From the NCBI RefSeq assembly GCF_003334815.1, contig NZ_QOWO01000028.1: a stretch of DNA of 53,280 bases. One strand, written 5' to 3'. The translations under genes were made by a program, and so were the position numbers. Positions 1 to 53,280 of this stretch are shown one piece after another. Positions within the stretch are counted from its first letter, which is position 1. The number at the start of each line of letters is the position of its first letter. Source of the DNA: Escherichia coli (lineage in GTDB: Bacteria > Pseudomonadota > Gammaproteobacteria > Enterobacterales > Enterobacteriaceae). The notes beneath the pieces are model-generated. The model was given only the letters and a program-made list of their open reading frames with translations. It had not been told where the DNA came from and searched no databases.

Positions 1-77
1 CTTTTCAAAAGGGTATTTTGGCTTTGACATATTAGGGGCTATTCCATTTCATCGTCCAACAAAATGGGTGCAGTACA
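1..77 (-). mobile_element. Terminal segment of an IS3-family insertion sequence (IS150-like), truncated by the window edge
   Basis: Reverse complement of 37-77 reads TGTACTGCACCCATTTTGTTGGACGATGAAATGGAATAGCC, which matches my recollection of the IS150 left inverted repeat and has the IS3-family TG terminus. Position about 33 bp upstream of the hokA ATG agrees with the known K-12 hokA/IS150 arrangement. From memory, not verified. Confidence 0.5.
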
Positions 78-109
78 TACTCGTTGGAAATCAACACAGG
101 AGGCTGGGA

Positions 110-262
110 ATGCCGCAGAAATATAGATTACTTTCTTTAATAGTGATTTGTTTCACGCTTTTATTTTTCACCTGGATGATAAGAGATTCACTGTGTGAAT
201 TGCATATTAAACAGGAGAGTTATGAGCTGGCGGCGTTTTTAGCCTGCAAATTGAAAGAGTAA
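110..262 (+). CDS. hokA: Hok-family type I toxin HokA (50 aa)
   Basis: Translation MPQKYRLLSLIVICFTLLFFTWMIRDSLCELHIKQESYELAAFLACKLKE is a typical Hok/Gef peptide. AGGAGG Shine-Dalgarno lies just upstream of the ATG. The track ORF 68-262 is an in-frame GTG extension. Confidence 0.85.
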   Translation: MPQKYRLLSLIVICFTLLFFTWMIRDSLCELHIKQESYELAAFLACKLKE

Positions 263-392
263 GAGTCTTCGGCGGGAAATTATTCCCGCCTTACTTACGG
301 CGTTGCGCATTCTCATTGCACCCAAATTTATTCTTCACAAAAATAATAATAGATTTTATTACGCGATCGATTATTTATTTCCTGAAAACAAA

Positions 393-424
393 TAAAAAAA
401 TCCCCGCCAAATGGCAGGGATCTT
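393..424 (-). terminator. Intrinsic terminator downstream of cspA
   Basis: Minus-strand GC-rich hairpin (ATCCCTGCC...GGCGGGGAT) followed by a run of T, directly 3' of the cspA stop. Confidence 0.6.
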
Positions 425-448
425 AGATTCTGTGCTTTTAAGCAGAGA

Positions 449-661
449 TTACAGGCTGGTTACGTTACCAGCTGCCGGGCCTTTAGCGCCGCTTTCGATG
501 GTGAAGGACACTTTCTGACCTTCGTCCAGAGATTTGTAACCATCGTTCTGGATAGCAGAGAAGTGTACGAACACATCTTTAGAGCCATCGTCAGGAGTGA
601 TGAAGCCGAAGCCTTTGTCAGCGTTGAACCATTTTACGATACCAGTCATTTTACCGGACAT
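449..661 (-). CDS. cspA: Major cold shock protein CspA (70 aa)
   Basis: Translation [70 protein letters not shown] contains the RNP1/RNP2 cold-shock-domain motifs (KGFGFI, VFVHF). Confidence 0.97.
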
Positions 662-820
662 AGTGTATTACCTTTAATAATTAAGTGTGCCTTTCGGCGA
701 TATGGCGTGCTTTACAGATTTTGAAGCGTTAAAGGAATGTGCACTACGAGGGGTATCAACGATAACTCTTGAAGGGACTTGCCTTACTACACTGCTTTAA
801 TGGTCTGTACGTCAAACCGT
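662..820 (-). promoter_or_regulatory. cspA long 5' UTR (cold-responsive leader, about 159 nt)
   Basis: Established knowledge that cspA mRNA has a roughly 159-nt leader acting as an RNA thermosensor; coordinates are inferred from the ATG position, with an AT-rich promoter/UP region beyond it. TSS not determined from sequence. Confidence 0.5.
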
Positions 821-941
821 TGATGTGCATTAAGCCACGCATTGGCGGGTGATGCAACAATTATTTTTCATATTTATGATTAATCGGTTGGAAAACGGTC
901 CTGTCATCAGGACCGTAAACAGCAATAAAGTGGATAAAAGT

Positions 942-1232
942 CTATTCCATCAACTGCTTACTTAATGCCGGGTTGGCTTGAATCAAACGCATCAATTTTA
1001 GTTCGGCACTTGAAGGCTTCACGCGTCTGGATTCCCATTCCTTTACCATGGCGACTGATACGCCCAAAACCCGGGCGAAATCATCGATTTTTAATCCTGT
1101 CCCTTTTCGTAACTGCTCAATTTCGGTACAGGACGTTGTTCTGTGCGTCAGGGTAATTTTCTGCGTTTCATCTTTAAAAACAATCTGTTCCAGGCTGCTC
1201 AACAGCTCATGCATTGGATCTTTATATTCCAT
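942..1232 (-). CDS. yiaG: HTH (XRE-family) transcriptional regulator YiaG (96 aa)
   Basis: 96-aa ORF matching recalled E. coli YiaG; HTH-like segment near the C-terminal half. Confidence 0.88.
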   Translation of the reverse strand: MEYKDPMHELLSSLEQIVFKDETQKITLTHRTTSCTEIEQLRKGTGLKIDDFARVLGVSVAMVKEWESRRVKPSSAELKLMRLIQANPALSKQLME

Positions 1233-1665
1233 TGAAAACTCCTCAAATCACACTGCGGGATCGTGAATTGCATCGAAGCTCATTAAGAATAGTCGGGAAA
1301 AGCAGACACAGCGGGGTGAAGTCAGGGCATGCTCTGGCTATGATTCGATTCAGCCTGTCATTTAGCGTGACTTATAGCCACCTAACGATCTGATAAATGC
1401 CGATATATCTCTTACCACTCCTGTTTTGTAAAGATTTCGAAAATCTAACCTTCTGCGAAGGCGTAAATCTCTGGCTACAAAAAAGGCAACGGCACTATCA
1501 TTTTTTAACAATGAAACAACAAATTAACCTTGTTTCATTTTCTCCATGATTTTACCAGGAAGATTACGTAGAAAGGGTATCCTGCAAGCCTGTCCTGGAC
1601 TATCCTTGTCACGTCAGACACGCGTGTGTCGTTGTGCGCTTTTTTTGGGTGAAAGGAGTAAGAAA

Positions 1666-2376
1666 ATGGCGACAGGAAAGTCCTGCTCTCGCTGGTTTGC
1701 GCCTCTTGCGGCGTTATTAATGGTAGTTAGCCTGAGTGGGTGTTTTGATAAAGAAGGCGATCAGCGTAAAGCGTTTATCGACTTCCTGCAGAATACAGTG
1801 ATGCGTAGCGGTGAACGTCTACCAACCCTGACTGCCGATCAGAAAAAACAGTTTGGTCCTTTTGTCTCTGATTACGCGATTCTGTATGGTTATTCTCAGC
1901 AGGTGAATCAGGCGATGGATTCCGGTCTGCGCCCGGTTGTAGACAGCGTTAACGCAATTCGCGTACCGCAGGATTACGTTACGCAAAGCGGTCCGCTGCG
2001 TGAAATGAACGGTTCGCTGGGTGTGCTGGCGCAACAACTGCAAAATGCGAAGTTGCAGGCCGATGCTGCGCACTCTGCGCTAAAACAGAGCGATGATTTG
2101 AAACCGGTCTTTGATCAGGCATTCACCAAAGTGGTAACGACGCCAGCTGATGCATTGCAACCGTTGATTCCGGCGGCTCAAACTTTCACGCAACAACTGG
2201 TGATGGTTGGAGACTACATTGCTCAGCAAGGTACTCAGGTGAGCTTTGTCGCAAATGGCATCCAGTTCCCGACTTCACAGCAGGCAAGTGAATATAACAA
2301 ACTGATTGCGCCATTACCGGCACAGCATCAGGCGTTTAATCAGGCCTGGACTACAGCAGTTACTGCAACCCAATAA
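1666..2376 (+). CDS. yiaF: Lipoprotein YiaF (236 aa)
   Basis: Start trimmed to MATGKSCSRWFAPLAALLMVVSLSGCF, which has a signal peptide with lipobox LSGC, preceded by AAAGGAG. The track ORF begins 120 nt upstream with no comparable signal. Confidence 0.85.
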   Translation: MATGKSCSRWFAPLAALLMVVSLSGCFDKEGDQRKAFIDFLQNTVMRSGERLPTLTADQKKQFGPFVSDYAILYGYSQQVNQAMDSGLRPVVDSVNAIRVPQDYVTQSGPLREMNGSLGVLAQQLQNAKLQADAAHSALKQSDDLKPVFDQAFTKVVTTPADALQPLIPAAQTFTQQLVMVGDYIAQQGTQVSFVANGIQFPTSQQASEYNKLIAPLPAQHQAFNQAWTTAVTATQ

Positions 2377-2382
2377 AGAGTA

Positions 2383-2407
2383 AAAGCCCGAGCGATTATC
2401 GGGCTTT
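2383..2407. terminator. Hairpin between convergent yiaF and ghrB (likely bidirectional terminator)
   Basis: AAAGCCCG-AGCGATTAT-CGGGCTTT inverted repeat with T-rich flank on the minus strand. Confidence 0.5.
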
Positions 2408-2425
2408 ACTCTACGCAGTCGCGGC

Positions 2426-3400
2426 TTAGTCCGCGACGTGCGGATTCACACAGTTCTTCTCAACCTTTCCTTGTAACGCATCAATCAAATTATCCACGGC
2501 ACAGGCGGCCATGCCATAACGCGTCTCATGGGTGGCAGATCCAATATGCGGTACTGCGACGACGTTGGCCATTGAGAGCAACGGCGAATCTACGGACAGT
2601 GGCTCTTGTTCGAAGACATCCAGCCCGGCAGCGTGAATTTCGCCTTTCTGCAATGCTGCGATCAGTGCATTTTCGTCAACCACCGGGCCACGTCCGGCAT
2701 TAATGAAAATGGCGGAGGATTTCATTTTGGCGAATTGTTCTGCGCCAAACAGATGATGCGTCTCATCAGTTAACGGCAGGATCAGGCAAACGAAATCTGA
2801 CTCTTGTAACAGAGTATCCAAATCGCAGTAGCGGGCGTTGAAGCGTTCTTCTGCTTCTTTATGGTGGCGGCGCGCGTTATAGAGGATGGGCATGTTGAAG
2901 CCAAAGTGCGCACGTTGTGCCAGCGCCATGCCGATCCGTCCCATCCCGACAATGCCCAGTGTTTTATGGTGAACGTCAGTGCCGTACCAGTCCGGGCCTA
3001 TGCTCGCGGTCCATTCGCCTGCTTTTACCCGTTCTGCTACCTCCACAACCCGACGAGCGGTAGACAACACCAGCGCCATCAGCGTATCGGCGACGGTTTC
3101 TGTTAATACGGTTGGCGTGTGCATCAGCAGAATTTTTCGGGCGGTAAGCGCATCGACATCAAAATTGTCATAGCCGACGGAGATCGTTGATGTGGCACGC
3201 AGTTTCGGCATTTTTTCCAGCAATGCGGCATTTACATTCTCGTTTGAACCCAGTAAACCTTCAGCTTCGGCAAAAATTGCTGCATTTTGTTCGACGGTTT
3301 GTGGGCTGAGGTTTGCCACCTGGTGAACGGTGAAATGCTCTTGCAGGCGTTGCAGTAAATCATCAGGTAAGGCTTTGTAGAGGATAACGGACGGCTTCAT
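2426..3400 (-). CDS. ghrB: Glyoxylate/hydroxypyruvate reductase B (2-ketoaldonate reductase), 324 aa
   Basis: D-2-hydroxyacid dehydrogenase family with NAD-binding GxGxxG (GIVGMGRIG); start trimmed to [12 protein letters not shown]. Confidence 0.9.
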
Positions 3401-3503
3401 GCTTCTCTCCATTCACTGATAAGGCGATCACCTTAGCCTGAAATATGATGAAGGAAAACTGAAGAATGCCAGGTGATTTCTGCATCACCTGGCATGAAAG
3501 GGA

Positions 3504-4163
3504 TTACAGCGGGCTTAAGGTAATTTCTACACGGCGGTTTTGCGCCTTACCTTCTGCGGTGCTGTTGCTGGCGATTGGGTTAGCCGGGCCAAGGCCCTGA
3601 GTACGGATGCGGCTGGCGTCCACGCCCTGGGTGATCAACGCGCTGGCAACGGAATCCGCACGTTGCTGGGAGAGACGCATGTTCAGGTCGTGACCACCCG
3701 TGCTGTCGGTATAACCAATCACGTTAACCGCCGTTTTCGGATACTCTTTCAGTACCATTGCCACGCCGGTCAGGGTGTTAGCGCCCGCCGGTTTCAGGGT
3801 CGCGCTGCTGCTGTCGAAGGTCACATTGTTCGGCATATTGAGGATAATGTTATCCCCGCTGCGGGTTACGCTAACACCAGTGCCGCGCATTTTGTCGCGC
3901 AGCTTCGCTTCCTGCACATCCATGTAATAACCAACGCCGCCGCCCAGAGCTGCGCCTGCTGCTGCGCCAATCAGCGCGCCTTTACCGCGATCTTTCTTCG
4001 AAGAAGAGAGCGCACCAATACCCGCGCCCACGAGAGAGCCCAGACCTGCGCCGATAGCAGATTTACCTGCTTCGCGTTCGCCGGTGTAAGGGTTAGTTGT
4101 GCAGCCAGATACCGCCAGAGCGCCACTCACTACGGCGGCAATAAGATAAACACGTTTCTTCAT
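3504..4163 (-). CDS. yiaD: OmpA-domain lipoprotein YiaD (219 aa)
   Basis: Signal peptide with lipobox (AVSGC), Gly/Ala-rich linker and C-terminal OmpA-like peptidoglycan-binding domain. Confidence 0.9.
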   Translation of the reverse strand: MKKRVYLIAAVVSGALAVSGCTTNPYTGEREAGKSAIGAGLGSLVGAGIGALSSSKKDRGKGALIGAAAGAALGGGVGYYMDVQEAKLRDKMRGTGVSVTRSGDNIILNMPNNVTFDSSSATLKPAGANTLTGVAMVLKEYPKTAVNVIGYTDSTGGHDLNMRLSQQRADSVASALITQGVDASRIRTQGLGPANPIASNSTAEGKAQNRRVEITLSPL

Positions 4164-4315
4164 TGTTAATCCTTAATAACCTTTTTATTCTTTGCCACGG
4201 GTTCCGTGGCGGGAGATTATGCCGCGTGAACATGAAGATTATTCCTGGGAATACTCGGAAATTTGTAAGTAATATTTAACTGCTCAATACATCTAACCTT
4301 TCAGGAGTCTTCGGT

Positions 4316-6649
4316 TTGGCCAACTCATCCTCACGATATTCCGTTCTGACTGCCGCCCATTGGGGGCCCATGCTGGTTGAAACCGACGGCGAAACCGTGT
4401 TTAGCTCGCGTGGCGCGTTAGCCACAGGAATGGAAAACTCCTTGCAGAGCGCGGTTCGCGACCAGGTTCACAGCAATACGCGGGTACGATTTCCAATGGT
4501 GCGAAAAGGCTTTCTTGCGTCACCGGAAAACCCGCAAGGCATTCGTGGGCAGGATGAATTTGTTCGCGTGAGTTGGGATGAGGCGCTGGATCTTATTCAC
4601 CAACAACATAAACGCATTCGTGAGGCTTATGGTCCGGCATCGATTTTTGCTGGTTCCTACGGCTGGCGTTCAAACGGCGTGCTGCATAAGGCCTCGACAT
4701 TATTACAACGCTATATGGCGCTGGCAGGCGGTTATACCGGGCATCTGGGGGATTATTCGACCGGCGCGGCACAGGCGATCATGCCGTATGTCGTGGGTGG
4801 TAGTGAAGTTTATCAACAGCAGACCAGTTGGCCGCTGGTGCTGGAACATAGCGATGTCGTGGTGCTGTGGAGTGCTAACCCACTCAATACGCTGAAAATT
4901 GCGTGGAATGCATCCGATGAGCAGGGGCTTTCTTACTTTTCTGCACTGCGTGACAGCGGGAAAAAGCTGATCTGCATTGATCCAATGCGATCGGAAACCG
5001 TCGATTTCTTTGGCGATAAAATGGAGTGGGTGGCACCGCACATGGGCACCGATGTTGCGCTGATGCTGGGGATCGCCCATACGCTGGTGGAAAATGGTTG
5101 GCACGACGAAGCGTTTCTGGCGCGTTGCACCACAGGTTATGCCGTCTTCGCCTCTTATTTGCTGGGCGAGAGTGACGGAATAGCGAAAACCGCCGAATGG
5201 GCAGCAGAGATTTGTGGTGTTGGCGCAGCGAAAATCCGCGAGCTGGCGGCTATTTTCCACCAAAATACCACCATGCTGATGGCAGGCTGGGGAATGCAGC
5301 GCCAACAGTTTGGTGAGCAAAAACACTGGATGATCGTCACGCTGGCAGCAATGTTGGGGCAAATCGGCACACCCGGCGGCGGTTTTGGTCTTTCTTACCA
5401 TTTTGCCAATGGTGGTAACCCCACGCGGCGTTCTGCGGTGCTCTCTTCCATGCAGGGCAGCTTGCCGGGTGGCTGCGATGCGGTGGATAAAATCCCTGTT
5501 GCCCGCATTGTTGAAGCACTGGAAAACCCTGGTGGCGCATATCAACACAACGGTATGAACCGACATTTCCCGGATATTCGTTTTATCTGGTGGGCGGGCG
5601 GTGCCAACTTTACTCATCATCAGGATACCAATCGCCTGATCCGTGCCTGGCAAAAACCGGAGCTGGTGGTGATCTCTGAATGCTTCTGGACGGCGGCGGC
5701 AAAACACGCGGATATCGTTCTGCCTGCGACTACCTCTTTTGAGCGTAATGATCTCACCATGACCGGTGATTACAGTAATCAGCATCTGGTGCCGATGAAG
5801 CAAGTGGTGCCGCCACGCTATGAAGCGCGTAATGATTTTGATGTTTTTGCCGAGTTAAGTGAACGCTGGGAGAAGGGCGGTTATGCACGTTTTACGGAAG
5901 GAAAAAGTGAGCTGCAATGGCTGGAAACGTTTTATAACGTTGCCCGACAGCGCGGGGCAAGCCAGCAGGTTGAATTGCCGCCATTTGCTGAGTTCTGGCA
6001 AGCCAACCAGTTAATTGAGATGCCGGAAAACCCGGACAGCGAGCGGTTTATTCGCTTCGCTGATTTTTGCCGCGATCCGCTGGCGCATCCGTTAAAAACC
6101 GCCAGCGGCAAGATTGAAATCTTCTCACAGCGTATTGCCGATTACGGTTACCCGGATTGCCCTGGGCATCCAATGTGGCTGGAGCCGGACGAATGGCAGG
6201 GCAATGCCGAACCAGAACAGTTGCAGGTACTTTCTGCCCATCCGGCGCACCGCCTGCACAGCCAGCTGAATTACAGTTCTCTGCGCGAATTGTACGCGGT
6301 GGCAAATCGTGAGCCTGTCACCATTCATCCTGACGATGCCCAGGAGCGCGGCATACAAGATGGCGATACTGTTCGGTTGTGGAACGCACGCGGGCAAATT
6401 CTTGCCGGAGCGGTCATTAGCGAGGGAATTAAACCTGGCGTGATTTGCATTCACGAAGGGGCATGGCCGGATCTGGATTTAACCGCTGACGGTATTTGTA
6501 AAAACGGCGCAGTGAACGTGCTGACCAAAGATCTCCCCAGCTCGCGGCTGGGGAATGGCTGTGCGGGTAATACGGCGCTGGCATGGCTGGAAAAATACAA
6601 CGGTCCGGAACTGACACTTACAGCGTTTGAACCACCGGCCAGCTCATAA
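4316..6649 (+). CDS. bisC: Biotin sulfoxide reductase (molybdopterin oxidoreductase), 777 aa
   Basis: 777-aa DMSO-reductase-family molybdoenzyme; size and neighbourhood match bisC. Confidence 0.9.
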
Positions 6650-7058
6650 TCCATGTGGGTAGTTGGGTTTCATCCTGCCATGCGCAATCGACAATGTGAA
6701 AACCCTGTGCCTGGTAAAAATTTATCGCCGGTTGATTTTTTTGATAAACCTCCAGCATCAGGTGGGGATGGCGCTGCTGCACATACTGCATCAGCGCCTT
6801 ACCAATACCGCGCCTGACGGCCTTCGGTGCGACAAACATCGCTGCCAGAAATCGGCCTTCCATAATGCTGACAAAACCGAGAAGCTTACCGTCTTCTTCC
6901 CAGACCCAGTTTTGCGCGTTGGCAAGATAGGCATCCCGCACCAGCGGAATGCAGTCACGCCAGTAATTCGCTTTTATAAAGGGATGCCCCCAGGTTGTAC
7001 TTTCCAGCCACAGTTCGAGGATCGCGGGGAGTTCTGAACGTTGCGCTTCCCGAATCAT
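6618..7058 (-). CDS. yiaC: GNAT-family N-acetyltransferase YiaC (146 aa)
   Basis: GNAT acetyl-CoA-binding motif (RRGIGKALM); 3' end overlaps the bisC 3' end convergently; start overlaps the tag stop (ATGA). Confidence 0.85.
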
Positions 7059-7618
7059 GGTTTATTTCCCGGATAGCAACAGCAGCCAACCACATGATCA
7101 TTCACCAGCCCACATGCCTGCATAAAGGAGTAACAGATTGTGGTGCCGACAAACTTAAAACCACGTTTTTTCAGTGCCTTAGATAGGGCGTCGGAGGCGG
7201 ACGTAGATGTGGGAATTTCGCTCAACGTTGTGGCTTGTGTCACCTGTGGCTGATGATTTACAAACGACCAGACAAAGTCGACAAACGGTTCGCCGTTCTG
7301 TTCCATTTGCAGGTACGCCCGCGCATTACCAATAATTGCCTGAATTTTCCCTCGATGGCGGATAATCCCGGCGTCCTGTACCAGTCTTTCGACATCCTCT
7401 TCCTGCATTGCTGCGACCTTCACCGGATCGAACTGATGAAAGCAGGCGCGATAGTTTTCGCGTTTTTTGAGGACGGTGATCCACGATAATCCAGCCTGCT
7501 GCCCTTCAAGGCAGATCATTTCGAACAGTTTTTTACTGTCAGTTTCAGGCACGCCCCACTCATTATCATGGTAGGCAATATAAAGCGGGTCCTGACTCAC
7601 CCAGCCGCAACGTTCCAT
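7055..7618 (-). CDS. tag: DNA-3-methyladenine glycosylase I (187 aa)
   Basis: Start trimmed to MERCGWVSQDPLYIAYHDNEWGVPE, the characteristic Tag N-terminus. The track ORF extends 79 codons upstream. Confidence 0.9.
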   Translation of the reverse strand: MERCGWVSQDPLYIAYHDNEWGVPETDSKKLFEMICLEGQQAGLSWITVLKKRENYRACFHQFDPVKVAAMQEEDVERLVQDAGIIRHRGKIQAIIGNARAYLQMEQNGEPFVDFVWSFVNHQPQVTQATTLSEIPTSTSASDALSKALKKRGFKFVGTTICYSFMQACGLVNDHVVGCCCYPGNKP

Positions 7619-7769
7619 ACTTTCCCTCGCTATGTACCCGATCGTAAAAATTTCAGCCGCTTTTCTTGACGCATCGGTGAAAAAGTCAATATTTAATACA
7701 GGGCTACTATGCCCGATATCCTTCATACAATGACAATAATATTGCCGAATTCGGCTCTTCCCTGGAGTC

Positions 7770-8474
7770 GTGTTAATGATCATAAAAAAAAGCGGTGGTC
7801 GCTGGCAGCTAAGCCTGCTGGCGAGCGTGGTAATCAGTGCCTTTTTTCTCAACACAGCTTACGCCTGGCAACAAGAATATATCGTTGATACGCAACCCGG
7901 ACTTTCCACAGAGCGTTACACCTGGGATAGTGATCATCAACCTGATTACAACGATATTTTGTCGCAACGTATTCAAAGTAGCCAAAGGGCGCTGGGACTG
8001 GAAGTCAATCTGGCGGAAGAAACCCCTGTGGATGTGACCAGCAGTATGAGTATGGGCTGGAATTTTCCTTTATATGAACAGGTTACAACCGGCCCGGTCG
8101 CGGCATTACATTACGATGGCACAACCACCTCGATGTATAACGAGTTTGGCGACAGTACTACCACGCTGACCGATCCGTTATGGCATGCCAGCGTGAGTAC
8201 CTTAGGCTGGCGTGTTGACTCCCGGCTTGGCGATCTCCGACCCTGGGCGCAAATCAGCTATAACCAGCAATTTGGCGAGAATATCTGGAAGGCGCAATCA
8301 GGCCTGAGCCGGATGACGGCGACAAACCAGAACGGCAACTGGCTGGATGTCACCGTAGGCGCTGATATGTTGCTCAATCAAAATATTGCCGCCTATGCCG
8401 CGCTAACTCAGGCAGAAAATACCACTAATAATAGCGACTATCTGTATACGATGGGGGTTAGCGCCAGATTTTAA
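7770..8474 (+). CDS. yhjY: YhjY, predicted outer-membrane beta-domain (autotransporter-like) protein
   Basis: N-terminal signal peptide and a C-terminal aromatic residue (terminal F) typical of OM beta-barrels; position between tag and yhjX. Confidence 0.8.
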   Translation: MLMIIKKSGGRWQLSLLASVVISAFFLNTAYAWQQEYIVDTQPGLSTERYTWDSDHQPDYNDILSQRIQSSQRALGLEVNLAEETPVDVTSSMSMGWNFPLYEQVTTGPVAALHYDGTTTSMYNEFGDSTTTLTDPLWHASVSTLGWRVDSRLGDLRPWAQISYNQQFGENIWKAQSGLSRMTATNQNGNWLDVTVGADMLLNQNIAAYAALTQAENTTNNSDYLYTMGVSARF

Positions 8475-8588
8475 CGTAACAGTCACAATTGAAACCATTA
8501 AATAACAATAGTTGTGGCGATAGTGGGTGCTAACTTACCAAATAATAAATTTGGTGAATAATTGTCGCGTCATTCATTCCTGAACTAA

Positions 8589-8619
8589 GGCATTTCATTC
8601 CGTTCTGATGGCATTTCAT
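8589..8619 (+). promoter_or_regulatory. Direct repeat GGCATTTCAT-N11-GGCATTTCAT (YpdB response-regulator binding site of the yhjX promoter)
   Basis: Two perfect 10-bp direct repeats at 8589-8598 and 8610-8619 with an 11-bp spacer, about 85 bp upstream of the yhjX ATG. Matches my recollection of the published YpdB motif. Confidence 0.5.
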
Positions 8620-8702
8620 GCCGTTTTTCCCCAGGCATAAAGTGCACTTCGTTATGGTTGTCGGCAGAGATTTTTCCTTTTTATTACTGCAGGAATACTG
8701 CC

Positions 8703-9911
8703 ATGACACCTTCAAATTATCAGCGTACCCGCTGGCTGACACTCATCGGTACTATCATTACCCAGTTTGCGCTGGGGTCGGTTTATACCTGGAGCCTGTT
8801 TAATGGCGCGCTTTCCGCCAAGCTGGATGCGCCGGTAAGCCAGGTCGCTTTCTCTTTCGGCTTGTTAAGTCTGGGGCTGGCAATTTCGTCTTCTGTTGCG
8901 GGCAAATTACAGGAACGTTTTGGCGTTAAACGCGTCACCATGGCTTCCGGCATTTTGCTGGGATTAGGCTTCTTCCTGACAGCGCATTCTGACAACCTGA
9001 TGATGCTGTGGTTAAGCGCCGGTGTGCTGGTGGGACTGGCAGATGGCGCGGGTTATCTGCTGACGCTCTCTAACTGTGTGAAGTGGTTCCCGGAGCGTAA
9101 AGGTCTGATCTCCGCGTTCGCTATCGGTTCTTATGGTCTGGGTAGCCTGGGTTTCAAATTTATCGACACGCAGCTGCTGGAAACGGTCGGTCTGGAAAAA
9201 ACCTTTGTGATTTGGGGAGCGATTGCGCTGTTGATGATTGTTTTCGGCGCAACGTTAATGAAAGACGCACCAAAACAGGAAGTGAAAACCAGCAATGGTG
9301 TGGTGGAGAAAGATTACACGCTGGCAGAGTCGATGCGTAAACCGCAGTACTGGATGTTAGCGGTAATGTTCCTGACCGCCTGCATGAGCGGCCTGTACGT
9401 GATTGGGGTAGCGAAAGATATCGCCCAAAGTCTGGCACACCTTGATGTGGTTTCCGCAGCCAATGCAGTCACTGTTATTTCCATCGCCAACCTTTCAGGT
9501 CGTCTGGTGCTGGGTATTCTGTCTGACAAAATCGCCCGTATCCGTGTTATTACCATTGGTCAGGTGATATCGCTGGTGGGTATGGCGGCCCTGCTGTTTG
9601 CACCATTGAATGCAGTGACGTTCTTTGCAGCGATTGCCTGCGTGGCATTTAACTTTGGCGGCACTATTACCGTCTTTCCGTCACTGGTCAGTGAGTTCTT
9701 TGGCCTCAATAACCTGGCGAAAAACTACGGTGTGATTTATCTCGGTTTCGGTATCGGTAGCATTTGTGGTTCGATTATCGCCTCACTGTTTGGCGGCTTC
9801 TATGTGACCTTCTACGTGATTTTCGCCCTGCTGATTCTGTCATTGGCGCTTTCTACGACGATTCGTCAGCCAGAGCAGAAAATGTTGCGTGAGGCGCATG
9901 GCTCCCTTTAA
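8703..9911 (+). CDS. yhjX: MFS transporter YhjX (402 aa)
   Basis: Multi-pass membrane protein of the oxalate/formate antiporter-like MFS type; start trimmed to MTPSNYQRTRW. Confidence 0.9.
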   Translation: MTPSNYQRTRWLTLIGTIITQFALGSVYTWSLFNGALSAKLDAPVSQVAFSFGLLSLGLAISSSVAGKLQERFGVKRVTMASGILLGLGFFLTAHSDNLMMLWLSAGVLVGLADGAGYLLTLSNCVKWFPERKGLISAFAIGSYGLGSLGFKFIDTQLLETVGLEKTFVIWGAIALLMIVFGATLMKDAPKQEVKTSNGVVEKDYTLAESMRKPQYWMLAVMFLTACMSGLYVIGVAKDIAQSLAHLDVVSAANAVTVISIANLSGRLVLGILSDKIARIRVITIGQVISLVGMAALLFAPLNAVTFFAAIACVAFNFGGTITVFPSLVSEFFGLNNLAKNYGVIYLGFGIGSICGSIIASLFGGFYVTFYVIFALLILSLALSTTIRQPEQKMLREAHGSL

Positions 9912-9995
9912 TGCTCAGCCGCGAGCTACTGGGCTTCAGCTTCCGTGTGCATCAAACGCATCAACGAAATGTATAAACAATGACTCGTAAAATTT

Positions 9996-10018
9996 GGGCC
10001 AATTAACTGGCCCTTTTT
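9996..10018 (+). terminator. Intrinsic terminator after yhjX
   Basis: GGGCC-AATTAACT-GGCCC hairpin followed by TTTTT. Confidence 0.55.
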
Positions 10019-10234
10019 ACTGCTTTTTGTAACGCTAAAGTCTCTTTTCAAACTTGCATTTTTGTAAATTTGTGCTTCATGCACACTCTTTCCCCACACT
10101 TTTTCCCTTTGCTGTGGTCTACTTATTCGCGCGTGTAGATTTTACTTATCTGACTACCTCCGCACTTTTTCCCTGCCGGGCCTGAAAAGCCACTAAGCAG
10201 GGTGTTATCACCTGTTTGTCCAGGGTTTGTTTGC

Positions 10235-11926
10235 ATGAGATACATCAAATCGATTACACAGCAGAAGCTGAGCTTTTTGCTTGCAATCTATATTGGCCTT
10301 TTTATGAATGGCGCGGTTTTTTACCGCCGCTTCGGCAGCTATGCGCACGATTTTACCGTCTGGAAAGGCATTTCTGCTGTTGTTGAACTGGCCGCCACCG
10401 TACTGGTGACCTTCTTTTTACTACGTCTTCTTTCGCTGTTTGGCCGCCGCAGCTGGCGTATTCTGGCATCGCTGGTGGTGCTCTTTTCCGCAGGTGCCAG
10501 CTATTACATGACCTTCCTTAATGTGGTCATTGGTTATGGCATCATCGCTTCCGTCATGACCACCGATATCGACCTGTCAAAAGAAGTTGTTGGTCTGAAC
10601 TTTATTCTCTGGTTAATCGCCGTTAGTGCATTGCCTCTTATCCTTATCTGGAATAACCGCTGTCGCTACACCTTGCTCCGACAACTGCGAACCCCAGGGC
10701 AGCGTATTCGCAGCCTGGCGGTCGTCGTACTGGCGGGTATTATGGTTTGGGCACCGATTCGTTTGCTGGATATCCAGCAGAAGAAAGTGGAGAGGGCGAC
10801 CGGCGTTGATTTGCCGAGTTATGGCGGTGTCGTAGCGAACTCTTATCTGCCATCAAACTGGCTTTCTGCGTTGGGGCTGTATGCCTGGGCGCGGGTCGAT
10901 GAATCTTCCGATAATAATTCATTGCTTAATCCGGCGAAGAAATTCACTTATCAGGCACCGCAAAACGTTGATGACACTTATGTCGTGTTTATCATCGGTG
11001 AAACCACGCGTTGGGACCATATGGGTATTTTCGGCTATGAGCGTAATACCACGCCGAAACTGGCCCAGGAGAAAAATCTGGCGGCGTTCCGTGGTTACTC
11101 CTGTGATACCGCAACCAAACTCTCACTGCGTTGCATGTTTGTACGTCAGGGGGGCGCGGAAGATAATCCGCAGCGCACATTAAAAGAACAGAACATTTTC
11201 GCGGTTCTGAAGCAGTTAGGATTCAGTTCTGACCTCTACGCTATGCAGAGCGAAATGTGGTTCTACAGCAACACGATGGCGGACAACATTGCTTATCGTG
11301 AGCAGATTGGTGCGGAGCCACGTAATCGTGGCAAGCCGGTAGATGATATGTTGCTGGTAGACGAAATGCAGCAATCGCTAGGGCGCAACCCGGATGGTAA
11401 GCATCTGATCATTCTGCATACCAAAGGTTCGCATTTTAACTACACCCAGCGTTATCCGCGTAGCTTCGCGCAGTGGAAGCCGGAATGTATTGGTGTTGAT
11501 AGCGGCTGTACCAAAGCGCAGATGATCAACTCCTATGACAACTCGGTGACCTATGTGGATCACTTTATCTCCAGCGTGATTGATCAGGTTCGCGATAAGA
11601 AAGCGATTGTGTTCTACGCAGCTGACCACGGTGAGTCAATTAATGAACGCGAGCACCTGCACGGCACGCCGCGTGAACTGGCACCGCCGGAGCAGTTCCG
11701 CGTACCGATGATGGTCTGGATGTCAGATAAATATCTGGAAAATCCGGCCAATGCGCAGGCGTTTGCGCAGCTGAAAAAAGAAGCCGACATGAAAGTGCCA
11801 CGCCGTCACGTAGAGCTGTACGATACCATCATGGGTTGTCTTGGCTATACTTCACCGGATGGTGGAATTAACGAAAACAACAACTGGTGTCACATCCCGC
11901 AGGCAAAAGAGGCAGCGGCTAACTAA
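10235..11926 (+). CDS. eptB: Kdo2-lipid A phosphoethanolamine transferase EptB (563 aa)
   Basis: N-terminal multi-TM region plus C-terminal sulfatase-like domain; start trimmed to [10 protein letters not shown]. Confidence 0.9.
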
Positions 11927-12017
11927 GCGGCCTGCTGACTTTCTCGCCGATCAAAAGGCATTTTGCTATTAAGGGATTGACGAGGGCGTATCTGCGCAGT
12001 AAGATGCGCCCCGCATT

Positions 12018-12094
<77 letters not shown>

Positions 12095-12102
12095 AATTCG
12101 AA

Positions 12103-12131
12103 AAGCCTGCTCAACGAGCAGGCTTTTTTGC
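12103..12131 (+). terminator. Intrinsic terminator after proK
   Basis: AAGCCTGCTC-AACG-AGCAGGCTT hairpin followed by TTTTTT. Confidence 0.7.
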
Positions 12132-12184
12132 ATCTGCAGCTCATGAGGATGAGAACCTCCGGGGGCAGGGAGGTTCGACTCGAC

Positions 12185-12270
12185 GTAGGCCTGATAAGAC
12201 GCGTCAGCGTCGCATCAGGCAAATGTGCCGGCCATTGTCGGATGCGGCGCGACCGCCTTATTCGACCTAC
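12185..12270. repeat. REP/BIME palindromic units
   Basis: GTAGGCCTGATAAGACGCGTCAGCGTCGCATCAGGC and a second degenerate GCCGGATGCGGCG...CCTAC unit, typical of E. coli REP elements. Confidence 0.55.
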
Positions 12271-12804
12271 ACGACACACATTTCCCTGCCAAATTTGCGC
12301 CCCATATCTCACTATCCATTAACGGATTTGTGACAGAAACCATTGTCTTTTTTTATATTTGCTTAAATCTTTTTTTGCGTTACTTATGGCTGGCCCTGGC
12401 ATTTTCCGCTGTGCGTTTTAGCGTTCATGGTATTAATCGCTCAGATATCCACCTTTTCCTCAGATTTTTTTCATTAAATGCATAAAACTTAATCACCAAA
12501 TGTTGCTAAATATTAAGCTGATTGTTCTGGTCATGTTGGAGTAGCACAAATTTCTCTGCTGCAAATAGCTGTTTGAAGTTTTTTTAATCTTTGTTTGTGG
12601 ATTCTCACCGTTGGTGTAAATCCCGGTTGGCTGTATTGACGTTTTCACATTCTGTTGACAGATTGTAGGTCACGAGGGGCATTTTATGGAGGATCCGCAC
12701 TGTTACACTGATGTTAATTAGTACGGCATCCCCACCTCATAACGTTGACCCGACCGGGCAAAAAACAAAAAAGGTCAGGCAGCGACAACCCACTGCAAAG
12801 GGTT

Positions 12805-12826
12805 AAAACAACAAACATCACAATTG
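12805..12826 (+). promoter_or_regulatory. CA-rich element in the dppA leader (candidate GcvB sRNA target site)
   Basis: AAACAACAAACATCACAATT sits immediately upstream of the dppA SD/ATG. GcvB is known to repress dppA through a C/A-rich leader site; exact footprint not verified. Confidence 0.4.
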
Positions 12827-12836
12827 GAGCAGAATA

Positions 12837-14444
12837 ATGCGTATTTCCTTGAAAAAGTCAGGGATGCTGAAGCTTGGTCTCAGCCTGGTGGCTATGACCG
12901 TCGCAGCAAGTGTTCAGGCTAAAACTCTGGTTTATTGCTCAGAAGGATCTCCGGAAGGGTTTAACCCGCAGCTGTTTACCTCCGGCACCACCTATGACGC
13001 CTCTTCCGTCCCGCTTTATAACCGTCTGGTTGAATTTAAAATCGGCACCACCGAAGTGATCCCGGGCCTCGCTGAAAAGTGGGAAGTCAGCGAAGACGGT
13101 AAAACCTATACCTTCCATCTGCGTAAAGGTGTGAAGTGGCACGACAATAAAGAATTCAAACCGACGCGTGAACTGAACGCCGATGATGTGGTGTTCTCGT
13201 TCGATCGTCAGAAAAACGCGCAAAACCCGTACCATAAAGTTTCTGGCGGCAGCTACGAATACTTCGAAGGCATGGGCTTGCCAGAGCTGATCAGTGAAGT
13301 GAAAAAGGTGGACGACAACACCGTTCAGTTTGTGCTGACTCGCCCGGAAGCGCCGTTCCTCGCTGACCTGGCAATGGACTTCGCCTCTATTCTGTCAAAA
13401 GAATATGCTGATGCGATGATGAAAGCCGGTACACCGGAAAAACTGGACCTCAACCCAATCGGAACCGGTCCGTTCCAGTTACAGCAGTATCAAAAAGATT
13501 CCCGTATCCGCTACAAAGCGTTTGATGGCTACTGGGGCACCAAACCGCAGATCGATACGCTGGTTTTCTCTATTACCCCTGACGCTTCCGTGCGTTACGC
13601 GAAATTGCAGAAGAATGAATGCCAGGTGATGCCGTACCCGAACCCGGCAGATATCGCTCGCATGAAGCAGGATAAATCCATCAATCTGATGGAAATGCCG
13701 GGGCTGAACGTCGGTTATCTCTCGTATAACGTGCAGAAAAAACCACTCGATGACGTGAAAGTTCGCCAGGCTCTGACCTACGCGGTGAACAAAGACGCGA
13801 TCATCAAAGCGGTTTATCAGGGCGCGGGCGTATCAGCGAAAAACCTGATCCCGCCAACCATGTGGGGCTATAACGACGACGTTCAGGACTACACCTACGA
13901 TCCTGAAAAAGCGAAAGCCTTGCTGAAAGAAGCGGGTCTGGAAAAAGGTTTCTCCATCGACCTGTGGGCGATGCCGGTACAACGTCCGTATAACCCGAAC
14001 GCTCGCCGCATGGCGGAGATGATTCAGGCAGACTGGGCGAAAGTCGGCGTGCAGGCCAAAATTGTCACCTACGAATGGGGTGAGTACCTCAAGCGTGCGA
14101 AAGATGGCGAGCACCAGACGGTAATGATGGGCTGGACTGGCGATAACGGGGATCCGGATAACTTCTTCGCCACCCTGTTCAGCTGCGCCGCCTCTGAACA
14201 AGGCTCCAACTACTCAAAATGGTGCTACAAACCGTTTGAAGATCTGATTCAACCGGCGCGTGCTACCGACGACCACAATAAACGCGTTGAACTGTACAAA
14301 CAAGCGCAGGTGGTGATGCACGATCAGGCTCCGGCACTGATCATCGCTCACTCCACCGTGTTTGAACCGGTACGTAAAGAAGTTAAAGGCTATGTGGTTG
14401 ATCCATTAGGCAAACATCACTTCGAAAACGTCTCTATCGAATAA
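12837..14444 (+). CDS. dppA: Dipeptide ABC transporter periplasmic binding protein DppA (535 aa)
   Basis: Signal peptide followed by a family-5 solute-binding protein; first gene of the dppABCDF cluster. Confidence 0.97.
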   Translation: MRISLKKSGMLKLGLSLVAMTVAASVQAKTLVYCSEGSPEGFNPQLFTSGTTYDASSVPLYNRLVEFKIGTTEVIPGLAEKWEVSEDGKTYTFHLRKGVKWHDNKEFKPTRELNADDVVFSFDRQKNAQNPYHKVSGGSYEYFEGMGLPELISEVKKVDDNTVQFVLTRPEAPFLADLAMDFASILSKEYADAMMKAGTPEKLDLNPIGTGPFQLQQYQKDSRIRYKAFDGYWGTKPQIDTLVFSITPDASVRYAKLQKNECQVMPYPNPADIARMKQDKSINLMEMPGLNVGYLSYNVQKKPLDDVKVRQALTYAVNKDAIIKAVYQGAGVSAKNLIPPTMWGYNDDVQDYTYDPEKAKALLKEAGLEKGFSIDLWAMPVQRPYNPNARRMAEMIQADWAKVGVQAKIVTYEWGEYLKRAKDGEHQTVMMGWTGDNGDPDNFFATLFSCAASEQGSNYSKWCYKPFEDLIQPARATDDHNKRVELYKQAQVVMHDQAPALIIAHSTVFEPVRKEVKGYVVDPLGKHHFENVSIE

Positions 14445-14480
14445 TTAAAAGCCATACAAGACTGATGGCAAAGGCAAAAA

Positions 14481-14580
14481 TGCCTGATGCGCTCCGCTTA
14501 TCAGGCCTACGAAAATTCTGCAATGTATTGAATTTGCACGATTTTGTAGGCCGGATAAGGCGTTAACGCCGCATCCGGCA
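14481..14580. repeat. REP/BIME cluster in the dppA-dppB intergenic region
   Basis: TGCCTGATGCGCTCCGCTTATCAGGCCTAC and GTAGGCCGGATAAGGCGTTAACGCCGCATCCGGCA in inverted orientation. Confidence 0.7.
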
Positions 14581-14751
14581 TAAACAAAGCGCACTTTGTC
14601 AACAATCTGTATACCCGGTGGCGCTGTGCCTCTGCGTGCAGCGCCATCCGGCAGCAATACTTCATTCCCTGTCCGATAAGGGCGGGAATTGATTTGTGAG
14701 CAATACAGACACGCAGTTCCAGGCTGCGGGTCACTATAGAGAATCCGGGTT

Positions 14752-15771
14752 ATGTTGCAGTTTATTCTCCGACGTTTGGGACTCGTCATCCCCACGTTTA
14801 TCGGTATTACCCTTCTCACATTTGCCTTTGTCCACATGATCCCGGGCGATCCGGTGATGATCATGGCGGGCGAACGTGGGATCTCCCCAGAGCGTCACGC
14901 GCAGCTGCTGGCTGAACTCGGCTTAGATAAACCGATGTGGCAGCAGTATCTCCATTACATTTGGGGCGTTATGCATGGCGATCTAGGCATTTCAATGAAA
15001 AGCCGCATCCCGGTTTGGGAAGAGTTCGTGCCGCGCTTCCAGGCCACGCTGGAACTTGGCGTCTGCGCGATGATTTTTGCTACGGCAGTCGGTATTCCGG
15101 TCGGCGTGCTGGCTGCGGTTAAACGCGGTTCCATTTTCGATCACACAGCGGTTGGCCTGGCGCTGACAGGTTATTCAATGCCTATCTTCTGGTGGGGCAT
15201 GATGCTGATCATGCTGGTTTCGGTGCACTGGAACCTGACGCCCGTCTCCGGTCGCGTGAGCGATATGGTGTTCCTCGATGACTCCAATCCGTTAACCGGT
15301 TTTATGCTAATCGACACCGCCATCTGGGGTGAAGACGGCAACTTTATCGATGCCGTCGCCCATATGATCTTGCCTGCCATTGTGCTGGGTACTATTCCGC
15401 TGGCGGTCATTGTGCGTATGACACGCTCCTCGATGCTGGAAGTGCTGGGCGAGGATTACATCCGCACCGCGCGCGCCAAAGGGCTAACCCGCATGCGGGT
15501 GATTATCGTCCATGCGCTGCGTAACGCGATGCTGCCGGTGGTGACCGTTATCGGCCTGCAGGTGGGAACATTGCTGGCGGGGGCGATTCTGACCGAAACC
15601 ATCTTCTCGTGGCCCGGTCTGGGACGCTGGTTGATTGACGCACTGCAACGCCGCGACTATCCGGTAGTGCAGGGCGGCGTATTGCTGGTGGCGACGATGA
15701 TTATCCTCGTCAACTTGCTGGTCGATCTGCTGTACGGCGTGGTGAACCCGCGTATTCGTCATAAGAAGTAA
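14752..15771 (+). CDS. dppB: Dipeptide ABC transporter permease DppB (339 aa)
   Basis: ABC permease with multiple TM segments; operon position. Confidence 0.95.
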   Translation: MLQFILRRLGLVIPTFIGITLLTFAFVHMIPGDPVMIMAGERGISPERHAQLLAELGLDKPMWQQYLHYIWGVMHGDLGISMKSRIPVWEEFVPRFQATLELGVCAMIFATAVGIPVGVLAAVKRGSIFDHTAVGLALTGYSMPIFWWGMMLIMLVSVHWNLTPVSGRVSDMVFLDDSNPLTGFMLIDTAIWGEDGNFIDAVAHMILPAIVLGTIPLAVIVRMTRSSMLEVLGEDYIRTARAKGLTRMRVIIVHALRNAMLPVVTVIGLQVGTLLAGAILTETIFSWPGLGRWLIDALQRRDYPVVQGGVLLVATMIILVNLLVDLLYGVVNPRIRHKK

Positions 15772-15780
15772 GGGGACATC

Positions 15781-16683
15781 ATGTCACAGGTTACTGAAAA
15801 TAAAGTGATTAGCGCACCGGTGCCGATGACCCCGTTACAGGAGTTCTGGCACTATTTTAAACGCAACAAAGGCGCGGTCGTCGGGCTGGTTTACGTCGTC
15901 ATCGTGCTGTTCATCGCGATCTTTGCCAACTGGATTGCACCCTATAACCCGGCGGAACAGTTCCGCGATGCACTGCTCGCCCCGCCAGCCTGGCAGGAAG
16001 GCGGCAGCATGGCGCACTTGCTGGGCACCGATGACGTAGGCCGTGATGTGCTGTCGCGCCTGATGTACGGTGCGCGCCTGTCGCTGCTGGTTGGCTGTCT
16101 GGTAGTTGTGTTATCGCTGATTATGGGCGTTATTCTCGGCCTGATCGCCGGTTACTTTGGCGGCCTGGTCGATAACATCATTATGCGCGTGGTCGATATC
16201 ATGCTGGCGCTGCCAAGTCTGCTGCTGGCGCTGGTGCTGGTGGCAATTTTCGGCCCGTCGATTGGTAACGCCGCGCTGGCACTGACCTTCGTTGCCTTGC
16301 CGCACTATGTGCGCTTAACCCGCGCCGCCGTGCTGGTGGAAGTTAACCGCGATTACGTCACCGCGTCTCGCGTGGCGGGTGCCGGGGCGATGCGTCAGAT
16401 GTTTATTAACATCTTCCCGAACTGCCTTGCGCCGCTGATTGTTCAGGCGTCGCTCGGTTTCTCTAACGCCATTCTCGATATGGCTGCTCTTGGTTTCCTC
16501 GGCATGGGGGCACAGCCGCCAACGCCTGAGTGGGGCACCATGCTCTCCGACGTGTTGCAGTTCGCGCAAAGCGCCTGGTGGGTCGTGACCTTCCCGGGTC
16601 TGGCGATCCTGCTGACGGTGCTGGCATTTAACCTGATGGGTGACGGTCTGCGTGACGCGCTCGATCCCAAACTGAAGCAGTAA
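15781..16683 (+). CDS. dppC: Dipeptide ABC transporter permease DppC (300 aa)
   Basis: ABC permease; 9-bp gap after dppB. Confidence 0.95.
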
Positions 16684-16693
16684 GAGGTTCGAG

Positions 16694-17677
16694 ATGGCGT
16701 TATTAAATGTAGATAAATTATCGGTGCATTTCGGCGACGAAAGCGCGCCGTTCCGCGCCGTAGACCGCATCAGCTACAGCGTAAAACAGGGCGAAGTGGT
16801 CGGGATTGTGGGTGAGTCCGGCTCCGGTAAGTCGGTCAGTTCACTGGCGATTATGGGGCTGATTGATTATCCGGGCCGCGTAATGGCAGAAAAACTGGAG
16901 TTTAACGGCCAGGATTTGCAGCGTATCTCAGAAAAAGAGCGCCGCAACCTGGTGGGTGCCGAAGTGGCGATGATCTTCCAGGACCCGATGACCAGCCTTA
17001 ACCCGTGCTACACCGTGGGTTTCCAGATTATGGAAGCGATTAAGGTGCATCAGGGCGGCAACAAAAGTACCCGCCGTCAGCGAGCGATTGACCTGCTGAA
17101 TCAGGTCGGTATTCCCGATCCGGCATCGCGTCTGGATGTTTACCCGCATCAGCTTTCCGGCGGCATGAGCCAGCGCGTGATGATCGCCATGGCGATTGCC
17201 TGTCGGCCAAAACTGCTGATTGCCGATGAACCGACCACCGCGCTGGACGTGACCATTCAGGCGCAAATCATCGAACTACTGCTGGAGCTACAGCAGAAAG
17301 AGAACATGGCGCTGGTGTTAATTACCCATGACCTGGCGCTGGTGGCGGAAGCGGCACATAAAATCATCGTGATGTATGCAGGCCAGGTGGTGGAAACCGG
17401 TGATGCGCACGCCATCTTCCATGCGCCGCGTCACCCGTATACTCAGGCATTGCTGCGTGCGCTGCCAGAATTTGCTCAGGACAAAGAACGTCTGGCGTCG
17501 TTGCCAGGTGTCGTTCCCGGCAAGTACGACCGCCCGAACGGCTGCCTGCTTAACCCGCGCTGCCCCTATGCCACTGACAGATGTCGCGCTGAAGAACCGG
17601 CGCTGAATATGCTCGCTGACGGGCGTCAGTCCAAATGCCATTACCCACTTGATGATGCCGGGAGGCCGACACTATGA
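16694..17677 (+). CDS. dppD: Dipeptide ABC transporter ATP-binding protein DppD (327 aa)
   Basis: Walker [12 protein letters not shown] signature LSGGMSQR, Walker B LLIADEP. Confidence 0.95.
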
Positions 17678-18678
17678 GTACGCAAGAGGCCACCCTGCAA
17701 CAACCGCTGTTGCAGGCTATCGACCTGAAAAAACATTATCCGGTGAAGAAAGGCATGTTCGCGCCGGAACGTCTGGTTAAAGCGCTGGATGGCGTTTCGT
17801 TTAACCTTGAACGTGGCAAAACGCTGGCAGTAGTGGGCGAATCTGGCTGCGGTAAATCGACCCTCGGTCGGTTGCTGACGATGATTGAAATGCCCACCGG
17901 TGGCGAGCTGTATTACCAGGGGCAGGATCTGCTTAAGCACGATCCGCAGGCGCAGAAGCTGCGTCGGCAGAAAATCCAGATCGTCTTCCAGAACCCTTAC
18001 GGTTCGCTGAATCCGCGTAAAAAAGTCGGGCAAATTCTTGAAGAGCCGCTGCTGATCAACACCAGCTTAAGCAAAGAACAGCGTCGGGAAAAAGCCCTGT
18101 CGATGATGGCGAAAGTCGGCCTGAAAACCGAGCACTATGACCGCTATCCGCATATGTTCTCCGGCGGTCAGCGTCAGCGTATCGCCATCGCCCGTGGTCT
18201 GATGCTCGACCCGGATGTGGTGATTGCCGATGAACCGGTTTCCGCGCTGGATGTTTCAGTGCGCGCGCAGGTGCTGAATCTGATGATGGATTTGCAGCAG
18301 GAGTTGGGGCTGTCTTATGTCTTTATCTCCCACGACCTGTCGGTGGTGGAGCACATTGCTGATGAAGTGATGGTGATGTACCTGGGCCGCTGCGTGGAGA
18401 AGGGAACGAAAGACCAAATCTTCAATAACCCGCGCCATCCGTACACTCAGGCGCTACTTTCCGCGACGCCGCGCCTGAACCCGGACGATCGCCGCGAGCG
18501 CATCAAGCTCAGCGGTGAACTACCAAGCCCACTGAATCCACCGCCGGGTTGCGCCTTCAACGCCCGCTGTCGTCGGCGCTTCGGCCCCTGCACCCAGTTG
18601 CAGCCGCAGCTAAAAGACTACGGCGGTCAACTGGTAGCTTGTTTTGCTGTTGATCAGGATGAAAATCCGCAGCGTTAA
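17674..18678 (+). CDS. dppF: Dipeptide ABC transporter ATP-binding protein DppF (334 aa)
   Basis: Walker A GESGCGKS, signature FSGGQRQR; 4-bp ATGA overlap with dppD. Confidence 0.95.
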
Positions 18679-18682
18679 CTCA

Positions 18683-18711
18683 CAAAACCGGGGCCATGCG
18701 CTCCGGTTTAC
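18683..18711 (-). terminator. Hairpin at the convergent dppF/yhjV junction (probable yhjV terminator)
   Basis: AACCGG...CCGGTT inverted repeat with T-rich tract on the minus strand; overlaps the yhjV stop codon. Confidence 0.45.
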
Positions 18712-19979
18712 TCAATCAGCTTCAACAGTGGCGACAAGCATAGCAAAATGCCGTACAGCAGAATCAGCCAGGCTTTAAATCCGCGAAGTTTTTCCAGTTG
18801 TGCGACTTTATAGATCAGGAAAAACGGAATGAGGCACGACACAATACCATATAACGGGCTTCCCAACTGAAAGAACACCAGCACCGATACACGAAACGAA
18901 ACCCAAATCGTCAACGTAATGACGATAAAAGCGCAGATCGCCAGAGTCAGCACGCGTGAGTTAATTTTCTTGGTATCAATAATTCGGCTTAACAGATTGA
19001 GAATAATGCCTTTAATGGCCTCGTGGAAACCGAGATAAATGCCAAAGAATGCGGTCAGTACGGCAAAGATATTAAGCACCGTAGAGGTGATATGAATGAT
19101 ATGCCCAGGGATCACCTGCGCGGCCAGCGCCAGTGCTGAGATATTTTGTTCAAAGGCAGAAACGGCTTCTTCGTGGCTAATTGAGAAGGTAAACGAAAAG
19201 GCAAAAAACAGGATCACCGCGATGAGCGTGATATAACTAATTCGGTGGGTACGCAGCGCGAGCCGGGTTGCCAGTACTTTATCCGCTTCCCGTTTACGAT
19301 AGGCAATATTCATTGGGTTAAGTACCTGAATAAATACTGCAGAAAAGAAGCAAAATGGAATGGTAAGCAAGACATCGCGGAAAAAGACGGAGGCTTGCGG
19401 GAAGGCGGTTATATTGGCGAAATTCCAGTGCGGGATCATCGCAAAACCGAACACGACAATAATCCCTACTTTGACCACCACCATTGGCCCGGAAATCTTA
19501 AACAGTAATCGTTCACCACCAGACGCAATCGCCACCAGTACGGCGAAAATAGCGACTTTATAAAGTAGAGATTGTGAAAGATCGGCATCGGTTAAACCGA
19601 AGGTTTTCAGGTACGAGGCGCTGTCGAAAACCACGGAGAGAGAGTAGATAAAAATCCCGTGGATAATCATCAAAAAGTAGATAACCCCGAGGAAAATTCC
19701 CCAGTTCTTCCCCAGGTAATGACTGATAATATCGGTGTAGTCATTACAGGAATCGCTTTCAGAAAGGGTTTTTAAATAAATGTCCTGCACTACCCAGGTG
19801 GCAGGATAAGCAATGATCGCTGCGGTAATAAATACCCAAATTCCCTTCAAGCCAATTTGTACTGGCATCAGCACGGTTCCGGCACCAATCGCCATGCCTA
19901 TGCATAATAAAACCCAGCCGAAGTCGTAGCGTGTAAACGGCAATTTCTGATTGTGTTTCGATAGTGTGTTGTGCTGCAT
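18708..19979 (-). CDS. yhjV: HAAAP-family (serine/threonine-type) transporter YhjV (423 aa)
   Basis: Polytopic membrane protein; start trimmed to [22 protein letters not shown]. Confidence 0.85.
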
Positions 19980-20337
19980 AAAGTCCTGTCCAGAAAGAAG
20001 TCGGCCTCGCAAAAATGAATAAACCCAGTTTCTCTTGCGCAACAGGTGGAGAAGTCGAATACGCAGTATGTAAAAAATGAGGCAACAGATTCACTGGGGA
20101 GGTCGCGAGGAGGCGCAATTCTACAAAATTGCGCATTTCACTACCAGTCTGGAGTCAGCCCGGATATGAACTGCAACTATTGCAAATAAAGAAATTAAGC
20201 TGGAAGGCATCGCGCAATGAGGAAGATTGCCGGGTGCTGACAGTAAAAAGCAATCGTAGAATCAGCGGCAAGCCGGAAAGGTTCCGGTGAGGCGCAATGT
20301 TGCGGGGGCTTTATCCCTGGTGGCATTGGTTGCTGGA

Positions 20338-20405
20338 GAGAGAAAACCCCCGCACGTTGCAGGTATGCACCTGACAACACCACGGGGGCTAATCTTGACT
20401 CTAGA
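20338..20405 (-). ncRNA. rdlD: Antisense sRNA RdlD (antitoxin of the ldrD type I toxin-antitoxin pair); coordinates approximate
   Basis: Established ldr/rdl arrangement places an roughly 60-nt antisense RNA upstream of and opposite to ldr. The minus strand here carries a CCCCCG...CGGGGG hairpin followed by a T-tract ending near 20338. Confidence 0.4.
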
Positions 20406-20454
20406 CCACTCAAGAATAGCCGCGAAACGTTGTCATTACAACACAGGCGGCTAT

Positions 20455-20562
20455 ATGACGTTCGCAGAGCTGGGCATGGCCTTCTGGCATGATTTAGCGG
20501 CTCCGGTCATTGCTGGCATTCTTGCCAGTATGATCGTGAACTGGCTGAACAAGCGGAAGTAA
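20455..20562 (+). CDS. ldrD: Type I toxin LdrD (35 aa)
   Basis: Translation MTFAELGMAFWHDLAAPVIAGILASMIVNWLNKRK matches the Ldr toxin family. Confidence 0.85.
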   Translation: MTFAELGMAFWHDLAAPVIAGILASMIVNWLNKRK

Positions 20563-20611
20563 CGTGTCATGCGGGCGTCAGGCTGCCGTAATGGCAATTT
20601 GCGCCCGGACC

Positions 20612-20645
20612 AGGCCGCAGGGGGGAAACTCTGCGGCCTTTTTCG
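20612..20645 (+). terminator. Intrinsic terminator after ldrD
   Basis: AGGCCGCAG-GGGGGAAACT-CTGCGGCCT hairpin followed by TTTT. Confidence 0.55.
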
Positions 20646-20648
20646 TTC

Positions 20649-22328
20649 TTACTGCGGGTAAGGCACCCAGTCGCCGCCGTTCAGGCGAACGTACGGTTTA
20701 TCCTGGTATTGAATAACTACTGCATTTGAGTTCTCGGAGACCGGTGCTGTTTGTGGCAACCCACTGGTGAGTTTTTTCCAGTCAACATTGTCTTCGGTGA
20801 AAATCTTGCCATCGAGAACGCGAACCACCAGATCGGAGATAGCCAGGAAGCTGCTCGGTTGTTCGATGACAATCGGTGCCCCCTGATGCGGTGCCTTCAT
20901 GCCGAAGAATTTCACCCCAACGGGGACGTCGGTGATAGACGGGCTAGGGATATCACGTAGGCCAGATACCTGCATTCTGTCGCCCTTCAGCGCGCCGCCG
21001 TGTTCCGGCACCACGACCACCATCACTTTACGACCCGATTTCTCAAGTTCAGTAAAGAAGGCGTCCAGTTCATCAAAGAATTTCTGCGCCCGCGCTTTGT
21101 AATCCGCTGTTTTGCTGACCCCCGGATAATGGTTGCCGTCATGCAGTGGAAGCGTGTTGTAGAACGTGGCACTACGGCTGTTTTTATCTTTTTCGGTAAC
21201 GTCCAGCCAGCGGTTAAGCACAGCGGTATCGTCATAAACCGGCGAACCATCAAAGCCCAGCAAAATAACCGGCAGATTTGTTTGATCCATCAATTCGCTC
21301 TGCATGCCGCCATTTTCGCGAACTTCTTTCAAAAAACCGCCGAACTGGCCGTTATGTCCCATCATCAGGTGCTGGGTAAAGCCCAGTTTCGAAAGGTTAT
21401 CAAACAGATAGCAGTCGTTATTTGCCGGTTGATACAGATTAGTGTGCGAAGTCTGCCCGCAGCTGGCGCGCAGTAAACGGATCGCCGCCGGGCCACTGTA
21501 GGAGGTGGCGGAGTTAAAGTTCTTGAACTCAATATCGAAATGCGACCACAGTGGATGCGACATCAACCCGGCGGCTTCTATATCCGACCAGGAAAGCGAA
21601 CAGATGTTAATCACCAGTAGTTCAAATGGCTGAGCATCAGCGGGCAGCGAAGACGGGAAGGTCGATTTACGTTTCGCCTCCGCGTTATAGAAATTATTCA
21701 GCCAGGCGTTAAGGTTCGCCGTTGTTGGCGGTGCAGTTTGTGCGGGCATATCACCCACTACCGGTGCGCCACCCGTCGCCGCAACGGTTGCCGCTGCGTT
21801 ACCACCCGTCGTTGTTACAGTGGTCGTCGGTTGTCCGGCTGGCCACAAGGAGAAACTTGGTCCCGCCAGGGTAAGTACGTTCAGCCATAGCAGTATGGCA
21901 ACCACAAAAACGGTAATGCGAATCCATTGTGACAGGAATAACCAGGCCACTAATAAAACAAAAATGGCCCCAATCATCTGCCAGTTAATAAAGCGTGTGA
22001 CAAGGTCGATTAAATAATCGGTACTGAACCCCGCCACCTGCGAACCCTGGCTCATTATGCTTTCCGGGCCAGGCAACCAGGTGTCATGCCAGAACAAAGC
22101 AAAGCCGATCGGCAGGGCAATCCAGTGGCGCAAGCGATGCAGGCTGTAGCGCGGAAGGGGCATCAGCAGAAACGCGGCAAACACCAAATTGAGGAGCGGA
22201 TGGAAGTTAAGATATCCCGCCCACAACAGGCCGAACTTAACCAGAAAATAGAAGTTCCAGCCGGAAAGGCCGCGCCAGTATTGCCAGAGGGAAGAAGGCA
22301 TGGCGGTATTTTGCGTAAATTGAGTCAT
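20649..22328 (-). CDS. bcsG: Cellulose phosphoethanolamine transferase BcsG (559 aa)
   Basis: N-terminal TM region, Thr/Ala/Gly-rich linker, C-terminal alkaline-phosphatase-like domain; last gene of bcsEFG. Confidence 0.92.
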
Positions 22329-22516
22329 TTTTTGGTTGCCCTGGCTTTTTCCGTGCGGCGTAACGTCCCGGCCGGTTTAACATAACGAGGTTTAGCAAAG
22401 AACAAACGTAAGGTGTCGCGAATGCGTCGCAAAGAGTGCCGCGCCAGATAGCCCAGCGGGAAAAATATCAGTGCGCAAACGACAATAATTTCAATGATAT
22501 CGCTGATGGTCATCAT
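22325..22516 (-). CDS. bcsF: Small membrane protein BcsF (63 aa)
   Basis: Single-TM 63-aa peptide with 4-bp overlaps to both bcsE and bcsG. Confidence 0.85.
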
Positions 22517-24084
22517 GATGAGCGCTCCACAGCATCATCTAACAGTCGCATGGGTTCTGGTATTCGTCGCCAGTGGCGACCATCGTGCTCGGCATTGATG
22601 ACCGGTTTAGAACTTTGCGTTAAAGGCAGCGGCATGCCCCATTGTTCTGGGGCAAGCAAGCGCATCTGCACCAGCTCGGCACTGATTTGATCATCTTCAA
22701 ACCAGACCATACGGTTTGAGAAAATGTCGCCAGTAGGCAATGGGAAAATATGATTCAACGCGGTATCCAGATCGTTAATCCGACAGAATGAGAGAAACAG
22801 CACCAGCCGATTACCGCCAATGGTCATGATATCGCCGGTACGGTTAGGGCGACACAGCGTCAGGGCTTGTTCAACGCGGATACCCGGTACCGGACGTAGG
22901 GCAACCAGAACGCCTTTACCGTGGGCAGGTAATAGAGGGTTATTCATCATGTTGTTGACGGCATTACAGAACACATCCCACTTCTGGAAACCACGCAGTT
23001 TGAGCGGCTGGGTCATTGACAGCAAGGTAGTGATATCTTCCGGCACATAGCGACTAAACTTCTGCCCTTGCACGCTTTCGATCATCGTCAGACAACGGGA
23101 GAGTGGCGCATTCCACGGAATAACCATATTTGCACCGCAGGCCAATAACAAACGTTCATCGGTGGCGCGCAGGCTAGCGGTATTTTCCCGCACGAGGATT
23201 TTCATCGCACTACCGCGCTGGCGACGCAGGGTATGAATGCTGCGGGCCAGTGGCTCGATTTGCGCATTTTGCTGTAAAGAAAAGACCACCGTCGCCGCCT
23301 GAGCGGTACGGGCTTCATTGAACAGGACTTCGTTATTGTTGAACAGTTGCCAGTGTTCCGATAGCGGCGGCGCACCTTCCAGTACAGCAACATTACTCAG
23401 AATGCGTTTTTCGTCGCTGCGTGGTTGGATCTCCGCCTCTTCGCTTTGAACTAATGTCCAGATACCATTTTGTTGCTGAACGCTAAGCTGCTGACGGGCG
23501 CTGACCCCTTTTTCGTTGCACCAGAAGGCAATATCCAGCAAATGTTGGTCACCCTGAAAACGCAAACTGGCAAGACCAAAAAGTGAACGGTATTCCTCAA
23601 GCAACAATGAAAATTGTTTATCGTTATTATTTCCGGGATTAATTACCAAAAGCGAACAATGGTTTAACCTGCTCCATTTATTCATTTTATCCAACCATGA
23701 GCGAAGCCGCTCGGCAGGAATGTTTTGCCATGCGTTATTTGCGCAAACAAGAATAAAAAGGTAATTATGGGGATCAATAGAACACTGCAAATCACGGGTC
23801 AAATAGTATAGACCTTTTTCATGATTTAGCATTGAAAATAATTTTATTTTTTCCGGCCCTTGAGAATCATCTAATTGAAAGATTTTCGCCGGATCGCTGT
23901 CCATGCTAATGACCGCGACGTGTGCGGTTTCAGCCTGGGATGCAATTGTTTGATTCGCCAGACTGATAGCATCTTCATGGCGATCGACGTTAAACCACCA
24001 GACGCCGCCTGCTGGCATATGTCGCAGCTCATCCCATAATGATGAGATACCGATAGAGAATACAGGGTCCACAATGTCCCTCAT
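22513..24084 (-). CDS. bcsE: Cellulose biosynthesis protein BcsE (c-di-GMP-binding GIL-domain protein, 523 aa)
   Basis: 523-aa ORF divergent from bcsR; matches recalled BcsE. Confidence 0.92.
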
Positions 24085-24356
24085 GTCACCATTTTGTCTG
24101 ATTATCAGTTTACTAGCGAAAGCTAAGAAATAAACCTACCATTGAAATTAAAACTTATCAGATTTAGCATGTGAATCAATTTAGAAGGTCACAAGACGTG
24201 TGATTTTAGTCTTTTCGTTTTTAACTTTTTCTGTTGCGTAACGGAAAGTCAAAAAGTGAGCAAATTCCCGTCTCGCCGTAAACAATAAACCGGCGAAATG
24301 CTCACGGTTAGAATTGTCTCATGAACGGTACGGTTATTTCATAGGGATCAAGCAAA

Positions 24357-24545
24357 ATGAATAACAATGAACCAGATACTCTGCCTGATCCCGCGATAGG
24401 CTATATCTTCCAGAATGATATTGTGGCGTTAAAGCAGGCATTTTCACTGCCTGATATTGATTATGCCGATATTTCCCAACGCGAACAGTTGGCCGCGGCA
24501 TTAAAACGCTGGCCGTTGCTGGCAGAGTTTGCGCAACAAAAGTAG
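24357..24545 (+). CDS. bcsR: Small cellulose synthesis regulator BcsR (YhjR, 62 aa)
   Basis: 62-aa ORF immediately upstream of bcsQ; TAG stop. Confidence 0.85.
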   Translation: MNNNEPDTLPDPAIGYIFQNDIVALKQAFSLPDIDYADISQREQLAAALKRWPLLAEFAQQK

Positions 24546-24556
24546 GGGATTGGTGA

Positions 24557-25309
24557 ATGGCCGTACTGGGATTGCAGGGGGTGCGGGGAGGCGTGGGGAC
24601 AACAACCATCACCGCCGCATTAGCCTGGTCATTACAAATGTTGGGAGAAAATGTCCTGGTGGTCGATGCCTGCCCGGACAACTTGTTGCGCCTGTCATTT
24701 AATGTTGATTTTACCCACCGTCAGGGCTGGGCCAGAGCGATGCTGGATGGCCAGGACTGGCGTGACGCTGGGTTGCGCTACACCTCGCAGCTCGATTTGC
24801 TGCCTTTTGGTCAGTTATCCATTGAAGAACAAGAAAATCCACAGCACTGGCAAACCCGGCTGAGCGATATTTGCTCCGGCTTACAGCAACTAAAAGCCAG
24901 CGGGCGTTACCAGTGGATTTTAATCGACTTACCGCGTGATGCCTCGCAGATAACCCACCAGCTGCTGAGTTTGTGCGATCACTCGCTGGCAATCGTCAAT
25001 GTGGATGCCAACTGCCATATCCGACTGCATCAGCAAGCGCTGCCGGATGGCGCACATATTTTGATTAATGACTTCCGTATTGGCAGTCAGGTTCAGGACG
25101 ATATTTACCAGCTTTGGTTGCAAAGCCAGCGCCGATTACTGCCGATGCTCATTCATCGTGATGAAGCGATGGCTGAATGCCTGGCGGCTAAGCAACCAGT
25201 AGGTGAATATCGCAGTGATGCGCTGGCGGCTGAAGAGATACTGACGCTGGCGAACTGGTGCCTGTTGAACTACTCCGGGCTGAAAACGCCAGTCGGGAGT
25301 GCATCATGA
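24557..25309 (+). CDS. bcsQ: ParA/MinD-like ATPase BcsQ (250 aa), uninterrupted
   Basis: Deviant Walker A GVRGGVGTTTI; codon 6 is TTG (Leu), so the reading frame is intact; 4-bp overlap with bcsA. Confidence 0.93.
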   Translation: MAVLGLQGVRGGVGTTTITAALAWSLQMLGENVLVVDACPDNLLRLSFNVDFTHRQGWARAMLDGQDWRDAGLRYTSQLDLLPFGQLSIEEQENPQHWQTRLSDICSGLQQLKASGRYQWILIDLPRDASQITHQLLSLCDHSLAIVNVDANCHIRLHQQALPDGAHILINDFRIGSQVQDDIYQLWLQSQRRLLPMLIHRDEAMAECLAAKQPVGEYRSDALAAEEILTLANWCLLNYSGLKTPVGSAS

Positions 25310-27924
25310 GTATCCTGACCCGGTGGTTGCTTATCCCGCCGGTCAACGCGCGGCTTATCGGGCGTTATCGCGATTATCGTCGTCACGGTGCGTCGGCTTT
25401 CAGCGCGACGCTCGGCTGTTTCTGGATGATCCTGGCCTGGATTTTTATTCCGCTGGAGCACCCGCGCTGGCAGCGTATTCGCGCAGAACATAAAAACCTG
25501 TATCCGCATATCAACGCCTCGCGTCCGCGTCCGCTGGACCCGGTCCGTTATCTCATTCAAACATGCTGGTTATTGATCGGTGCATCGCGCAAAGAAACGC
25601 CGAAACCGCGCAGGCGGGCATTTTCAGGTCTGCAAAATATTCGTGGACGTTACCATCAATGGATGAACGAGCTGCCTGAGCGCGTTAGCCATAAAACACA
25701 GCATCTGGATGAGAAAAAAGAGCTCGGTCATTTGAGTGCCGGGGCGCGGCGGTTGATCCTCGGTATCATCGTCACCTTCTCGCTGATTCTGGCGTTAATC
25801 TGCGTTACTCAGCCGTTTAACCCGCTGGCGCAGTTTATCTTCCTGATGCTGCTGTGGGGGGTAGCGCTGATCGTACGGCGGATGCCGGGGCGCTTCTCGG
25901 CGCTAATGTTGATTGTGCTGTCGCTGACCGTTTCTTGCCGTTATATCTGGTGGCGTTACACCTCTACGCTGAACTGGGACGATCCGGTCAGCCTGGTGTG
26001 CGGGCTTATTCTGCTCTTCGCTGAAACGTACGCGTGGATTGTGCTGGTGCTCGGCTACTTCCAGGTAGTATGGCCGCTGAATCGTCAGCCGGTGCCATTG
26101 CCGAAAGATATGTCGCTGTGGCCGTCGGTGGATATCTTTGTCCCGACTTACAACGAAGATCTCAACGTGGTGAAAAATACCATTTACGCCTCGCTGGGTA
26201 TCGACTGGCCGAAAGATAAGCTGAATATCTGGATCCTTGATGACGGCGGCAGGGAAGAGTTTCGCCAGTTTGCGCAAAACGTGGGGGTGAAATATATCGC
26301 CCGCACCACTCATGAACATGCGAAAGCAGGCAACATCAACAATGCGCTGAAATATGCCAAAGGCGAGTTCGTGTCGATTTTCGACTGCGACCACGTACCA
26401 ACGCGATCGTTCTTGCAAATGACCATGGGCTGGTTCCTGAAAGAAAAACAGCTGGCGATGATGCAGACGCCGCACCACTTCTTCTCACCGGACCCGTTTG
26501 AACGCAACCTGGGGCGTTTCCGTAAAACGCCGAACGAAGGCACGCTGTTCTATGGTCTGGTGCAGGATGGCAACGATATGTGGGACGCCACTTTCTTCTG
26601 CGGTTCCTGTGCGGTGATTCGTCGTAAGCCGCTGGATGAAATTGGCGGCATTGCTGTCGAAACCGTGACTGAAGATGCGCATACTTCTCTGCGGTTGCAC
26701 CGTCGTGGCTATACCTCCGCGTATATGCGTATTCCGCAGGCGGCGGGGCTGGCGACCGAAAGTCTGTCGGCGCATATCGGTCAGCGTATTCGCTGGGCGC
26801 GCGGGATGGTACAAATCTTCCGTCTCGATAACCCGCTCACCGGTAAAGGGCTGAAGTTTGCTCAGCGGCTATGTTACGTCAACGCCATGTTCCACTTCTT
26901 GTCGGGCATTCCACGGCTGATCTTCCTGACTGCGCCGCTGGCGTTCCTGCTGCTTCATGCCTACATCATCTATGCGCCAGCGTTGATGATCGCCCTATTC
27001 GTGCTGCCGCATATGATCCATGCCAGCCTGACCAACTCCAAGATCCAGGGCAAATATCGCCACTCTTTCTGGAGTGAAATCTACGAAACGGTGCTGGCGT
27101 GGTATATCGCACCACCGACGCTGGTGGCGCTGATTAACCCGCACAAAGGCAAATTTAACGTCACCGCCAAAGGTGGACTGGTGGAAGAAGAGTACGTCGA
27201 CTGGGTGATCTCGCGGCCCTACATCTTCCTTGTCCTGCTCAACCTGGTGGGCGTTGCGGTAGGCATCTGGCGCTACTTCTATGGCCCGCCAACCGAGATG
27301 CTCACCGTGGTCGTCAGTATGGTGTGGGTGTTCTACAACCTGATTGTTCTTGGCGGCGCAGTTGCGGTATCGGTAGAAAGCAAACAGGTACGCCGATCGC
27401 ACCGCGTGGAGATGACGATGCCCGCGGCAATTGCCCGCGAAGATGGTCACCTCTTCTCGTGTACCGTTCAGGATTTCTCCGACGGTGGTTTGGGGATCAA
27501 GATCAACGGTCAGGCGCAGATTCTGGAAGGGCAGAAAGTGAATCTGTTGCTTAAACGCGGTCAGCAGGAATACGTCTTCCCGACCCAGGTGGCGCGCGTG
27601 ATGGGTAATGAAGTTGGGCTGAAATTAATGCCGCTCACCACCCAGCAACATATCGATTTTGTGCAGTGTACGTTTGCCCGTGCGGATACATGGGCGCTCT
27701 GGCAGGACAGCTACCCGGAAGATAAGCCGCTGGAAAGTCTGCTGGATATTCTGAAGCTCGGCTTCCGTGGCTACCGCCATCTGGCGGAGTTTGCGCCTTC
27801 TTCGGTGAAGGGCATATTCCGTGTGCTGACTTCTCTGGTTTCCTGGGTTGTATCGTTTATTCCGCGCCGCCCGGAGCGGAGCGAAACGGCACAACCATCG
27901 GATCAGGCTTTGGCTCAACAATGA
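25306..27924 (+). CDS. bcsA: Cellulose synthase catalytic subunit BcsA (872 aa)
   Basis: GT-2 motifs including QRIRWARG (QxxRW) and a C-terminal PilZ domain; start trimmed to MSILTRWLL. Confidence 0.97.
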   Translation: MSILTRWLLIPPVNARLIGRYRDYRRHGASAFSATLGCFWMILAWIFIPLEHPRWQRIRAEHKNLYPHINASRPRPLDPVRYLIQTCWLLIGASRKETPKPRRRAFSGLQNIRGRYHQWMNELPERVSHKTQHLDEKKELGHLSAGARRLILGIIVTFSLILALICVTQPFNPLAQFIFLMLLWGVALIVRRMPGRFSALMLIVLSLTVSCRYIWWRYTSTLNWDDPVSLVCGLILLFAETYAWIVLVLGYFQVVWPLNRQPVPLPKDMSLWPSVDIFVPTYNEDLNVVKNTIYASLGIDWPKDKLNIWILDDGGREEFRQFAQNVGVKYIARTTHEHAKAGNINNALKYAKGEFVSIFDCDHVPTRSFLQMTMGWFLKEKQLAMMQTPHHFFSPDPFERNLGRFRKTPNEGTLFYGLVQDGNDMWDATFFCGSCAVIRRKPLDEIGGIAVETVTEDAHTSLRLHRRGYTSAYMRIPQAAGLATESLSAHIGQRIRWARGMVQIFRLDNPLTGKGLKFAQRLCYVNAMFHFLSGIPRLIFLTAPLAFLLLHAYIIYAPALMIALFVLPHMIHASLTNSKIQGKYRHSFWSEIYETVLAWYIAPPTLVALINPHKGKFNVTAKGGLVEEEYVDWVISRPYIFLVLLNLVGVAVGIWRYFYGPPTEMLTVVVSMVWVFYNLIVLGGAVAVSVESKQVRRSHRVEMTMPAAIAREDGHLFSCTVQDFSDGGLGIKINGQAQILEGQKVNLLLKRGQQEYVFPTQVARVMGNEVGLKLMPLTTQQHIDFVQCTFARADTWALWQDSYPEDKPLESLLDILKLGFRGYRHLAEFAPSSVKGIFRVLTSLVSWVVSFIPRRPERSETAQPSDQALAQQ

Positions 27925-27934
27925 TGATAACGCG

Positions 27935-30274
27935 ATGAAAAGAAAACTATTCTGGATTTGTGCAGTGGCTATGGGGATGAGTGCGTTCCCCTCTTTCATG
28001 ACGCAGGCGACGCCAGCAACGCAACCACTGATCAATGCTGAGCCAGCTGTAGCCGCCCAGACGGAACAAAATCCGCAGGTGGGGCAAGTGATGCCGGGCG
28101 TGCAGGGCGCTGATGCGCCAGTCGTGGCGCAGAACGGTCCTTCGCGTGATGTGAAGCTGACCTTTGCGCAAATTGCACCGCCGCCGGGCAGCATGGTGCT
28201 ACGTGGCATTAACCCGAACGGCAGCATTGAGTTTGGTATGCGCAGCGATGAAGTGGTGACGAAGGCGATGCTCAACCTCGAATACACCCCATCGCCATCG
28301 TTACTGCCTGTCCAGTCGCAGTTAAAGGTTTATCTCAATGATGAACTGATGGGCGTGCTGCCAGTGACCAAAGAACAGTTGGGTAAAAAAACGCTGGCGC
28401 AAATGCCCATTAACCCACTGTTTATTACCGACTTCAACCGTGTACGGCTGGAGTTTGTCGGCCATTATCAGGACGTGTGCGAAAACCCGGCCAGCACCAC
28501 GCTTTGGCTGGATGTTGGGCGGAGCAGTGGACTGGATCTGACCTATCAGACCCTGAATGTGAAGAATGACCTGTCACACTTCCCGGTGCCATTCTTTGAC
28601 CCGCGCGATAACCGCACCAACACCTTGCCGATGGTCTTTGCGGGTGCGCCGGATGTTGGGCTGCAACAAGCCTCTGCCATTGTCGCCTCGTGGTTTGGTT
28701 CGCGTTCTGGCTGGCGTGGGCAGAACTTCCCGGTACTCTATAACCAACTGCCGGATCGCAATGCCATTGTCTTTGCAACCAACGACAAACGGCCGGACTT
28801 CCTGCGCGATCATCCGGCGGTAAAAGCCCCGGTGATTGAGATGATTAACCATCCGCAGAATCCTTACGTCAAACTGCTGGTGGTGTTTGGTCGTGACGAC
28901 AAAGACCTGTTGCAGGCAGCGAAAGGTATCGCTCAGGGTAACATTCTGTTCCGTGGTGAAAGCGTGGTAGTGAATGAAGTGAAACCGCTGCTACCGCGTA
29001 AGCCGTACGATGCGCCGAACTGGGTACGTACCGATCGTCCGGTTACATTTGGCGAACTGAAAACCTATGAAGAACAGTTACAATCCAGCGGTCTTGAGCC
29101 AGCAGCGATTAACGTTTCGCTAAACCTGCCGCCGGATCTCTACCTGATGCGCAGTACCGGCATTGATATGGATATTAATTACCGCTACACCATGCCGCCG
29201 GTGAAAGACAGTTCGCGGATGGATATCAGCCTGAATAACCAGTTCCTGCAATCCTTCAACCTGAGCAGCAAACAGGAGGCGAACCGCCTGCTGCTGCGGA
29301 TTCCGGTATTACAAGGTTTGCTGGATGGCAAAACAGATGTCTCTATTCCGGCGCTGAAACTGGGCGCGACCAACCAGCTGCGCTTCGACTTTGAGTATAT
29401 GAACCCGATGCCGGGCGGTTCGGTGGATAACTGTATTACCTTCCAGCCGGTGCAGAATCATGTGGTGATTGGTGACGACTCCACCATCGACTTCTCGAAG
29501 TATTACCACTTCATCCCGATGCCGGATCTACGCGCCTTTGCTAACGCGGGCTTCCCATTCAGCCGGATGGCGGATCTGTCGCAAACCATCACCGTGATGC
29601 CGAAAGCGCCTAACGAAGCACAGATGGAAACGTTGCTGAATACTGTTGGTTTTATCGGCGCACAGACGGGCTTCCCGGCGATTAATCTGACGGTGACCGA
29701 TGATGGCAGCACCATTCAGGGCAAAGATGCCGACATCATGATCATCGGTGGTATCCCGGACAAACTGAAAGACGATAAGCAGATCGACCTATTGGTGCAG
29801 GCGACCGAAAGCTGGGTGAAAACACCGATGCGCCAGACCCCGTTCCCCGGCATTGTGCCGGACGAGAGCGATCGCGCGGCAGAAACCCGGTCAACGCTGA
29901 CCTCTTCCGGTGCGATGGCGGCGGTGATTGGCTTCCAGTCGCCGTATAACGACCAGCGCAGCGTGATTGCGCTGTTGGCAGATAGCCCACGCGGTTATGA
30001 AATGCTTAACGATGCGGTGAACGATAGCGGCAAACGCGCCACCATGTTCGGTTCGGTCGCGGTGATCCGCGAGTCCGGTATCAACAGCCTACGTGTTGGC
30101 GACGTTTATTACGTAGGTCATCTGCCGTGGTTCGAGCGCGTGTGGTATGCGCTGGCAAACCATCCGATTCTGCTGGCGGTGCTGGCGGCTATCAGTGTGA
30201 TATTGCTGGCATGGGTACTGTGGCGTCTGCTGCGAATTATTAGTCGTCGTCGTCTTAACCCGGATAACGAGTAA
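27935..30274 (+). CDS. bcsB: Cellulose synthase periplasmic subunit BcsB (779 aa)
   Basis: Signal peptide MKRKLFWICAVAMGMSAF and a C-terminal TM anchor; start trimmed from the track ORF. Confidence 0.95.
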   Translation: MKRKLFWICAVAMGMSAFPSFMTQATPATQPLINAEPAVAAQTEQNPQVGQVMPGVQGADAPVVAQNGPSRDVKLTFAQIAPPPGSMVLRGINPNGSIEFGMRSDEVVTKAMLNLEYTPSPSLLPVQSQLKVYLNDELMGVLPVTKEQLGKKTLAQMPINPLFITDFNRVRLEFVGHYQDVCENPASTTLWLDVGRSSGLDLTYQTLNVKNDLSHFPVPFFDPRDNRTNTLPMVFAGAPDVGLQQASAIVASWFGSRSGWRGQNFPVLYNQLPDRNAIVFATNDKRPDFLRDHPAVKAPVIEMINHPQNPYVKLLVVFGRDDKDLLQAAKGIAQGNILFRGESVVVNEVKPLLPRKPYDAPNWVRTDRPVTFGELKTYEEQLQSSGLEPAAINVSLNLPPDLYLMRSTGIDMDINYRYTMPPVKDSSRMDISLNNQFLQSFNLSSKQEANRLLLRIPVLQGLLDGKTDVSIPALKLGATNQLRFDFEYMNPMPGGSVDNCITFQPVQNHVVIGDDSTIDFSKYYHFIPMPDLRAFANAGFPFSRMADLSQTITVMPKAPNEAQMETLLNTVGFIGAQTGFPAINLTVTDDGSTIQGKDADIMIIGGIPDKLKDDKQIDLLVQATESWVKTPMRQTPFPGIVPDESDRAAETRSTLTSSGAMAAVIGFQSPYNDQRSVIALLADSPRGYEMLNDAVNDSGKRATMFGSVAVIRESGINSLRVGDVYYVGHLPWFERVWYALANHPILLAVLAAISVILLAWVLWRLLRIISRRRLNPDNE

Positions 30275-30280
30275 TTGAAG

Positions 30281-31387
30281 ATGAATGTGTTGCGTAGTGG
30301 AATCGTGACGATGCTGCTGCTGGCTGCCTTTAGTGTTCAGGCAGCCTGTACCTGGCCTGCCTGGGAGCAGTTTAAAAAGGATTACATCAGTCAGGAAGGG
30401 CGCGTCATCGACCCCAGCGACGCGCGCAAAATCACCACCTCCGAAGGGCAAAGTTACGGCATGTTCTCTGCCCTGGCGGCTAACGACCGTGCAGCTTTCG
30501 ATAATATTCTCGACTGGACGCAGAACAATCTCGCTCAGGGTTCTTTAAAAGAACGTTTGCCCGCCTGGCTGTGGGGCAAGAAAGAGAACAGTAAGTGGGA
30601 AGTGCTGGACAGCAATTCGGCCTCCGATGGTGATGTCTGGATGGCCTGGTCGTTGCTGGAGGCGGGGCGTTTGTGGAAAGAGCAGCGTTATACCGACATC
30701 GGCAGCGCGTTGCTAAAACGTATCGCGCGGGAGGAAGTGGTGACGGTGCCTGGGCTGGGTTCCATGTTGTTACCGGGCAAAGTGGGTTTTGCTGAGGATA
30801 ACAGCTGGCGTTTTAACCCCAGCTACCTGCCGCCGACGCTGGCGCAGTATTTCACCCGCTTTGGCGCGCCGTGGACCACGCTGCGCGAAACCAATCAACG
30901 TTTATTGCTGGAAACCGCCCCGAAAGGTTTTTCGCCAGACTGGGTGCGCTATGAGAAAGACAAAGGCTGGCAGCTAAAAGCCGAAAAAACATTGATCAGC
31001 AGCTACGACGCTATCCGCGTTTACATGTGGGTAGGCATGATGCCTGACAGCGATCCGCAAAAAGCGCGGATGCTCAACCGGTTTAAACCGATGGCGACAT
31101 TCACTGAGAAAAACGGTTATCCGCCGGAAAAAGTGGATGTGGCTACGGGGAAAGCGCAGGGTAAAGGACCAGTCGGTTTTTCTGCCGCCATGCTGCCCTT
31201 TTTACAAAACCGCGATGCGCAGGCCGTTCAGCGCCAGCGCGTGGCCGATAACTTTCCCGGCAGCGATGCCTATTACAACTATGTGCTGACCCTGTTTGGA
31301 CAAGGCTGGGATCAACACCGTTTCCGCTTCTCGACAAAAGGTGAGTTATTACCTGACTGGGGCCAGGAATGCGCAAATTCACACTAA
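30281..31387 (+). CDS. bcsZ: Endo-1,4-beta-glucanase BcsZ (GH8, 368 aa)
   Basis: Signal peptide followed by a GH8-like domain; start at MNVLRSG. Confidence 0.93.
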
Positions 31388-34300
31388 ACATATTCACGCT
31401 TTCCCTCGGTCTGGCCGTCATGCCGATGGTCGAGGCAGCACCAACCGCTCAGCAACAGTTGCTGGAGCAAGTTCGGTTAGGCGAAGCGACCCATCGTGAA
31501 GATCTGGTGCAACAGTCGTTATATCGGCTGGAACTTATTGATCCGAATAACCCGGACGTCGTTGCCGCCCGTTTCCGTTCTTTGTTACGTCAGGGCGATA
31601 TTGATGGCGCGCAAAAACAGCTCGATCGGCTGTCGCAGTTAGCGCCGAGTTCAAATGCGTATAAATCGTCGCGGACTACGATGCTACTTTCCACGCCGGA
31701 TGGTCGTCAGGCACTGCAACAGGCACGATTGCAGGCGACGACCGGTCATGCAGAAGAAGCTGTGGCGAGTTACAACAAACTGTTCAACGGTGCGCCGCCG
31801 GAAGGTGACATTGCTGTCGAGTACTGGAGTACGGTGGCGAAAATTCCGGCTCGCCGTGGCGAAGCGATTAATCAGTTAAAACGCATCAATGCGGATGCAC
31901 CGGGCAATACGGGCCTGCAAAACAATCTGGCGCTATTGCTGTTTAGTAGCGATCGCCGTGACGAAGGTTTTGCCGTCCTGGAACAGATGGCAAAATCGAA
32001 CGCCGGGCGCGAAGGGGCCTCTAAAATCTGGTACGGGCAGATTAAAGACATGCCCGTCAGTGATGCCAGTGTGTCGGCGCTGAAAAAATATCTCTCGATC
32101 TTTAGTGATGGCGATAGCGTGGCGGCTGCGCAATCGCAACTGGCAGAACAGCAAAAACAGCTGGCCGATCCTGCTTTCCGCGCTCGTGCGCAAGGTTTAG
32201 CGGCGGTGGACTCTGGTATGGCGGGTAAAGCCATTCCCGAACTACAACAGGCGGTGCGGGCGAACCCGAAAGACAGTGAAGCTCTGGGGGCGCTGGGCCA
32301 GGCGTATTCTCAGAAAGGCGATCGCGCCAATGCAGTGGCGAATCTGGAAAAAGCCCTCGCACTGGACCCGCACAGCAGCAACAACGACAAATGGAACAGT
32401 CTGCTGAAAGTAAACCGCTACTGGCTGGCGATCCAGCAGGGCGATGCTGCGCTGAAAGCCAATAATCCTGACCGGGCAGAACGCCTGTTCCAGCAGGCGC
32501 GTAATGTCGATAACACCGACAGTTATGCAGTGCTGGGGCTGGGCGATGTGGCGATGGCGCGAAAAGATTATCCCGCCGCCGAACGTTATTATCAGCAGAC
32601 CTTGCGTATGGACAGCGGCAACACTAACGCCGTGCGCGGGCTGGCAAATATTTACCGCCAGCAATCGCCAGAAAAAGCTGAAGCGTTTATCGCCTCGCTC
32701 TCTGCCAGTCAGCGGCGTAGCATTGATGATATCGAACGCAGCCTGCAAAACGACCGTCTGGCACAGCAGGCAGAGGCACTGGAAAACCAGGGCAAATGGG
32801 CGCAGGCGGCAGCACTTCAGCGGCAACGACTGGCGCTGGACCCCGGCAGCGTATGGATTACTTACCGACTTTCGCAGGATCTCTGGCAGGCCGGACAACG
32901 CAGCCAGGCCGATACGTTAATGCGCAATCTGGCGCAGCAGAAGTCGAACGACCCGGAGCAGGTTTACGCTTACGGGCTGTACCTCTCTGGTCATGACCAG
33001 GACAGAGCGGCGCTGGCGCATATCAACAGCCTGCCGCGTGCGCAGTGGAACAGCAATATTCAGGAGCTGGTTAATCGACTGCAAAGCGATCAGGTGCTGG
33101 AAACCGCTAACCGCCTGCGAGAAAGCGGCAAAGAGGCAGAAGCGGAAGCGATGCTGCGCCAGCAACCACCTTCCACGCGTATTGACCTCACGCTGGCTGA
33201 CTGGGCGCAACAACGACGTGATTACACCGCCGCCCGCGCTGCATATCAGAATGTCCTGACGCGGGAGCCAGCTAACGCCGACGCCATTCTTGGTCTGACG
33301 GAAGTGGATATTGCTGCCGGTGACAAAGCGGCGGCACGTAGCCAGCTGGCGAAACTGCCCGCTACCGATAACGCCTCGCTGAACACACAGCGGCGCGTGG
33401 CGCTGGCACAGGCGCAGCTTGGCGATACCGCAGCAGCGCAGCGGACGTTTAATAAGTTGATCCCGCAGGCAAAATCTCAGCCACCGTCGATGGAAAGCGC
33501 GATGGTGCTGCGTGATGGTGCGAAGTTTGAAGCGCAGGCGGGCGATCCAACGCAGGCGCTGGAAACCTACAAAGACGCCATGGTCGCATCCGGTGTGACT
33601 ACGACGCGTCCGCAGGATAACGACACCTTTACCCGACTGACCCGTAACGACGAGAAAGATGACTGGCTGAAACGTGGCGTGCGCAGCGATGCGGCGGACC
33701 TCTATCGCCAGCAGGATCTTAACGTCACCCTTGAGCACGATTACTGGGGTTCGAGCGGCACCGGTGGTTACTCCGATCTGAAAGCGCACACTACCATGTT
33801 GCAGGTGGATGCGCCGTATTCTGACGGGCGGATGTTCTTTCGCAGTGATTTCGTCAATATGAACGTCGGCAGTTTCTCCACTAATGCCGATGGCAAATGG
33901 GATGACAACTGGGGCACCTGTACATTACAGGACTGTAGCGGCAACCGCAGCCAGTCGGATTCCGGTGCCAGCGTGGCGGTCGGCTGGCGAAATGACGTCT
34001 GGAGCTGGGATATCGGTACCACGCCGATGGGCTTCAACGTGGTGGATGTGGTCGGCGGCATCAGTTACAGCGATGATATCGGGCCGCTGGGTTACACCGT
34101 TAACGCCCACCGTCGGCCCATCTCCAGTTCTTTGCTGGCCTTTGGTGGGCAAAAAGACTCCCCGAGCAATACCGGGAAAAAATGGGGTGGCGTACGTGCC
34201 GACGGTGTGGGGCTAAGTCTGAGCTACGATAAAGGTGAAGCAAACGGCGTCTGGGCATCGCTTAGTGGCGACCAGTTAACCGGTAAAAATGTCGAAGATA

Positions 34301-34842
34301 ACTGGCGCGTGCGCTGGATGACGGGCTATTACTATAAGGTCATTAACCAGAACAATCGCCGCGTCACAATCGGCCTGAACAACATGATCTGGCATTACGA
34401 CAAAGATCTGAGTGGCTACTCACTCGGTCAGGGCGGTTACTACAGTCCGCAGGAATACCTGTCGTTTGCCATACCGGTGATGTGGCGGGAGCGCACGGAA
34501 AACTGGTCGTGGGAGCTGGGTGCGTCTGGCTCGTGGTCGCATTCACGCACCAAAACCATGCCGCGTTATCCGCTGATGAATCTGATCCCGACCGACTGGC
34601 AGGAAGAAGCTGCGCGGCAATCCAACGATGGCGGCAGCAGTCAGGGCTTCGGCTACACGGCGCGGGCATTACTTGAACGACGTGTTACTTCCAACTGGTT
34701 TGTTGGCACGGCAATTGATATCCAGCAGGCGAAAGATTACGCACCCAGCCATTTCCTGCTCTACGTACGTTATTCCGCCGCCGGATGGCAGGGTGACATG
34801 GATTTACCGCCGCAGCCGCTGATACCTTACGCCGACTGGTAA
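31369..34842 (+). CDS. bcsC: Cellulose synthase outer-membrane/TPR subunit BcsC (1157 aa)
   Basis: Signal peptide, long TPR-rich region, C-terminal beta-barrel ending in W; 19-bp overlap with bcsZ. Confidence 0.95.
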
Positions 34843-34923
34843 GTTTTCAGATAGCGCCTCTCTTAATGCCGCTGCGATCGGGTATACTCGGGCGGCAATC
34901 TGGGATTTCCGGGGGGAGACAAT

Positions 34924-36912
34924 TTGCGCGTAAGTCGCTCGTTAACAATCAAGCAGATGGCAATGGTGGCAGCCGTTGTCCTGGTGTTCGTTTTTATTTT
35001 TTGCACCGTTTTGCTGTTCCATCTGGTCCAGCAGAATCGCTATAACACGGCTACGCAACTGGAAAGCATTGCTCGCTCTGTCCGCGAACCCTTATCTTCA
35101 GCTATTTTGAAAGGCGATATTCCCGAAGCGGAAGCTATTCTTGCCAGCATTAAACCGGCAGGCGTGGTCAGCCGTGCCGATGTAGTGCTGCCTAACCAGT
35201 TCCAGGCGCTGCGTAAAAGTTTTATTCCAGAGCGCCCGGTGCCGGTAATGGTTACTCGCCTGTTTGAGCTACCGGTTCAAATCTCGCTGGGCGTTTACTC
35301 GCTCGAACGTCCGGCAAACCCGCAGCCAATTGCCTATCTGGTACTACAGGCGGATTCCTTCCGTATGTATAAGTTCGTGATGAGCACCCTCTCAACGTTA
35401 GTGACCATTTACTTACTTTTGTCGCTTATCCTGACCGTCGCCATCAGCTGGTGCATTAACCGCCTGATTTTGCATCCGTTACGCAATATTGCTCGCGAAC
35501 TTAACGCCATCCCAGCCAAGGAGCTTGTTGGTCACCAACTGGCATTACCGCGTCTGCATCAGGACGATGAAATCGGTATGTTGGTGCGCAGTTACAACCT
35601 CAACCAGCAATTGCTGCAGCGCCATTATGAAGAACAGAACGAAAATGCGATGCGCTTCCCGGTGTCGGATTTGCCGAACAAAGCCTTGCTGATGGAGATG
35701 CTGGAGCAGGTTGTCGCGCGTAAACAAACCACCGCGCTGATGATCATCACCTGTGAAACCCTGCGTGATACTGCGGGCGTGCTGAAAGAGGCGCAACGAG
35801 AAATTCTGCTGCTGACGCTGGTGGAAAAACTCAAATCGGTACTGTCGCCACGTATGATCCTCGCGCAGATTAGCGGTTATGACTTTGCTGTCATTGCCAA
35901 CGGTGTACAGGAACCGTGGCACGCAATCACCTTAGGTCAGCAAGTGCTCACTATCATGAGCGAGCGCCTGCCGATTGAACGTATTCAACTCCGTCCGCAC
36001 TGTAGCATTGGCGTGGCGATGTTCTACGGCGATCTCACCGCCGAACAGCTTTACAGTCGCGCTATTTCTGCGGCATTTACCGCTCGCCATAAAGGCAAGA
36101 ATCAGATTCAGTTCTTTGATCCGCAGCAGATGGAAGCCGCCCAGAAGCGGTTGACGGAAGAGAGCGATATCCTTAATGCACTGGAAAATCATCAGTTTGC
36201 TATTTGGTTACAGCCACAGGTCGAGATGACCAGCGGTAAACTGGTCAGTGCGGAAGTGTTACTGCGTATCCAGCAACCGGATGGCAGTTGGGACCTGCCG
36301 GATGGCTTAATCGATCGCATTGAGTGCTGTGGGCTGATGGTTACCGTCGGTCACTGGGTGCTGGAAGAGTCCTGTCGATTGCTTGCAGCCTGGCAAGAGC
36401 GCGGCATTATGCTGCCCTTGTCGGTAAACCTCTCTGCGCTGCAACTGATGCACCCGAATATGGTGGCGGATATGCTGGAACTGTTAACCCGCTATCGCAT
36501 TCAGCCGGGAACACTGATTCTGGAAGTGACAGAAAGCCGACGTATTGACGACCCTCATGCTGCGGTGGCAATCCTCCGTCCGCTGCGCAATGCCGGAGTT
36601 CGGATGGCGCTGGATGATTTCGGCATGGGCTACGCAGGGCTGCGTCAGCTGCAGCATATGAAATCGTTGCCAATCGACGTACTGAAAATCGACAAAATGT
36701 TTGTTGAAGGCTTGCCGGGAGATAGCAGCATGATTGCTGCAATTATCATGCTGGCGCAGAGCCTGAACTTACAAATGATTGCCGAAGGCGTGGAGACTGA
36801 AGCACAACGCGACTGGCTGGCAAAAGCGGGCGTTGGTATTGCCCAGGGCTTCCTTTTTGCTCGCCCACTCCCTATTGAAATCTTCGAAGAGAGTTACCTG
36901 GAAGAAAAGTAG
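34924..36912 (+). CDS. pdeK: c-di-GMP phosphodiesterase PdeK (YhjK; HAMP-GGDEF-EAL, 662 aa)
   Basis: Two N-terminal TM segments, a degenerate GGDEF region and an EAL domain; apparent TTG start. Confidence 0.85.
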
Positions 36913-37058
36913 CTACCCCAAACTGATTACAAAACTTTAAAAAGTGCTGGTTTGTGCGAGCCAGCTCAAACTTTTTAACCTTTTTGTTTCAATTATGATC
37001 CAGGTACATTTCTGTGATGTTGTCTGGGTGTTATTTTAAGGCCGCAGGTACCCCATAA

Positions 37059-38381
<1,323 letters not shown>

Positions 38382-38394
38382 TCTCATCACTTAT

Positions 38395-38426
38395 GCCCGC
38401 ACTCCCTTCCCCGAGTGCGGGTGTTT
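38395..38426 (+). terminator. Intrinsic terminator after dctA
   Basis: GCCCGCACTC-CCTTCCCC-GAGTGCGGGT hairpin followed by GTTT. Confidence 0.6.
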
Positions 38427-38601
38427 GCGCATAATTGACCCCTGTGCCTGAACTTACCACCTGGGTGAGTTCAGGTTTATTTCACTTCTTCCGTGACATT
38501 TTCATGTTCTTGCGGTCTAACACGAAGTGTTTTTAACGTCATTTAGACTGACCGACAACGGGCAGTTTTTTTATTACCAGGATAGTTGATCAGGGGTTCA
38601 C

Positions 38602-40098
38602 ATGCAGGGCACAAAAATTCGACTTTTAGCGGGCGGTTTGCTGATGATGGCCACTGCTGGCTATGTGCAGGCAGATGCGCTCCAGCCTGATCCAGCATGG
38701 CAACAGGGGACGCTTTCCAACGGTTTACAGTGGCAAGTGCTGACCACCCCCCAGCGTCCCAGCGATCGTGTTGAAATTCGCCTGCTGGTTAATACCGGTT
38801 CGCTCGCCGAAAGTACACAACAGAGCGGTTACAGTCACGCCATCCCTCGTATTGCGCTAACGCAAAGCGGTGGCCTTGACGCAGCACAGGCGCGTTCATT
38901 GTGGCAGCAGGGGATCGACCCTAAACGCCCGATGCCGCCGGTAATTGTCTCTTATGACACCACGCTGTTTAATCTGAGTTTGCCCAATAACCGTAACGAT
39001 TTGCTGAAAGAAGCGCTCTCTTATCTGGCAAATGCCACTGGCAAATTGACCATCACACCAGAAACCATCAACCACGCGCTGCAAAGTCAGGACATGGTGG
39101 CAACCTGGCCTGCCGATACTAAAGAGGGCTGGTGGCGCTATCGTCTGAAAGGGTCAACCTTGTTAGGTCACGATCCTGCCGATCCGCTGAAACAACCCGT
39201 TGAAGCGGAAAAAATTAAAGATTTCTATCAGAAATGGTACACCCCGGATGCAATGACGCTACTGGTGGTGGGAAACGTGGATGCGCGCTCGGTTGTCGAC
39301 CAAATAAACAAAACGTTTGGCGAACTGAAAGGCAAACGTGAAACGCCAGCTCCGGTGCCGACGCTTTCTCCGCTGCGTGCGGAAGCGGTGAGTATTATGA
39401 CTGACGCGGTGCGTCAGGACCGGTTATCTATCATGTGGGATACGCCGTGGCAGCCGATTCGTGAATCAGCCGCACTGCTGCGCTACTGGCGTGCGGACCT
39501 GGCCCGCGAGGCGCTGTTCTGGCATGTTCAGCAAGCGTTAAGTGCCAGTAACAGCAAAGACATCGGTCTTGGATTTGACTGCCGTGTGCTGTATCTGCGT
39601 GCGCAGTGTGCCATCAACATCGAATCACCAAACGACAAGCTGAACAGCAACCTTAATCTGGTGGCGCGTGAACTGGCGAAGGTTCGCGATAAAGGTCTGC
39701 CGGAAGAAGAGTTCAATGCGTTAGTGGCGCAAAAGAAACTGGAGCTGCAGAAACTGTTTGCCGCCTATGCACGAGCTGATACCGATATTCTGATGGGTCA
39801 GCGGATGCGTTCGTTGCAAAATCAGGTTGTCGATATCGCGCCGGAGCAATATCAGAAACTGCGGCAGGATTTCCTTAATAGCCTGACGGTAGAGATGTTA
39901 AATCAGGATCTGCGTCAACAGTTGTCGAATGATATGGCGTTAATACTGCTGCAGCCGAAAGGCGAGCCGGAATTTAACATGAAAGCGTTGCAGGCGGTCT
40001 GGGATCAAATCATGGCCCCATCTACCGCCGCTGCGACCACCTCTGTCGCCACGGATGACGTACATCCTGAAGTGACGGATATTCCACCTGCACAGTAA
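38602..40098 (+). CDS. yhjJ: M16-family peptidase-like periplasmic protein YhjJ (498 aa)
   Basis: Signal peptide plus 498-aa pitrilysin-like fold; position after dctA. Confidence 0.85.
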   Translation: MQGTKIRLLAGGLLMMATAGYVQADALQPDPAWQQGTLSNGLQWQVLTTPQRPSDRVEIRLLVNTGSLAESTQQSGYSHAIPRIALTQSGGLDAAQARSLWQQGIDPKRPMPPVIVSYDTTLFNLSLPNNRNDLLKEALSYLANATGKLTITPETINHALQSQDMVATWPADTKEGWWRYRLKGSTLLGHDPADPLKQPVEAEKIKDFYQKWYTPDAMTLLVVGNVDARSVVDQINKTFGELKGKRETPAPVPTLSPLRAEAVSIMTDAVRQDRLSIMWDTPWQPIRESAALLRYWRADLAREALFWHVQQALSASNSKDIGLGFDCRVLYLRAQCAINIESPNDKLNSNLNLVARELAKVRDKGLPEEEFNALVAQKKLELQKLFAAYARADTDILMGQRMRSLQNQVVDIAPEQYQKLRQDFLNSLTVEMLNQDLRQQLSNDMALILLQPKGEPEFNMKALQAVWDQIMAPSTAAATTSVATDDVHPEVTDIPPAQ

Positions 40099-40193
40099 TG
40101 CCTGATGGTGATGAGTTAGCACAACCATCAGGTATTTATGGATGAGCTGGATAGAGGGGTAACACTTTATCCAGCCTTTTGCATATGCTGCGT

Positions 40194-41123
40194 TTACGCT
40201 GGCATCGCCTCACGCGGGATAATCGCGCCGCGATACTGAATAACGGTACTTGCGGTCAGGTGCCCACGTTTCGCCGCGTCTTCCGCGCTGCCGCCTGTCA
40301 GACGTACCGCCAGATAACCGGCACTGAAAGAGTCGCCAGCTGCGGTGGTATCGATCACTTTTTCTTTCGGCAGTTTCACCGCCGGAACATCCACTAACCC
40401 TTCGCCAGCAATGGACACCAGGCAAGAATCCGCCCCGCGTTTCACCACCACTTCTTTCACGCCCGCGTTATGGGTGCGCGCAATGACGTCTTCCACCGGC
40501 TGTTGACCCCACAGCGCGTCTTCGTCGTCCAGCGTCAGGAAGGCGATATCCGTGCATTCCAGCATTTGTTGGTACACCTGCTGTGTCTCTTCTTTGCTGG
40601 CCCACAGGCGCGGACGATAGTTATTGTCGAAAATCACTTTTCCGCCGTTGGCGCGGCATTCGCGCAGCAGGGAAAGCAGCTTTTCGCGGCTGGTCGGGCT
40701 TAAGATCGCCAGGCTAATCCCGCTCAGGTAGAGATAATCGAAATTCGCCAGCTCTTCGCAAATCGCCGCAGACTGCTCACTCTCCAGCCAGAATTTGGCG
40801 GCGGCTTCGTTCCGCCAGTAGTAGAACGTACGCTCGCCGGTGCTGTCGGTTTCAATGTAGTAAAGGCCCGGCAGACGGTTTTCCATCCGTTGGGTCAGGG
40901 AAGTATCAACGTTCTCGCCGTGCCAGGCGTCCAGCATCTGCTGGCTAAAACTGTCCGTTCCCAGCGCCGTTACGTAATGAACGGTTAATGCCGCAGGATC
41001 GACCTGACGGGCGATATAGACGGAAGTGTTCAGGGTATCGCCGCCGAAACCGCGCTTAACGTCCGCGCCTTTCTCGGAAAGCTCAATCATGCATTCGCCA
41101 ATCACGGCAATCTTTTTGGACAT
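40194..41123 (-). CDS. kdgK: 2-dehydro-3-deoxygluconokinase KdgK (309 aa)
   Basis: PfkB/ribokinase-family sugar kinase; start trimmed to MSKKIAVIGECMIEL (track ORF extended 116 codons upstream). Confidence 0.92.
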   Translation of the reverse strand: MSKKIAVIGECMIELSEKGADVKRGFGGDTLNTSVYIARQVDPAALTVHYVTALGTDSFSQQMLDAWHGENVDTSLTQRMENRLPGLYYIETDSTGERTFYYWRNEAAAKFWLESEQSAAICEELANFDYLYLSGISLAILSPTSREKLLSLLRECRANGGKVIFDNNYRPRLWASKEETQQVYQQMLECTDIAFLTLDDEDALWGQQPVEDVIARTHNAGVKEVVVKRGADSCLVSIAGEGLVDVPAVKLPKEKVIDTTAAGDSFSAGYLAVRLTGGSAEDAAKRGHLTASTVIQYRGAIIPREAMPA

Positions 41124-41189
41124 AGTCGTGAACCTGATCTGTAAAAAATTAGCGTTAGTTTGCGCTGTGGTGGTTTGCTGGTCAACCAT

Positions 41190-41208
41190 ATTAAAACAGT
41201 GTTCCATT
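41190..41208 (-). promoter_or_regulatory. Candidate KdgR operator in the kdgK promoter region
   Basis: ATTAAAACAGTGTTCCATT matches the KdgR consensus AATRAAAYRNYRTTTYATT, as I recall it, at 17 of 19 positions; about 70 bp upstream of the kdgK ATG. Confidence 0.4.
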
Positions 41209-41279
41209 ATTTTTTTGAGCCAGAACGTATTCCTGAAAGATTCCGTTGTGGAGTGAGGAAATTTACCCCGGCCAGGCGG

Positions 41280-41306
41280 TAAAGTTCTGCCCTTACGCGC
41301 CGATAA
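41280..41306 (+). promoter_or_regulatory. Sigma-28 (FliA) class 3 flagellar promoter for pdeH
   Basis: TAAAGTTC-N11-GCCGATAA against consensus TAAAGTTT-N11-GCCGATAA, about 50 bp upstream of the pdeH ATG. Confidence 0.65.
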
Positions 41307-41354
41307 TCTTTGTCGAGTCCGGGCAGCATCACTTTTAAACACAGGACATCTTTG

Positions 41355-42122
41355 ATGATAAGGCAGGTTATCCAGCGAATAAGCAACCCTGAAGCAAGCA
41401 TCGAGAGCTTGCAGGAACGGCGTTTTTGGTTGCAGTGTGAGCGTGCTTACACCTGGCAGCCGATCTATCAAACATGCGGGCGGTTAATGGCCGTGGAGCT
41501 ATTAACGGTGGTCACGCATCCCTTGAACCCTTCGCAACGCCTGCCGCCGGATCGCTATTTTACTGAAATCACCGTCAGCCATCGGATGGAGGTTGTGAAA
41601 GAGCAGATTGATTTGCTGGCGCAAAAAGCCGACTTCTTTATAGAGCACGGCCTGCTGGCATCGGTCAATATTGATGGCCCTACGCTCATCGCCCTGCGTC
41701 AGCAACCAAAAATCCTGCGCCAGATTGAGCGTCTTCCCTGGCTGCGTTTCGAACTGGTGGAGCATATCCGTCTGCCGAAAGATTCAACCTTTGCCTCGAT
41801 GTGTGAATTTGGCCCGCTGTGGCTGGATGATTTTGGTACCGGGATGGCAAATTTCTCTGCGCTAAGTGAAGTGCGTTATGACTACATCAAAATCGCGCGA
41901 GAACTGTTTGTGATGCTGCGTCAGTCGCCGGAAGGACGCACACTCTTTTCTCAGCTTTTACATCTAATGAATCGCTATTGTCGCGGGGTGATTGTCGAGG
42001 GCGTAGAAACGCCGGAAGAGTGGCGTGATGTTCAGAACTCGCCCGCATTCGCCGCACAAGGCTGGTTTCTTTCACGCCCGGCACCGATAGAAACGCTGAA
42101 TACGGCGGTTCTGGCGCTATAA
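41355..42122 (+). CDS. pdeH: c-di-GMP phosphodiesterase PdeH (YhjH, EAL domain, 255 aa)
   Basis: Stand-alone EAL-domain protein (ELLTVVTHP...); start trimmed to MIRQVIQRIS. Confidence 0.92.
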   Translation: MIRQVIQRISNPEASIESLQERRFWLQCERAYTWQPIYQTCGRLMAVELLTVVTHPLNPSQRLPPDRYFTEITVSHRMEVVKEQIDLLAQKADFFIEHGLLASVNIDGPTLIALRQQPKILRQIERLPWLRFELVEHIRLPKDSTFASMCEFGPLWLDDFGTGMANFSALSEVRYDYIKIARELFVMLRQSPEGRTLFSQLLHLMNRYCRGVIVEGVETPEEWRDVQNSPAFAAQGWFLSRPAPIETLNTAVLAL

Positions 42123-42191
42123 GCTGCCTCATTTTCCGCCTGGCTGGACTATCTTTAGGACTGGCACAGGAAGAATATGAGGAAGCGAACG

Positions 42192-44252
42192 ATGAGCAAG
42201 GCAGGCAAAATAACCGCTGCGATTTCAGGGGCTTTCTTGTTGTTGATTGTCGTGGCGATCATTTTGATTGCAACTTTTGACTGGAATCGACTCAAACCGA
42301 CTATCAACCAGAAAGTCTCTGCGGAGTTGAATCGTCCGTTCGCTATCCGTGGCGATCTGGGCGTGGTGTGGGAGCGGCAAAAACAAGAAACTGGCTGGCG
42401 CAGCTGGGTGCCGTGGCCCCATGTACACGCGGAAGACATCATTCTTGGCAATCCACCGGATATTCCCGAAGTCACGATGGTGCATTTGCCACGCGTAGAG
42501 GCAACGCTGGCCCCGCTGGCGCTGCTGACCAAAACGGTCTGGCTGCCGTGGATCAAGCTCGAAAAGCCCGACGCGCGCCTGATTCGCCTCTCTGAAAAGA
42601 ACAATAACTGGACGTTTAATCTTGCCAACGATGATAACAAAGACGCGAATGCAAAGCCGTCGGCATGGTCGTTTCGGCTGGATAATATTCTTTTCGATCA
42701 AGGGCGGATCGCCATTGATGACAAAGTAAGCAAAGCGGATCTGGAGATTTTTGTTGATCCCTTAGGCAAGCCGCTGCCGTTCAGCGAAGTTACTGGATCG
42801 AAAGGTAAAGCGGATAAAGAAAAGGTGGGCGATTACGTTTTTGGCCTGAAGGCGCAGGGACGATATAACGGTGAACCGCTCACGGGTACGGGAAAAATAG
42901 GCGGTATGCTGGCGCTGCGTGGCGAAGGGACGCCGTTTCCGGTACAGGCTGATTTCCGCTCTGGTAACACCCGTGTTGCTTTTGATGGCGTCGTGAATGA
43001 CCCAATGAAGATGGGCGGTGTCGATTTACGGCTTAAATTTTCTGGCGATTCACTGGGTGATCTCTATGAACTGACGGGCGTTCTGCTGCCCGATACCCCG
43101 CCGTTTGAAACGGATGGTCGGCTGGTAGCGAAAATCGACACTGAAAAATCGTCGGTCTTTGATTATCGCGGTTTTAATGGGCGAATTGGTGATAGCGATA
43201 TCCACGGTTCTCTGGTCTACACCACCGGAAAGCCACGACCAAAACTGGAAGGTGATGTCGAGTCGCGGCAATTGCGGCTGGCGGACCTGGGACCGTTGAT
43301 TGGCGTTGATTCCGGGAAAGGGGCAGAAAAGTCGAAACGGTCTGAACAGAAGAAGGGCGAAAAAAGCGTTCAGCCTGCGGGCAAAGTGCTGCCTTATGAC
43401 CGCTTCGAAACCGATAAATGGGACGTTATGGATGCCGATGTTCGCTTCAAAGGGCGGCGCATTGAGCATGGCAGTAGCCTGCCGATTAGCGATCTTTCTA
43501 CTCATATCATCCTCAAAAATGCTGACCTGCGCCTGCAACCGCTGAAATTTGGCATGGCGGGCGGCAGCATTGCGGCGAATATTCATCTGGAAGGCGATAA
43601 AAAGCCGATGCAGGGGCGGGCAGATATTCAGGCTCGTCGACTGAAACTGAAAGAACTGATGCCCGATGTGGAACTGATGCAGAAGACGCTGGGGGAAATG
43701 AACGGTGACGCGGAACTACGCGGTAGCGGTAACTCGGTGGCGGCACTTTTAGGCAACAGTAACGGCAACCTGAAACTGTTGATGAATGACGGGCTGGTGA
43801 GCCGCAACCTGATGGAGATTGTTGGGCTGAATGTCGGCAACTACATTGTCGGTGCGATATTTGGTGATGATGAGGTGCGGGTGAACTGCGCGGCGGCGAA
43901 TCTGAATATTGCCAACGGCGTGGCGCGCCCGCAGATTTTTGCTTTCGATACTGAGAACGCGTTGATTAATGTTACCGGCACGGCAAGTTTTGCTTCGGAA
44001 CAGCTGGATTTGACTATTGATCCGGAGAGTAAAGGAATTCGGATTATCACACTGCGTTCGCCGCTGTATGTGCGGGGGACGTTTAAAAATCCGCAGGCTG
44101 GGGTGAAAGCCGGACCGCTGATTGCCCGTGGTGCTGTTGCTGCGGCACTGGCAACGCTGGTAACACCGGCGGCGGCGTTACTGGCACTGATCTCACCTTC
44201 CGAAGGGGAGGCTAATCAGTGTCGGACGATTTTGTCGCAGATGAAGAAGTGA
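42192..44252 (+). CDS. yhjG: AsmA-family protein YhjG (686 aa)
   Basis: N-terminal TM anchor plus a large periplasmic AsmA-like domain; start at MSKAGKITAAISGAF. Confidence 0.88.
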   Translation: MSKAGKITAAISGAFLLLIVVAIILIATFDWNRLKPTINQKVSAELNRPFAIRGDLGVVWERQKQETGWRSWVPWPHVHAEDIILGNPPDIPEVTMVHLPRVEATLAPLALLTKTVWLPWIKLEKPDARLIRLSEKNNNWTFNLANDDNKDANAKPSAWSFRLDNILFDQGRIAIDDKVSKADLEIFVDPLGKPLPFSEVTGSKGKADKEKVGDYVFGLKAQGRYNGEPLTGTGKIGGMLALRGEGTPFPVQADFRSGNTRVAFDGVVNDPMKMGGVDLRLKFSGDSLGDLYELTGVLLPDTPPFETDGRLVAKIDTEKSSVFDYRGFNGRIGDSDIHGSLVYTTGKPRPKLEGDVESRQLRLADLGPLIGVDSGKGAEKSKRSEQKKGEKSVQPAGKVLPYDRFETDKWDVMDADVRFKGRRIEHGSSLPISDLSTHIILKNADLRLQPLKFGMAGGSIAANIHLEGDKKPMQGRADIQARRLKLKELMPDVELMQKTLGEMNGDAELRGSGNSVAALLGNSNGNLKLLMNDGLVSRNLMEIVGLNVGNYIVGAIFGDDEVRVNCAAANLNIANGVARPQIFAFDTENALINVTGTASFASEQLDLTIDPESKGIRIITLRSPLYVRGTFKNPQAGVKAGPLIARGAVAAALATLVTPAAALLALISPSEGEANQCRTILSQMKK

Positions 44253-44258
44253 TGATAA

Positions 44259-44421
44259 TTGCCGGATGTCTGACATCCGGCAATTAAACAGATTTAGATT
44301 GTTGGCAAAGTGTGCTTTGTTCATGCCGGATGCGGCGTGAACGCCTTATCCGGCCTACAAATCCTTGCGAATTCAATATATTGTATGGAAATTCAGGCCT
44401 GATAAGCGTAGCGCATCAGGC
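44259..44421. repeat. REP/BIME cluster between yhjG and yhjE
   Basis: TTGCCGGATGTCTGACATCCGGCAA, TGCCGGATGCGGCGTGAACGCCTTATCCGGCCTACA and AGGCCTGATAAGCGTAGCGCATCAGGC. Confidence 0.7.
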
Positions 44422-44433
44422 TTTTCACTCTTA

Positions 44434-45756
44434 TTACAACGACTGATGTCGCGTCTCATGGGTCAGCAGCAGGGCGATTAACGTCAAGCCAGCCATCGCC
44501 GCCAGATATAACCCCACCGCACCTAGCCCGTAGTTAGTCTGCAACCAGGCTGCGATATATGGCGCAACGGAAGCCCCGAGAATCGACGCTACGTTGTAAG
44601 AGAACGATGCTCCGGTGTAACGCACTTCTGTCGGAAACAGCTCTGGTAACAGCGCACCCATTGGCCCGAAGGTCAGACCCATCAGACTTAACCCCAGCAG
44701 CAGGAAGGCAAAAACCAGAATCGGGTTGCCAGAACCGAGCAGTGGGTTAAAGGCGAACAGCGCGAACAGGATGATCAGCGTGGTGATGATTACCATGCTT
44801 TTACGGCGACCAAAGGCATCAGCCAGTAATCCAGCGACTGGCACCATCACGCCAAAACCAATAACTGCCATCATCAACATCCACAACACTTCGTTACGCG
44901 GCAGGCCAAGCCCAACTGGCGCGGCGGCGGTACTAAAGGTCATAGAGTAGACCGTCATGATGTAAAACAGCGTATAGGTTGCCAGCATAATGAACGTACC
45001 CAGTACGGTTACGCGAACATGTTTGGTCAGCAGCGTACCCAGCGGGATCTTCACCTGTTTTTTCGCTTTAGCGACTTTCTCAAACACCGGCGACTCATGC
45101 AGCGACACGCGAACATACAGGCCGATAATGACCAGCACCGCCGAGAAGATAAATGGCACACGCCAGCCCCAGCTCATAAACTGCTCGTCGGTCAGTAGCC
45201 AGGAAAGCAGCAAGAAAGTGCCATTGGCAAAGAAGAAGCCAATCGGTGCGCCCAGCTGCGGAAAGGAGCCATACAGTGCACGTTTGCGCGGTGGGGCGTT
45301 TTCAGTCGCCAGCAGCGCCGCGCCGCCCCATTCACCGCCTAAGCCCAGACCCTGACCAAATCGAGCCAGCGCCAGCAGCAGCGGGGCGAAAATACCAATC
45401 GTGGCATAGCCCGGCAGCAGACCAATCACCACGGTCGAAATCCCCATCGTTAGCAACGAGGCGACCAGCGTCGCTTTACGCCCAACGCGATCGCCAAAAT
45501 GACCAAAAACGGCAGAGCCAATGGGGCGCGCGACGAAGGCGATGGCGAAGGTGGCGAGCGACTGTAGCGTTGCTGCCGTAGGATCGCCCTGCGGGAAGAA
45601 GATATGCGGAAACACAATAACGGCCGCAGTGGCGTAAATGTAAAAGTCGAAGAACTCAATGGCTGTGCCAATGAGAGAGGCGACAAGGACTTTATTACGC
45701 GAGTTGATCGGCGTGTATTCTTGCTCGTGGTCGAGTGTTGTGGCTGTTGCTTGCAT
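44434..45756 (-). CDS. yhjE: MFS transporter YhjE (metabolite:H+ symporter family, 440 aa)
   Basis: 12-TM MFS protein with the GRKxxL-type loop motif (GDRVGRK). Confidence 0.9.
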   Translation of the reverse strand: MQATATTLDHEQEYTPINSRNKVLVASLIGTAIEFFDFYIYATAAVIVFPHIFFPQGDPTAATLQSLATFAIAFVARPIGSAVFGHFGDRVGRKATLVASLLTMGISTVVIGLLPGYATIGIFAPLLLALARFGQGLGLGGEWGGAALLATENAPPRKRALYGSFPQLGAPIGFFFANGTFLLLSWLLTDEQFMSWGWRVPFIFSAVLVIIGLYVRVSLHESPVFEKVAKAKKQVKIPLGTLLTKHVRVTVLGTFIMLATYTLFYIMTVYSMTFSTAAAPVGLGLPRNEVLWMLMMAVIGFGVMVPVAGLLADAFGRRKSMVIITTLIILFALFAFNPLLGSGNPILVFAFLLLGLSLMGLTFGPMGALLPELFPTEVRYTGASFSYNVASILGASVAPYIAAWLQTNYGLGAVGLYLAAMAGLTLIALLLTHETRHQSL

Positions 45757-46066
45757 AATCTTTTCTTATTTTTTGGCTAACGAATAGCCATATTACGCAC
45801 AGCAAAAGTGATATTTCAATGTGTAACAAATCGCGGAAATGGTCAAAAATCAGGCAAAAAGGGGATAATGTTTAGGCCAGTGATTTTTCTTCTATGAAAT
45901 GCTTCACATAATTTTATAAATAGTGGATAAAACTGGTTTCAGGTTAAATAAAAGTTACCAACTGGATTTATATGCTGGGGTTATGAGTTGGAATGAAATT
46001 GTTTGCTCCCAAATAGATGGCTGAAGAGGCTCTGGGGACGAGTTTCAAGAGGTTATGTGCGCATTA

Positions 46067-46163
46067 TAGCCGGATGCGATGCTGGCGCATCTTATCCGGC
46101 CTACGGGGAGCCAGGCCGAATAAAATCGTATGCCGGATAAGGCGTTTACGCCGCATCCGGCCT
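46067..46163. repeat. REP/BIME pair between yhjE and yhjD
   Basis: GCCGGATGCGATGCTGGCGCATCTTATCCGGCCTAC and TGCCGGATAAGGCGTTTACGCCGCATCCGGCCTAT in inverted orientation. Confidence 0.7.
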
Positions 46164-46166
46164 ATT

Positions 46167-47180
46167 TTAAGGCTGCGTTTTCCCCGGCATTCGCGGGTCG
46201 TCTTTATATTCGGCGGTGGCAATCCACGCCGCGCAAAACAGCGTCAAACGGGCGAAGAAGTAGAAAAATGCCATCAGCCCCAGCACGGAACCAAATGCTG
46301 CGCCAGAGGGGGATTTCATCAACGATGGCAGGGTGTAGGTCATCACGATTTTAATCACTTCAAAACCAATAGCAGCCAGAAATGTTCCGCGAATCAGGGC
46401 TTTTTTGCGCGGACGGTGGCGCGGCAACCGCCAGAAGATCCAGAAGAAAAGCAGATAGTTGGCGAAGATGGAAATCGCCAGGCCAATCAATCGCCACGTC
46501 GGTTTCAGCCACTCAATGCTGTTCAGGTGCAGGGCGCTAATAATCATTTGCTGCGCCGAACCGGCAACCGAGGTGATCGAAAGCGTCACAATCAGCGCAA
46601 TCAACAAACCAATCAGCGAAATAAAATCTCGCAGATATTTTACCCAGAACTTCTCCTGATCTTGCGGCGAGCGTTCCCAGACATCGCGCGACTGGGCACG
46701 AATCGCTTCACGCAGGTTACCCATCCAGTTGATGCCGGAATAAAGTGCCACCGCCAGGCCGACAAGCCCTACAGTCGTACGCTGCTGAACGGCGGTGTTG
46801 ATGGTGTTTTTCAACGTGGCGGCTAGCGTCGGATCGCTGATGTTTTGCAGAATTTTGTCGAAGATATCCTGTAGCAACATCGGATGGGAGGCCAGCACAA
46901 AGCCCCCTGCGGCAAACGACACCATCAAAATTGGTATCATCGACAAAAATGAGAAATAGGTGATAGCCGCACCAAACTGGTTACCCAGCCGATCGTTAAA
47001 GCGTTCTGTCGCGCGAATCAGGTGCGCAATAACCGGTTGGCGTTGGACTTTTTCGGCAGTGGTGGTGACGGTTTCCAGCGCCTGGCTAACTTTGCTGCCT
47101 TTCTCGCTATTATCCAACGGCTTAATCGGCTCGTGCTCCAGATCCTGGATGGGACGTTTGATCTCGTTTTCCTGCGTCAT
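46167..47180 (-). CDS. yhjD: Inner membrane protein YhjD (YihY/BrkB family, 337 aa)
   Basis: 337-aa polytopic membrane protein; matches recalled YhjD. Confidence 0.9.
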   Translation of the reverse strand: MTQENEIKRPIQDLEHEPIKPLDNSEKGSKVSQALETVTTTAEKVQRQPVIAHLIRATERFNDRLGNQFGAAITYFSFLSMIPILMVSFAAGGFVLASHPMLLQDIFDKILQNISDPTLAATLKNTINTAVQQRTTVGLVGLAVALYSGINWMGNLREAIRAQSRDVWERSPQDQEKFWVKYLRDFISLIGLLIALIVTLSITSVAGSAQQMIISALHLNSIEWLKPTWRLIGLAISIFANYLLFFWIFWRLPRHRPRKKALIRGTFLAAIGFEVIKIVMTYTLPSLMKSPSGAAFGSVLGLMAFFYFFARLTLFCAAWIATAEYKDDPRMPGKTQP

Positions 47181-47228
47181 CCGCTCTTTTGTCCTTCTGT
47201 CGTGGTCATTCTTAAAAAGTATAGTCGG

Positions 47229-48128
47229 TCAGTCCAGGTACTCTTTCATTACGCCAGCCAGCCACTGCATAAACAGGTTTACACGCCGGGAAAGCTCCCG
47301 ACGCTGCGGATAAACCAGCGAAAGGGAGAGCGGCTCGGCACGGTAGCCAGGTAATACTTCAATAAGCCGCCCGGCACGCAGGGCTTCGCGCACGGCAATG
47401 CGCGGGATCTGAATAATCCCCAGACCGGCAAGACCGGCGGTGAGATAGTTTTCGCTACTGTTTACCGTCAACATGCCGCCAGACTTAAACCACTGGACGC
47501 CATTAACGCTGGCAACCTCAAAACCTAACGGATGTACACCCAGGTGCGGTGTATAACGCACTATTGCGTGTGAAGTCAGATCATCGGGGCTTTGCGGATA
47601 ACCAAAGCGCGTCAGATAGTGCGGACTGGCACAGTTGACCATGGTCAGTTTGCCGAGGGGACGGGCGATAACGCCATCTTCCGGTAACGCGCCAGTGCGT
47701 ATCACGCAATCAAAACCATCATGAAGAATATCTACCGGACGGTCATGGCTACTCAGTTCCAGCTCAATTCCCGGATGCAGATAGAGAAATTCCGACAGGC
47801 GCGGCAGTAACAGGCTTTTCGCGATTCCTGGCGGGATGTCGATGCGTAATTTACCGCTGATACTGGTGGCATCCTGTTGAAACAGACCGTCCAGTTCGCT
47901 GAGATTACTCAACACATCTTTTGCTCGTTGATAATAGGTCATGCCTTCTGGCGTGAGTTTGACCCGTCGCGTGGTGCGCTGGAGAAGCTGGGTGCCAAGT
48001 TGATGTTCCAGTGCCTGTATCTGGCGCGAAACACTTCCCTTTGGCAAAGCAAAGAAATCCGCTGCGCGGGAAAAACTTTCCAGCTCCGCGACTTTGATGA
48101 ACAACTGCATTGCGTGAATTTTATCCAT
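47229..48128 (-). CDS. yhjC: LysR-family transcriptional regulator YhjC (299 aa)
   Basis: N-terminal LysR HTH (MDKIHAMQLFIKVAELESFSRAA) and substrate-binding domain; start trimmed. Confidence 0.88.
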   Translation of the reverse strand: MDKIHAMQLFIKVAELESFSRAADFFALPKGSVSRQIQALEHQLGTQLLQRTTRRVKLTPEGMTYYQRAKDVLSNLSELDGLFQQDATSISGKLRIDIPPGIAKSLLLPRLSEFLYLHPGIELELSSHDRPVDILHDGFDCVIRTGALPEDGVIARPLGKLTMVNCASPHYLTRFGYPQSPDDLTSHAIVRYTPHLGVHPLGFEVASVNGVQWFKSGGMLTVNSSENYLTAGLAGLGIIQIPRIAVREALRAGRLIEVLPGYRAEPLSLSLVYPQRRELSRRVNLFMQWLAGVMKEYLD

Positions 48129-48647
48129 TTCTTTGACCGATTGTTGTTCACAGCGAAACAGTAACGCGCATATCGCATTGTTTATTGTTTTTTCTAACAT
48201 CTAATGCCGGGTTTCACAATGTTGTCATGCCGAATGTGGCGATTTCTCAGCAGGAAAAGGGCGGAATAGCTTTCTGAGAAAGGTGAATCCCCTTAAACAG
48301 AGCGTATTTTTCAGCGATTCCCTTTAAAGTGAACAGAGGACGTGTTGGCTATTTGTGCTTATTTTTGTCTCCTTGCCGTTTGTTATTTTGGCTTGTGGTC
48401 GCGGAATTTCATTTTTAATTGCATGCGTACTAACCACCAATATAAGGAAATCCTCAAAATTGTTTTAAATAGTGCCCTCGACATGTAATTTCAGGCGTTT
48501 AGCTGTAACTATTTATATCGGTAACTATTTTCTACACGTCATCTCTGTAGAATGGCCACCGCCAAATGGCGAATTCTTATTTTTTCTCGCGGGTAATACC
48601 CTTCCACTACTTAAGTCTTTTTAACGTATTCAGGTGGAGATTCAGTT

Positions 48648-49250
48648 ATGCAAATAGTCATGTTTGACAGGCAGTCAATATTTATTCATGGAATGAAAAT
48701 CAGTTTACAGCAGCGTATTCCAGGAGTGAGTATTCAGGGGGCCAGTCAGGCAGACGAGTTATGGCAAAAGCTGGAAAGTTACCCTGAAGCCTTAGTTATG
48801 CTCGATGGCGATCAGGATGGTGAGTTTTGCTACTGGTTGCTGCAAAAAACCGTGGTGCAATTTCCTGAGGTTAAGGTGTTAATTACGGCGACGGATTGCA
48901 ATAAACGGTGGTTACAGGAAGTTATCCATTTTAATGTGCTGGCCATTGTGCCTCGTGATTCAACCGTCGAGACATTTGCGTTGGCGGTAAATAGTGCGGC
49001 GATGGGGATGATGTTTCTGCCTGGAGACTGGCGGACGACGCCGGAAAAGGACATTAAAGATCTCAAATCGTTAAGCGCCCGCCAGCGGGAGATTTTAACC
49101 ATGTTAGCGGCGGGCGAATCAAATAAGGAGATCGGCAGAGCGCTGAATATCAGTACCGGAACGGTAAAAGCGCATCTGGAATCCCTGTATCGCCGTCTGG
49201 AAGTGAAAAATCGCACCCAGGCGGCAATGATGTTAAATATCTCCTCCTGA
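48648..49250 (+). CDS. yhjB: LuxR/FixJ-family regulator YhjB (200 aa)
   Basis: C-terminal LuxR-type HTH (LSARQREILTMLAAGESNKEIGRALNISTGTVKAH) with a receiver-like N-domain. Confidence 0.9.
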   Translation: MQIVMFDRQSIFIHGMKISLQQRIPGVSIQGASQADELWQKLESYPEALVMLDGDQDGEFCYWLLQKTVVQFPEVKVLITATDCNKRWLQEVIHFNVLAIVPRDSTVETFALAVNSAAMGMMFLPGDWRTTPEKDIKDLKSLSARQREILTMLAAGESNKEIGRALNISTGTVKAHLESLYRRLEVKNRTQAAMMLNISS

Positions 49251-49261
49251 AGAGGATAATT

Positions 49262-49296
49262 TTACAGCCAGCAGGAAGTTAGCGGCTGGCTGTAAA
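49262..49296. terminator. Hairpin between convergent yhjB and treF
   Basis: TTACAGCCAGC...GCTGGCTGTAA 11-bp inverted repeat; no strong T-tract, so function uncertain. Confidence 0.35.
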
Positions 49297-49300
49297 AATA

Positions 49301-50980
<1,680 letters not shown>

Positions 50981-51232
50981 TTATCGGCTTTTCTTTAAGG
51001 GTAGTCATTCGCTCCGCCTGGTGGGCGACAAAGCGTGCGGTGGATCACGTTTATTAACCTGTCAAAAAATATAACGCACTAATATCAATGGAATTTATAA
51101 AAATACCGATTTGGTGTTGTTTTTCATTTTCAGAACATTCAATCCTGCTCTCGCCGCAATCATGATATGCCATTCCTGATCTGGGTAATAGGCACAGGCT
51201 ATCTTATTGATAGTTTATATTCATGTAATTGA

Positions 51233-51246
51233 TTGATTCCTATCAA
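51233..51246 (+). promoter_or_regulatory. FNR-type binding site TTGAT-N4-ATCAA upstream of yhjA
   Basis: Perfect consensus half-sites TTGATTCCTATCAA about 108 bp upstream of the yhjA ATG; yhjA is known to be FNR/OxyR regulated. Confidence 0.5.
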
Positions 51247-51353
51247 AAAGCGTATCTCCCTGTTTTTTATGATGGCTTTGTCTCGCAGAGACGTTTGCAG
51301 CATTCTGGAAAATTTTCTGGGTCACAATAACTCACCACCGTGAGGGAAGAATA

Positions 51354-52751
51354 ATGAAAATGGTCTCACGTATTACCGCGATCGGCCTGGCTGGCGTCGC
51401 GATTTGCTATTTAGGGTTATCTGGTTATGTGTGGTACCACGATAATAAACGCAGTAAACAGGCCGATGTTCAGGCATCTGCTGTCAGTGAAAATAATAAG
51501 GTTTTAGGCTTTCTCCGCGAAAAAGGATGCGACTATTGCCACACGCCTTCGGCAGAATTACCCGCCTATTATTATATTCCTGGCGCGAAACAGTTGATGG
51601 ATTACGACATTAAGCTTGGATATAAATCTTTTAACCTTGAGGCCGTGCGTGCGGCACTGCTGGCTGATAAACCCGTTTCGCAAAGCGATTTGAATAAGAT
51701 TGAATGGGTGATGCAGTATGAAACTATGCCACCAACGCGTTATACCGCGCTACACTGGGCGGGTAAGGTGAGTGATGAAGAGCGGGCGGAAATACTGGCC
51801 TGGATTGCAAAACAGCGCGCGGAATATTACGCCAGCAATGATACTGCTCCGGAACATCGCAATGAACCGGTGCAGCCCATCCCGCAAAAACTGCCTACCG
51901 ATGCGCAAAAAGTGGCGTTGGGTTTTGCGCTGTATCACGATCCCCGTTTATCGGCTGATAGCACCATTTCATGCGCTCATTGCCATGCGTTGAATGCGGG
52001 GGGCGTCGATGGCAGAAAAACATCGATTGGTGTTGGTGGCGCAGTTGGGCCGATTAACGCGCCGACGGTATTTAACTCAGTATTTAACGTTGAGCAGTTC
52101 TGGGATGGTCGTGCGGCAACATTGCAGGATCAGGCTGGTGGACCGCCGTTGAACCCGATTGAAATGGCGTCGAAATCCTGGGACGAAATTATTGCTAAGC
52201 TGGAAAAAGATCCGCAGCTTAAAACGCAGTTCCTCGAAGTCTATCCGCAAGGTTTCAGTGGCGAAAATATTACTGATGCCATTGCTGAATTTGAGAAAAC
52301 ATTAATTACGCCGGATTCCCCATTTGATAAATGGTTGCGCGGAGATGAAAATGCGCTGACGGCGCAACAGAAAAAAGGCTATCAATTATTTAAAGATAAT
52401 AAATGTGCAACTTGTCATGGTGGTATTATTCTCGGCGGACGTTCCTTTGAACCGTTGGGGCTGAAAAAAGACTTTAACTTTGGGGAAATTACGGCGGCGG
52501 ATATTGGTCGTATGAATGTGACTAAAGAAGAGCGTGATAAATTGCGTCAGAAAGTACCCGGTTTACGTAACGTTGCTTTAACGGCACCGTACTTCCATCG
52601 CGGTGACGTGCCGACGCTGGACGGGGCGGTGAAACTGATGCTGCGCTATCAGGTAGGCAAAGAGCTGCCGCAGGAGGATGTGGATGATATCGTAGCTTTC
52701 CTGCACAGTCTGAACGGGGTGTACACGCCGTATATGCAGGATAAACAATAA
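51354..52751 (+). CDS. yhjA: Cytochrome c peroxidase YhjA (Ccp, 465 aa)
   Basis: Three CxxCH haem-binding motifs (CDYCH, CAHCH, CATCH) and an N-terminal TM anchor. Confidence 0.95.
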   Translation: MKMVSRITAIGLAGVAICYLGLSGYVWYHDNKRSKQADVQASAVSENNKVLGFLREKGCDYCHTPSAELPAYYYIPGAKQLMDYDIKLGYKSFNLEAVRAALLADKPVSQSDLNKIEWVMQYETMPPTRYTALHWAGKVSDEERAEILAWIAKQRAEYYASNDTAPEHRNEPVQPIPQKLPTDAQKVALGFALYHDPRLSADSTISCAHCHALNAGGVDGRKTSIGVGGAVGPINAPTVFNSVFNVEQFWDGRAATLQDQAGGPPLNPIEMASKSWDEIIAKLEKDPQLKTQFLEVYPQGFSGENITDAIAEFEKTLITPDSPFDKWLRGDENALTAQQKKGYQLFKDNKCATCHGGIILGGRSFEPLGLKKDFNFGEITAADIGRMNVTKEERDKLRQKVPGLRNVALTAPYFHRGDVPTLDGAVKLMLRYQVGKELPQEDVDDIVAFLHSLNGVYTPYMQDKQ

Positions 52752-52760
52752 TTAATTTGA

Positions 52761-52792
52761 TCGCCCGAACAGCAATGTTTGGGCGATTTTTA
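52761..52792 (+). terminator. Intrinsic terminator after yhjA
   Basis: TCGCCCGAACA...TGTTTGGGCGA hairpin followed by TTTTTA. Confidence 0.6.
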
Positions 52793-52862
52793 TTACGATA
52801 ATAAAGTCTGTTTTTAATATTATCATGTTAAATGTTTATATTATAAAAAGTCGTTTTTCTGC

Positions 52863-52882
52863 TTAGGATTTTGTTATTTAAA
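52863..52882 (+). promoter_or_regulatory. GAD box (GadE/RcsB binding site) of the gadA promoter
   Basis: Exact 20-bp TTAGGATTTTGTTATTTAAA about 80 bp upstream of the gadA ATG; matches the recalled gad box consensus. Confidence 0.6.
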
Positions 52883-52962
52883 TTAAGCCTGTAATGCCTT
52901 GCTTCCATTGCGGATAAATCCTACTTTTTTATTGCCTTCAAATAAATTTAAGGAGTTCGAAA

Positions 52963-53280
52963 TGGACCAGAAGCTGTTAACGGATTTCCGCTCAGAACTA
53001 CTCGATTCACGTTTTGGCGCAAAGGCCATTTCTACTATCGCGGAGTCAAAACGATTTCCGCTGCACGAAATGCGCGATGATGTCGCATTTCAGATTATCA
53101 ATGATGAATTATATCTTGATGGCAACGCTCGTCAGAACCTGGCCACTTTCTGCCAGACCTGGGACGACGAAAACGTCCATAAATTGATGGATTTGTCGAT
53201 CAATAAAAACTGGATCGACAAAGAAGAATATCCGCAATCCGCAGCCATCGACCTGCGTTGCGTAAATATGGTTGCCGATC
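52963..53280 (+). CDS. gadA: Glutamate decarboxylase GadA, 5' portion (continues past window end)
   Basis: N-terminus [69 protein letters not shown]; assigned to gadA rather than gadB because of the yhjA neighbour. Confidence 0.9.

Follow-up and report, generated by a model that had tools for sequence, protein, structure and literature searches.

The 53,280-nucleotide stretch of Escherichia coli DNA analysed here (the window) very probably holds an intact and ordinary E. coli phosphoethanolamine (pEtN)-cellulose synthesis and export locus, of cellulose-proficient genotype, lying beside the gene for its known partner, the c-di-GMP phosphodiesterase PdeK. A sequence-only reading had described nine full-length bcs genes with bcsGFE divergent from bcsRQABZC, and the open reading frames, the annotation and the NCBIfam matches all agree with that arrangement and with its coordinates (Table 1). 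The ORF boundaries coincide with the RefSeq annotation of the near-identical strain RM10410, every gene has the length of its K-12 reference gene, and no internal stop was found in the ORF translations of any gene of the locus.

Table 1. Genes and intergenic region of the cellulose locus and its c-di-GMP phosphodiesterase neighbours, in window positions.
Feature	Position	Strand	Length	Product or role
bcsG	20649-22328	-	559 aa	phosphoethanolamine transferase modifying nascent cellulose
bcsF	22325-22516	-	63 aa	small membrane subunit
bcsE	22513-24084	-	523 aa	c-di-GMP-binding regulator
bcsE/bcsR divergent intergenic region	24085-24356		272 bp	promoter region
bcsR (yhjR)	24357-24545	+	62 aa	BcsQ partner
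bcsQ	24557-25309	+	250 aa	SIMIBI-type ATPase, intact
bcsA	25306-27924	+	872 aa	c-di-GMP-activated processive cellulose synthase
bcsB	27935-30274	+	779 aa	periplasmic co-catalytic subunit
bcsZ	30281-31387	+	368 aa	periplasmic GH8 endoglucanase
bcsC	31369-34842	+	1157 aa	TPR and outer-membrane beta-barrel export subunit
pdeK (hmsP/yhjK)	34924-36912	+	662 aa (from the annotated TTG start)	membrane c-di-GMP phosphodiesterase
pdeH (yhjH)	41355-42122	+	255 aa	EAL-only c-di-GMP phosphodiesterase

The gene content and order are those of a Type II system. The plus strand carries bcsA, bcsB, bcsZ and bcsC side by side, all four encoding full-length NCBIfam equivalogs; bcsR and bcsQ head this synthase operon, both scoring above the NCBIfam cut-offs; and bcsE, bcsF and bcsG form a divergent minus-strand operon 272 bp from bcsR. 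The tight or overlapping junctions reported earlier were seen when all nine were measured, with spacings of -19 to 11 nt within the operons up to bcsC: bcsF overlaps both bcsG and bcsE by 4 nt each, bcsQ and bcsA overlap by 4 nt, bcsC overlaps bcsZ by 19 nt, and the remaining gaps are 11 nt (bcsR/bcsQ), 10 nt (bcsA/bcsB) and 6 nt (bcsB/bcsZ). The gene directly downstream of bcsC, after 81 bp, is pdeK, in which Pfam found both the GGDEF and the EAL domain. The EAL-only gene pdeH, placed a few kb further on by the same reading, begins 4,442 bp past the pdeK stop, with dctA, yhjJ and kdgK in between. It is annotated in both RM10410 and K-12, its product is identical to K-12 PdeH and carries the motifs ELL48, DDFGTG158 and EGVE215, and it is a neighbour outside the bcs operons.

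Scans for regulatory signals between positions 20000 and 38000 were uninformative, with 9 consensus promoter sites (13.7 expected by chance) and 23 terminator-like sites (20.1 expected). Rfam gave no match inside the bcs locus, the nearest being rdlD, just outside. The bcsE-bcsR intergenic region has no SNP relative to K-12 MG1655.

All ten proteins (the nine Bcs proteins and PdeK) gave full-model NCBIfam equivalog matches above the curated cut-offs, and for BcsA, BcsB, BcsC, BcsE, BcsG, BcsQ and BcsZ a solved structure of an E. coli Bcs protein matches the whole or the mature protein. BcsA matched NF008558 over residues 1-872 of 872 (1794 bits) and PDB 9fmv_A over residues 1-872, with Pfam GT2 and PilZ domains at 277-447 and 694-790. 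The residues of a GT2 synthase, namely D, DxD, TED, QxxRW, FFCGS and the gating-loop FxVTxK, were all found (DDG312, HAKAGN338, DCD360, FFCGS430, TED455, QRIRW493 and FNVTAK617), as were the c-di-GMP-binding motifs of PilZ, RRSHR696 (RxxxR) and DFSDGG723 (DxSxxG); the PilZ and gating-loop motifs are as defined in PMC8892547. BcsB scored 1386 bits against NF008325 (cut-off 922) and matched PDB 6yg8_A over residues 1-779. BcsZ scored 591 bits against NF008305 (cut-off 299) and matched PDB 3qxf and 9b87; it retains E55 and D243, which are reported to be its catalytic residues in the 3QXF work. BcsC matched NF008520 over residues 1-1157 of 1157 (2199 bits), Pfam TPR repeats and BCSC_C (802-1136), and PDB 9b8a_A and 6tzk_A.

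The accessory proteins gave the same picture. BcsR scored 75 bits against NF040717 (cut-off 46), and BcsQ matched NF007460 over residues 1-250 of 250 (543 bits) and PDB 6ybu_A over residues 1-250. BcsF matched the full TIGR03493 model (116 bits, cut-off 56). BcsE matched NF011619 over residues 1-523 of 523 (1190 bits) as well as PDB 9fnn_E, 6tj0 and 6ybb, and its I-site motifs (RxxD, in the REC* and GGDEF* modules) are present as R306ATD and R415TGD. BcsG scored 817 bits against TIGR03368 (cut-off 410), with residues 24-554 corresponding to Pfam CBP_BcsG and residues 1-559 matching PDB 9b8v_B. The nucleophile of BcsG is Ser278, and its Zn ligands are C243, S278, E442 and H443 (PMC11379886; PMC8892547). 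A residue check found all of C243, Y277, S278, C290, C306, H396, E442, H443 and R458, and so the nucleophile, the Zn ligands C243, E442 and H443, the cysteines of the C290-C306 disulfide, Y277 and R458, whose roles are described in PMC8892547 and PMC11379886, are in place. No catalytic or ligand-binding motif that was looked for in BcsA, BcsG, BcsE, BcsZ or the EAL domain of PdeK was missing, and the Pfam architectures of BcsA, BcsC, BcsG and PdeK fit. A search for hidden frameshifts or inactivating substitutions against reference Bcs proteins was negative, in keeping with the earlier view of the locus as undisrupted, and nothing in the sequence speaks against its being intact.

Across positions 17542-53280 (about 36 kb) the window differs from K-12 by seven SNPs: one in bcsQ codon 6, three giving BcsB S165T, K184N and S224R, one giving PdeK V561M, and two that are synonymous (bcsB V370 and bcsC N553). 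Gene order, gene lengths, junctions and intergenic sequences are shared with the bcs locus of MG1655 (b3529-b3538, NC_000913.3), and of the nine Bcs proteins seven (BcsG, F, E, R, A, Z and C) match at every residue. With so close a resemblance, the window might be supposed to carry the K-12-type locus, made cellulose-negative by a bcsQ nonsense mutation polar on bcsA. The probability of this is practically nil, as codon 6 directly excludes it: K-12 has the stop TAG there, its bcsQ is annotated as a pseudogene and the strain is cellulose-negative, whereas the window has TTG (Leu) in a BcsQ that is otherwise identical. A 61-mer of the TTG type is found exactly in 3,552 genomes. In AR3110, which is W3110 with bcsQ codon 6 changed from TAG to TTG, cellulose production was restored (PMC7397504). 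It is above all codon 6 that distinguishes this locus from its cellulose-negative K-12 counterpart, and because it is a sense codon here we read the locus as cellulose-proficient by genotype, free of the defect of laboratory K-12.

AR3110 and the commensal E. coli 1094 likewise possess all nine genes of the Type II system intact, with a sense codon at position 6 of bcsQ (PMC7397504; PMC8892547). Both strains serve as experimental models in work on pEtN-cellulose and the Bcs macrocomplex, and the likeness to them is one of gene content; AR3110, a direct derivative of W3110, should have the BcsB allele of K-12, unlike the window. Structures 6yg8, 9fmv, 9fnn and 6ybu correspond to proteins encoded in the window. 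RM10410 has two mismatches in window positions 20000-40000, an intact BcsQ and the same BcsB protein (WP_000823624.1), its bcsB differing at a synonymous site alone. The 237-bp segment of bcsB that holds the three substitution sites is found exactly in natural isolates, and 1,301 genomes carry it at 99% identity or more. We therefore rejected the idea that S165T, K184N and S224R are damaging, since the protein is shared with RM10410 and the segment is common in natural isolates. What sets the window apart from RM10410 and the other complete genomes is T at 29044, a synonymous change in bcsB absent from all 5,426 complete E. coli genomes searched, and A at 36604, which gives PdeK V561M.

PdeK scored 780 bits against NF008807 (cut-off 733) and has the Pfam architecture GAPES3-HAMP-GGDEF-EAL, with a degenerate GGDEF signature (SGYDF) and an EAL signature that reads EVL. 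The motifs EVL444, DDFGMG564 and EGVE621-624 are present. Column statistics were taken from 166 aligned EAL domain segments from 150 representative relatives. PdeK agrees with the consensus of these segments at E444, L446, R448, E467, N502, E534, E537, D564, D565, K588, E621, E624 and Q641, and it keeps 38 of the 40 positions whose conservation reaches 85% or more; the two departures, I449 and L462, also occur in the active K-12 PdeK. For the K-12 allele of PdeK (V561), phosphodiesterase activity has been shown, and the protein, which interacts with both BcsB and DgcC, serves as a local sink (PMC7397504).

None of the complete E. coli genomes containing the segment, 5,424 in all, has the base responsible for V561M, and residue 561 belongs to the strand that runs into D564 and D565, three positions ahead of the metal-binding DDFG motif. 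Both observations would fit a substitution that weakens or abolishes the phosphodiesterase activity, so that the local c-di-GMP sink is lost and cellulose output rises. We consider such an effect very improbable. Column 561 is a variable hydrophobic one (L79, I43, V24, F12, M4 among the 166 segments), and inactivation of PdeK is unlikely because related EAL domains also use Met at this site. The strongly conserved catalytic residues are all kept, even a complete pdeK deletion has only a weak phenotype (PMC7397504), and the co-occurrence of a private synonymous SNP in bcsB fits ordinary strain-level drift. Still less probable is that V561M measurably changes the local c-di-GMP sink at the cellulose synthase and is an adaptive adjustment of how much cellulose this lineage makes.

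On a working model drawn from characterised identical proteins, BcsA with BcsB would convert UDP-glucose to beta-1,4-glucan when c-di-GMP binds the PilZ domain of BcsA. BcsR, BcsQ, BcsE and BcsF would serve in the assembly and regulation of the inner-membrane macrocomplex, with BcsE providing additional c-di-GMP binding. BcsG, through Ser278, would modify the nascent chain with phosphoethanolamine taken from phosphatidylethanolamine, BcsZ would trim the glucan in the periplasm and BcsC would carry the polymer out through the outer membrane. PdeK would act as a membrane phosphodiesterase docked on BcsB, forming a local c-di-GMP sink.

Cellulose production by the source strain depends on CsgD, RpoS and DgcC, which are encoded outside the 53-kb window, and DgcC is specifically required for activation of the synthase (PMC7397504). 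The window runs from hokA/cspA to ccp/gadA and contains none of csgD, rpoS, mlrA and dgcC. An intact locus may be phenotypically silent where one of these four genes is defective or unexpressed, a condition common among E. coli isolates; for this strain we regard silence as unlikely. Nothing within the window points to silencing, and the matter is a caveat on phenotype, not an alternative reading of the sequence. Because csgD, rpoS and dgcC lie outside, actual cellulose output is not deducible from the window, and the reading of an intact, cellulose-proficient locus is one of genotype.

The bcs locus is near-universal in E. coli, with 5,296 of 5,426 complete genomes holding at least 80% of window positions 20000-40000 in one place. 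The system is a textbook one, already known and present in nearly every E. coli genome, and the initial judgement that the architecture is known and not novel is upheld. Beyond annotation, the importance of the finding is small. The source strain is nearly identical to K-12 across the window yet lacks the bcsQ nonsense mutation, and it would be expected from its genotype to be cellulose-proficient; the state of bcsQ would matter if the strain were to serve in biofilm studies or be set against laboratory K-12.

The phosphoethanolamine (pEtN)-cellulose locus at 20649-36912 is intact. Gene positions were taken from the ORF list and from the RefSeq annotation of the near-identical natural isolate RM10410, which agreed, and 20649 and 36912 coincide with the stops of bcsG and pdeK. 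The sequence-only reading had described nine bcs genes, bcsGFE divergent from bcsRQABZC, followed directly by pdeK with pdeH a few kb further on, and this layout was borne out. The junctions from bcsG to bcsC measured -4, -4, 272 (the divergent region), 11, -4, 10, 6 and -19 bp, pdeK followed bcsC after 81 bp, and in the RM10410 annotation pdeH lies 4,442 bp past pdeK, beyond dctA, yhjJ and kdgK. The window is E. coli chromosome: each of the 5,426 complete E. coli genomes matched positions 20000-40000, and 5,296 carried at least 80% of the segment in one place. As the earlier reading had also held, the locus is already known and its architecture is not novel. A scan for promoters and terminators gave a result no better than chance.

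Features and SNPs in the window (bcs genes and pdeK from the ORF list and RM10410 RefSeq annotation; SNPs relative to K-12)
Feature	Position	Strand	Detail
cspA thermoregulator 5' UTR	394-821	-	Rfam, 501 bits
naRNA4 (CssrE)	12188-12267		Rfam; directly downstream of RtT-type repeat
ES036 (CssrF) sRNA	14503-14545	-	Rfam
rdlD antisense RNA	20341-20406	-	Rfam RF01813, 87 bits
ldrD toxin ORF	20455-20562	+	
bcsG	20649-22328	-	
bcsF	22325-22516	-	
bcsE	22513-24084	-	
bcsR	24357-24545	+	
bcsQ	24557-25309	+	
bcsA	25306-27924	+	
bcsB	27935-30274	+	
bcsZ	30281-31387	+	
bcsC	31369-34842	+	
pdeK/hmsP	34924-36912	+	
pdeH	41355-42122		
SNP, bcsQ codon 6	24573		window TTG (Leu), K-12 TAG (stop)
SNP, bcsB codon 165	28428		window Thr, K-12 Ser
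SNP, bcsB codon 184	28486		window Asn, K-12 Lys
SNP, bcsB codon 224	28604		window Arg, K-12 Ser
SNP, bcsB V370	29044		synonymous; window GTT, K-12 GTC
SNP, bcsC N553	33027		synonymous; window AAC, K-12 AAT
SNP, pdeK codon 561	36604		window Met, K-12 Val

The genes had been called full length and undisrupted, and each protein agreed with this. All ten matched NCBIfam equivalogs along essentially the full model length, with scores exceeding the curated cut-offs (BcsA, NF008558, 1-872/872; BcsC, NF008520, 1-1157/1157; BcsE, NF011619, 1-523/523; BcsQ, NF007460, 1-250/250), translation of the bcs genes and pdeK found no internal stops, and gene lengths equalled those of K-12 MG1655. The expected Pfam domains were found in BcsA (GT2 and PilZ), BcsC (TPR repeats and BCSC_C), BcsG (CBP_BcsG) and PdeK (GAPES3, HAMP, GGDEF and EAL). 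Solved E. coli structures matched BcsA, B, C, E, G, Q and Z across the whole or mature protein. Every residue was as in K-12 in BcsG, BcsF, BcsE, BcsR, BcsA, BcsZ and BcsC, and likewise in DctA, YhjJ, KdgK, PdeH and LdrD.

The check proposed earlier for BcsA and the BcsG serine found all motifs in place. BcsA carries the motifs DDG312, HAKAGN338, DCD360, FFCGS430, TED455 and QRIRW493; its gating loop has FNVTAK617 and its PilZ domain RRSHR696 and DFSDGG723, with motifs as defined in PMC8892547. BcsG retains C243, Y277, S278, C290, C306, H396, E442, H443 and R458, the roles of which are described in PMC8892547 and PMC11379886. BcsE has R306ATD and R415TGD. In BcsZ, E55 and D243 are present, which we take to be the catalytic residues. 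The GGDEF site of PdeK is degenerate (SGYDF), and its EAL motifs EVL444, DDFGMG564 and EGVE621-624 are present.

Base-by-base comparison of 17542-45542 with NC_000913.3 and of 22000-53280 with a second MG1655 assembly showed only seven SNPs across 17542-53280, all within 24573-36604. The important one is bcsQ codon 6: strain AR3110 is described as W3110 with exactly this TAG to TTG change, by which it is cellulose-proficient (PMC7397504), and the TTG-type 61-mer was exact in 3,552 complete genomes. The bcsB segment with three substitutions is widespread among natural isolates, and RM10410 has the same BcsB protein as the window. These three changes are non-synonymous transversions inside 177 bp. 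The seven SNPs cluster in 12 kb from bcsQ to pdeK, with zero in the ~24 kb of flanks compared; recombination over a short patch could explain this, as could selection having relaxed in K-12 once bcsQ was lost. K-12 bcsQ is marked as a pseudogene in NC_000913.3, whereas at 2582-3310 of the locus taken from the K-12 MG1655 record NZ_CP032667.1 the NCBI pipeline calls an N-terminally shortened CDS (WP_011310329.1) that begins past the TAG, so the K-12 defect can go unseen in automated annotation.

Two of the SNPs, at 36604 and 29044, are transitions. A 61-mer with either site at its centre had zero exact matches in the 5,426 complete genomes, each match carrying at least one mismatch; both alleles are thus either genuine SNPs private to the source lineage or sequencing errors. 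In an alignment of the PdeK EAL domain with 166 domain segments, drawn from 150 representative relatives, 40 positions are conserved at 85% or more. PdeK agrees with the consensus at 38 of them (among others E444, R448, E467, N502, E534, E537, D564, D565, K588, E621, E624 and Q641), and its two departures, I449 and L462, are common to K-12 PdeK, for which phosphodiesterase activity has been demonstrated in vitro (PMC7397504). Residue 561, three positions ahead of the metal-binding DD of the DDFG motif, is a variable hydrophobic column (L79, I43, V24, F12, M4), in which Met is a conservative, naturally occurring replacement. V561M is unlikely to inactivate PdeK, and removing pdeK entirely has only a weak effect on phenotype (PMC7397504). 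Where translation of pdeK starts is uncertain (34924-34965): RefSeq uses the TTG at 34924 (662 aa), the numbering of Richter et al. 2020 (E431, V432, E611) fits 649 aa from the codon-14 ATG (34963), and codon 12 is another ATG.

Outside the operons, a type I toxin-antitoxin pair (ldrD/rdlD, 20341-20562) lies between yhjV and the bcsG 3' end, and the bcsG stop is separated by 9 bp from a strong hairpin terminator (20612-20639). Directly 3' of tRNA-Pro (12018-12091), at ~12076-12183, the window has one 168-bp RtT-type tandem-repeat unit fewer than the K-12 derivative J53; the repeat follows proK, and two BLAST blocks against J53 overlap by 108 bp. The sole SNP in 1-12183 is at 2178 (T versus A in J53). 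The cold-shock gene under the 394-821 match is called cspE in the J53 record, apparently an inconsistency in naming.

From characterised identical proteins (PMC7397504, PMC11379886, PMC8892547), we infer that c-di-GMP made by DgcC would bind the BcsA PilZ domain and open the gating loop, with BcsA and BcsB polymerising and translocating the glucan. BcsG would transfer pEtN from phosphatidylethanolamine to the glucan through a Ser278 intermediate, BcsE, BcsF, BcsR and BcsQ would assemble and regulate the macrocomplex, and BcsZ and BcsC would serve periplasmic trimming and outer-membrane export. PdeK would dock on BcsB and DgcC and act as a local c-di-GMP sink, and PdeH, a neighbour outside the operons, would be a general phosphodiesterase. 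Because csgD, dgcC and rpoS lie outside the window, the cellulose phenotype is not deducible from it; the locus itself has the cellulose-proficient genotype.

Follow-up and report, generated by a model that had tools for sequence, protein, structure and literature searches.

Here we report that the bcsQ gene in a stretch of Escherichia coli DNA of 53,280 nucleotides (hereafter the window) is intact, and that it is very probably the ordinary ancestral bcsQ of the bcsRQABZC/bcsEFG locus of a natural E. coli isolate, which belongs to the clade with IS150 beside hokA and is a relative of K-12 but not K-12 itself. The gene would be intact because the DNA stems from a natural E. coli lineage, neither K-12 nor a repaired K-12, which is close to K-12 in the bcs region and would never have gained the T>A change of K-12. 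It is normal for E. coli to have bcsQ intact (about 93% of those sequenced), and the feature is ordinary and already known.

The whole window was aligned to the genome of MG1655 (NC_000913.3), with which it is collinear from the IS150 beside hokA via the bcs genes into gadA. Nine SNP sites were typed in MG1655 and J53 (both K-12) and in the wild strains 210221272 (swine), CEA106S (human biopsy), BHUCD01 (patient) and DLI.6n (marine sediment); E. coli C and LD27-1 were compared via their annotation tables only. The features used are listed below in window coordinates.

1..77, strand not assigned: end of IS150 (77 bases), directly next to the hokA locus (hokA at about 110-262); window position 1 is within the insertion sequence
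12076..12183, plus strand: single copy of a 108-bp repeat from the 3' end of proK, beginning in the last 19 nt of this tRNA-Pro gene
about 12837-14444: dppA
20649..24084, minus strand: divergent bcsEFG operon, all genes intact and identical to MG1655
20649-22328, minus strand: bcsG, intact
22325-22516, minus strand: bcsF, intact
22513-24084, minus strand: bcsE, intact
24357..24545, plus strand: bcsR (yhjR), heading the bcsRQABZC operon and ending 11 nt before the bcsQ start; identical to MG1655
24557..25309, plus strand: bcsQ, intact with 250 codons and a stop; encodes a MinD/ParA-type ATPase that belongs to the cellulose secretion system
24572..24574, plus strand: bcsQ codon 6, TTG (Leu); TAG in K-12 via T>A at 24573
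25306..27924, plus strand: bcsA, cellulose synthase catalytic subunit, intact and without difference from MG1655
27935..30274, plus strand: bcsB, intact, with the wild residues T165, N184 and R224 (S, K and S in K-12) and a private synonymous SNP at 29044
30281..31387, plus strand: bcsZ, intact and identical to MG1655
31369..34842, plus strand: bcsC, intact; codon 553 is AAC, with the synonymous AAT in K-12 (33027)
34924..36912, plus strand: pdeK (hmsP), c-di-GMP phosphodiesterase gene adjoining the operon, with the private change V561M (36604 G>A)

The bcsQ gene and the cellulose locus

A reading of the sequence without database searches had described the bcsQ frame as open with leucine at codon 6, and this description was correct: the gene begins ATG GCC GTA CTG GGA TTG CAG at 24557 and continues for 250 codons up to bcsA, where its stop codon TGA (25307-25309) and the bcsA start codon ATG (25306-25308) form a 4-nt ATGA overlap. 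The encoded protein matched the NCBIfam BcsQ equivalog model NF007460 with 542.9 bits (cut-off 399), residues 1-250 aligning to model positions 1-250, and TIGR03371 with 297.7 bits (cut-off 157.85), so that it has a full-length equivalog match above cut-off to the BcsQ family (NCBIfam NF007460 / TIGR03371; Pfam PF06564 CBP_BcsQ). The N-terminal MinD/ParA-type P-loop region is present (GVRGGVGTTT, residues 8-17), residues ~4-41 gave weak matches to ParA, MinD and KGGVGR-variant AAA models, and MinD in the PDB (4V02) matched with E = 3e-6. Crystallised E. coli BcsQ from BcsRQ complexes (PDB 6YBU, 6YAR and others) aligned over the full length of 250 residues with E = 3e-168; 6YBU differs from the window protein at two of the 250 residues, with N in place of D172 and K in place of A249.

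The genomic context is that of bcsQ as well, with bcsR upstream, bcsA directly downstream and coupled, bcsBZC following, and bcsEFG in divergent orientation. The same operon layout and ATGA coupling to bcsA are found in genomes with wild-type E. coli bcsQ, whose product (RefSeq WP_000279528.1, annotated in E. coli C, strain 210221272 and LD27-1) shows no difference from that of the window. The DNA from 24357 to 25400, which comprises bcsR, bcsQ and the 5' part of bcsA, is 100% identical in many complete genomes, including those of E. coli C and the ETEC strain H10407. The bcsQ of the window is thus a real, well-known gene rather than a chance open reading frame. In 2009 Le Quere and Ghigo reportedly found that E. 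coli BcsQ is needed for cellulose secretion and linked it to ATP binding and to a complex with BcsR and BcsE. BcsQ together with BcsR would form an essential part of the cellulose secretion machine, with bcsQ probably coupled translationally to bcsA through the ATGA overlap.

Each of the nine bcs genes, bcsRQABZC as well as bcsEFG, has its full length in the window, and the frameshift elsewhere in the bcs genes that the sequence-only reading had named as evidence against an intact system does not occur in any of the nine reading frames. Codon 6 aside, the DNA of bcsQ, bcsA, bcsZ, bcsE, bcsF and bcsG equals that of MG1655, and bcsC differs only synonymously. With codon 6 of bcsQ read as leucine, the Bcs proteins of the window are therefore the K-12 versions, with BcsB as the sole exception. 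The BcsB protein equals that of DLI.6n, and its annotation (WP_000823624.1) is common to E. coli C, CEA106S and BHUCD01; as far as its sequence tells, it is the common wild allele.

The stop codon in K-12 and its repair

The statement that K-12 laboratory strains have TAG at codon 6 of bcsQ was borne out by the alignment. Position 3695969 of MG1655 (NC_000913.3), which corresponds to 24573 of the window, is A, and J53 has the same base; a TTG in the K-12 reference, which would have spoken against this position of the SNP, was not found. In the MG1655 annotation, bcsQ (b3534) is a pseudogene. It differs from the bcsQ of the window at one of 753 nucleotides, and the flanking genes and the IS150 at hokA are alike in both. 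The automated RefSeq annotation of J53 calls bcsQ as an intact CDS of 242 amino acids, which starts at the GTG of codon 9, just past the amber stop (window equivalent 24581-25309), and so masks the pseudogene status that is visible in the curated MG1655 record.

The T>A change turns codon 6 of K-12 into an amber stop, with loss of cellulose production. This premature stop from the TTG/TAG change (17T>A) is described as the cause of the lost cellulose in K-12, and W3110 became the cellulose-positive AR3110 when its codon 6 was restored to TTG (PMC5944007; PMC5014196; PMC7397504). The claim that TAG abolishes cellulose production thus agrees with the literature; a polar effect of the stop codon on downstream genes is one option for the mechanism, the other being inactivation of BcsQ itself (according to secondary sources). 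AR3110 has been described as W3110 apart from codon 6 only. Serra et al. are said to have introduced this strain in 2013 as a 'de-domesticated' derivative of W3110, in which TAG at bcsQ codon 6 had become TTG. The BcsQ protein encoded by AR3110, which works in that strain, should equal the one encoded in the window.

Comparison with K-12 and wild strains

The window differs from MG1655 by nine substitutions and one 168-bp indel and is otherwise 99.98% identical. Beyond codon 6, this leaves eight SNPs and the indel versus MG1655, and seven SNPs and the indel versus J53. Five of the sites are K-12-wide: 24573 (bcsQ L6*), 28428, 28486 and 28604 (BcsB T165S, N184K and R224S), and 33027 (synonymous, bcsC). 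At these sites the window agrees with the wild strains 210221272, CEA106S, BHUCD01 and DLI.6n (CEA106S is not covered at 33027), and TTG was present at codon 6 in every wild genome examined. The markers of the K-12 lineage, namely TAG at bcsQ codon 6 (A at 24573, the amber stop), BcsB S165, K184 and S224, and AAT at bcsC codon 553, are all absent from the window. Nonsense or missense changes make up four of the five K-12-wide changes. The five SNPs cluster within 8.5 kb, inside the bcs operon (p about 0.003 if five sites were placed at random in 53 kb), and the three missense sites in bcsB fall within 177 bp (p about 3e-4), a span within 60 codons of BcsB. Within the 53 kb, K-12-diagnostic sites occur only in 24573-33027, and the rest of the chromosome is outside their reach; the genome-wide markers of K-12 (rfb-50, rph-1, ilvG, and the prophage and IS complement) map beyond the window.

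Three SNPs are private to the window: 2178 (yiaF, synonymous), 29044 (bcsB, synonymous) and 36604 (PdeK V561M). None of the 5,426 complete E. coli genomes has the private alleles, and these three SNPs set the nearest complete genomes apart from the 53 kb of the window; over 28281-53280, the best complete genomes are about 2 mismatches below a perfect match, as estimated from bit scores. One contig of an NCBI draft assembly (DABAWY010000030.1 of GCA_012531265.1) showed 100% identity to the window across the 21,989 bp that were fetched and carries both 29044T and 36604A. The contig (53,125 bp) covers nearly the same interval as the window, and its first base is just past the end of IS150. The exact PdeK V561M protein is encoded on four public contigs only, one of which is DABAWY010000030.1, and the window seems to stem from a natural-isolate lineage that was sampled repeatedly. 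The substitution is located three residues before the DDFG motif of the EAL domain, and an interaction of PdeK with cellulose synthase and with DgcC has been reported (PMC7397504). The site at 12595, some 240 nt upstream of dppA, separates K-12 sublines: MG1655 carries G, while T is found in J53, in the window and in all wild strains examined.

The indel corresponds to the number of proK repeats. The repeat occurs twice, at a distance of 168 bp, in MG1655, J53, 210221272 and BHUCD01, and once in DLI.6n, CEA106S and the window; the annotation of LD27-1 has the same 168-bp spacing. The missing repeat unit of 168 bp could reflect a true difference in copy number, or else a collapse in the assembly. 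PGAP annotates an RtT sRNA at this repeat. A search of the window with Rfam yielded no RtT, but only the tRNA and a naRNA4/REP-type match at 12188-12267.

Several of the wild relatives have lesions of their own in the bcs genes. DLI.6n, CEA106S and BHUCD01, the wild genomes closest to the window, carry a second, independent nonsense mutation in bcsQ (W234*, TGG>TAG, at 25257 in window coordinates), which leaves a gap of 47 nt before bcsA and thereby removes the ATGA coupling; this mutation is absent from the window. Strain 210221272 has an internal stop in bcsB (at 28103 in window coordinates), and E. coli C has an internal stop in bcsE and a frameshift in bcsA. Loss of cellulose genes seems to be recurrent in the clade of the window's close relatives. 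The chromosome of BHUCD01 (NZ_CM183442.1; 4,641,498 bp) is within 154 bp of the size of MG1655 and has near-equal coordinates in the bcs region; despite this MG1655-like size, it has the wild bcs alleles and W234*, and the assembly may have been scaffolded on the MG1655 reference.

Diagnostic value of the IS150-hokA junction

The sequence-only reading had taken IS150 next to hokA as a K-12-like trait, an assignment that did not hold. Of 5,426 complete E. coli genomes, 1,659 share the junction; they come from pigs, chickens, humans, cats, frogs and water, and the junction is also found in the annotation of CEA106S, DLI.6n and LD27-1. By comparison, among 5,245 complete genomes with a match, 349 contain the TAG version of the 61-mer exactly as in K-12, and the four of these that were sampled look like laboratory strains; the K-12 block of bcsB alleles (S165, K184, S224) occurs in 357 of 5,340 genomes. 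Because so many complete genomes from many hosts share it, the IS150-hokA junction, although present in the window, was rejected as a marker that is diagnostic of K-12. Strains of a large natural clade have it in common, and codon 6 is as a rule intact.

Origin of the chromosome

From the intact codon, it had been proposed that the chromosome comes either from a cellulose-proficient background or from a repaired K-12 derivative. A non-K-12 background with an intact bcs locus agrees with the typing, whereas the second option conflicts with the absence of the other K-12 alleles and with the private SNPs. In its strict form, the second option is a laboratory K-12 in which bcsQ codon 6 was repaired by site-directed mutation, as in AR3110 and P1 transductants. 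Such a strain would have TTG at codon 6 exactly as the window does, and would also account for its 99.98% identity and collinearity with MG1655 outside this codon, including the IS150 at hokA. Since codon 6 is the only difference described between AR3110 and W3110, however, AR3110 should have kept the K-12 alleles of bcsB and bcsC, and the window has the wild alleles at all four of these further K-12-wide sites. It also has three private SNPs and one proK repeat unit fewer, and an identical contig is present in an independent NCBI draft assembly. The spacer between dppF and yhjV, which was used by the Hengge laboratory to move the repaired bcsQ allele, contains no FRT or kan scar, as the alignment to MG1655 is ungapped there. 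The identity to W3110 and MG1655 in everything but codon 6 that such a repair would leave is thus not what was found, and we rejected an AR3110-type repair as extremely improbable.

Alternatively, wild DNA of at least about 21 kb (roughly 12,100-33,027 of the window, including the bcs genes) might have entered a K-12 strain by P1 transduction or conjugation; all polarisable differences between K-12 and the window do fall into one block that P1 could carry, and the flanks are identical to K-12 apart from private SNPs. The flanks are equally identical to many wild genomes, however, and therefore hold no K-12 signal. Moreover, the private SNPs at 2178 and 36604 are located on either side of the block, the haplotype is found on four public contigs from isolate assemblies, and the window contains no selectable marker or scar. 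We consider a K-12 recipient of this kind unlikely, though less so than a point repair.

A T at 24573 that arose as a sequencing or assembly error in a K-12 genome would involve a single base only, and the window looks like a short-read contig, because both of its ends are in repeats (IS150 and gadA). The first end is 77 bp inside IS150 and the second (53280) is inside gadA, which has a near-identical paralogue, gadB. An error of this kind is scarcely credible, given that the four further K-12 marker sites are also non-K-12 and that TTG is the allele of every wild genome examined. The overlap with the NCBI draft starts only at 24924, so that it confirms the bcsB and bcsC sites and has 24573 outside its range. 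Descent from a natural lineage close to K-12 in the bcs region is therefore the reading that we prefer.

Cellulose capacity and implications

Judged by its reading frames, the bcs locus of the window is structurally competent for cellulose synthesis. With leucine at codon 6, BcsQ, A, Z, C, E, F and G equal the K-12 proteins and are thus the same set that works in AR3110. The locus could make phosphoethanolamine-cellulose if CsgD, DgcC and RpoS were functional; csgD, dgcC and rpoS, the genes of these key regulators, lie outside the window. Only one of six phylogroup-A strains was calcofluor-positive (PMC5944007), and intact bcs reading frames did not predict cellulose production in H10407 and BL21. 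The phenotype is not readable from the sequence, because H10407, whose bcsR-bcsQ DNA is 100% identical to that of the window, was calcofluor-negative (PMC5944007). Intact bcs genes alone therefore do not predict cellulose production.

It is a tentative reading, and one that we regard as doubtful, that the window represents the closest available pre-K-12 state of the bcs genes, that K-12 has four other derived changes (BcsB T165S, N184K and R224S, and the synonymous change in bcsC), and that PdeK V561M could alter c-di-GMP control. If the BcsB substitutions were functional, the loss of cellulose in K-12 would be a multi-hit event, and AR3110 would still make its cellulose with a BcsB that is not wild-type. 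The private V561M of PdeK, which adjoins the EAL DDFG motif, could change the local c-di-GMP control of the synthase.

In E. coli, bcsQ is intact by default, a K-12 strain is not recognisable from IS150 beside hokA, and there is nothing unusual to explain in the window. The set of markers consisting of the bcsQ TAG, the three BcsB substitutions and the one synonymous bcsC SNP separates true K-12, point-repaired K-12 and wild relatives.

Follow-up and report, generated by a model that had tools for sequence, protein, structure and literature searches.

How the genes kdgK and pdeH of Escherichia coli are controlled from the DNA that separates them is the question raised by this locus: the two genes are transcribed away from each other, and their spacer might hold two separate sets of control signals or a shared one. 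The DNA analysed here is a stretch of 53,280 nucleotides (termed the window below), which runs opposite to the standard MG1655 sequence as its reverse complement; window position w corresponds to ~3,718,565 − w in NC_000913.2, within 2 nt, as judged from a published motif centre. Window positions 40100-42200 agree with E. coli K-12 MG1655 at 100% identity; 5423 of the 5426 complete E. coli genomes carry the locus. According to the RefSeq annotation, the other neighbours are yhjG, which lies downstream of pdeH, and yhjJ, which is convergent with kdgK. Since the kdgK ATG (minus strand) reaches to 41123 and the pdeH ATG begins at 41355, positions 41124-41354 are the exact divergent spacer, and the sequence-only reading of this DNA, which had described a control region of roughly 230 bp, had its coordinates right. 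A search of the region 40000-42500 against Rfam gave no family match, even at E ≤ 1.

Table 1. Genes and control elements of the kdgK-pdeH locus (positions in the window; arrows give the direction of reading on the minus strand).
Feature	Position	Strand	Basis or remark
kdgK (2-dehydro-3-deoxygluconokinase) CDS	41123→40194	-	RefSeq annotation of identical K-12 sequence
pdeH (formerly yhjH; c-di-GMP phosphodiesterase) CDS	41355→42122	+	RefSeq annotation of identical K-12 sequence
kdgK-pdeH divergent intergenic control region	41124-41354 (231 bp)		between kdgK ATG (- strand, ends 41123) and pdeH ATG (41355)
Sigma-28 -35 element TAAAGTTC	41280-41287	+	motif match, FliA matrix; part of published yhjH FliA motif
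Sigma-28 -10 element GCCGATAA	41299-41306	+	motif match, FliA matrix; 11 nt after -35
Predicted pdeH transcription start	41313-41316	+	from usual sigma-28 geometry; 5' UTR ~40 nt
pdeH Shine-Dalgarno AGGA	41343-41346	+	8 nt before ATG; ACAGG invariant in 16 genera, following A nearly so
KdgR-type (IclR-family) operator AATGGAACACTGTTTTAAT	41190-41208	-	consensus match, regulon matrix, conservation
Putative kdgK sigma-70 -35 TTGACC	41180-41185	-	conserved spacing to operator; inside sigma-70 ChIP-chip region
Putative kdgK -10 CAAACT	41157-41162	-	after 17-nt spacer; predicted start near 41150
kdgK Shine-Dalgarno-like AGG	41133-41135	-	sequence; 9 nt before ATG
Conserved block ATTTTTTTGAGCCA (T7-GAGCC)	41209-41222		pdeH side of operator; mostly >=80-95% identical, 77 species

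On the pdeH side, the motif TAAAGTTC-N11-GCCGATAA (41280-41306, plus strand) faces pdeH and lies 48 nt ahead of its ATG. It matches 15 of the 16 positions of TAAAGTTT-N11-GCCGATAA, and a search of the 53 kb window with this pattern, allowing ≤3 mismatches, returned it as the single match (1 mismatch). For a quantitative comparison a matrix was built from the 51 other FliA ChIP-seq sites that Fitzgerald et al. (2014) give in their Table 2, with yhjH left out. On this leave-one-out matrix the pdeH site scores 23.8 bits and the runner-up among all positions of the 53 kb window 14.8, making 41280-41306 the best position by 9 bits; by matrix score it is fourth among all 52 published FliA sites. The exact score distribution gives 1.6e-9 per position for a site of this quality, so that 1.7e-4 such hits would be expected in the window and 0.015 in a 4.6-Mb genome.

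Published data place FliA at this site. The exact 28-mer TAAAGTTCTGCCCTTACGCGCCGATAAT is the listed yhjH FliA promoter (Fitzgerald et al., 2014, PMC4183435 Table 2; correction PMC4203485); its ChIP-seq FAT score is 67, i.e., 67-fold above threshold, and the peak centre lies ~28 nt downstream of the motif centre, which is typical for that study (PMC4183435). Normalised yhjH RNA amounts to 511 in motile MG1655 and drops to 2 once fliA is deleted (PMC4183435), and a 9.6-fold yhjH drop upon fliA deletion was reported by Zhao et al. (2007, PMC1935009). In ChIP-chip data (PMC3923258 supplement), a sigma-28 region corresponds to about 41238-41950 of the window and a sigma-70 region to about 40964-41288; the former is on the pdeH side and the latter on the kdgK side, thus each sigma factor is found at the expected side. 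Match, matrix score, published FliA site and fliA dependence together confirm the near-consensus FliA promoter that had been read from the letters alone, and that pdeH/yhjH belongs to the flagellar regulon was known before (cited in PMC4183435). No mapped start site for pdeH or kdgK was found in the published data searched. Sigma-28 promoters usually start transcription a few nt past the -10 element, and the start given in Table 1 follows this geometry.

The pdeH module is accordingly a class 3 flagellar promoter, TAAAGTTC-N11-GCCGATAA, read by sigma-28 (FliA) RNA polymerase. Like the class 3 FliA promoters of E. coli and Salmonella, for instance those of tar, motA, flgM, tsr and ycgR, it combines a TAAA-type -35 element, 11 nt and the -10 element GCCGATAA; it shares with them FliA binding in vivo and strict FliA dependence, both published, and its score is among the top handful. 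Nothing material differs from these promoters, except that pdeH encodes a c-di-GMP phosphodiesterase and is not a structural or chemotaxis gene. Being read by FliA, pdeH, the gene of the main c-di-GMP phosphodiesterase, would be expressed only once the hook-basal body is complete and FliA has been released. Its transcript would begin with ~40 nt of unstructured leader that has the AGGA ribosome-binding site at its end.

A leader hairpin (GAGUCC/GGACAUC) hiding the ribosome-binding site was considered and rejected, with zero consensus pairs in 27 leaders and an E. coli leader no stabler than shuffles (z = +0.75). A reverse sigma-28 promoter was likewise dismissed, as no -10 element resembling GCCGATAA follows the inverted copy of TAAATTTC. 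Two inverted repeats in the spacer, 41287-41299/41314-41326 and 41258-41267/41278-41287, were treated as chance, since one or both arms of each fall in alignment columns that differ between genera. At the other end of the gene, a simple scan of the DNA from the pdeH stop to the yhjG start (42123-42176) showed no hairpin resembling an intrinsic terminator, so that the sigma-28 transcript may continue into yhjG. Elsewhere in the window (12078-12105, plus strand), the 28-mer TCCTCTATCACCGACCAAATTCGAAAAG is a weak FliA ChIP-seq site inside proK (Fitzgerald et al., 2014, PMC4183435), flagged by the authors themselves as probably not genuine.

On the kdgK side, the 19-mer AATGGAACACTGTTTTAAT consists of the half-sites GGAAC and GTTTTAA around a variable 3-nt centre. 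The distance between it and the kdgK ATG is 66 nt and its centre lies 76 nt upstream, in agreement with the earlier estimate of about 70 bp. Compared with the degenerate KdgR consensus, which we take to be AATRAAAYRNYRTTTYAWT, the 19-mer has 1 mismatch on the minus strand and 2 on the plus strand; the latter reproduces the previously stated 17 of 19 positions. When the strict consensus AAATGAAACAnTGTTTCATTT (as quoted in PMC5559549) is used, the 21-mer at the kdgK box agrees with 15 of the 20 specified positions, and the K-12 boxes upstream of kdgT, kduI (two sites) and eda with 17, 19, 17 and 12. The raw count of 15 is weak taken alone, because 15/20 is also attained elsewhere in the window, at 1520. 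A symmetrised KdgR matrix was derived from the four K-12 sites (kdgT, the two kduI sites and eda). It ranks 41190-41208 first in the window with 26.6 bits, followed by a runner-up with 9.5; the small number of training sites inflates the absolute score, but the ranking is informative.

Conservation of both motifs was determined in a scan with one genome per species, which yielded 80 pdeH loci, 77 of which had enough flanking sequence and were used. The pdeH loci come from Escherichia, Salmonella, Citrobacter, Enterobacter, Lelliottia, Leclercia, Kosakonia, Yokenella, Atlantibacter, Franconibacter, Siccibacter, Pseudocitrobacter and others. Each of the 77 loci has a divergent kdgK upstream of pdeH; the spacer measures 205-249 bp, with a single exception of 421 bp. 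The sigma-28 signature TAAAGTT-N12-GCCGATAA is found in 77/77 species, and so is the operator core T[AT]AAAC-N3-GTT[CT][CT]; the 11-nt sigma-28 spacer and the central 3 nt of the operator vary. An alignment of 16 genera gave the same picture: no variation occurs in the -35 and -10 elements of the sigma-28 promoter, in either half-site of the operator, in GTCAA or in the ribosome-binding site of pdeH, and variable are the DNA between the sigma-28 elements, the central 3 nt of the operator and the ~70 nt separating the two modules. Of 5426 E. coli genomes, 5283 have an identical copy of the 47-mer 41176-41222; the sigma-28 region was found as an exact 40-mer in 2517 genomes by megablast, which required a 28-nt exact word, so that shorter matches are not counted.

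The exceptional 421-bp spacer belongs to Citrobacter amalonaticus S646 and results from an insertion of ~187 bp in the pdeH leader (~1840-2000 of the retrieved locus L007). The inserted DNA lies between the sigma-28 promoter and the ribosome-binding site, and a CAGGAC-like sequence is present at both junctions.

These data bear on whether the KdgR-like 19-mer is simply a chance AT-rich palindrome in an AT-rich spacer, as the second 15/20 match at 1520 and a degenerate-pattern search without enrichment over shuffles (≤3 mismatches) could suggest. Against this speak the dinucleotide shuffles of the spacer, only 0.6% of which reach 15/20 strict-consensus matches (P≈0.006), the 17-bit lead on the regulon-derived matrix and the genetic control of kdgK by KdgR described below. 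Preservation of both half-sites in 77/77 species around a variable centre effectively refutes a chance origin, the probability of which we regard as practically nil.

Genetic data, from Northern blots and transcriptomes, connect kdgK with KdgR in two genera. The kdgK mRNA is increased in an E. coli kdgR deletion strain (PMC6958661) and in an E. coli strain that lacks kdgR after a 39-gene deletion (PMC6892915). In Salmonella, 2-keto-3-deoxygluconate (KDG) induces kdgK, the expression of which is undetectable in its absence, and deletion of kdgR makes the expression constitutive (PMC4784465). The literature searched contained no KdgR footprint or gel shift at the E. coli kdgK site, and its main texts did not give the sequence of the kdgK KdgR site. 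Comparative genomics is said to have predicted such a site earlier. We infer that the 19-mer is the site used by KdgR at kdgK: without KDG, KdgR would occupy the box and block polymerase contacts at and upstream of the -35 element, and KDG would free KdgR from the box.

The kdgK box resembles the KdgR operators of Dickeya dadantii and of E. coli kduI, kdgT and eda P2 (consensus AAATGAAACAnTGTTTCATTT), since all are imperfect palindromes of 19-21 bp with half-sites 3 nt apart and precede genes of the KDG pathway whose repression is lost in kdgR mutants. It differs from the consensus in having GGAAC for GAAAC and GTTTTAA for GTTTCAT, departures that are conserved in most of the 77 species. It also differs in its likely position, as it would abut the -35 element from upstream and not cover the core promoter. 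An extended 40-bp palindrome (GGTCAAC + TTGAGCC) was considered as a general KdgR tetramer operator and rejected, the outer elements being absent at K-12 kdgT, kduI and eda.

Two further observations concern sites of this type. Positions 1510-1539 of the window form an inverted repeat, AATGAAACAA / TTGTTTCATT, whose 10-nt arms match perfectly and are separated by 10 nt; it ends 7 nt before the ATG of a 276-aa open reading frame (1546-2376), probably yiaF by map position. In its arms the KdgR/PlaR half-sites TGAAAC and GTTTCA are present exactly, but with a distance of 14 nt between them where an operator has 3, a difference of about one helical turn. CRP sites have the pattern TGTGA-N6-TCACA, and a CRP-site-like sequence, TGTGGTTTTGATCACT, is located just downstream of the KdgR box upstream of K-12 kdgT (~3440-3475 of the retrieved locus L085); nothing comparable was seen in the kdgK spacer.

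The box need not be KdgR's alone, since PlaR (YiaJ) binds the kdgK-pdeH spacer in vitro. This IclR-family paralogue has kdgK among its genomic SELEX targets, gel shifts confirmed twelve target probes, and the authors proposed co-regulation by PlaR and KdgR (PMC6958661). The PlaR box of E. coli K-12, ATnTGAAACnnnGTTCAnTT, is an IclR-family palindrome of the same type as the kdgK box, and PlaR probably uses the same box as KdgR. Sequence alone does not assign the box to one of the two proteins. The 19-mer could even be mainly a PlaR operator, or one used equally by PlaR and KdgR, in which case two repressors and two sets of plant-derived signals would meet at one box. We consider this possible, though rather doubtful: the genetic evidence of repression is stronger for KdgR, with deletion of kdgR alone derepressing kdgK in E. 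coli and Salmonella, and presence of the box in all 77 species fits the broadly distributed KdgR regulon.

The reading as a KdgR operator raises the question of which promoter is repressed. A generic sigma-70 scan at 9/12 found no site in the spacer or in 40050-42300, and the kdgK promoter was therefore deduced from conservation. The hexamer TTGAC[C/G/T] is found exactly 6 nt past the operator core in 75/77 species; in E. coli, 4 nt separate the operator 19-mer from TTGACC. At a fixed spacing of 17 nt follows a second hexamer, CACACT, CAAACT (E. coli), CAGACT, CAAAAT or GAGAAT; all keep nAnAnT, and the spacer between the hexamers varies. The likely kdgK core promoter is thus TTGACC-17-CAAACT, with a predicted start near 41150, a leader of ~27 nt and the box centred near -49. 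Within this leader, AACC at 41131-41134, which reads GGTT on the kdgK strand, shows little or no variation among the 16 genera. The promoter would be of a weak sigma-70 type, with KdgR abutting the -35 element and covering the AT-rich region upstream, where it would block the contacts of sigma region 4 and of the alpha subunit. Against this model, the putative -10 element is weak (3/6), the generic scan gave no promoter in the spacer, and -49 is an unusual place for the operator of a simple repressor.

Alternatively, the kdgK promoter might lie inside the operator, with an extended -10 element TGnTTTAAT (41198→41190) covered by KdgR and a poor -35 element TCAAAA (41218→41213). In E. coli this arrangement scores as well as TTGACC-17-CAAACT, the hexamer TTTAAT reaching 5/6 with a TG upstream, and its -35 element would be covered by the conserved T7-GAGCC block, which would explain the conservation of the GGCTCAAAAAAA block. 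The comparison between genera points the other way. About half of them have CG in place of TG, and the hexamer has lost its critical last T, reading TTTAAA, in Atlantibacter, Franconibacter and Enterobacter sp. Ag1; these same three keep TTGAC-17-CACACT or GAGAAT. In addition, the invariant TTGAC would be placed at about +1 to +6, where conservation is not expected. We therefore rank the promoter inside the operator second and consider it unlikely, and TTGACC-17-CAAACT is used as the kdgK promoter in the following.

One conserved element is accounted for by neither the kdgK nor the pdeH module. The block ATTTTTTTGAGCCA, which adjoins the operator toward pdeH, is conserved to about the same degree as the operator and roughly mirrors GGTCAAC (41180-41186) about 41199/41200; no comparable block is present beside the K-12 KdgR sites of kdgT, kduI or eda. 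As the box lies exactly between the back-to-back -35-like hexamers TTGACC and TTGAGC, the T7-GAGCC block could serve a KDG-gated promoter for pdeH. That it belongs to a weak sigma-70 promoter of this kind, reading into pdeH, seems barely credible to us; if it were true, the supply of plant-derived hexuronates would be linked to c-di-GMP breakdown and motility independently of FliA.

More generally, the two regulons would be coupled if KdgR, bound between TTGACC on the minus strand and TTGAGC on the plus strand (41215-41220), also gated a weak sigma-70 promoter toward pdeH. The near symmetry of the two hexamers about 41199/41200, the strong conservation of TTGAGCC and a spacing between box and sigma-28 promoter of 88-91 nt in 67 of the 77 species would fit such a coupling. 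It is nevertheless highly improbable, as there is no conserved -10 element 16-18 nt after TTGAGC, yhjH RNA is down to 2 without FliA, and pdeH is not among the genes reported to be derepressed upon loss of kdgR (PMC6892915). Moreover, three Pseudocitrobacter loci have ~31 nt fewer between the modules, so that 58 nt instead of ~89 separate the box from the sigma-28 -35 element.

The sequence-only reading had stated that the two regulons share this region. This holds for physical adjacency; evidence for cross-regulation was not found. The unconserved middle, the Pseudocitrobacter deletion, the absence of pdeH from the genes reported to be derepressed upon loss of kdgR and the near absence of pdeH RNA without FliA indicate that sharing here means adjacency and not co-regulation. 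The spacer thereby resembles other divergent regions with independent back-to-back promoters, in which outward-facing promoters with their own specificity determinants flank an unconserved middle; in contrast to shared-operator divergons, no evidence was found of either regulator acting on the other gene. Taken together, the locus very probably contains two independent control modules placed back to back, FliA/pdeH and KdgR/kdgK.

Both motifs are real and far beyond chance, and their assignments are supported by published binding and expression data together with deep conservation. Divergent control of kdgK and pdeH is already known textbook regulation of E. coli, and since the control of both genes is established, the finding mainly demonstrates that textbook signals were read correctly from sequence. 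The putative kdgK core promoter, the PlaR binding of the spacer and the apparent independence of the modules are the additions made here. For the cell, pdeH keeps c-di-GMP low so that flagella turn, and FliA control ties its expression to completion of the flagellum; kdgK, under KdgR, feeds the products of hexuronate and pectin breakdown into the Entner-Doudoroff pathway.

Follow-up and report, generated by a model that had tools for sequence, protein, structure and literature searches.

Proteins that recruit RNA polymerase to a promoter with a weak −35 region, or that block it there, usually have their site centred near position −63, and the half-sites read by response regulators of the OmpR/PhoB type repeat every 10-11 bp. 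To our knowledge, the orphan and atypical response regulator YhjB is among the few proteins of this kind in Escherichia coli for which no signal, partner kinase, regulon or control of its own synthesis is known. Publications on the LysR-type protein YhjC (RcdB) of Shigella and Salmonella, the product of the neighbouring gene, give no binding motif beyond the generic T-N11-A, and the searchable literature held nothing relevant on RcdB motifs or on regulators acting on yhjB. Induction of Salmonella yhjB by indole (7-20-fold) has been published. In an in vitro run-off array, RNA polymerase without further factors transcribed the spacer between yhjC and yhjB towards yhjB, slightly preferring sigma-S (PMC3141248), and we found neither an assigned site nor a start point for the yhjB promoter in the searchable literature.

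The window analysed here is a stretch of 53,280 nucleotides of E. coli K-12-like DNA that covers treF, yhjB, yhjC (rcdB) and yhjD; any position x within it corresponds to coordinate 3720542 - x of NC_000913.3. An initial annotation had singled out two identical 10-mers, 16 bp apart from start to start, in an AT-rich spacer flanked by a LysR-type and a LuxR-type regulator gene, and this description is borne out: both copies read GTAACTATTT, the yhjC-yhjB intergenic region (48129-48647) comprises 519 bp with a GC content of 39.7% versus 51.9% for the whole window, and the flanking genes encode regulators of the two types named (Table 1). Its remark that no known motif can be assigned to the repeat also holds true of the searchable literature. 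The likeness of the two copies reaches into 15-mers (TAGCTGTAACTATTT and TATCGGTAACTATTT) that agree at 13 of 15 positions. The open reading frame of yhjC runs 24 codons upstream of the annotated start MDKIHAMQ (48129-48200, minus strand), which corresponds to 323 rather than 299 amino acids.

Table 1. Features of the yhjC-yhjB spacer and its flanking genes, in window coordinates.
Feature	Position	Strand	Remarks
yhjC/rcdB coding sequence, 299-aa annotated form, LysR type	47229-48128	-	from annotation
Published protein-binding zone near yhjC	48194-48229	.	YhjC peak and PhoB box; separate from the repeats
Palindrome TAAGGAAATCCTCA (TAAGR-N4-YCTTA)	48443-48456	.	present in Escherichia, Citrobacter and Salmonella; outgroup self-consensus 0.82
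Inverted third copy ACTATTTA (TAAATAGT on the plus strand)	48466-48473	-	kept only in Escherichia
TGTAAT, probable partner half-site	48484-48489	+	identical in 18/19 taxa; 20 bp upstream of the copy-1 TGTAA
Constrained island: AGCT, copy 1, ATATCG, copy 2, TC	48501-48532	+	32 bp, within Escherichia
Copy 1 of GTAACTATTT	48505-48514	+	5' part within the deeply conserved AGCTGTAA motif
Copy 2 of GTAACTATTT	48521-48530	+	overlaps the −35 zone; Escherichia-specific
TAGAAT, probable yhjB −10 hexamer	48548-48553	+	GTArAATGG invariant across 19 taxa
Leader block CC..GCCAAATGGCGA.TTCTTATTT....CGGGTAATACCCTTCC	48556-48606	+	highly conserved; context, outside the repeat
yhjB coding sequence, 200 aa	48648-49250	+	GerE/LuxR-type C-terminal domain

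Given a scan of 53 kb, the repetition by itself is not beyond chance. The window holds six close exact direct repeats (at least 10 nt, spacing at most 40 bp), against 1.67 ± 1.29 expected from first-order Markov simulations, and the simulated probability of at least one such repeat in the 519-bp spacer alone is about 0.033. The five others, 10-11 nt in length, lie at window positions 8589, 16202, 17307, 21769 and 43653; TGCTGGCGCTG and TGGCGCTGGTG are examples. An inverted-repeat search revealed no local dyad within 48495-48535, the nearest partners being 34 and 67 nt away. It is conservation, rather than repetition, that exceeds chance expectation.

Conservation was assessed in an alignment of orthologous yhjB upstream regions (263 bp before the start codon) from 19 taxa, namely eight Escherichia lineages (including E. 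albertii, E. whittamii and E. fergusonii), Intestinirhabdus alba, six Citrobacter lineages and four Salmonella sequences. Within E. coli, the spacer is present at 96-100% identity in 5424 of 5426 complete genomes. Its yhjC-side half is poorly conserved even inside Escherichia; the 210 bp proximal to yhjB hold discrete conserved blocks, which are the palindrome TAAGR-N4-YCTTA, the hexamer TGTAAT, AGCTGTAA (48501-48508), GTArAATGG (48547-48555) and the leader block that follows it. Among the 11 outgroup sequences, identity to K-12 amounts to 0.98 for TGTAAT and 0.93 for GTAGAATGG, to 0.75 for copy 1 (0.99 in Escherichia), to 0.55 for the 6-bp spacer between the copies, and to 0.40 for copy 2, of which only C48525 and T48526 are conserved. 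The surrounding spacers range from 0.26 to 0.43, so that outside Escherichia copy 2 does not rise above background. The conservation of copy 1 is due to its 5' half, which belongs to an old motif: the TGTAA at its start is almost invariant in Escherichia, Citrobacter and Salmonella, and two TGTA motifs recur in nearly all taxa at −63 and −43 (±1) from the GTArAAT block. The conservation check proposed in the initial annotation therefore has a divided outcome, with the TGTAA of copy 1 kept almost without change and the direct repeat as such absent outside Escherichia.

The initial annotation had placed the repeat in a divergent region, and this framing is misleading, as the conserved block stays with yhjB where yhjC is absent or separated from it. 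Four Citrobacter lineages (C. farmeri, C. sedlakii, Citrobacter sp. Marseille-Q6884 and Citrobacter sp. RHB25-C09) carry a gene for a short-chain dehydrogenase between the two regulator genes; E. fergusonii is without a full yhjC and has only yhjD and a 57-codon remnant upstream of yhjB. The conserved blocks, TGTAAT and copy 1 among them, are retained in E. fergusonii and in all four of these Citrobacter lineages. Hence, the element belongs to yhjB rather than to a shared divergent control region, which also argues against YhjC as its binder.

Several further observations concern the gene neighbourhood and the distribution of YhjB. In place of treF downstream of yhjB, Salmonella and Citrobacter have a phage-lysozyme-family and/or acetyltransferase gene, followed by a gene with a HEPN_STY4199 domain. 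In E. coli strain I3 (NZ_CP195969.1), an IS1 transposase gene interrupts the yhjC-yhjB spacer, and the match accordingly falls into two parts over 1357 bp. Among E. coli-derived YhjB entries, many comprise 211 amino acids and match only about 83% of the 200-residue query at 98-100% identity, one of them being present on 221 contigs, which points to a frameshift or to a common allele whose end differs. A scaffold of 241 bp (NZ_GG693467.1), assigned to Limosilactobacillus vaginalis, encodes a stretch 100% identical to YhjB residues 76-155 and is probably E. coli contamination.

The agreement between the two copies rises towards E. coli, from 1-5 of 10 positions in Salmonella, Citrobacter and Intestinirhabdus to 8 of 10 in E. 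fergusonii (GTTACTTTTT), 9 of 10 in E. albertii (GTAACTCTTT) and 10 of 10 in the E. coli clades. TGTAA and the −10 block lie 43 bp apart in Escherichia and 42-44 bp apart in most outgroups, so that no 16-bp insertion has taken place in Escherichia. Taken together, the rising match and the unchanged length indicate that point substitutions in the Escherichia lineage, rather than a tandem duplication, gave rise to copy 2. Both copies and the spacer between them look constrained in this genus. Across the eight Escherichia sequences, 7 of the 32 columns of the constrained island vary as compared with 21 of 25 in the flanking spacers (Fisher p = 3.5e-6, a value that is only indicative, since the eight sequences are related and their columns phylogenetically non-independent). 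Of the complete E. coli genomes, 5037 carry the 32-bp block without change, against 1359 for the adjacent 32 bp. Among the E. coli variants sampled, SNPs fall at 48536-48539, between copy 2 and TAGAAT, and one variant carries GTAACGATTT in copy 1.

Which promoter these sequences might serve is suggested by the alignment. TAGAAT, or TAAAAT in Salmonella, C. amalonaticus and I. alba, is the sole fully conserved TAnnnT hexamer across the 19 taxa, and it lies 17 bp after copy 2. If this hexamer is the −10 element, transcription of yhjB is predicted to start at about 48558-48561, which would place copy 2 roughly between −39 and −30, and copy 1 roughly between −55 and −46. The −35 hexamer at a spacing of 17 bp would then be CTATTT, the tail of copy 2, which matches TTGACA at one of six positions. 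CTATTT combined with TAGAAT attains a weight-matrix score of 1.5, below the shuffled median maximum of 7.7, because the −35 is poor; several Citrobacter species have the somewhat better combination TTCTCT-16-TAGAAT (score 6.4). A simple sigma-70 weight-matrix scan of the spacer detected no strong promoter on the yhjB strand, and a consensus scan returned a single promoter-like site, on the yhjC strand, and no terminators. It is possible that a promoter further upstream overlaps the palindrome, in which case the repeats would fall within a 5' UTR. The Salmonella version of the palindrome also reads as a possible −10 (TAAGAT) by weight matrix.

The stretch formed by the −10 block and the leader block is itself unusually conserved. 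The 60 non-coding bp from 48547 to 48606 (GTAGAATGGCC..GCCAAATGGCGA.TTCTTATTT....CGGGTAATACCCTTCC) show a cross-genus identity of 0.76-0.90, compared with 0.72-0.77 for the yhjB coding sequence. Rfam gave no match near the gathering score, the single-sequence folding of the leader was no better than that of shuffles (z = −0.68), and a metagenome scan with the conserved leader pattern returned two Salmonella-like loci only. RNAalifold leaves the repeats unpaired and places its helices, two small hairpins, solely in the downstream block, with 0 of 21 pairs compensatory. The leader segment UUCCACU (48602-48608) can pair with the ribosome-binding GGUGGAG of yhjB (48633-48639), and the model pairs UUCC with GGAG in 16 of 16 sequences, in which these positions are invariant and hence show no covariation; judged by this folding, UUCCACU could be an anti-Shine-Dalgarno element.

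We favour the reading, at a probability of roughly one half, that both 10-mers belong to the promoter-proximal control DNA of yhjB and do not form a unit that YhjC or YhjB recognises. With TAGAAT/TAAAAT as the probable −10 hexamer, copy 2 would fill the weak −35 zone and copy 1 would lie just upstream of it. The ancestral element would be the TGTAA pair, whose members (48484 and 48504), separated by 20 bp, share a face of the helix and would be centred near −63; copy 1 would be the downstream member of this pair, and the pair would most likely be the site of a putative regulator that either assists or obstructs RNA polymerase at a promoter whose −35 is poor. In Escherichia, the sequence of the −35 zone would have drifted by point substitutions into a second GTAACTATTT, and copy 2 and the 6-bp spacer may now be retained in one of two roles, as an additional GTAAC half-site (the third) or as a −35 or upstream promoter sequence specific to the lineage. 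The idea of regulator binding put forward at the outset is thus plausible for this stretch as constrained promoter-proximal DNA; the 10-mer pair as one site is unsupported, copy 2 being confined to Escherichia. A more specific proposal, which we regard as tentative and doubtful, is that the TGTAAT-N14-TGTAA pair, joined in Escherichia by the third GTAAC, constitutes the operator of a putative regulator and that this operator, along with the leader at 48547-48606, would control YhjB. In a comparison of consensus motifs, none of CpxR, RstA, OmpR, TyrR, EvgA, GntR, Fis, IHF, Lrp and CRP gave a convincing cross-genus fit in both sequence and spacing, and we know of no factor whose consensus fits TGTAA-N15-TGTAA or the 16-bp direct repeat.

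Two other readings of the repeat are unlikely. According to the first, both copies form a true direct-repeat operator of Escherichia, where a putative regulator on GTAAC-N11-GTAAC, possibly with TGTAAT as part of a three-site array, controls yhjB. Three GTAA(C/T) motifs are indeed present (48485, 48505 and 48521), constraint within the genus extends to both copies and the 6 bp between them, and the weak −35 suggests dependence on an activator; yet copies spaced by 16 bp look towards roughly opposite sides of the helix, an arrangement that matches no direct-repeat family known to us. Copy 2 is moreover absent in Citrobacter, Salmonella and Intestinirhabdus despite the conservation of yhjB and of the rest of the promoter, and the exact identity of the copies is broken by the natural variants GTAACGATTT, GTAACTCTTT and GTTACTTTTT.

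According to the second, the repeat is a chance product of AT-rich promoter DNA, such that the repetition and copy 2 have no specific function and the conservation in Escherichia reflects short divergence and general promoter constraint. The contrast between the island and its flanks in the same eight genomes (7 of 32 versus 21 of 25 variable columns) speaks against this reading, as does the conservation of the copy-1 TGTAA across four genera. It gains from the six comparable repeats of the window against about 1.7 expected, from the absence of the repeat in the outgroups, and from the state of E. fergusonii, which already matches at 8 of 10 positions, so that just two T-to-A changes are needed.

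The initial annotation had suggested YhjC and YhjB as binders. An auto- or cross-regulatory site for one of them would lie near both genes, and LysR-type regulators often act on divergent neighbours. Published ChIP-exo peaks are given in NC_000913.2 coordinates, which we take to be 1977 lower than those of NC_000913.3 at this locus; the conversion was checked at 1.25 Mb only, where a matching offset of +777 puts the YhjB peak into the dhaK-dhaR spacer. On this basis, the YhjC peak at 3670355-3670371 corresponds to window 48194-48210, about 300 bp from the repeats, and YhjB has one peak genome-wide, at dhaK/dhaR (PMC8464067 supplement). Both data sets come from a single growth condition, glucose minimal medium, a restriction that leaves some room for a site occupied under other conditions. 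Both families typically bind dyads, unlike the direct repeats seen here; the palindrome is a better candidate for a LuxR-type protein, and the block persists without an adjacent yhjC. We consider binding of YhjC or YhjB at the repeats improbable, and the two proteins first suggested are not borne out by the mapped peaks.

Other published signals fall on the yhjC side of the spacer as well. A PhoB box, TTTCACAATGTTGTCATG, has been published twice at 48212-48229 (PMC3465305, PMC10294691), with a PhoB peak at 3672318 of NC_000913.3 (window 48224), and a YqhC ChIP-exo peak flagged as RNA-polymerase-bound covers 48220-48258 (PMC8464067 supplement). None of the mapped YhjC, YhjB, PhoB and YqhC peaks touches 48505-48530. 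PhoB was considered as a binder of the repeat, since CTGTAAC is Pho-box-like and yhjC/yhjB appear in two PhoB surveys, but the mapped motif TTTCACAATGTTGTCATG is about 290 bp off. The YhjC, PhoB and YqhC signals all fall within 48194-48258, at 66-130 bp before the start of yhjC, in what is probably the yhjC promoter. Low-signal peaks at rplC/rpsJ and treR recur in the YqhC and YhjC lists, which suggests that they are ChIP hot spots.

The palindrome upstream of the TGTAA pair resembles the RcsA/B box TAAGAATATTCCTA (PMC12388358), and it is a better candidate than the repeats for a site of a LuxR/NarL-type dimer, be it RcsB or YhjB itself. Further upstream, GCACAAATAGCCAAC (48346-48360, minus strand) resembles a mar/sox/rob box. 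A SoxS ChIP site, GCACATTTTGTTAAA, has been published for the Salmonella yhjB<>yhjC spacer (1171-1185 of our Salmonella locus L018), and the two are similar in position and orientation.

A very improbable reading takes copy 2 for the −35 element of an extracytoplasmic-stress promoter of the sigma-E type (GTAACTA, 16 bp, TCTGT). The sigma-E consensus is GGAACTT-N16-TCTGA, and K-12 positions 48521-48548 match it at 5 of 7 and 4 of 5 bases with the right spacing; the AAC core is, however, absent in E. fergusonii and in all outgroups, and membership of yhjB in that regulon was not found in the searchable literature. Hardly credible, finally, is a remnant of a 16-bp tandem duplication or a feature at the level of RNA or a small ORF: the repeat is head-to-tail with a 16-bp period, but duplication is refuted by the lack of any extra length relative to the orthologous regions and its units match beyond the 10-mer at only 1 of 6 positions, no structure is predicted over the repeats, and of the ORFs that do exist (48472-48624 and a 14-codon ORF at 48552-48596) the latter has lost its frame in C. 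farmeri, ends prematurely in Citrobacter sp. Marseille and shows no concentration of variation at third codon positions.

If the tentative proposal of an operator at the TGTAA pair is correct, E. coli, Citrobacter and Salmonella would have in common a conserved regulatory module for YhjB. The conservation footprint steers away from binding assays with YhjC or YhjB on the repeats; the bases worth targeting are the TGTAA pair, TAGAAT, the palindrome and the leader block rather than the eye-catching pair of 10-mers. Otherwise the site looks like an ordinary, unassigned promoter element, and the conserved architecture that surrounds it offers a reasonable starting point for the study of YhjB.

How the locus compares with described systems can be stated for four of them. 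LysR-type sites are interrupted dyads (T-N11-A), and the position between a LysR-type gene and its neighbour recalls them; the repeat differs in having no local dyad, the YhjC peak lies elsewhere, and the element is kept without an adjacent yhjC. With the boxes of winged-helix response regulators (PhoB, OmpR, CpxR, RstA) it shares direct repetition and TGTAA/GTAAC-like half-sites, CTGTAAC being similar to a Pho-box half-site, whereas its spacing is 16 bp for the 10-mer pair or 20 bp for the conserved pair, and the PhoB site mapped in the spacer (48212-48229) differs in sequence. The conserved palindrome 50 bp upstream, 14 bp long, is of the kind found in the RcsA/B box and in NarL/FixJ sites; the 10-mers are a separate site and, being direct and 16 bp apart, do not show the palindromic half-site arrangement of the LuxR/NarL/FixJ type to which YhjB belongs. 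For yhjB, transcription start, sigma factor and binder are all putative, and TGTAA-N15-TGTAA fits no consensus that we could assign; what its promoter region has in common with activator- or repressor-dependent sigma-70/sigma-S promoters of class I/II, in which an operator lies upstream of a weak −35, is a conserved TAnnnT −10 with a poor −35, short motifs 20 bp apart in fixed helical phase that would be centred near −63, and a further motif overlapping the −35.

Follow-up and report, generated by a model that had tools for sequence, protein, structure and literature searches.

A conserved FNR box beside an OxyR-type site in the treF-ccp (yhjA) spacer of Escherichia coli: the probable FNR operator of a two-input ccp promoter

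In Escherichia coli, the divergently oriented genes treF and ccp (yhjA) share a spacer that carries a perfect copy of the FNR consensus TTGAT-N4-ATCAA. This raises the question of whether the palindrome serves as an FNR operator and, if so, which of the two genes it controls and which other regulators take part. We put the probability at roughly 90% that the box serves as the FNR operator in the ccp promoter, with FNR in a class II position at about -40.5 and with oxidised OxyR, at -92 to -56, required as well. The box as the FNR site of the ccp promoter is already known, the regulation having been published in 2007 and the physiology in 2017, and confirming the box itself adds nothing new. 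What is added here is modest: a conserved arrangement of the OxyR-type site, the FNR box and the -10 hexamer across enterobacterial genera, and a disagreement between ChIP-qPCR, in which the site is bound, and ChIP-seq, in which it is unbound.

The window, i.e., the whole stretch of 53,280 bases of E. coli DNA that was analysed, contains TTGATTCCTATCAA at positions 51233-51246 (centre 51239.5, no strand assigned). Direct reading of the sequence gives a match to TTGAT-N4-ATCAA at 10 of 10 half-site positions, and a scan of both strands for TTGATNNNNATCAA with zero mismatches returned 51233-51246 as the single match in the window. The box lies inside the 403-bp divergent treF/ccp spacer, 114 nt 5' of the ccp start codon. 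Hence the perfect palindrome that the original prediction had placed in the treF-yhjA divergent region is borne out in sequence, position and gene orientation. The spacer is AT-rich (GC 0.375-0.43). Over the 501 bases around the box, the sequence matches E. coli K-12 MG1655 at 100% identity, and these bases occur in 5423 of the 5426 complete E. coli genomes. RefSeq names the genes of the identical DNA in MG1655 and in thousands of E. coli genomes treF (alpha,alpha-trehalase) and ccp (cytochrome c peroxidase).

On the plus strand, ccp is an open reading frame of 465 aa at 51354-52751 (RefSeq ccp, WP_000784827.1), whose product is described in published work as a membrane-anchored tri-haem cytochrome c (quinol) peroxidase. 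Di-haem peroxidase and MauG-type domains were detected in the protein against NCBIfam with scores under the family cut-offs; no NCBIfam model reached its curated cut-off for positions 51354-52748, the best being the MbnH family di-haem enzyme at 160 bits vs. 363. Gene identity thus rests on the RefSeq annotation. On the minus strand, the open reading frame at 49301-50950 encodes the cytoplasmic trehalase TreF (549 aa; NCBIfam TreF NF009773, 1216 bits).

First, we focus on how much a perfect box means by itself. In dinucleotide-preserving shuffles of the window the mean expectation is 0.07 perfect boxes, and 6 of 100 shuffles contain at least one, so that, by chance, a lone perfect box in 53 kb would be just mildly unlikely. 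The box is more than a chance match because of its position and its conservation across genera, which are considered below. Independently of this box, the window as a whole holds 44 matches to TTGAT-N4-ATCAA with up to two mismatches, where 25.2 ± 5.3 are expected and none of 100 shuffles reaches 44. This excess is probably an oligonucleotide or codon-usage effect that is missed by dinucleotide shuffling.

The position of the box can be related to the ccp promoter through a predicted -10 hexamer, TATGAT, at 51268-51273 on the plus strand, which starts 21 nt after the box and was assigned from its conservation. The predicted ccp transcription start lies 6-8 nt after this hexamer, at 51279-51281 on the plus strand, and would give a 5' UTR of about 74 nt. 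If the start is 7 nt after the hexamer (about 51280), the centre of the box would be at about -40.5 in E. coli, i.e., at a class II position, where the original prediction asks for a centre near -41.5. Among the other taxa, the conserved -10-like hexamer 21-23 nt past the box implies about -41.5 in most genera. A two-hexamer sigma-70 scan of positions 50900-51400 found no plus-strand promoter, and the predicted ccp promoter has no -35 hexamer. The lack of a -35 hexamer would be anticipated if a class II activator binds over that position, and the missed plus-strand promoter does not count against an activator-dependent promoter.

Directly upstream of the box, pattern matching identified an OxyR-type site, ATAGgcacaggCTATcttattgATAGtttatatTCAT, at 51188-51224 (no strand assigned), which consists of four tetrads at 11-bp spacing, the fourth being degenerate. 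It matches ATAG-N7-CTAT-N7-ATAG-N7-CTAT at 14 of 16 tetrad positions (two mismatches), and it is unique in the window at up to three mismatches, with 0.15 matches expected. Toledano and colleagues are said to have given this pattern in 1994 as the consensus for oxidised OxyR. The site ends 8 nt before the FNR box, with OxyR on the upstream side, and would span about -92 to -56 relative to the predicted start, with its centre at about -74. Both this value and the -40.5 of the FNR box are derived from the conserved -10 hexamer and are not published mapped values for K-12 yhjA. Partridge and colleagues reportedly placed FNR at a class II site in 2007, with OxyR binding farther upstream. The original prediction had left out the OxyR site directly upstream of the box: FNR is one half of a two-input promoter.

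Is this arrangement maintained in other organisms? A Ccp protein scan with one genome per species yielded 41 loci, and FNR-like boxes were sought in the 400 nt 5' of each ccp. At 31 of 35 enterobacterial loci, a box that agrees with the consensus at 9 or more of 10 half-site positions is centred 60-170 nt 5' of the ccp start codon, compared with 0.009 such boxes expected per locus from the rate elsewhere in the same loci. These loci belong to Escherichia, Citrobacter, Providencia, Trabulsiella, Hafnia, Enterobacillus, Yersinia and an unclassified Enterobacteriaceae MAG, and Pluralibacter, Entomohabitans and Buttiauxella have just an 8/10 box at the corresponding position. The distance between the box and the ccp start codon ranges from about 86 to 160 nt across genera, and the box tracks ccp. 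The half-sites hold, whereas the N4 spacer is variable (TCCT, TCTT, ACTT, AATT, GAAT, AAAA, ACCC, AGTG, AAGG and others). Within the species, a megablast search, which needs an exact 28-mer, was carried out with a box-centred 34-mer, any 28-mer of which spans the whole box; the exact box is present in 5393 or more of the 5426 complete E. coli genomes.

Two other ccp copies deserve mention. In Saezia sanguinis, which we take to be a betaproteobacterium, the ccp product is 73% identical to the E. coli protein and no FNR-like box occurs within 400 nt upstream. A second ccp copy in Entomohabitans teleogrylli has just an 8/10 box, located at -233. Horizontal transfer or paralogy with different regulation may apply to these copies.

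In an alignment of 22 distinct sequences, the half-sites carry 1.67-1.91 bits, values that are partly circular given that the alignment was anchored on the best FNR box. The information content is 0.49 bits in the N4 spacer and about 0.3 bits in the flanks. The half-sites are thus constrained and the N4 spacer is free, as purifying selection on a binding site would have it. The OxyR tetrad columns reach 1.6-1.7 bits vs. 0.4-0.85 bits for the tetrad spacers, and because the tetrads sit at a fixed position though they were unused for anchoring, they provide independent support that the boxes are homologous. The OxyR-type sites of the 21 other taxa match 12-15 of 16 tetrad positions, and in 20 of these taxa the 37-mer ends exactly 8 nt 5' of the FNR box. 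In Providencia burhodogranariea, the sole exception, it ends 19 nt before the box; the additional 11 bp correspond to about one helical turn, and such a shift would leave OxyR and FNR on one side of the helix. A -10-like hexamer with A at position 2 and T at position 6 follows 21-23 nt past the box in all 22 taxa (TATGAT, TATTAT, TATCAT, CATAAT, GATAAT and other variants). The layout OxyR-8-FNR-21/22-(-10) is therefore conserved across about ten enterobacterial genera. Judged by the aligned sequences, this pattern is what a functional, position-constrained operator would leave behind, and not a chance palindrome.

The same data bear on the possibility that the palindrome arose by chance, forms a hairpin in RNA or DNA, or is a site for another member of the CRP/FNR family such as CRP or YeiL. 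The shuffles, 6% of which produce a perfect box, show that chance can create one, and a stem of 5 bp with a 4-nt loop is formally possible. However, only the half-sites are conserved across genera, which argues against all three variants. Against a hairpin, moreover, no compensatory stem changes are seen, as the arms stay TTGAT and ATCAA, the spacer has no Rfam family, and the box lies 5' of the predicted transcript; against CRP, the box has no match to the CRP half-site TGTGA. We consider any of these explanations hardly credible.

Several other small elements were noticed downstream of the FNR box. A perfect inverted repeat, GTCTC-gca-GAGAC, at 51280-51292 coincides with the predicted 5' end of the ccp transcript. 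Citrobacter has hairpins of other sequence in the same place (GTCTT-tac-AAGAC and GTCC-atata-GGAC), and small hairpins are also found there in Trabulsiella, Pluralibacter, Hafnia, the Enterobacteriaceae MAG and Providencia burhodogranariea, but not in other Providencia species. The repeat at 51280-51292 could be an mRNA-stabilising 5'-terminal stem-loop or an operator; the individual fold energies of these 5'-end hairpins are just marginally better than those of shuffles. A second inverted repeat, CTCAC-cacc-GTGAG, at 51331-51344 ends within the ccp Shine-Dalgarno sequence GAGG (51342-51345). It was marked as resembling a minus-strand terminator and forms part of the centroid fold predicted for the 5' UTR. 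The predicted ccp 5' UTR as a whole folds no better than shuffles (z = -0.75). The sole Rfam match of the spacer, to speF-leader, is at chance level (E = 0.77, 12.5 bits vs. a gathering score of 37) and was discarded.

Next, we turn to the target of the box, which could be treF instead of, or besides, ccp. DISTILLER lists treF as a high-confidence predicted FNR target, and treF was positive for FNR in vivo by ChIP-qPCR, as was yhjA, with Partridge et al. cited as independent confirmation (Lemmens et al., 2009). Furthermore, treF is 2-fold higher anaerobically in an hns stpA mutant only (Myers 2013, Table S11; PMC3688515). However, ChIP-qPCR cannot resolve two genes on one 403-bp spacer. About 290 bp separate the centre of the box from the treF start codon, which makes treF probably not the target of the box, and the only sigma-70-like match on the treF strand (51008-50980, minus strand) would put the box near -266, which is no position for activation. 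Conversely, the spacing of the box to the -10 hexamer on the plus strand is conserved, and the box moves with ccp among genera. A role of the box in treF expression is therefore unlikely.

Control of ccp by both regulators is also what published work describes, and the FNR and OxyR dependence and the ChIP-qPCR binding are taken from these papers. Partridge, Poole and Green (2007; Microbiology 153:1499; PMID 17464064) are reported to have placed yhjA under the control of FNR and OxyR, and a publication citing this paper states that the yhjA promoter confines transcription to low oxygen and peroxide. A RegulonDB curation paper gives FNR as a yhjA activator in anaerobiosis and OxyR as a yhjA activator, with Partridge 2007 as its source. 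Reviews from the Imlay laboratory list ccp among the OxyR-induced genes, place OxyR induction under hypoxic conditions, and report that Ccp lets H2O2 act as a terminal electron acceptor. The physiology of ccp was reportedly presented by Khademian and Imlay (2017; PNAS 114:E6922; PMC5565418). The curated FNR entry, the ChIP-qPCR data and the conservation across genera lend support to the proposal that the box is an FNR site for anaerobic activation of yhjA.

Genome-wide binding data give a different picture. In Myers 2013 (PMC3688515), Table S6 lists TTGATAGGAATCAA, the reverse complement of the box, at U00096.2 position 3,667,319 ("yhjA/treF") with a PatSer score of 14.16, and the box belongs to 124 "silent" high-scoring predicted sites that are proposed to be occluded by nucleoid proteins. 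Neither ChIP-seq nor ChIP-chip showed an FNR peak at the box in the wild type in anaerobic glucose minimal medium, and neither yhjA nor treF is among the FNR peaks of the hns stpA double mutant (Myers 2013). Removal of H-NS thus did not unmask the box. The gene name yhjA occurs just in Tables S6 and S12 of that study and is absent from Table S8 of FNR-dependent operons; according to Table S12, wild-type cells express yhjA 2-fold more strongly under anaerobic conditions. In Federowicz 2014, the supplements on Fnr ChIP-exo contain no mention of yhjA, b3518 or treF. The original prediction had held that a lack of FNR binding would speak against it: such a lack is indeed what ChIP-seq in anaerobic glucose minimal medium returned, and it is contradicted by ChIP-qPCR under other conditions.

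These data suggest an alternative in which the box is a consensus-looking but silent site, occluded by H-NS and IHF, and has only a small part in ccp expression, and in which ccp owes its anaerobic specificity to something else. The missing peaks in both the wild type and the hns stpA mutant speak for it, and the box lies within an extended H-NS region (3,661,953-3,667,384; 5.4 kb anaerobically and about 7 kb aerobically) that extends from the gad acid-resistance island, as well as within a 551-bp IHF region (3,667,035-3,667,586; Myers 2013). In addition, perfect TTGAT-N4-ATCAA boxes without a peak are also found inside the genes sucC, purU and yehB, and an IHF core match, AATCAATCAATTA, overlaps the left half-site. 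However, a silent site would not be expected to keep a fixed spacing to the -10 hexamer and the OxyR site over about ten genera while the N4 spacer drifts. ChIP-qPCR was positive under other conditions, and published genetics name FNR as an activator. Peroxide was absent from the ChIP-seq cultures, which means that OxyR was not activated, and the IHF core match is gone in the nearest relatives. We therefore regard a silent site as very unlikely.

Two features of the neighbourhood relate to these nucleoid proteins. The spacer between ccp and gadA, the next gene according to RefSeq (window positions 52752-53000), is very AT-rich (GC 0.30-0.33), which fits an extended H-NS region that reaches from the gad island over ccp to the FNR site. 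The IHF core consensus match AATCAATCAATTA (WATCARNNNNTTR) at 51226-51238 on the minus strand covers the gap between the OxyR-type site and the FNR box in addition to the half-site, and it coincides with the IHF ChIP-chip region of Myers 2013. The match persists in E. coli, three Citrobacter and Pluralibacter, whereas Escherichia sp., E. albertii and all other genera have lost it; its loss in Escherichia sp. and E. albertii, the nearest relatives, led us to reject it as a conserved element.

If the box is the FNR operator of ccp, how can the absence of a peak be understood? Most simply, the ChIP-seq result would be specific to the conditions used or a false negative. FNR occupancy may be conditional, which would fit a need for both anoxia and peroxide. 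A more specific possibility, which we put forward only tentatively and consider rather doubtful, is that FNR occupancy under anoxia depends on oxidised OxyR bound 8 bp away, either through a direct, helical-phase-dependent contact or through displacement of H-NS and IHF. Such dependence would explain why no peak appears in peroxide-free cultures even when H-NS and StpA are removed, why the OxyR-FNR spacing is invariant across Enterobacterales, and why Providencia burhodogranariea differs by 11 bp, about one turn. If this were true, the AND logic of ccp would be set at DNA binding and not at the recruitment of RNA polymerase.

For the ccp promoter as a whole, we infer the transcription start, the class II contacts and the cooperation of the activators, and envisage the following sequence of events. 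When oxygen is absent, dimeric [4Fe-4S]-FNR would bind the dyad about 40.5 bp 5' of the start. Bound FNR would stand in for the missing -35 element and recruit RNA polymerase, as in class II activation. FNR alone would be insufficient, and OxyR would be needed at its tetramer site, which ends 8 bp upstream of the box. To fire, the promoter would thus require both active FNR (no O2) and oxidised OxyR (H2O2 present), which makes it a two-input, AND-type promoter. Such logic would suit the enzyme, which passes respiratory electrons to H2O2 only if there is no O2 to use: a periplasmic peroxidase would be made only without oxygen and with peroxide, and would allow H2O2 to be respired.

Finally, the arrangement can be compared with promoters described before. 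In E. coli K-12, the published yhjA (ccp) promoter is the same locus, identical to MG1655 over the 501 bp, with the same regulators reported, FNR and OxyR, and with no difference of substance. The ccp box resembles the silent FNR sites of Myers 2013 (PMC3688515) in being high-scoring, without a peak and in a region enriched for H-NS and IHF. Silent sites mostly lie inside genes and have no regulatory evidence, whereas the ccp box is located in a promoter, is conserved across genera and is accompanied by published genetics. Set against most silent sites, it also stays without a peak after deletion of hns and stpA.

In class II FNR promoters such as narG, nirB, dmsA, ydfZ, ydhY and yfiD, the FNR sites are located at -40.5 to -42.5. 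In Myers' set, 19 of 23 directly activated promoters have FNR sites at -41.5 ± 4 (Myers 2013). The ccp promoter is like these promoters in that a TTGAT-N4-ATCAA dyad would lie over the predicted -35 position, with a recognisable -10 and no -35 hexamer. It is unlike the narG- and nirB-type promoters in that its co-activator is the peroxide sensor OxyR and not NarL/NarP or CRP, and in that its site is without a ChIP-seq peak in plain anaerobic glucose medium.

On the OxyR side, ccp is part of the OxyR regulon and shares with katG, ahpC, oxyS and dps a four-tetrad ATAG/CTAT site 5' of the core promoter. In the classic OxyR-activated promoters, the OxyR site abuts the -35 region. Unlike in katG, ahpC, oxyS and dps, a 14-bp FNR site lies between OxyR and RNA polymerase in ccp, and OxyR would be displaced to about -74. 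With OxyR upstream and FNR next to the polymerase, the ccp promoter resembles the co-dependent "class III" arrangement.

Follow-up and report, generated by a model that had tools for sequence, protein, structure and literature searches.

We suggest that the 20 bp at positions 52863-52882 (+ strand) of the DNA analysed here, TTAGGATTTTGTTATTTAAA, are the GAD box upstream of gadA, an asymmetric operator at which an RcsB/GadE heterodimer would bind and activate gadA; we put the probability of this reading at about 95%. The GAD box in this place is an ordinary, well-characterised and already known element, and that of K-12 gadA was reportedly defined by Castanié-Cornet and Foster in 2001, Ma et al. 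in 2003 and Castanié-Cornet et al. in 2010. The whole stretch of DNA, referred to hereafter as the window, is 53,280 nt long. The features established on the window itself are the sequence identity of the box, its position, its conservation in the paralogous promoter and its conservation in the population.

The box is present with 0 mismatches, spans -72 to -53 relative to the gadA transcription start (centre -62.5), and is the sole match to TTAGGATTTTGTTATTTAAA in the window when both strands are searched and up to three mismatches are allowed. The published asymmetric GadE site, quoted as TTAGGAttTTgTTATTTAAa by Seo et al. (2015, PMC4918353), is the same as the window 20-mer letter for letter. 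An earlier note on this DNA, made from the letters alone, had claimed an unaltered GAD box here and had pointed to a published box with a different sequence as the observation that would speak against it; the published site is identical, and the claim stands, the box being exact, unique in the window and equal to the published site.

The match might instead be a chance A+T-rich 20-mer, functionless in its present place; in a search of one genome per species (~100,000 species, 298 Gb) three exact copies did occur in unrelated metagenome bins. These bins (one Lentisphaeria, two Bacteroidales) have no flanking similarity and no gad gene, and were set aside as chance matches. For the window, however, the expectation for one given 20-mer in uniform random sequence is ~1e-7 over 2 x 53,261 positions, and 0 of 100 dinucleotide-preserving shuffles of the window contained a match with three mismatches allowed. 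Together with the published distance from the gadA start and the canonical genomic context, this effectively excludes a chance match as the explanation.

Layout of the gadA promoter

Castanié-Cornet et al. (2010, PMC2887963) used the primers gadAup (-101) and gadAdown (+24), whose positions in the window, 52834 and 52958, delimit a fragment of 125 bp, as expected. Both primer positions agree in placing the gadA transcription start (+1) at 52935 (+ strand), 27 nt before the ATG. On this scale, the segment from -76 to -50 of the K-12 gadA promoter, which RcsB and GadE together protect from DNase I (PMC2887963), is equivalent to 52859-52885 (+ strand) of the window; the published footprint was made on K-12 DNA, and in this region the window does not differ from the genome of a K-12-lineage (O16:H48) strain. 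The GAD box was described as "centered 63 bp upstream" and "16 bp upstream of the -35 element" (PMC2887963), and the box in the window agrees on both counts, with its centre at -62.5 and 16 bp between it and the hexamer TTGCTT.

This hexamer, at 52899-52904 (+ strand; -36 to -31), is taken as the -35 element according to the spacing given in PMC2887963, and CTTGC of the -35 region is invariant in 10 Escherichia gadA/gadB promoters. A putative -10 element, TACTTT, is located at 52922-52927 (+ strand; -13 to -8), as suggested by the 17-bp spacer from the -35 element and by the description in PMC2887963. The box through which RcsB acts as a repressor, GGATAAATCCTACT, would occupy 52912-52925 (+ strand; about -24 to -11, limits approximate), and in the alignment the G-to-C difference between the gadA and gadB versions of this box falls at 52912. 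The K-12 gadA promoter has the same 20-mer at the same position (-72 to -53), the same 16 bp between box and -35 element, and the same RcsB box, -10 element and flanking genes as the window, and no promoter differences were found. A simple sigma-70 scan was uninformative, calling A+T-rich chance sites upstream and missing the gadA promoter, whose two hexamers are too weak for it, as would be expected where transcription depends on an activator.

Further upstream, a candidate GadX/GadW box, AAGTCTGTTTTTAATATTAT, lies at 52804-52823 (+ strand; -131 to -112). It has two mismatches to the published GadX/GadW motif, AKGKCTGWTWTTWWYMYVAK (PMC4918353), and is the only match to that motif in the window at two mismatches or fewer, with 0.14 matches expected by chance and at least one match found in 13 of 100 shuffles. 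A GadXW box is drawn in the gadA regulatory region in Fig. 7 of PMC2887963. A GadX/GadW box at this location, upstream of the GAD box, is plausible, weak as the motif match is when taken alone.

Genomic setting of the box

The 465-aa ORF at 51354-52751 (+ strand) is ccp (yhjA), coding for cytochrome c peroxidase and annotated as ccp in identical RefSeq loci; this upstream neighbour identifies the locus as gadA and not gadB. On the other side, the ATG at 52962 opens a frame with a GadA-type N-terminus (MDQKLL) that runs past the window end. Its translation and the annotation of identical loci assign 52962-53280 (+ strand) to the gadA CDS, cut by the end of the window. The earlier note was thus correct in placing gadA at the window edge, with the qualification that the first 106 codons only fall inside and 360 of 466 lie beyond.

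The spacer between ccp and gadA is 210 bp long, contains the GAD box and is 100% identical to that of the K-12-lineage (O16:H48) genome. Of 5,426 complete E. coli genomes, 5,413 contain a match to a 211-bp query made up of the spacer and the last base of the ccp stop codon. At 52759-52788 (+ strand), a consensus scan, the one method applied here, picked out an intrinsic-terminator-like hairpin with a T run (13-pair stem with 6 GC pairs, followed by TTTTATTACGA), which would separate ccp transcription from the gadA promoter.

In genomes identical at this locus the gene order is ccp-gadA-gadX-gadW-mdtF-mdtE-gadE-hdeD-hdeAB, and hence the window ends where the acid fitness island begins. One such genome, FORC 064, is 100% identical to the window over its last 25 kb; there, gadX, gadW, mdtFE and gadE follow gadA as usual, gadE being located ~7.3 kb past the end of gadA and ~8.4 kb past the position corresponding to the window end.

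The window is colinear with MG1655, with exact coordinates, from gadA back to bcsQ. The latter is an intact 250-aa ORF here (24557-25309, + strand) and an annotated pseudogene in MG1655, which indicates that the surrounding chromosome is non-K-12; the source strain is probably cellulose-proficient, judging by this ORF. When the 25 kb from 28281 to 53280 were used as a megablast query, a median of 31 matching places per genome was returned, pointing to short dispersed repeats in this part of the window, presumably elements of the REP/BIME type. Five Rfam matches at gathering level are ordinary features of this E. coli region: the cspA thermoregulator (394-821, - strand), a tRNA (12018-12091, + strand; tRNA-Pro proK by synteny with MG1655), naRNA4/CssrE (12188-12267, - strand), ES036/CssrF (14503-14545, - strand) and the rdlD antitoxin RNA, which adjoins ldrD (20341-20406, - strand).

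Conservation in gadB, among E. coli genomes and in other Escherichia

The gadB promoter of MG1655 carries the same 20-mer, identical to the window box at 20/20 positions. In an alignment of the window with MG1655, the bases just upstream of the box differ between gadA and gadB, the 16-bp spacer between the box and TTGCTT differs at most positions while being equal in length, and identity returns at the -35 element and the block formed by the RcsB box and the -10 element. The comparison of gadA and gadB promoters, which the earlier note had proposed as a check, therefore shows the box as an island of complete identity between diverged flanks. The box of gadBC also has the same distances to TTGCTT and to the start codon as that of gadA. 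Apart from the upstream flank and the spacer, gadB differs from gadA in that its RcsB box begins with C instead of G, its upstream neighbour is pqqL and not ccp, and its product starts with MDKKQV (MDKKQVTDLR) as opposed to MDQKLL. The arrangement pqqL-gadB-gadC with an exact GAD box is also seen at 1-5020 of NZ_JBYVFY010000003.1, a 504-kb "plasmid" named pckj3_1_3, which is most likely a mislabelled chromosomal fragment or a chromid; GAD box places on "plasmid" records such as this one number six.

Conservation within the species was assessed by megablast of four adjacent 30-mers against 5,426 complete E. coli genomes, with 28 exact bases of 30 needed for a match. The upstream flank (52830-52859) was exact in 4,306 genomes (79.4%), the GAD box with 4-5 nt on either side (52858-52887) in 5,285 (97.4%), the spacer and -35 element (52886-52915) in 4,690 (86.4%), and the segment with the RcsB box, the -10 element and +1 (52910-52939) in 5,377 (99.1%), with 97.4% being a minimum for the box, as the ~130 genomes without the exact 28-mer may vary in the 4-nt flanks. 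Constraint is clearly stronger on the GAD box and on the core promoter than on the segments between and before them. A word-11 search returned 10,816 box places, with a median of two per genome across the 5,426 genomes, matching the gadA and gadB copies.

Part of the 2.6% loss of the box segment results from flank SNPs beside an intact box. In BL21 (BL21-RIPL, NZ_CP083273.1; locus 401-830), the box is intact and an A-to-G change is located 3 nt downstream of it, at the equivalent of window position 52885; a SNP at this distance, as in BL21, is one recurrent cause of a non-exact segment. The gadA gene of BL21-RIPL is annotated as an incomplete pseudogene without its C-terminus, and a GAD box can thus precede a broken gene. 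One genuine exception is KR2009 (NZ_CP040664.1, locus 1502-1647): its ccp-gadA spacer has lost 64 bp between short ATAAA repeats, equivalent to about 52848-52911 of the window, and with them the whole GAD box and the -35 element. There, gadA itself is full-length and still has the RcsB box and the -10 element in front of it; either the assembly is wrong at this point or KR2009 has a gadA promoter that is naturally blind to GadE.

Shared ancestry could in principle account for the identity of the two boxes. The coding regions and core promoters of gadA and gadB are very similar, conversion tracts are plausible, and the 20/20 match might be a leftover of duplication or the product of gene conversion without any selection on a binding site. 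The identity, however, takes the form of an island, with one of the 16 spacer columns invariant, unlike a continuous tract extending from the coding region; 97.4% of genomes have an exact box segment, compared with 79% and 86% for the segments on either side; and a single-base change in the box abolishes activation (PMC2887963). We consider such an origin of the identity hardly credible, and retain the reading of the 20-mer as an operator.

Beyond E. coli, the exact 20-mer was restricted to Escherichia in the search of ~100,000 species, save for the three chance matches in metagenome bins. It was found in E. albertii, E. whittamii, Escherichia sp. E1V33 and two divergent lineages labelled E. 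coli, and E. fergusonii gave no exact match in this search of species-representative genomes. In the Escherichia matches, the box is at a constant distance from the -35 element, with diverged flanks, and lies 79 bp before a gadA- or gadB-type start codon, or 80 bp where an extra T is present in the T run after the -10 element. These loci were gathered by an exact match to the box, and the invariance of the box columns among them is partly by construction; the cross-species alignment was set aside as a phylogenetic footprint for being partly circular, and the comparison of box and flanks in the population was used instead. At the level of sequence, the matches show the exact box persisting in lineages whose neighbouring bases have drifted. 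Two exact boxes are present in E. coli, in the two lineages labelled E. coli and in Escherichia sp. E1V33, as compared to one each, of the gadA type, in E. albertii and E. whittamii; in the last two species either gadB is absent or its box differs.

Binding by RcsB and GadE, and control of gadA

Binding, heterodimer formation, activation and repression are taken here from the literature. The identity of the window spacer to that of the K-12-lineage genome means that the footprint, EMSA, transcription and M1 mutant data obtained with K-12 concern the same sequence. On this DNA, the RcsB/GadE heterodimer binds with an apparent Kd of about 10 nM, in vitro transcription of gadA rises up to 7-fold with RcsB and GadE together, and neither the Rcs phosphorelay nor RcsA is needed for activation (PMC2887963). 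When a G in the left half of the box is changed to C (M1 mutation), both binding and GadE-dependent activation in vivo are abolished (PMC2887963). The left half, TTAGGA, is unaltered in the window and the critical G is thus present; the M1 base is one of the two Gs of TTAGGA. Exchanging TT for CC in the right half (M2 mutation) weakens binding only slightly (PMC2887963), and RcsB/GadE binding in vitro can therefore do without some of the 20 bases.

An earlier model (Ma et al. 2003) had a GadE homodimer binding the box alone, with RcsB taking no direct part. It can draw on earlier reports of MBP-GadE binding to the GAD box, cited in PMC2887963, and on the tendency of GadE towards homodimers in solution (PMC2887963). 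Against it, GadE prepared from a strain without rcs genes produces neither a shift nor a footprint on the gadA fragment, by which the model is largely refuted; further to that, RcsB co-purifies with GadE from wild-type cells, EMSAs with mixed tags place both proteins in the complex, and both are needed for activation in vitro (PMC2887963). The sequence of the box points in the same direction. TAGGA, at 52864-52868 within the left half, is the inverse of TCCTA at 52919-52923, the right end of the RcsB box 51 bp downstream, which is consistent with recognition of this half of the GAD box by RcsB, and the authors of PMC2887963 remarked on its resemblance to an RcsB half-site. GadE acting by itself is in our view very unlikely, and the RcsB/GadE heterodimer is preferred as the ligand of the box.

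According to the mechanism that we favour, a heterodimer of the LuxR-type protein GadE and the response regulator RcsB would occupy the box centred at -62.5. With 16 bp between this box and a weak -35 element, the pair would activate gadA (and gadX), and glutamate-dependent acid resistance would be switched on as a consequence. The position of the box is that of a classical class I activator, from which we infer a possible contact with the C-terminal domain of the RNA polymerase alpha subunit.

The earlier note had gone on to read the unaltered box as a sign of intact GadE/RcsB-dependent control of gadA. With regard to the cis elements this is borne out, as the GAD box, the spacing, the -35 element, the RcsB box, the -10 element, the Shine-Dalgarno sequence and the gadA start are all visibly intact. 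Intact control as such goes further than the window allows, because it includes neither gadE nor rcsB and lacks 360 of the 466 codons of gadA; an intact site is necessary for GadE/RcsB control, yet insufficient. The source strain would be expected to have working gadE and rcsB genes, with the gene order of FORC 064 providing circumstantial support.

Composite operators of this kind are also known for other pairs. In the RcsAB box and other sites of RcsB with a partner, RcsB is likewise combined with a second helix-turn-helix protein of the LuxR/FixJ type, and further sites for RcsB and an auxiliary regulator are those of BglJ-RcsB and MatA-RcsB. The GAD box is distinguished from the RcsAB box by having GadE as the partner and by a right half unrelated to the RcsB half-site. 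This right half, GTTATTTAAA, is a peculiarity of gadA and gadB. The genome-wide GadE motif from ChIP-exo, TTARGAWWWWAAATA (Seo et al. 2015, PMC4918353), has the left half TTAGGA followed by an A/T-rich stretch in common with the gadA box and is without GTTATTTAAA. A scan of the window with TTARGAWWWWAAATA at two mismatches or fewer did not recover the gadA GAD box, indicating that the right half belongs to gadA/gadB specifically and is no general GadE signature; the motif was rejected as a detector, having returned four weak matches (1.6 expected) and missed the real box.

The right half is letter-perfect in the gadA and gadB promoters of E. coli and of other Escherichia, in a set that was partly gathered by exact match. 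Its strictness, the small effect of M2 on binding and its absence from TTARGAWWWWAAATA led us to propose that it may be held by a second, as yet undescribed constraint, an idea that we regard as improbable. If true, this constraint could be exerted by another protein (through GadX/GadW overlap, H-NS nucleation or a further partner of GadE), or, alternatively, activation as distinct from binding could require a particular DNA shape.

The window thus carries the standard, intact layout of the gadA acid-resistance promoter, like ~97% or more of sequenced E. coli. It can serve as an annotation anchor that gives window coordinates for +1 (52935), for the operator of RcsB/GadE, for the box at which RcsB represses and for the core promoter, and the GAD box and gadA show that the acid fitness island starts at the right edge of the window.
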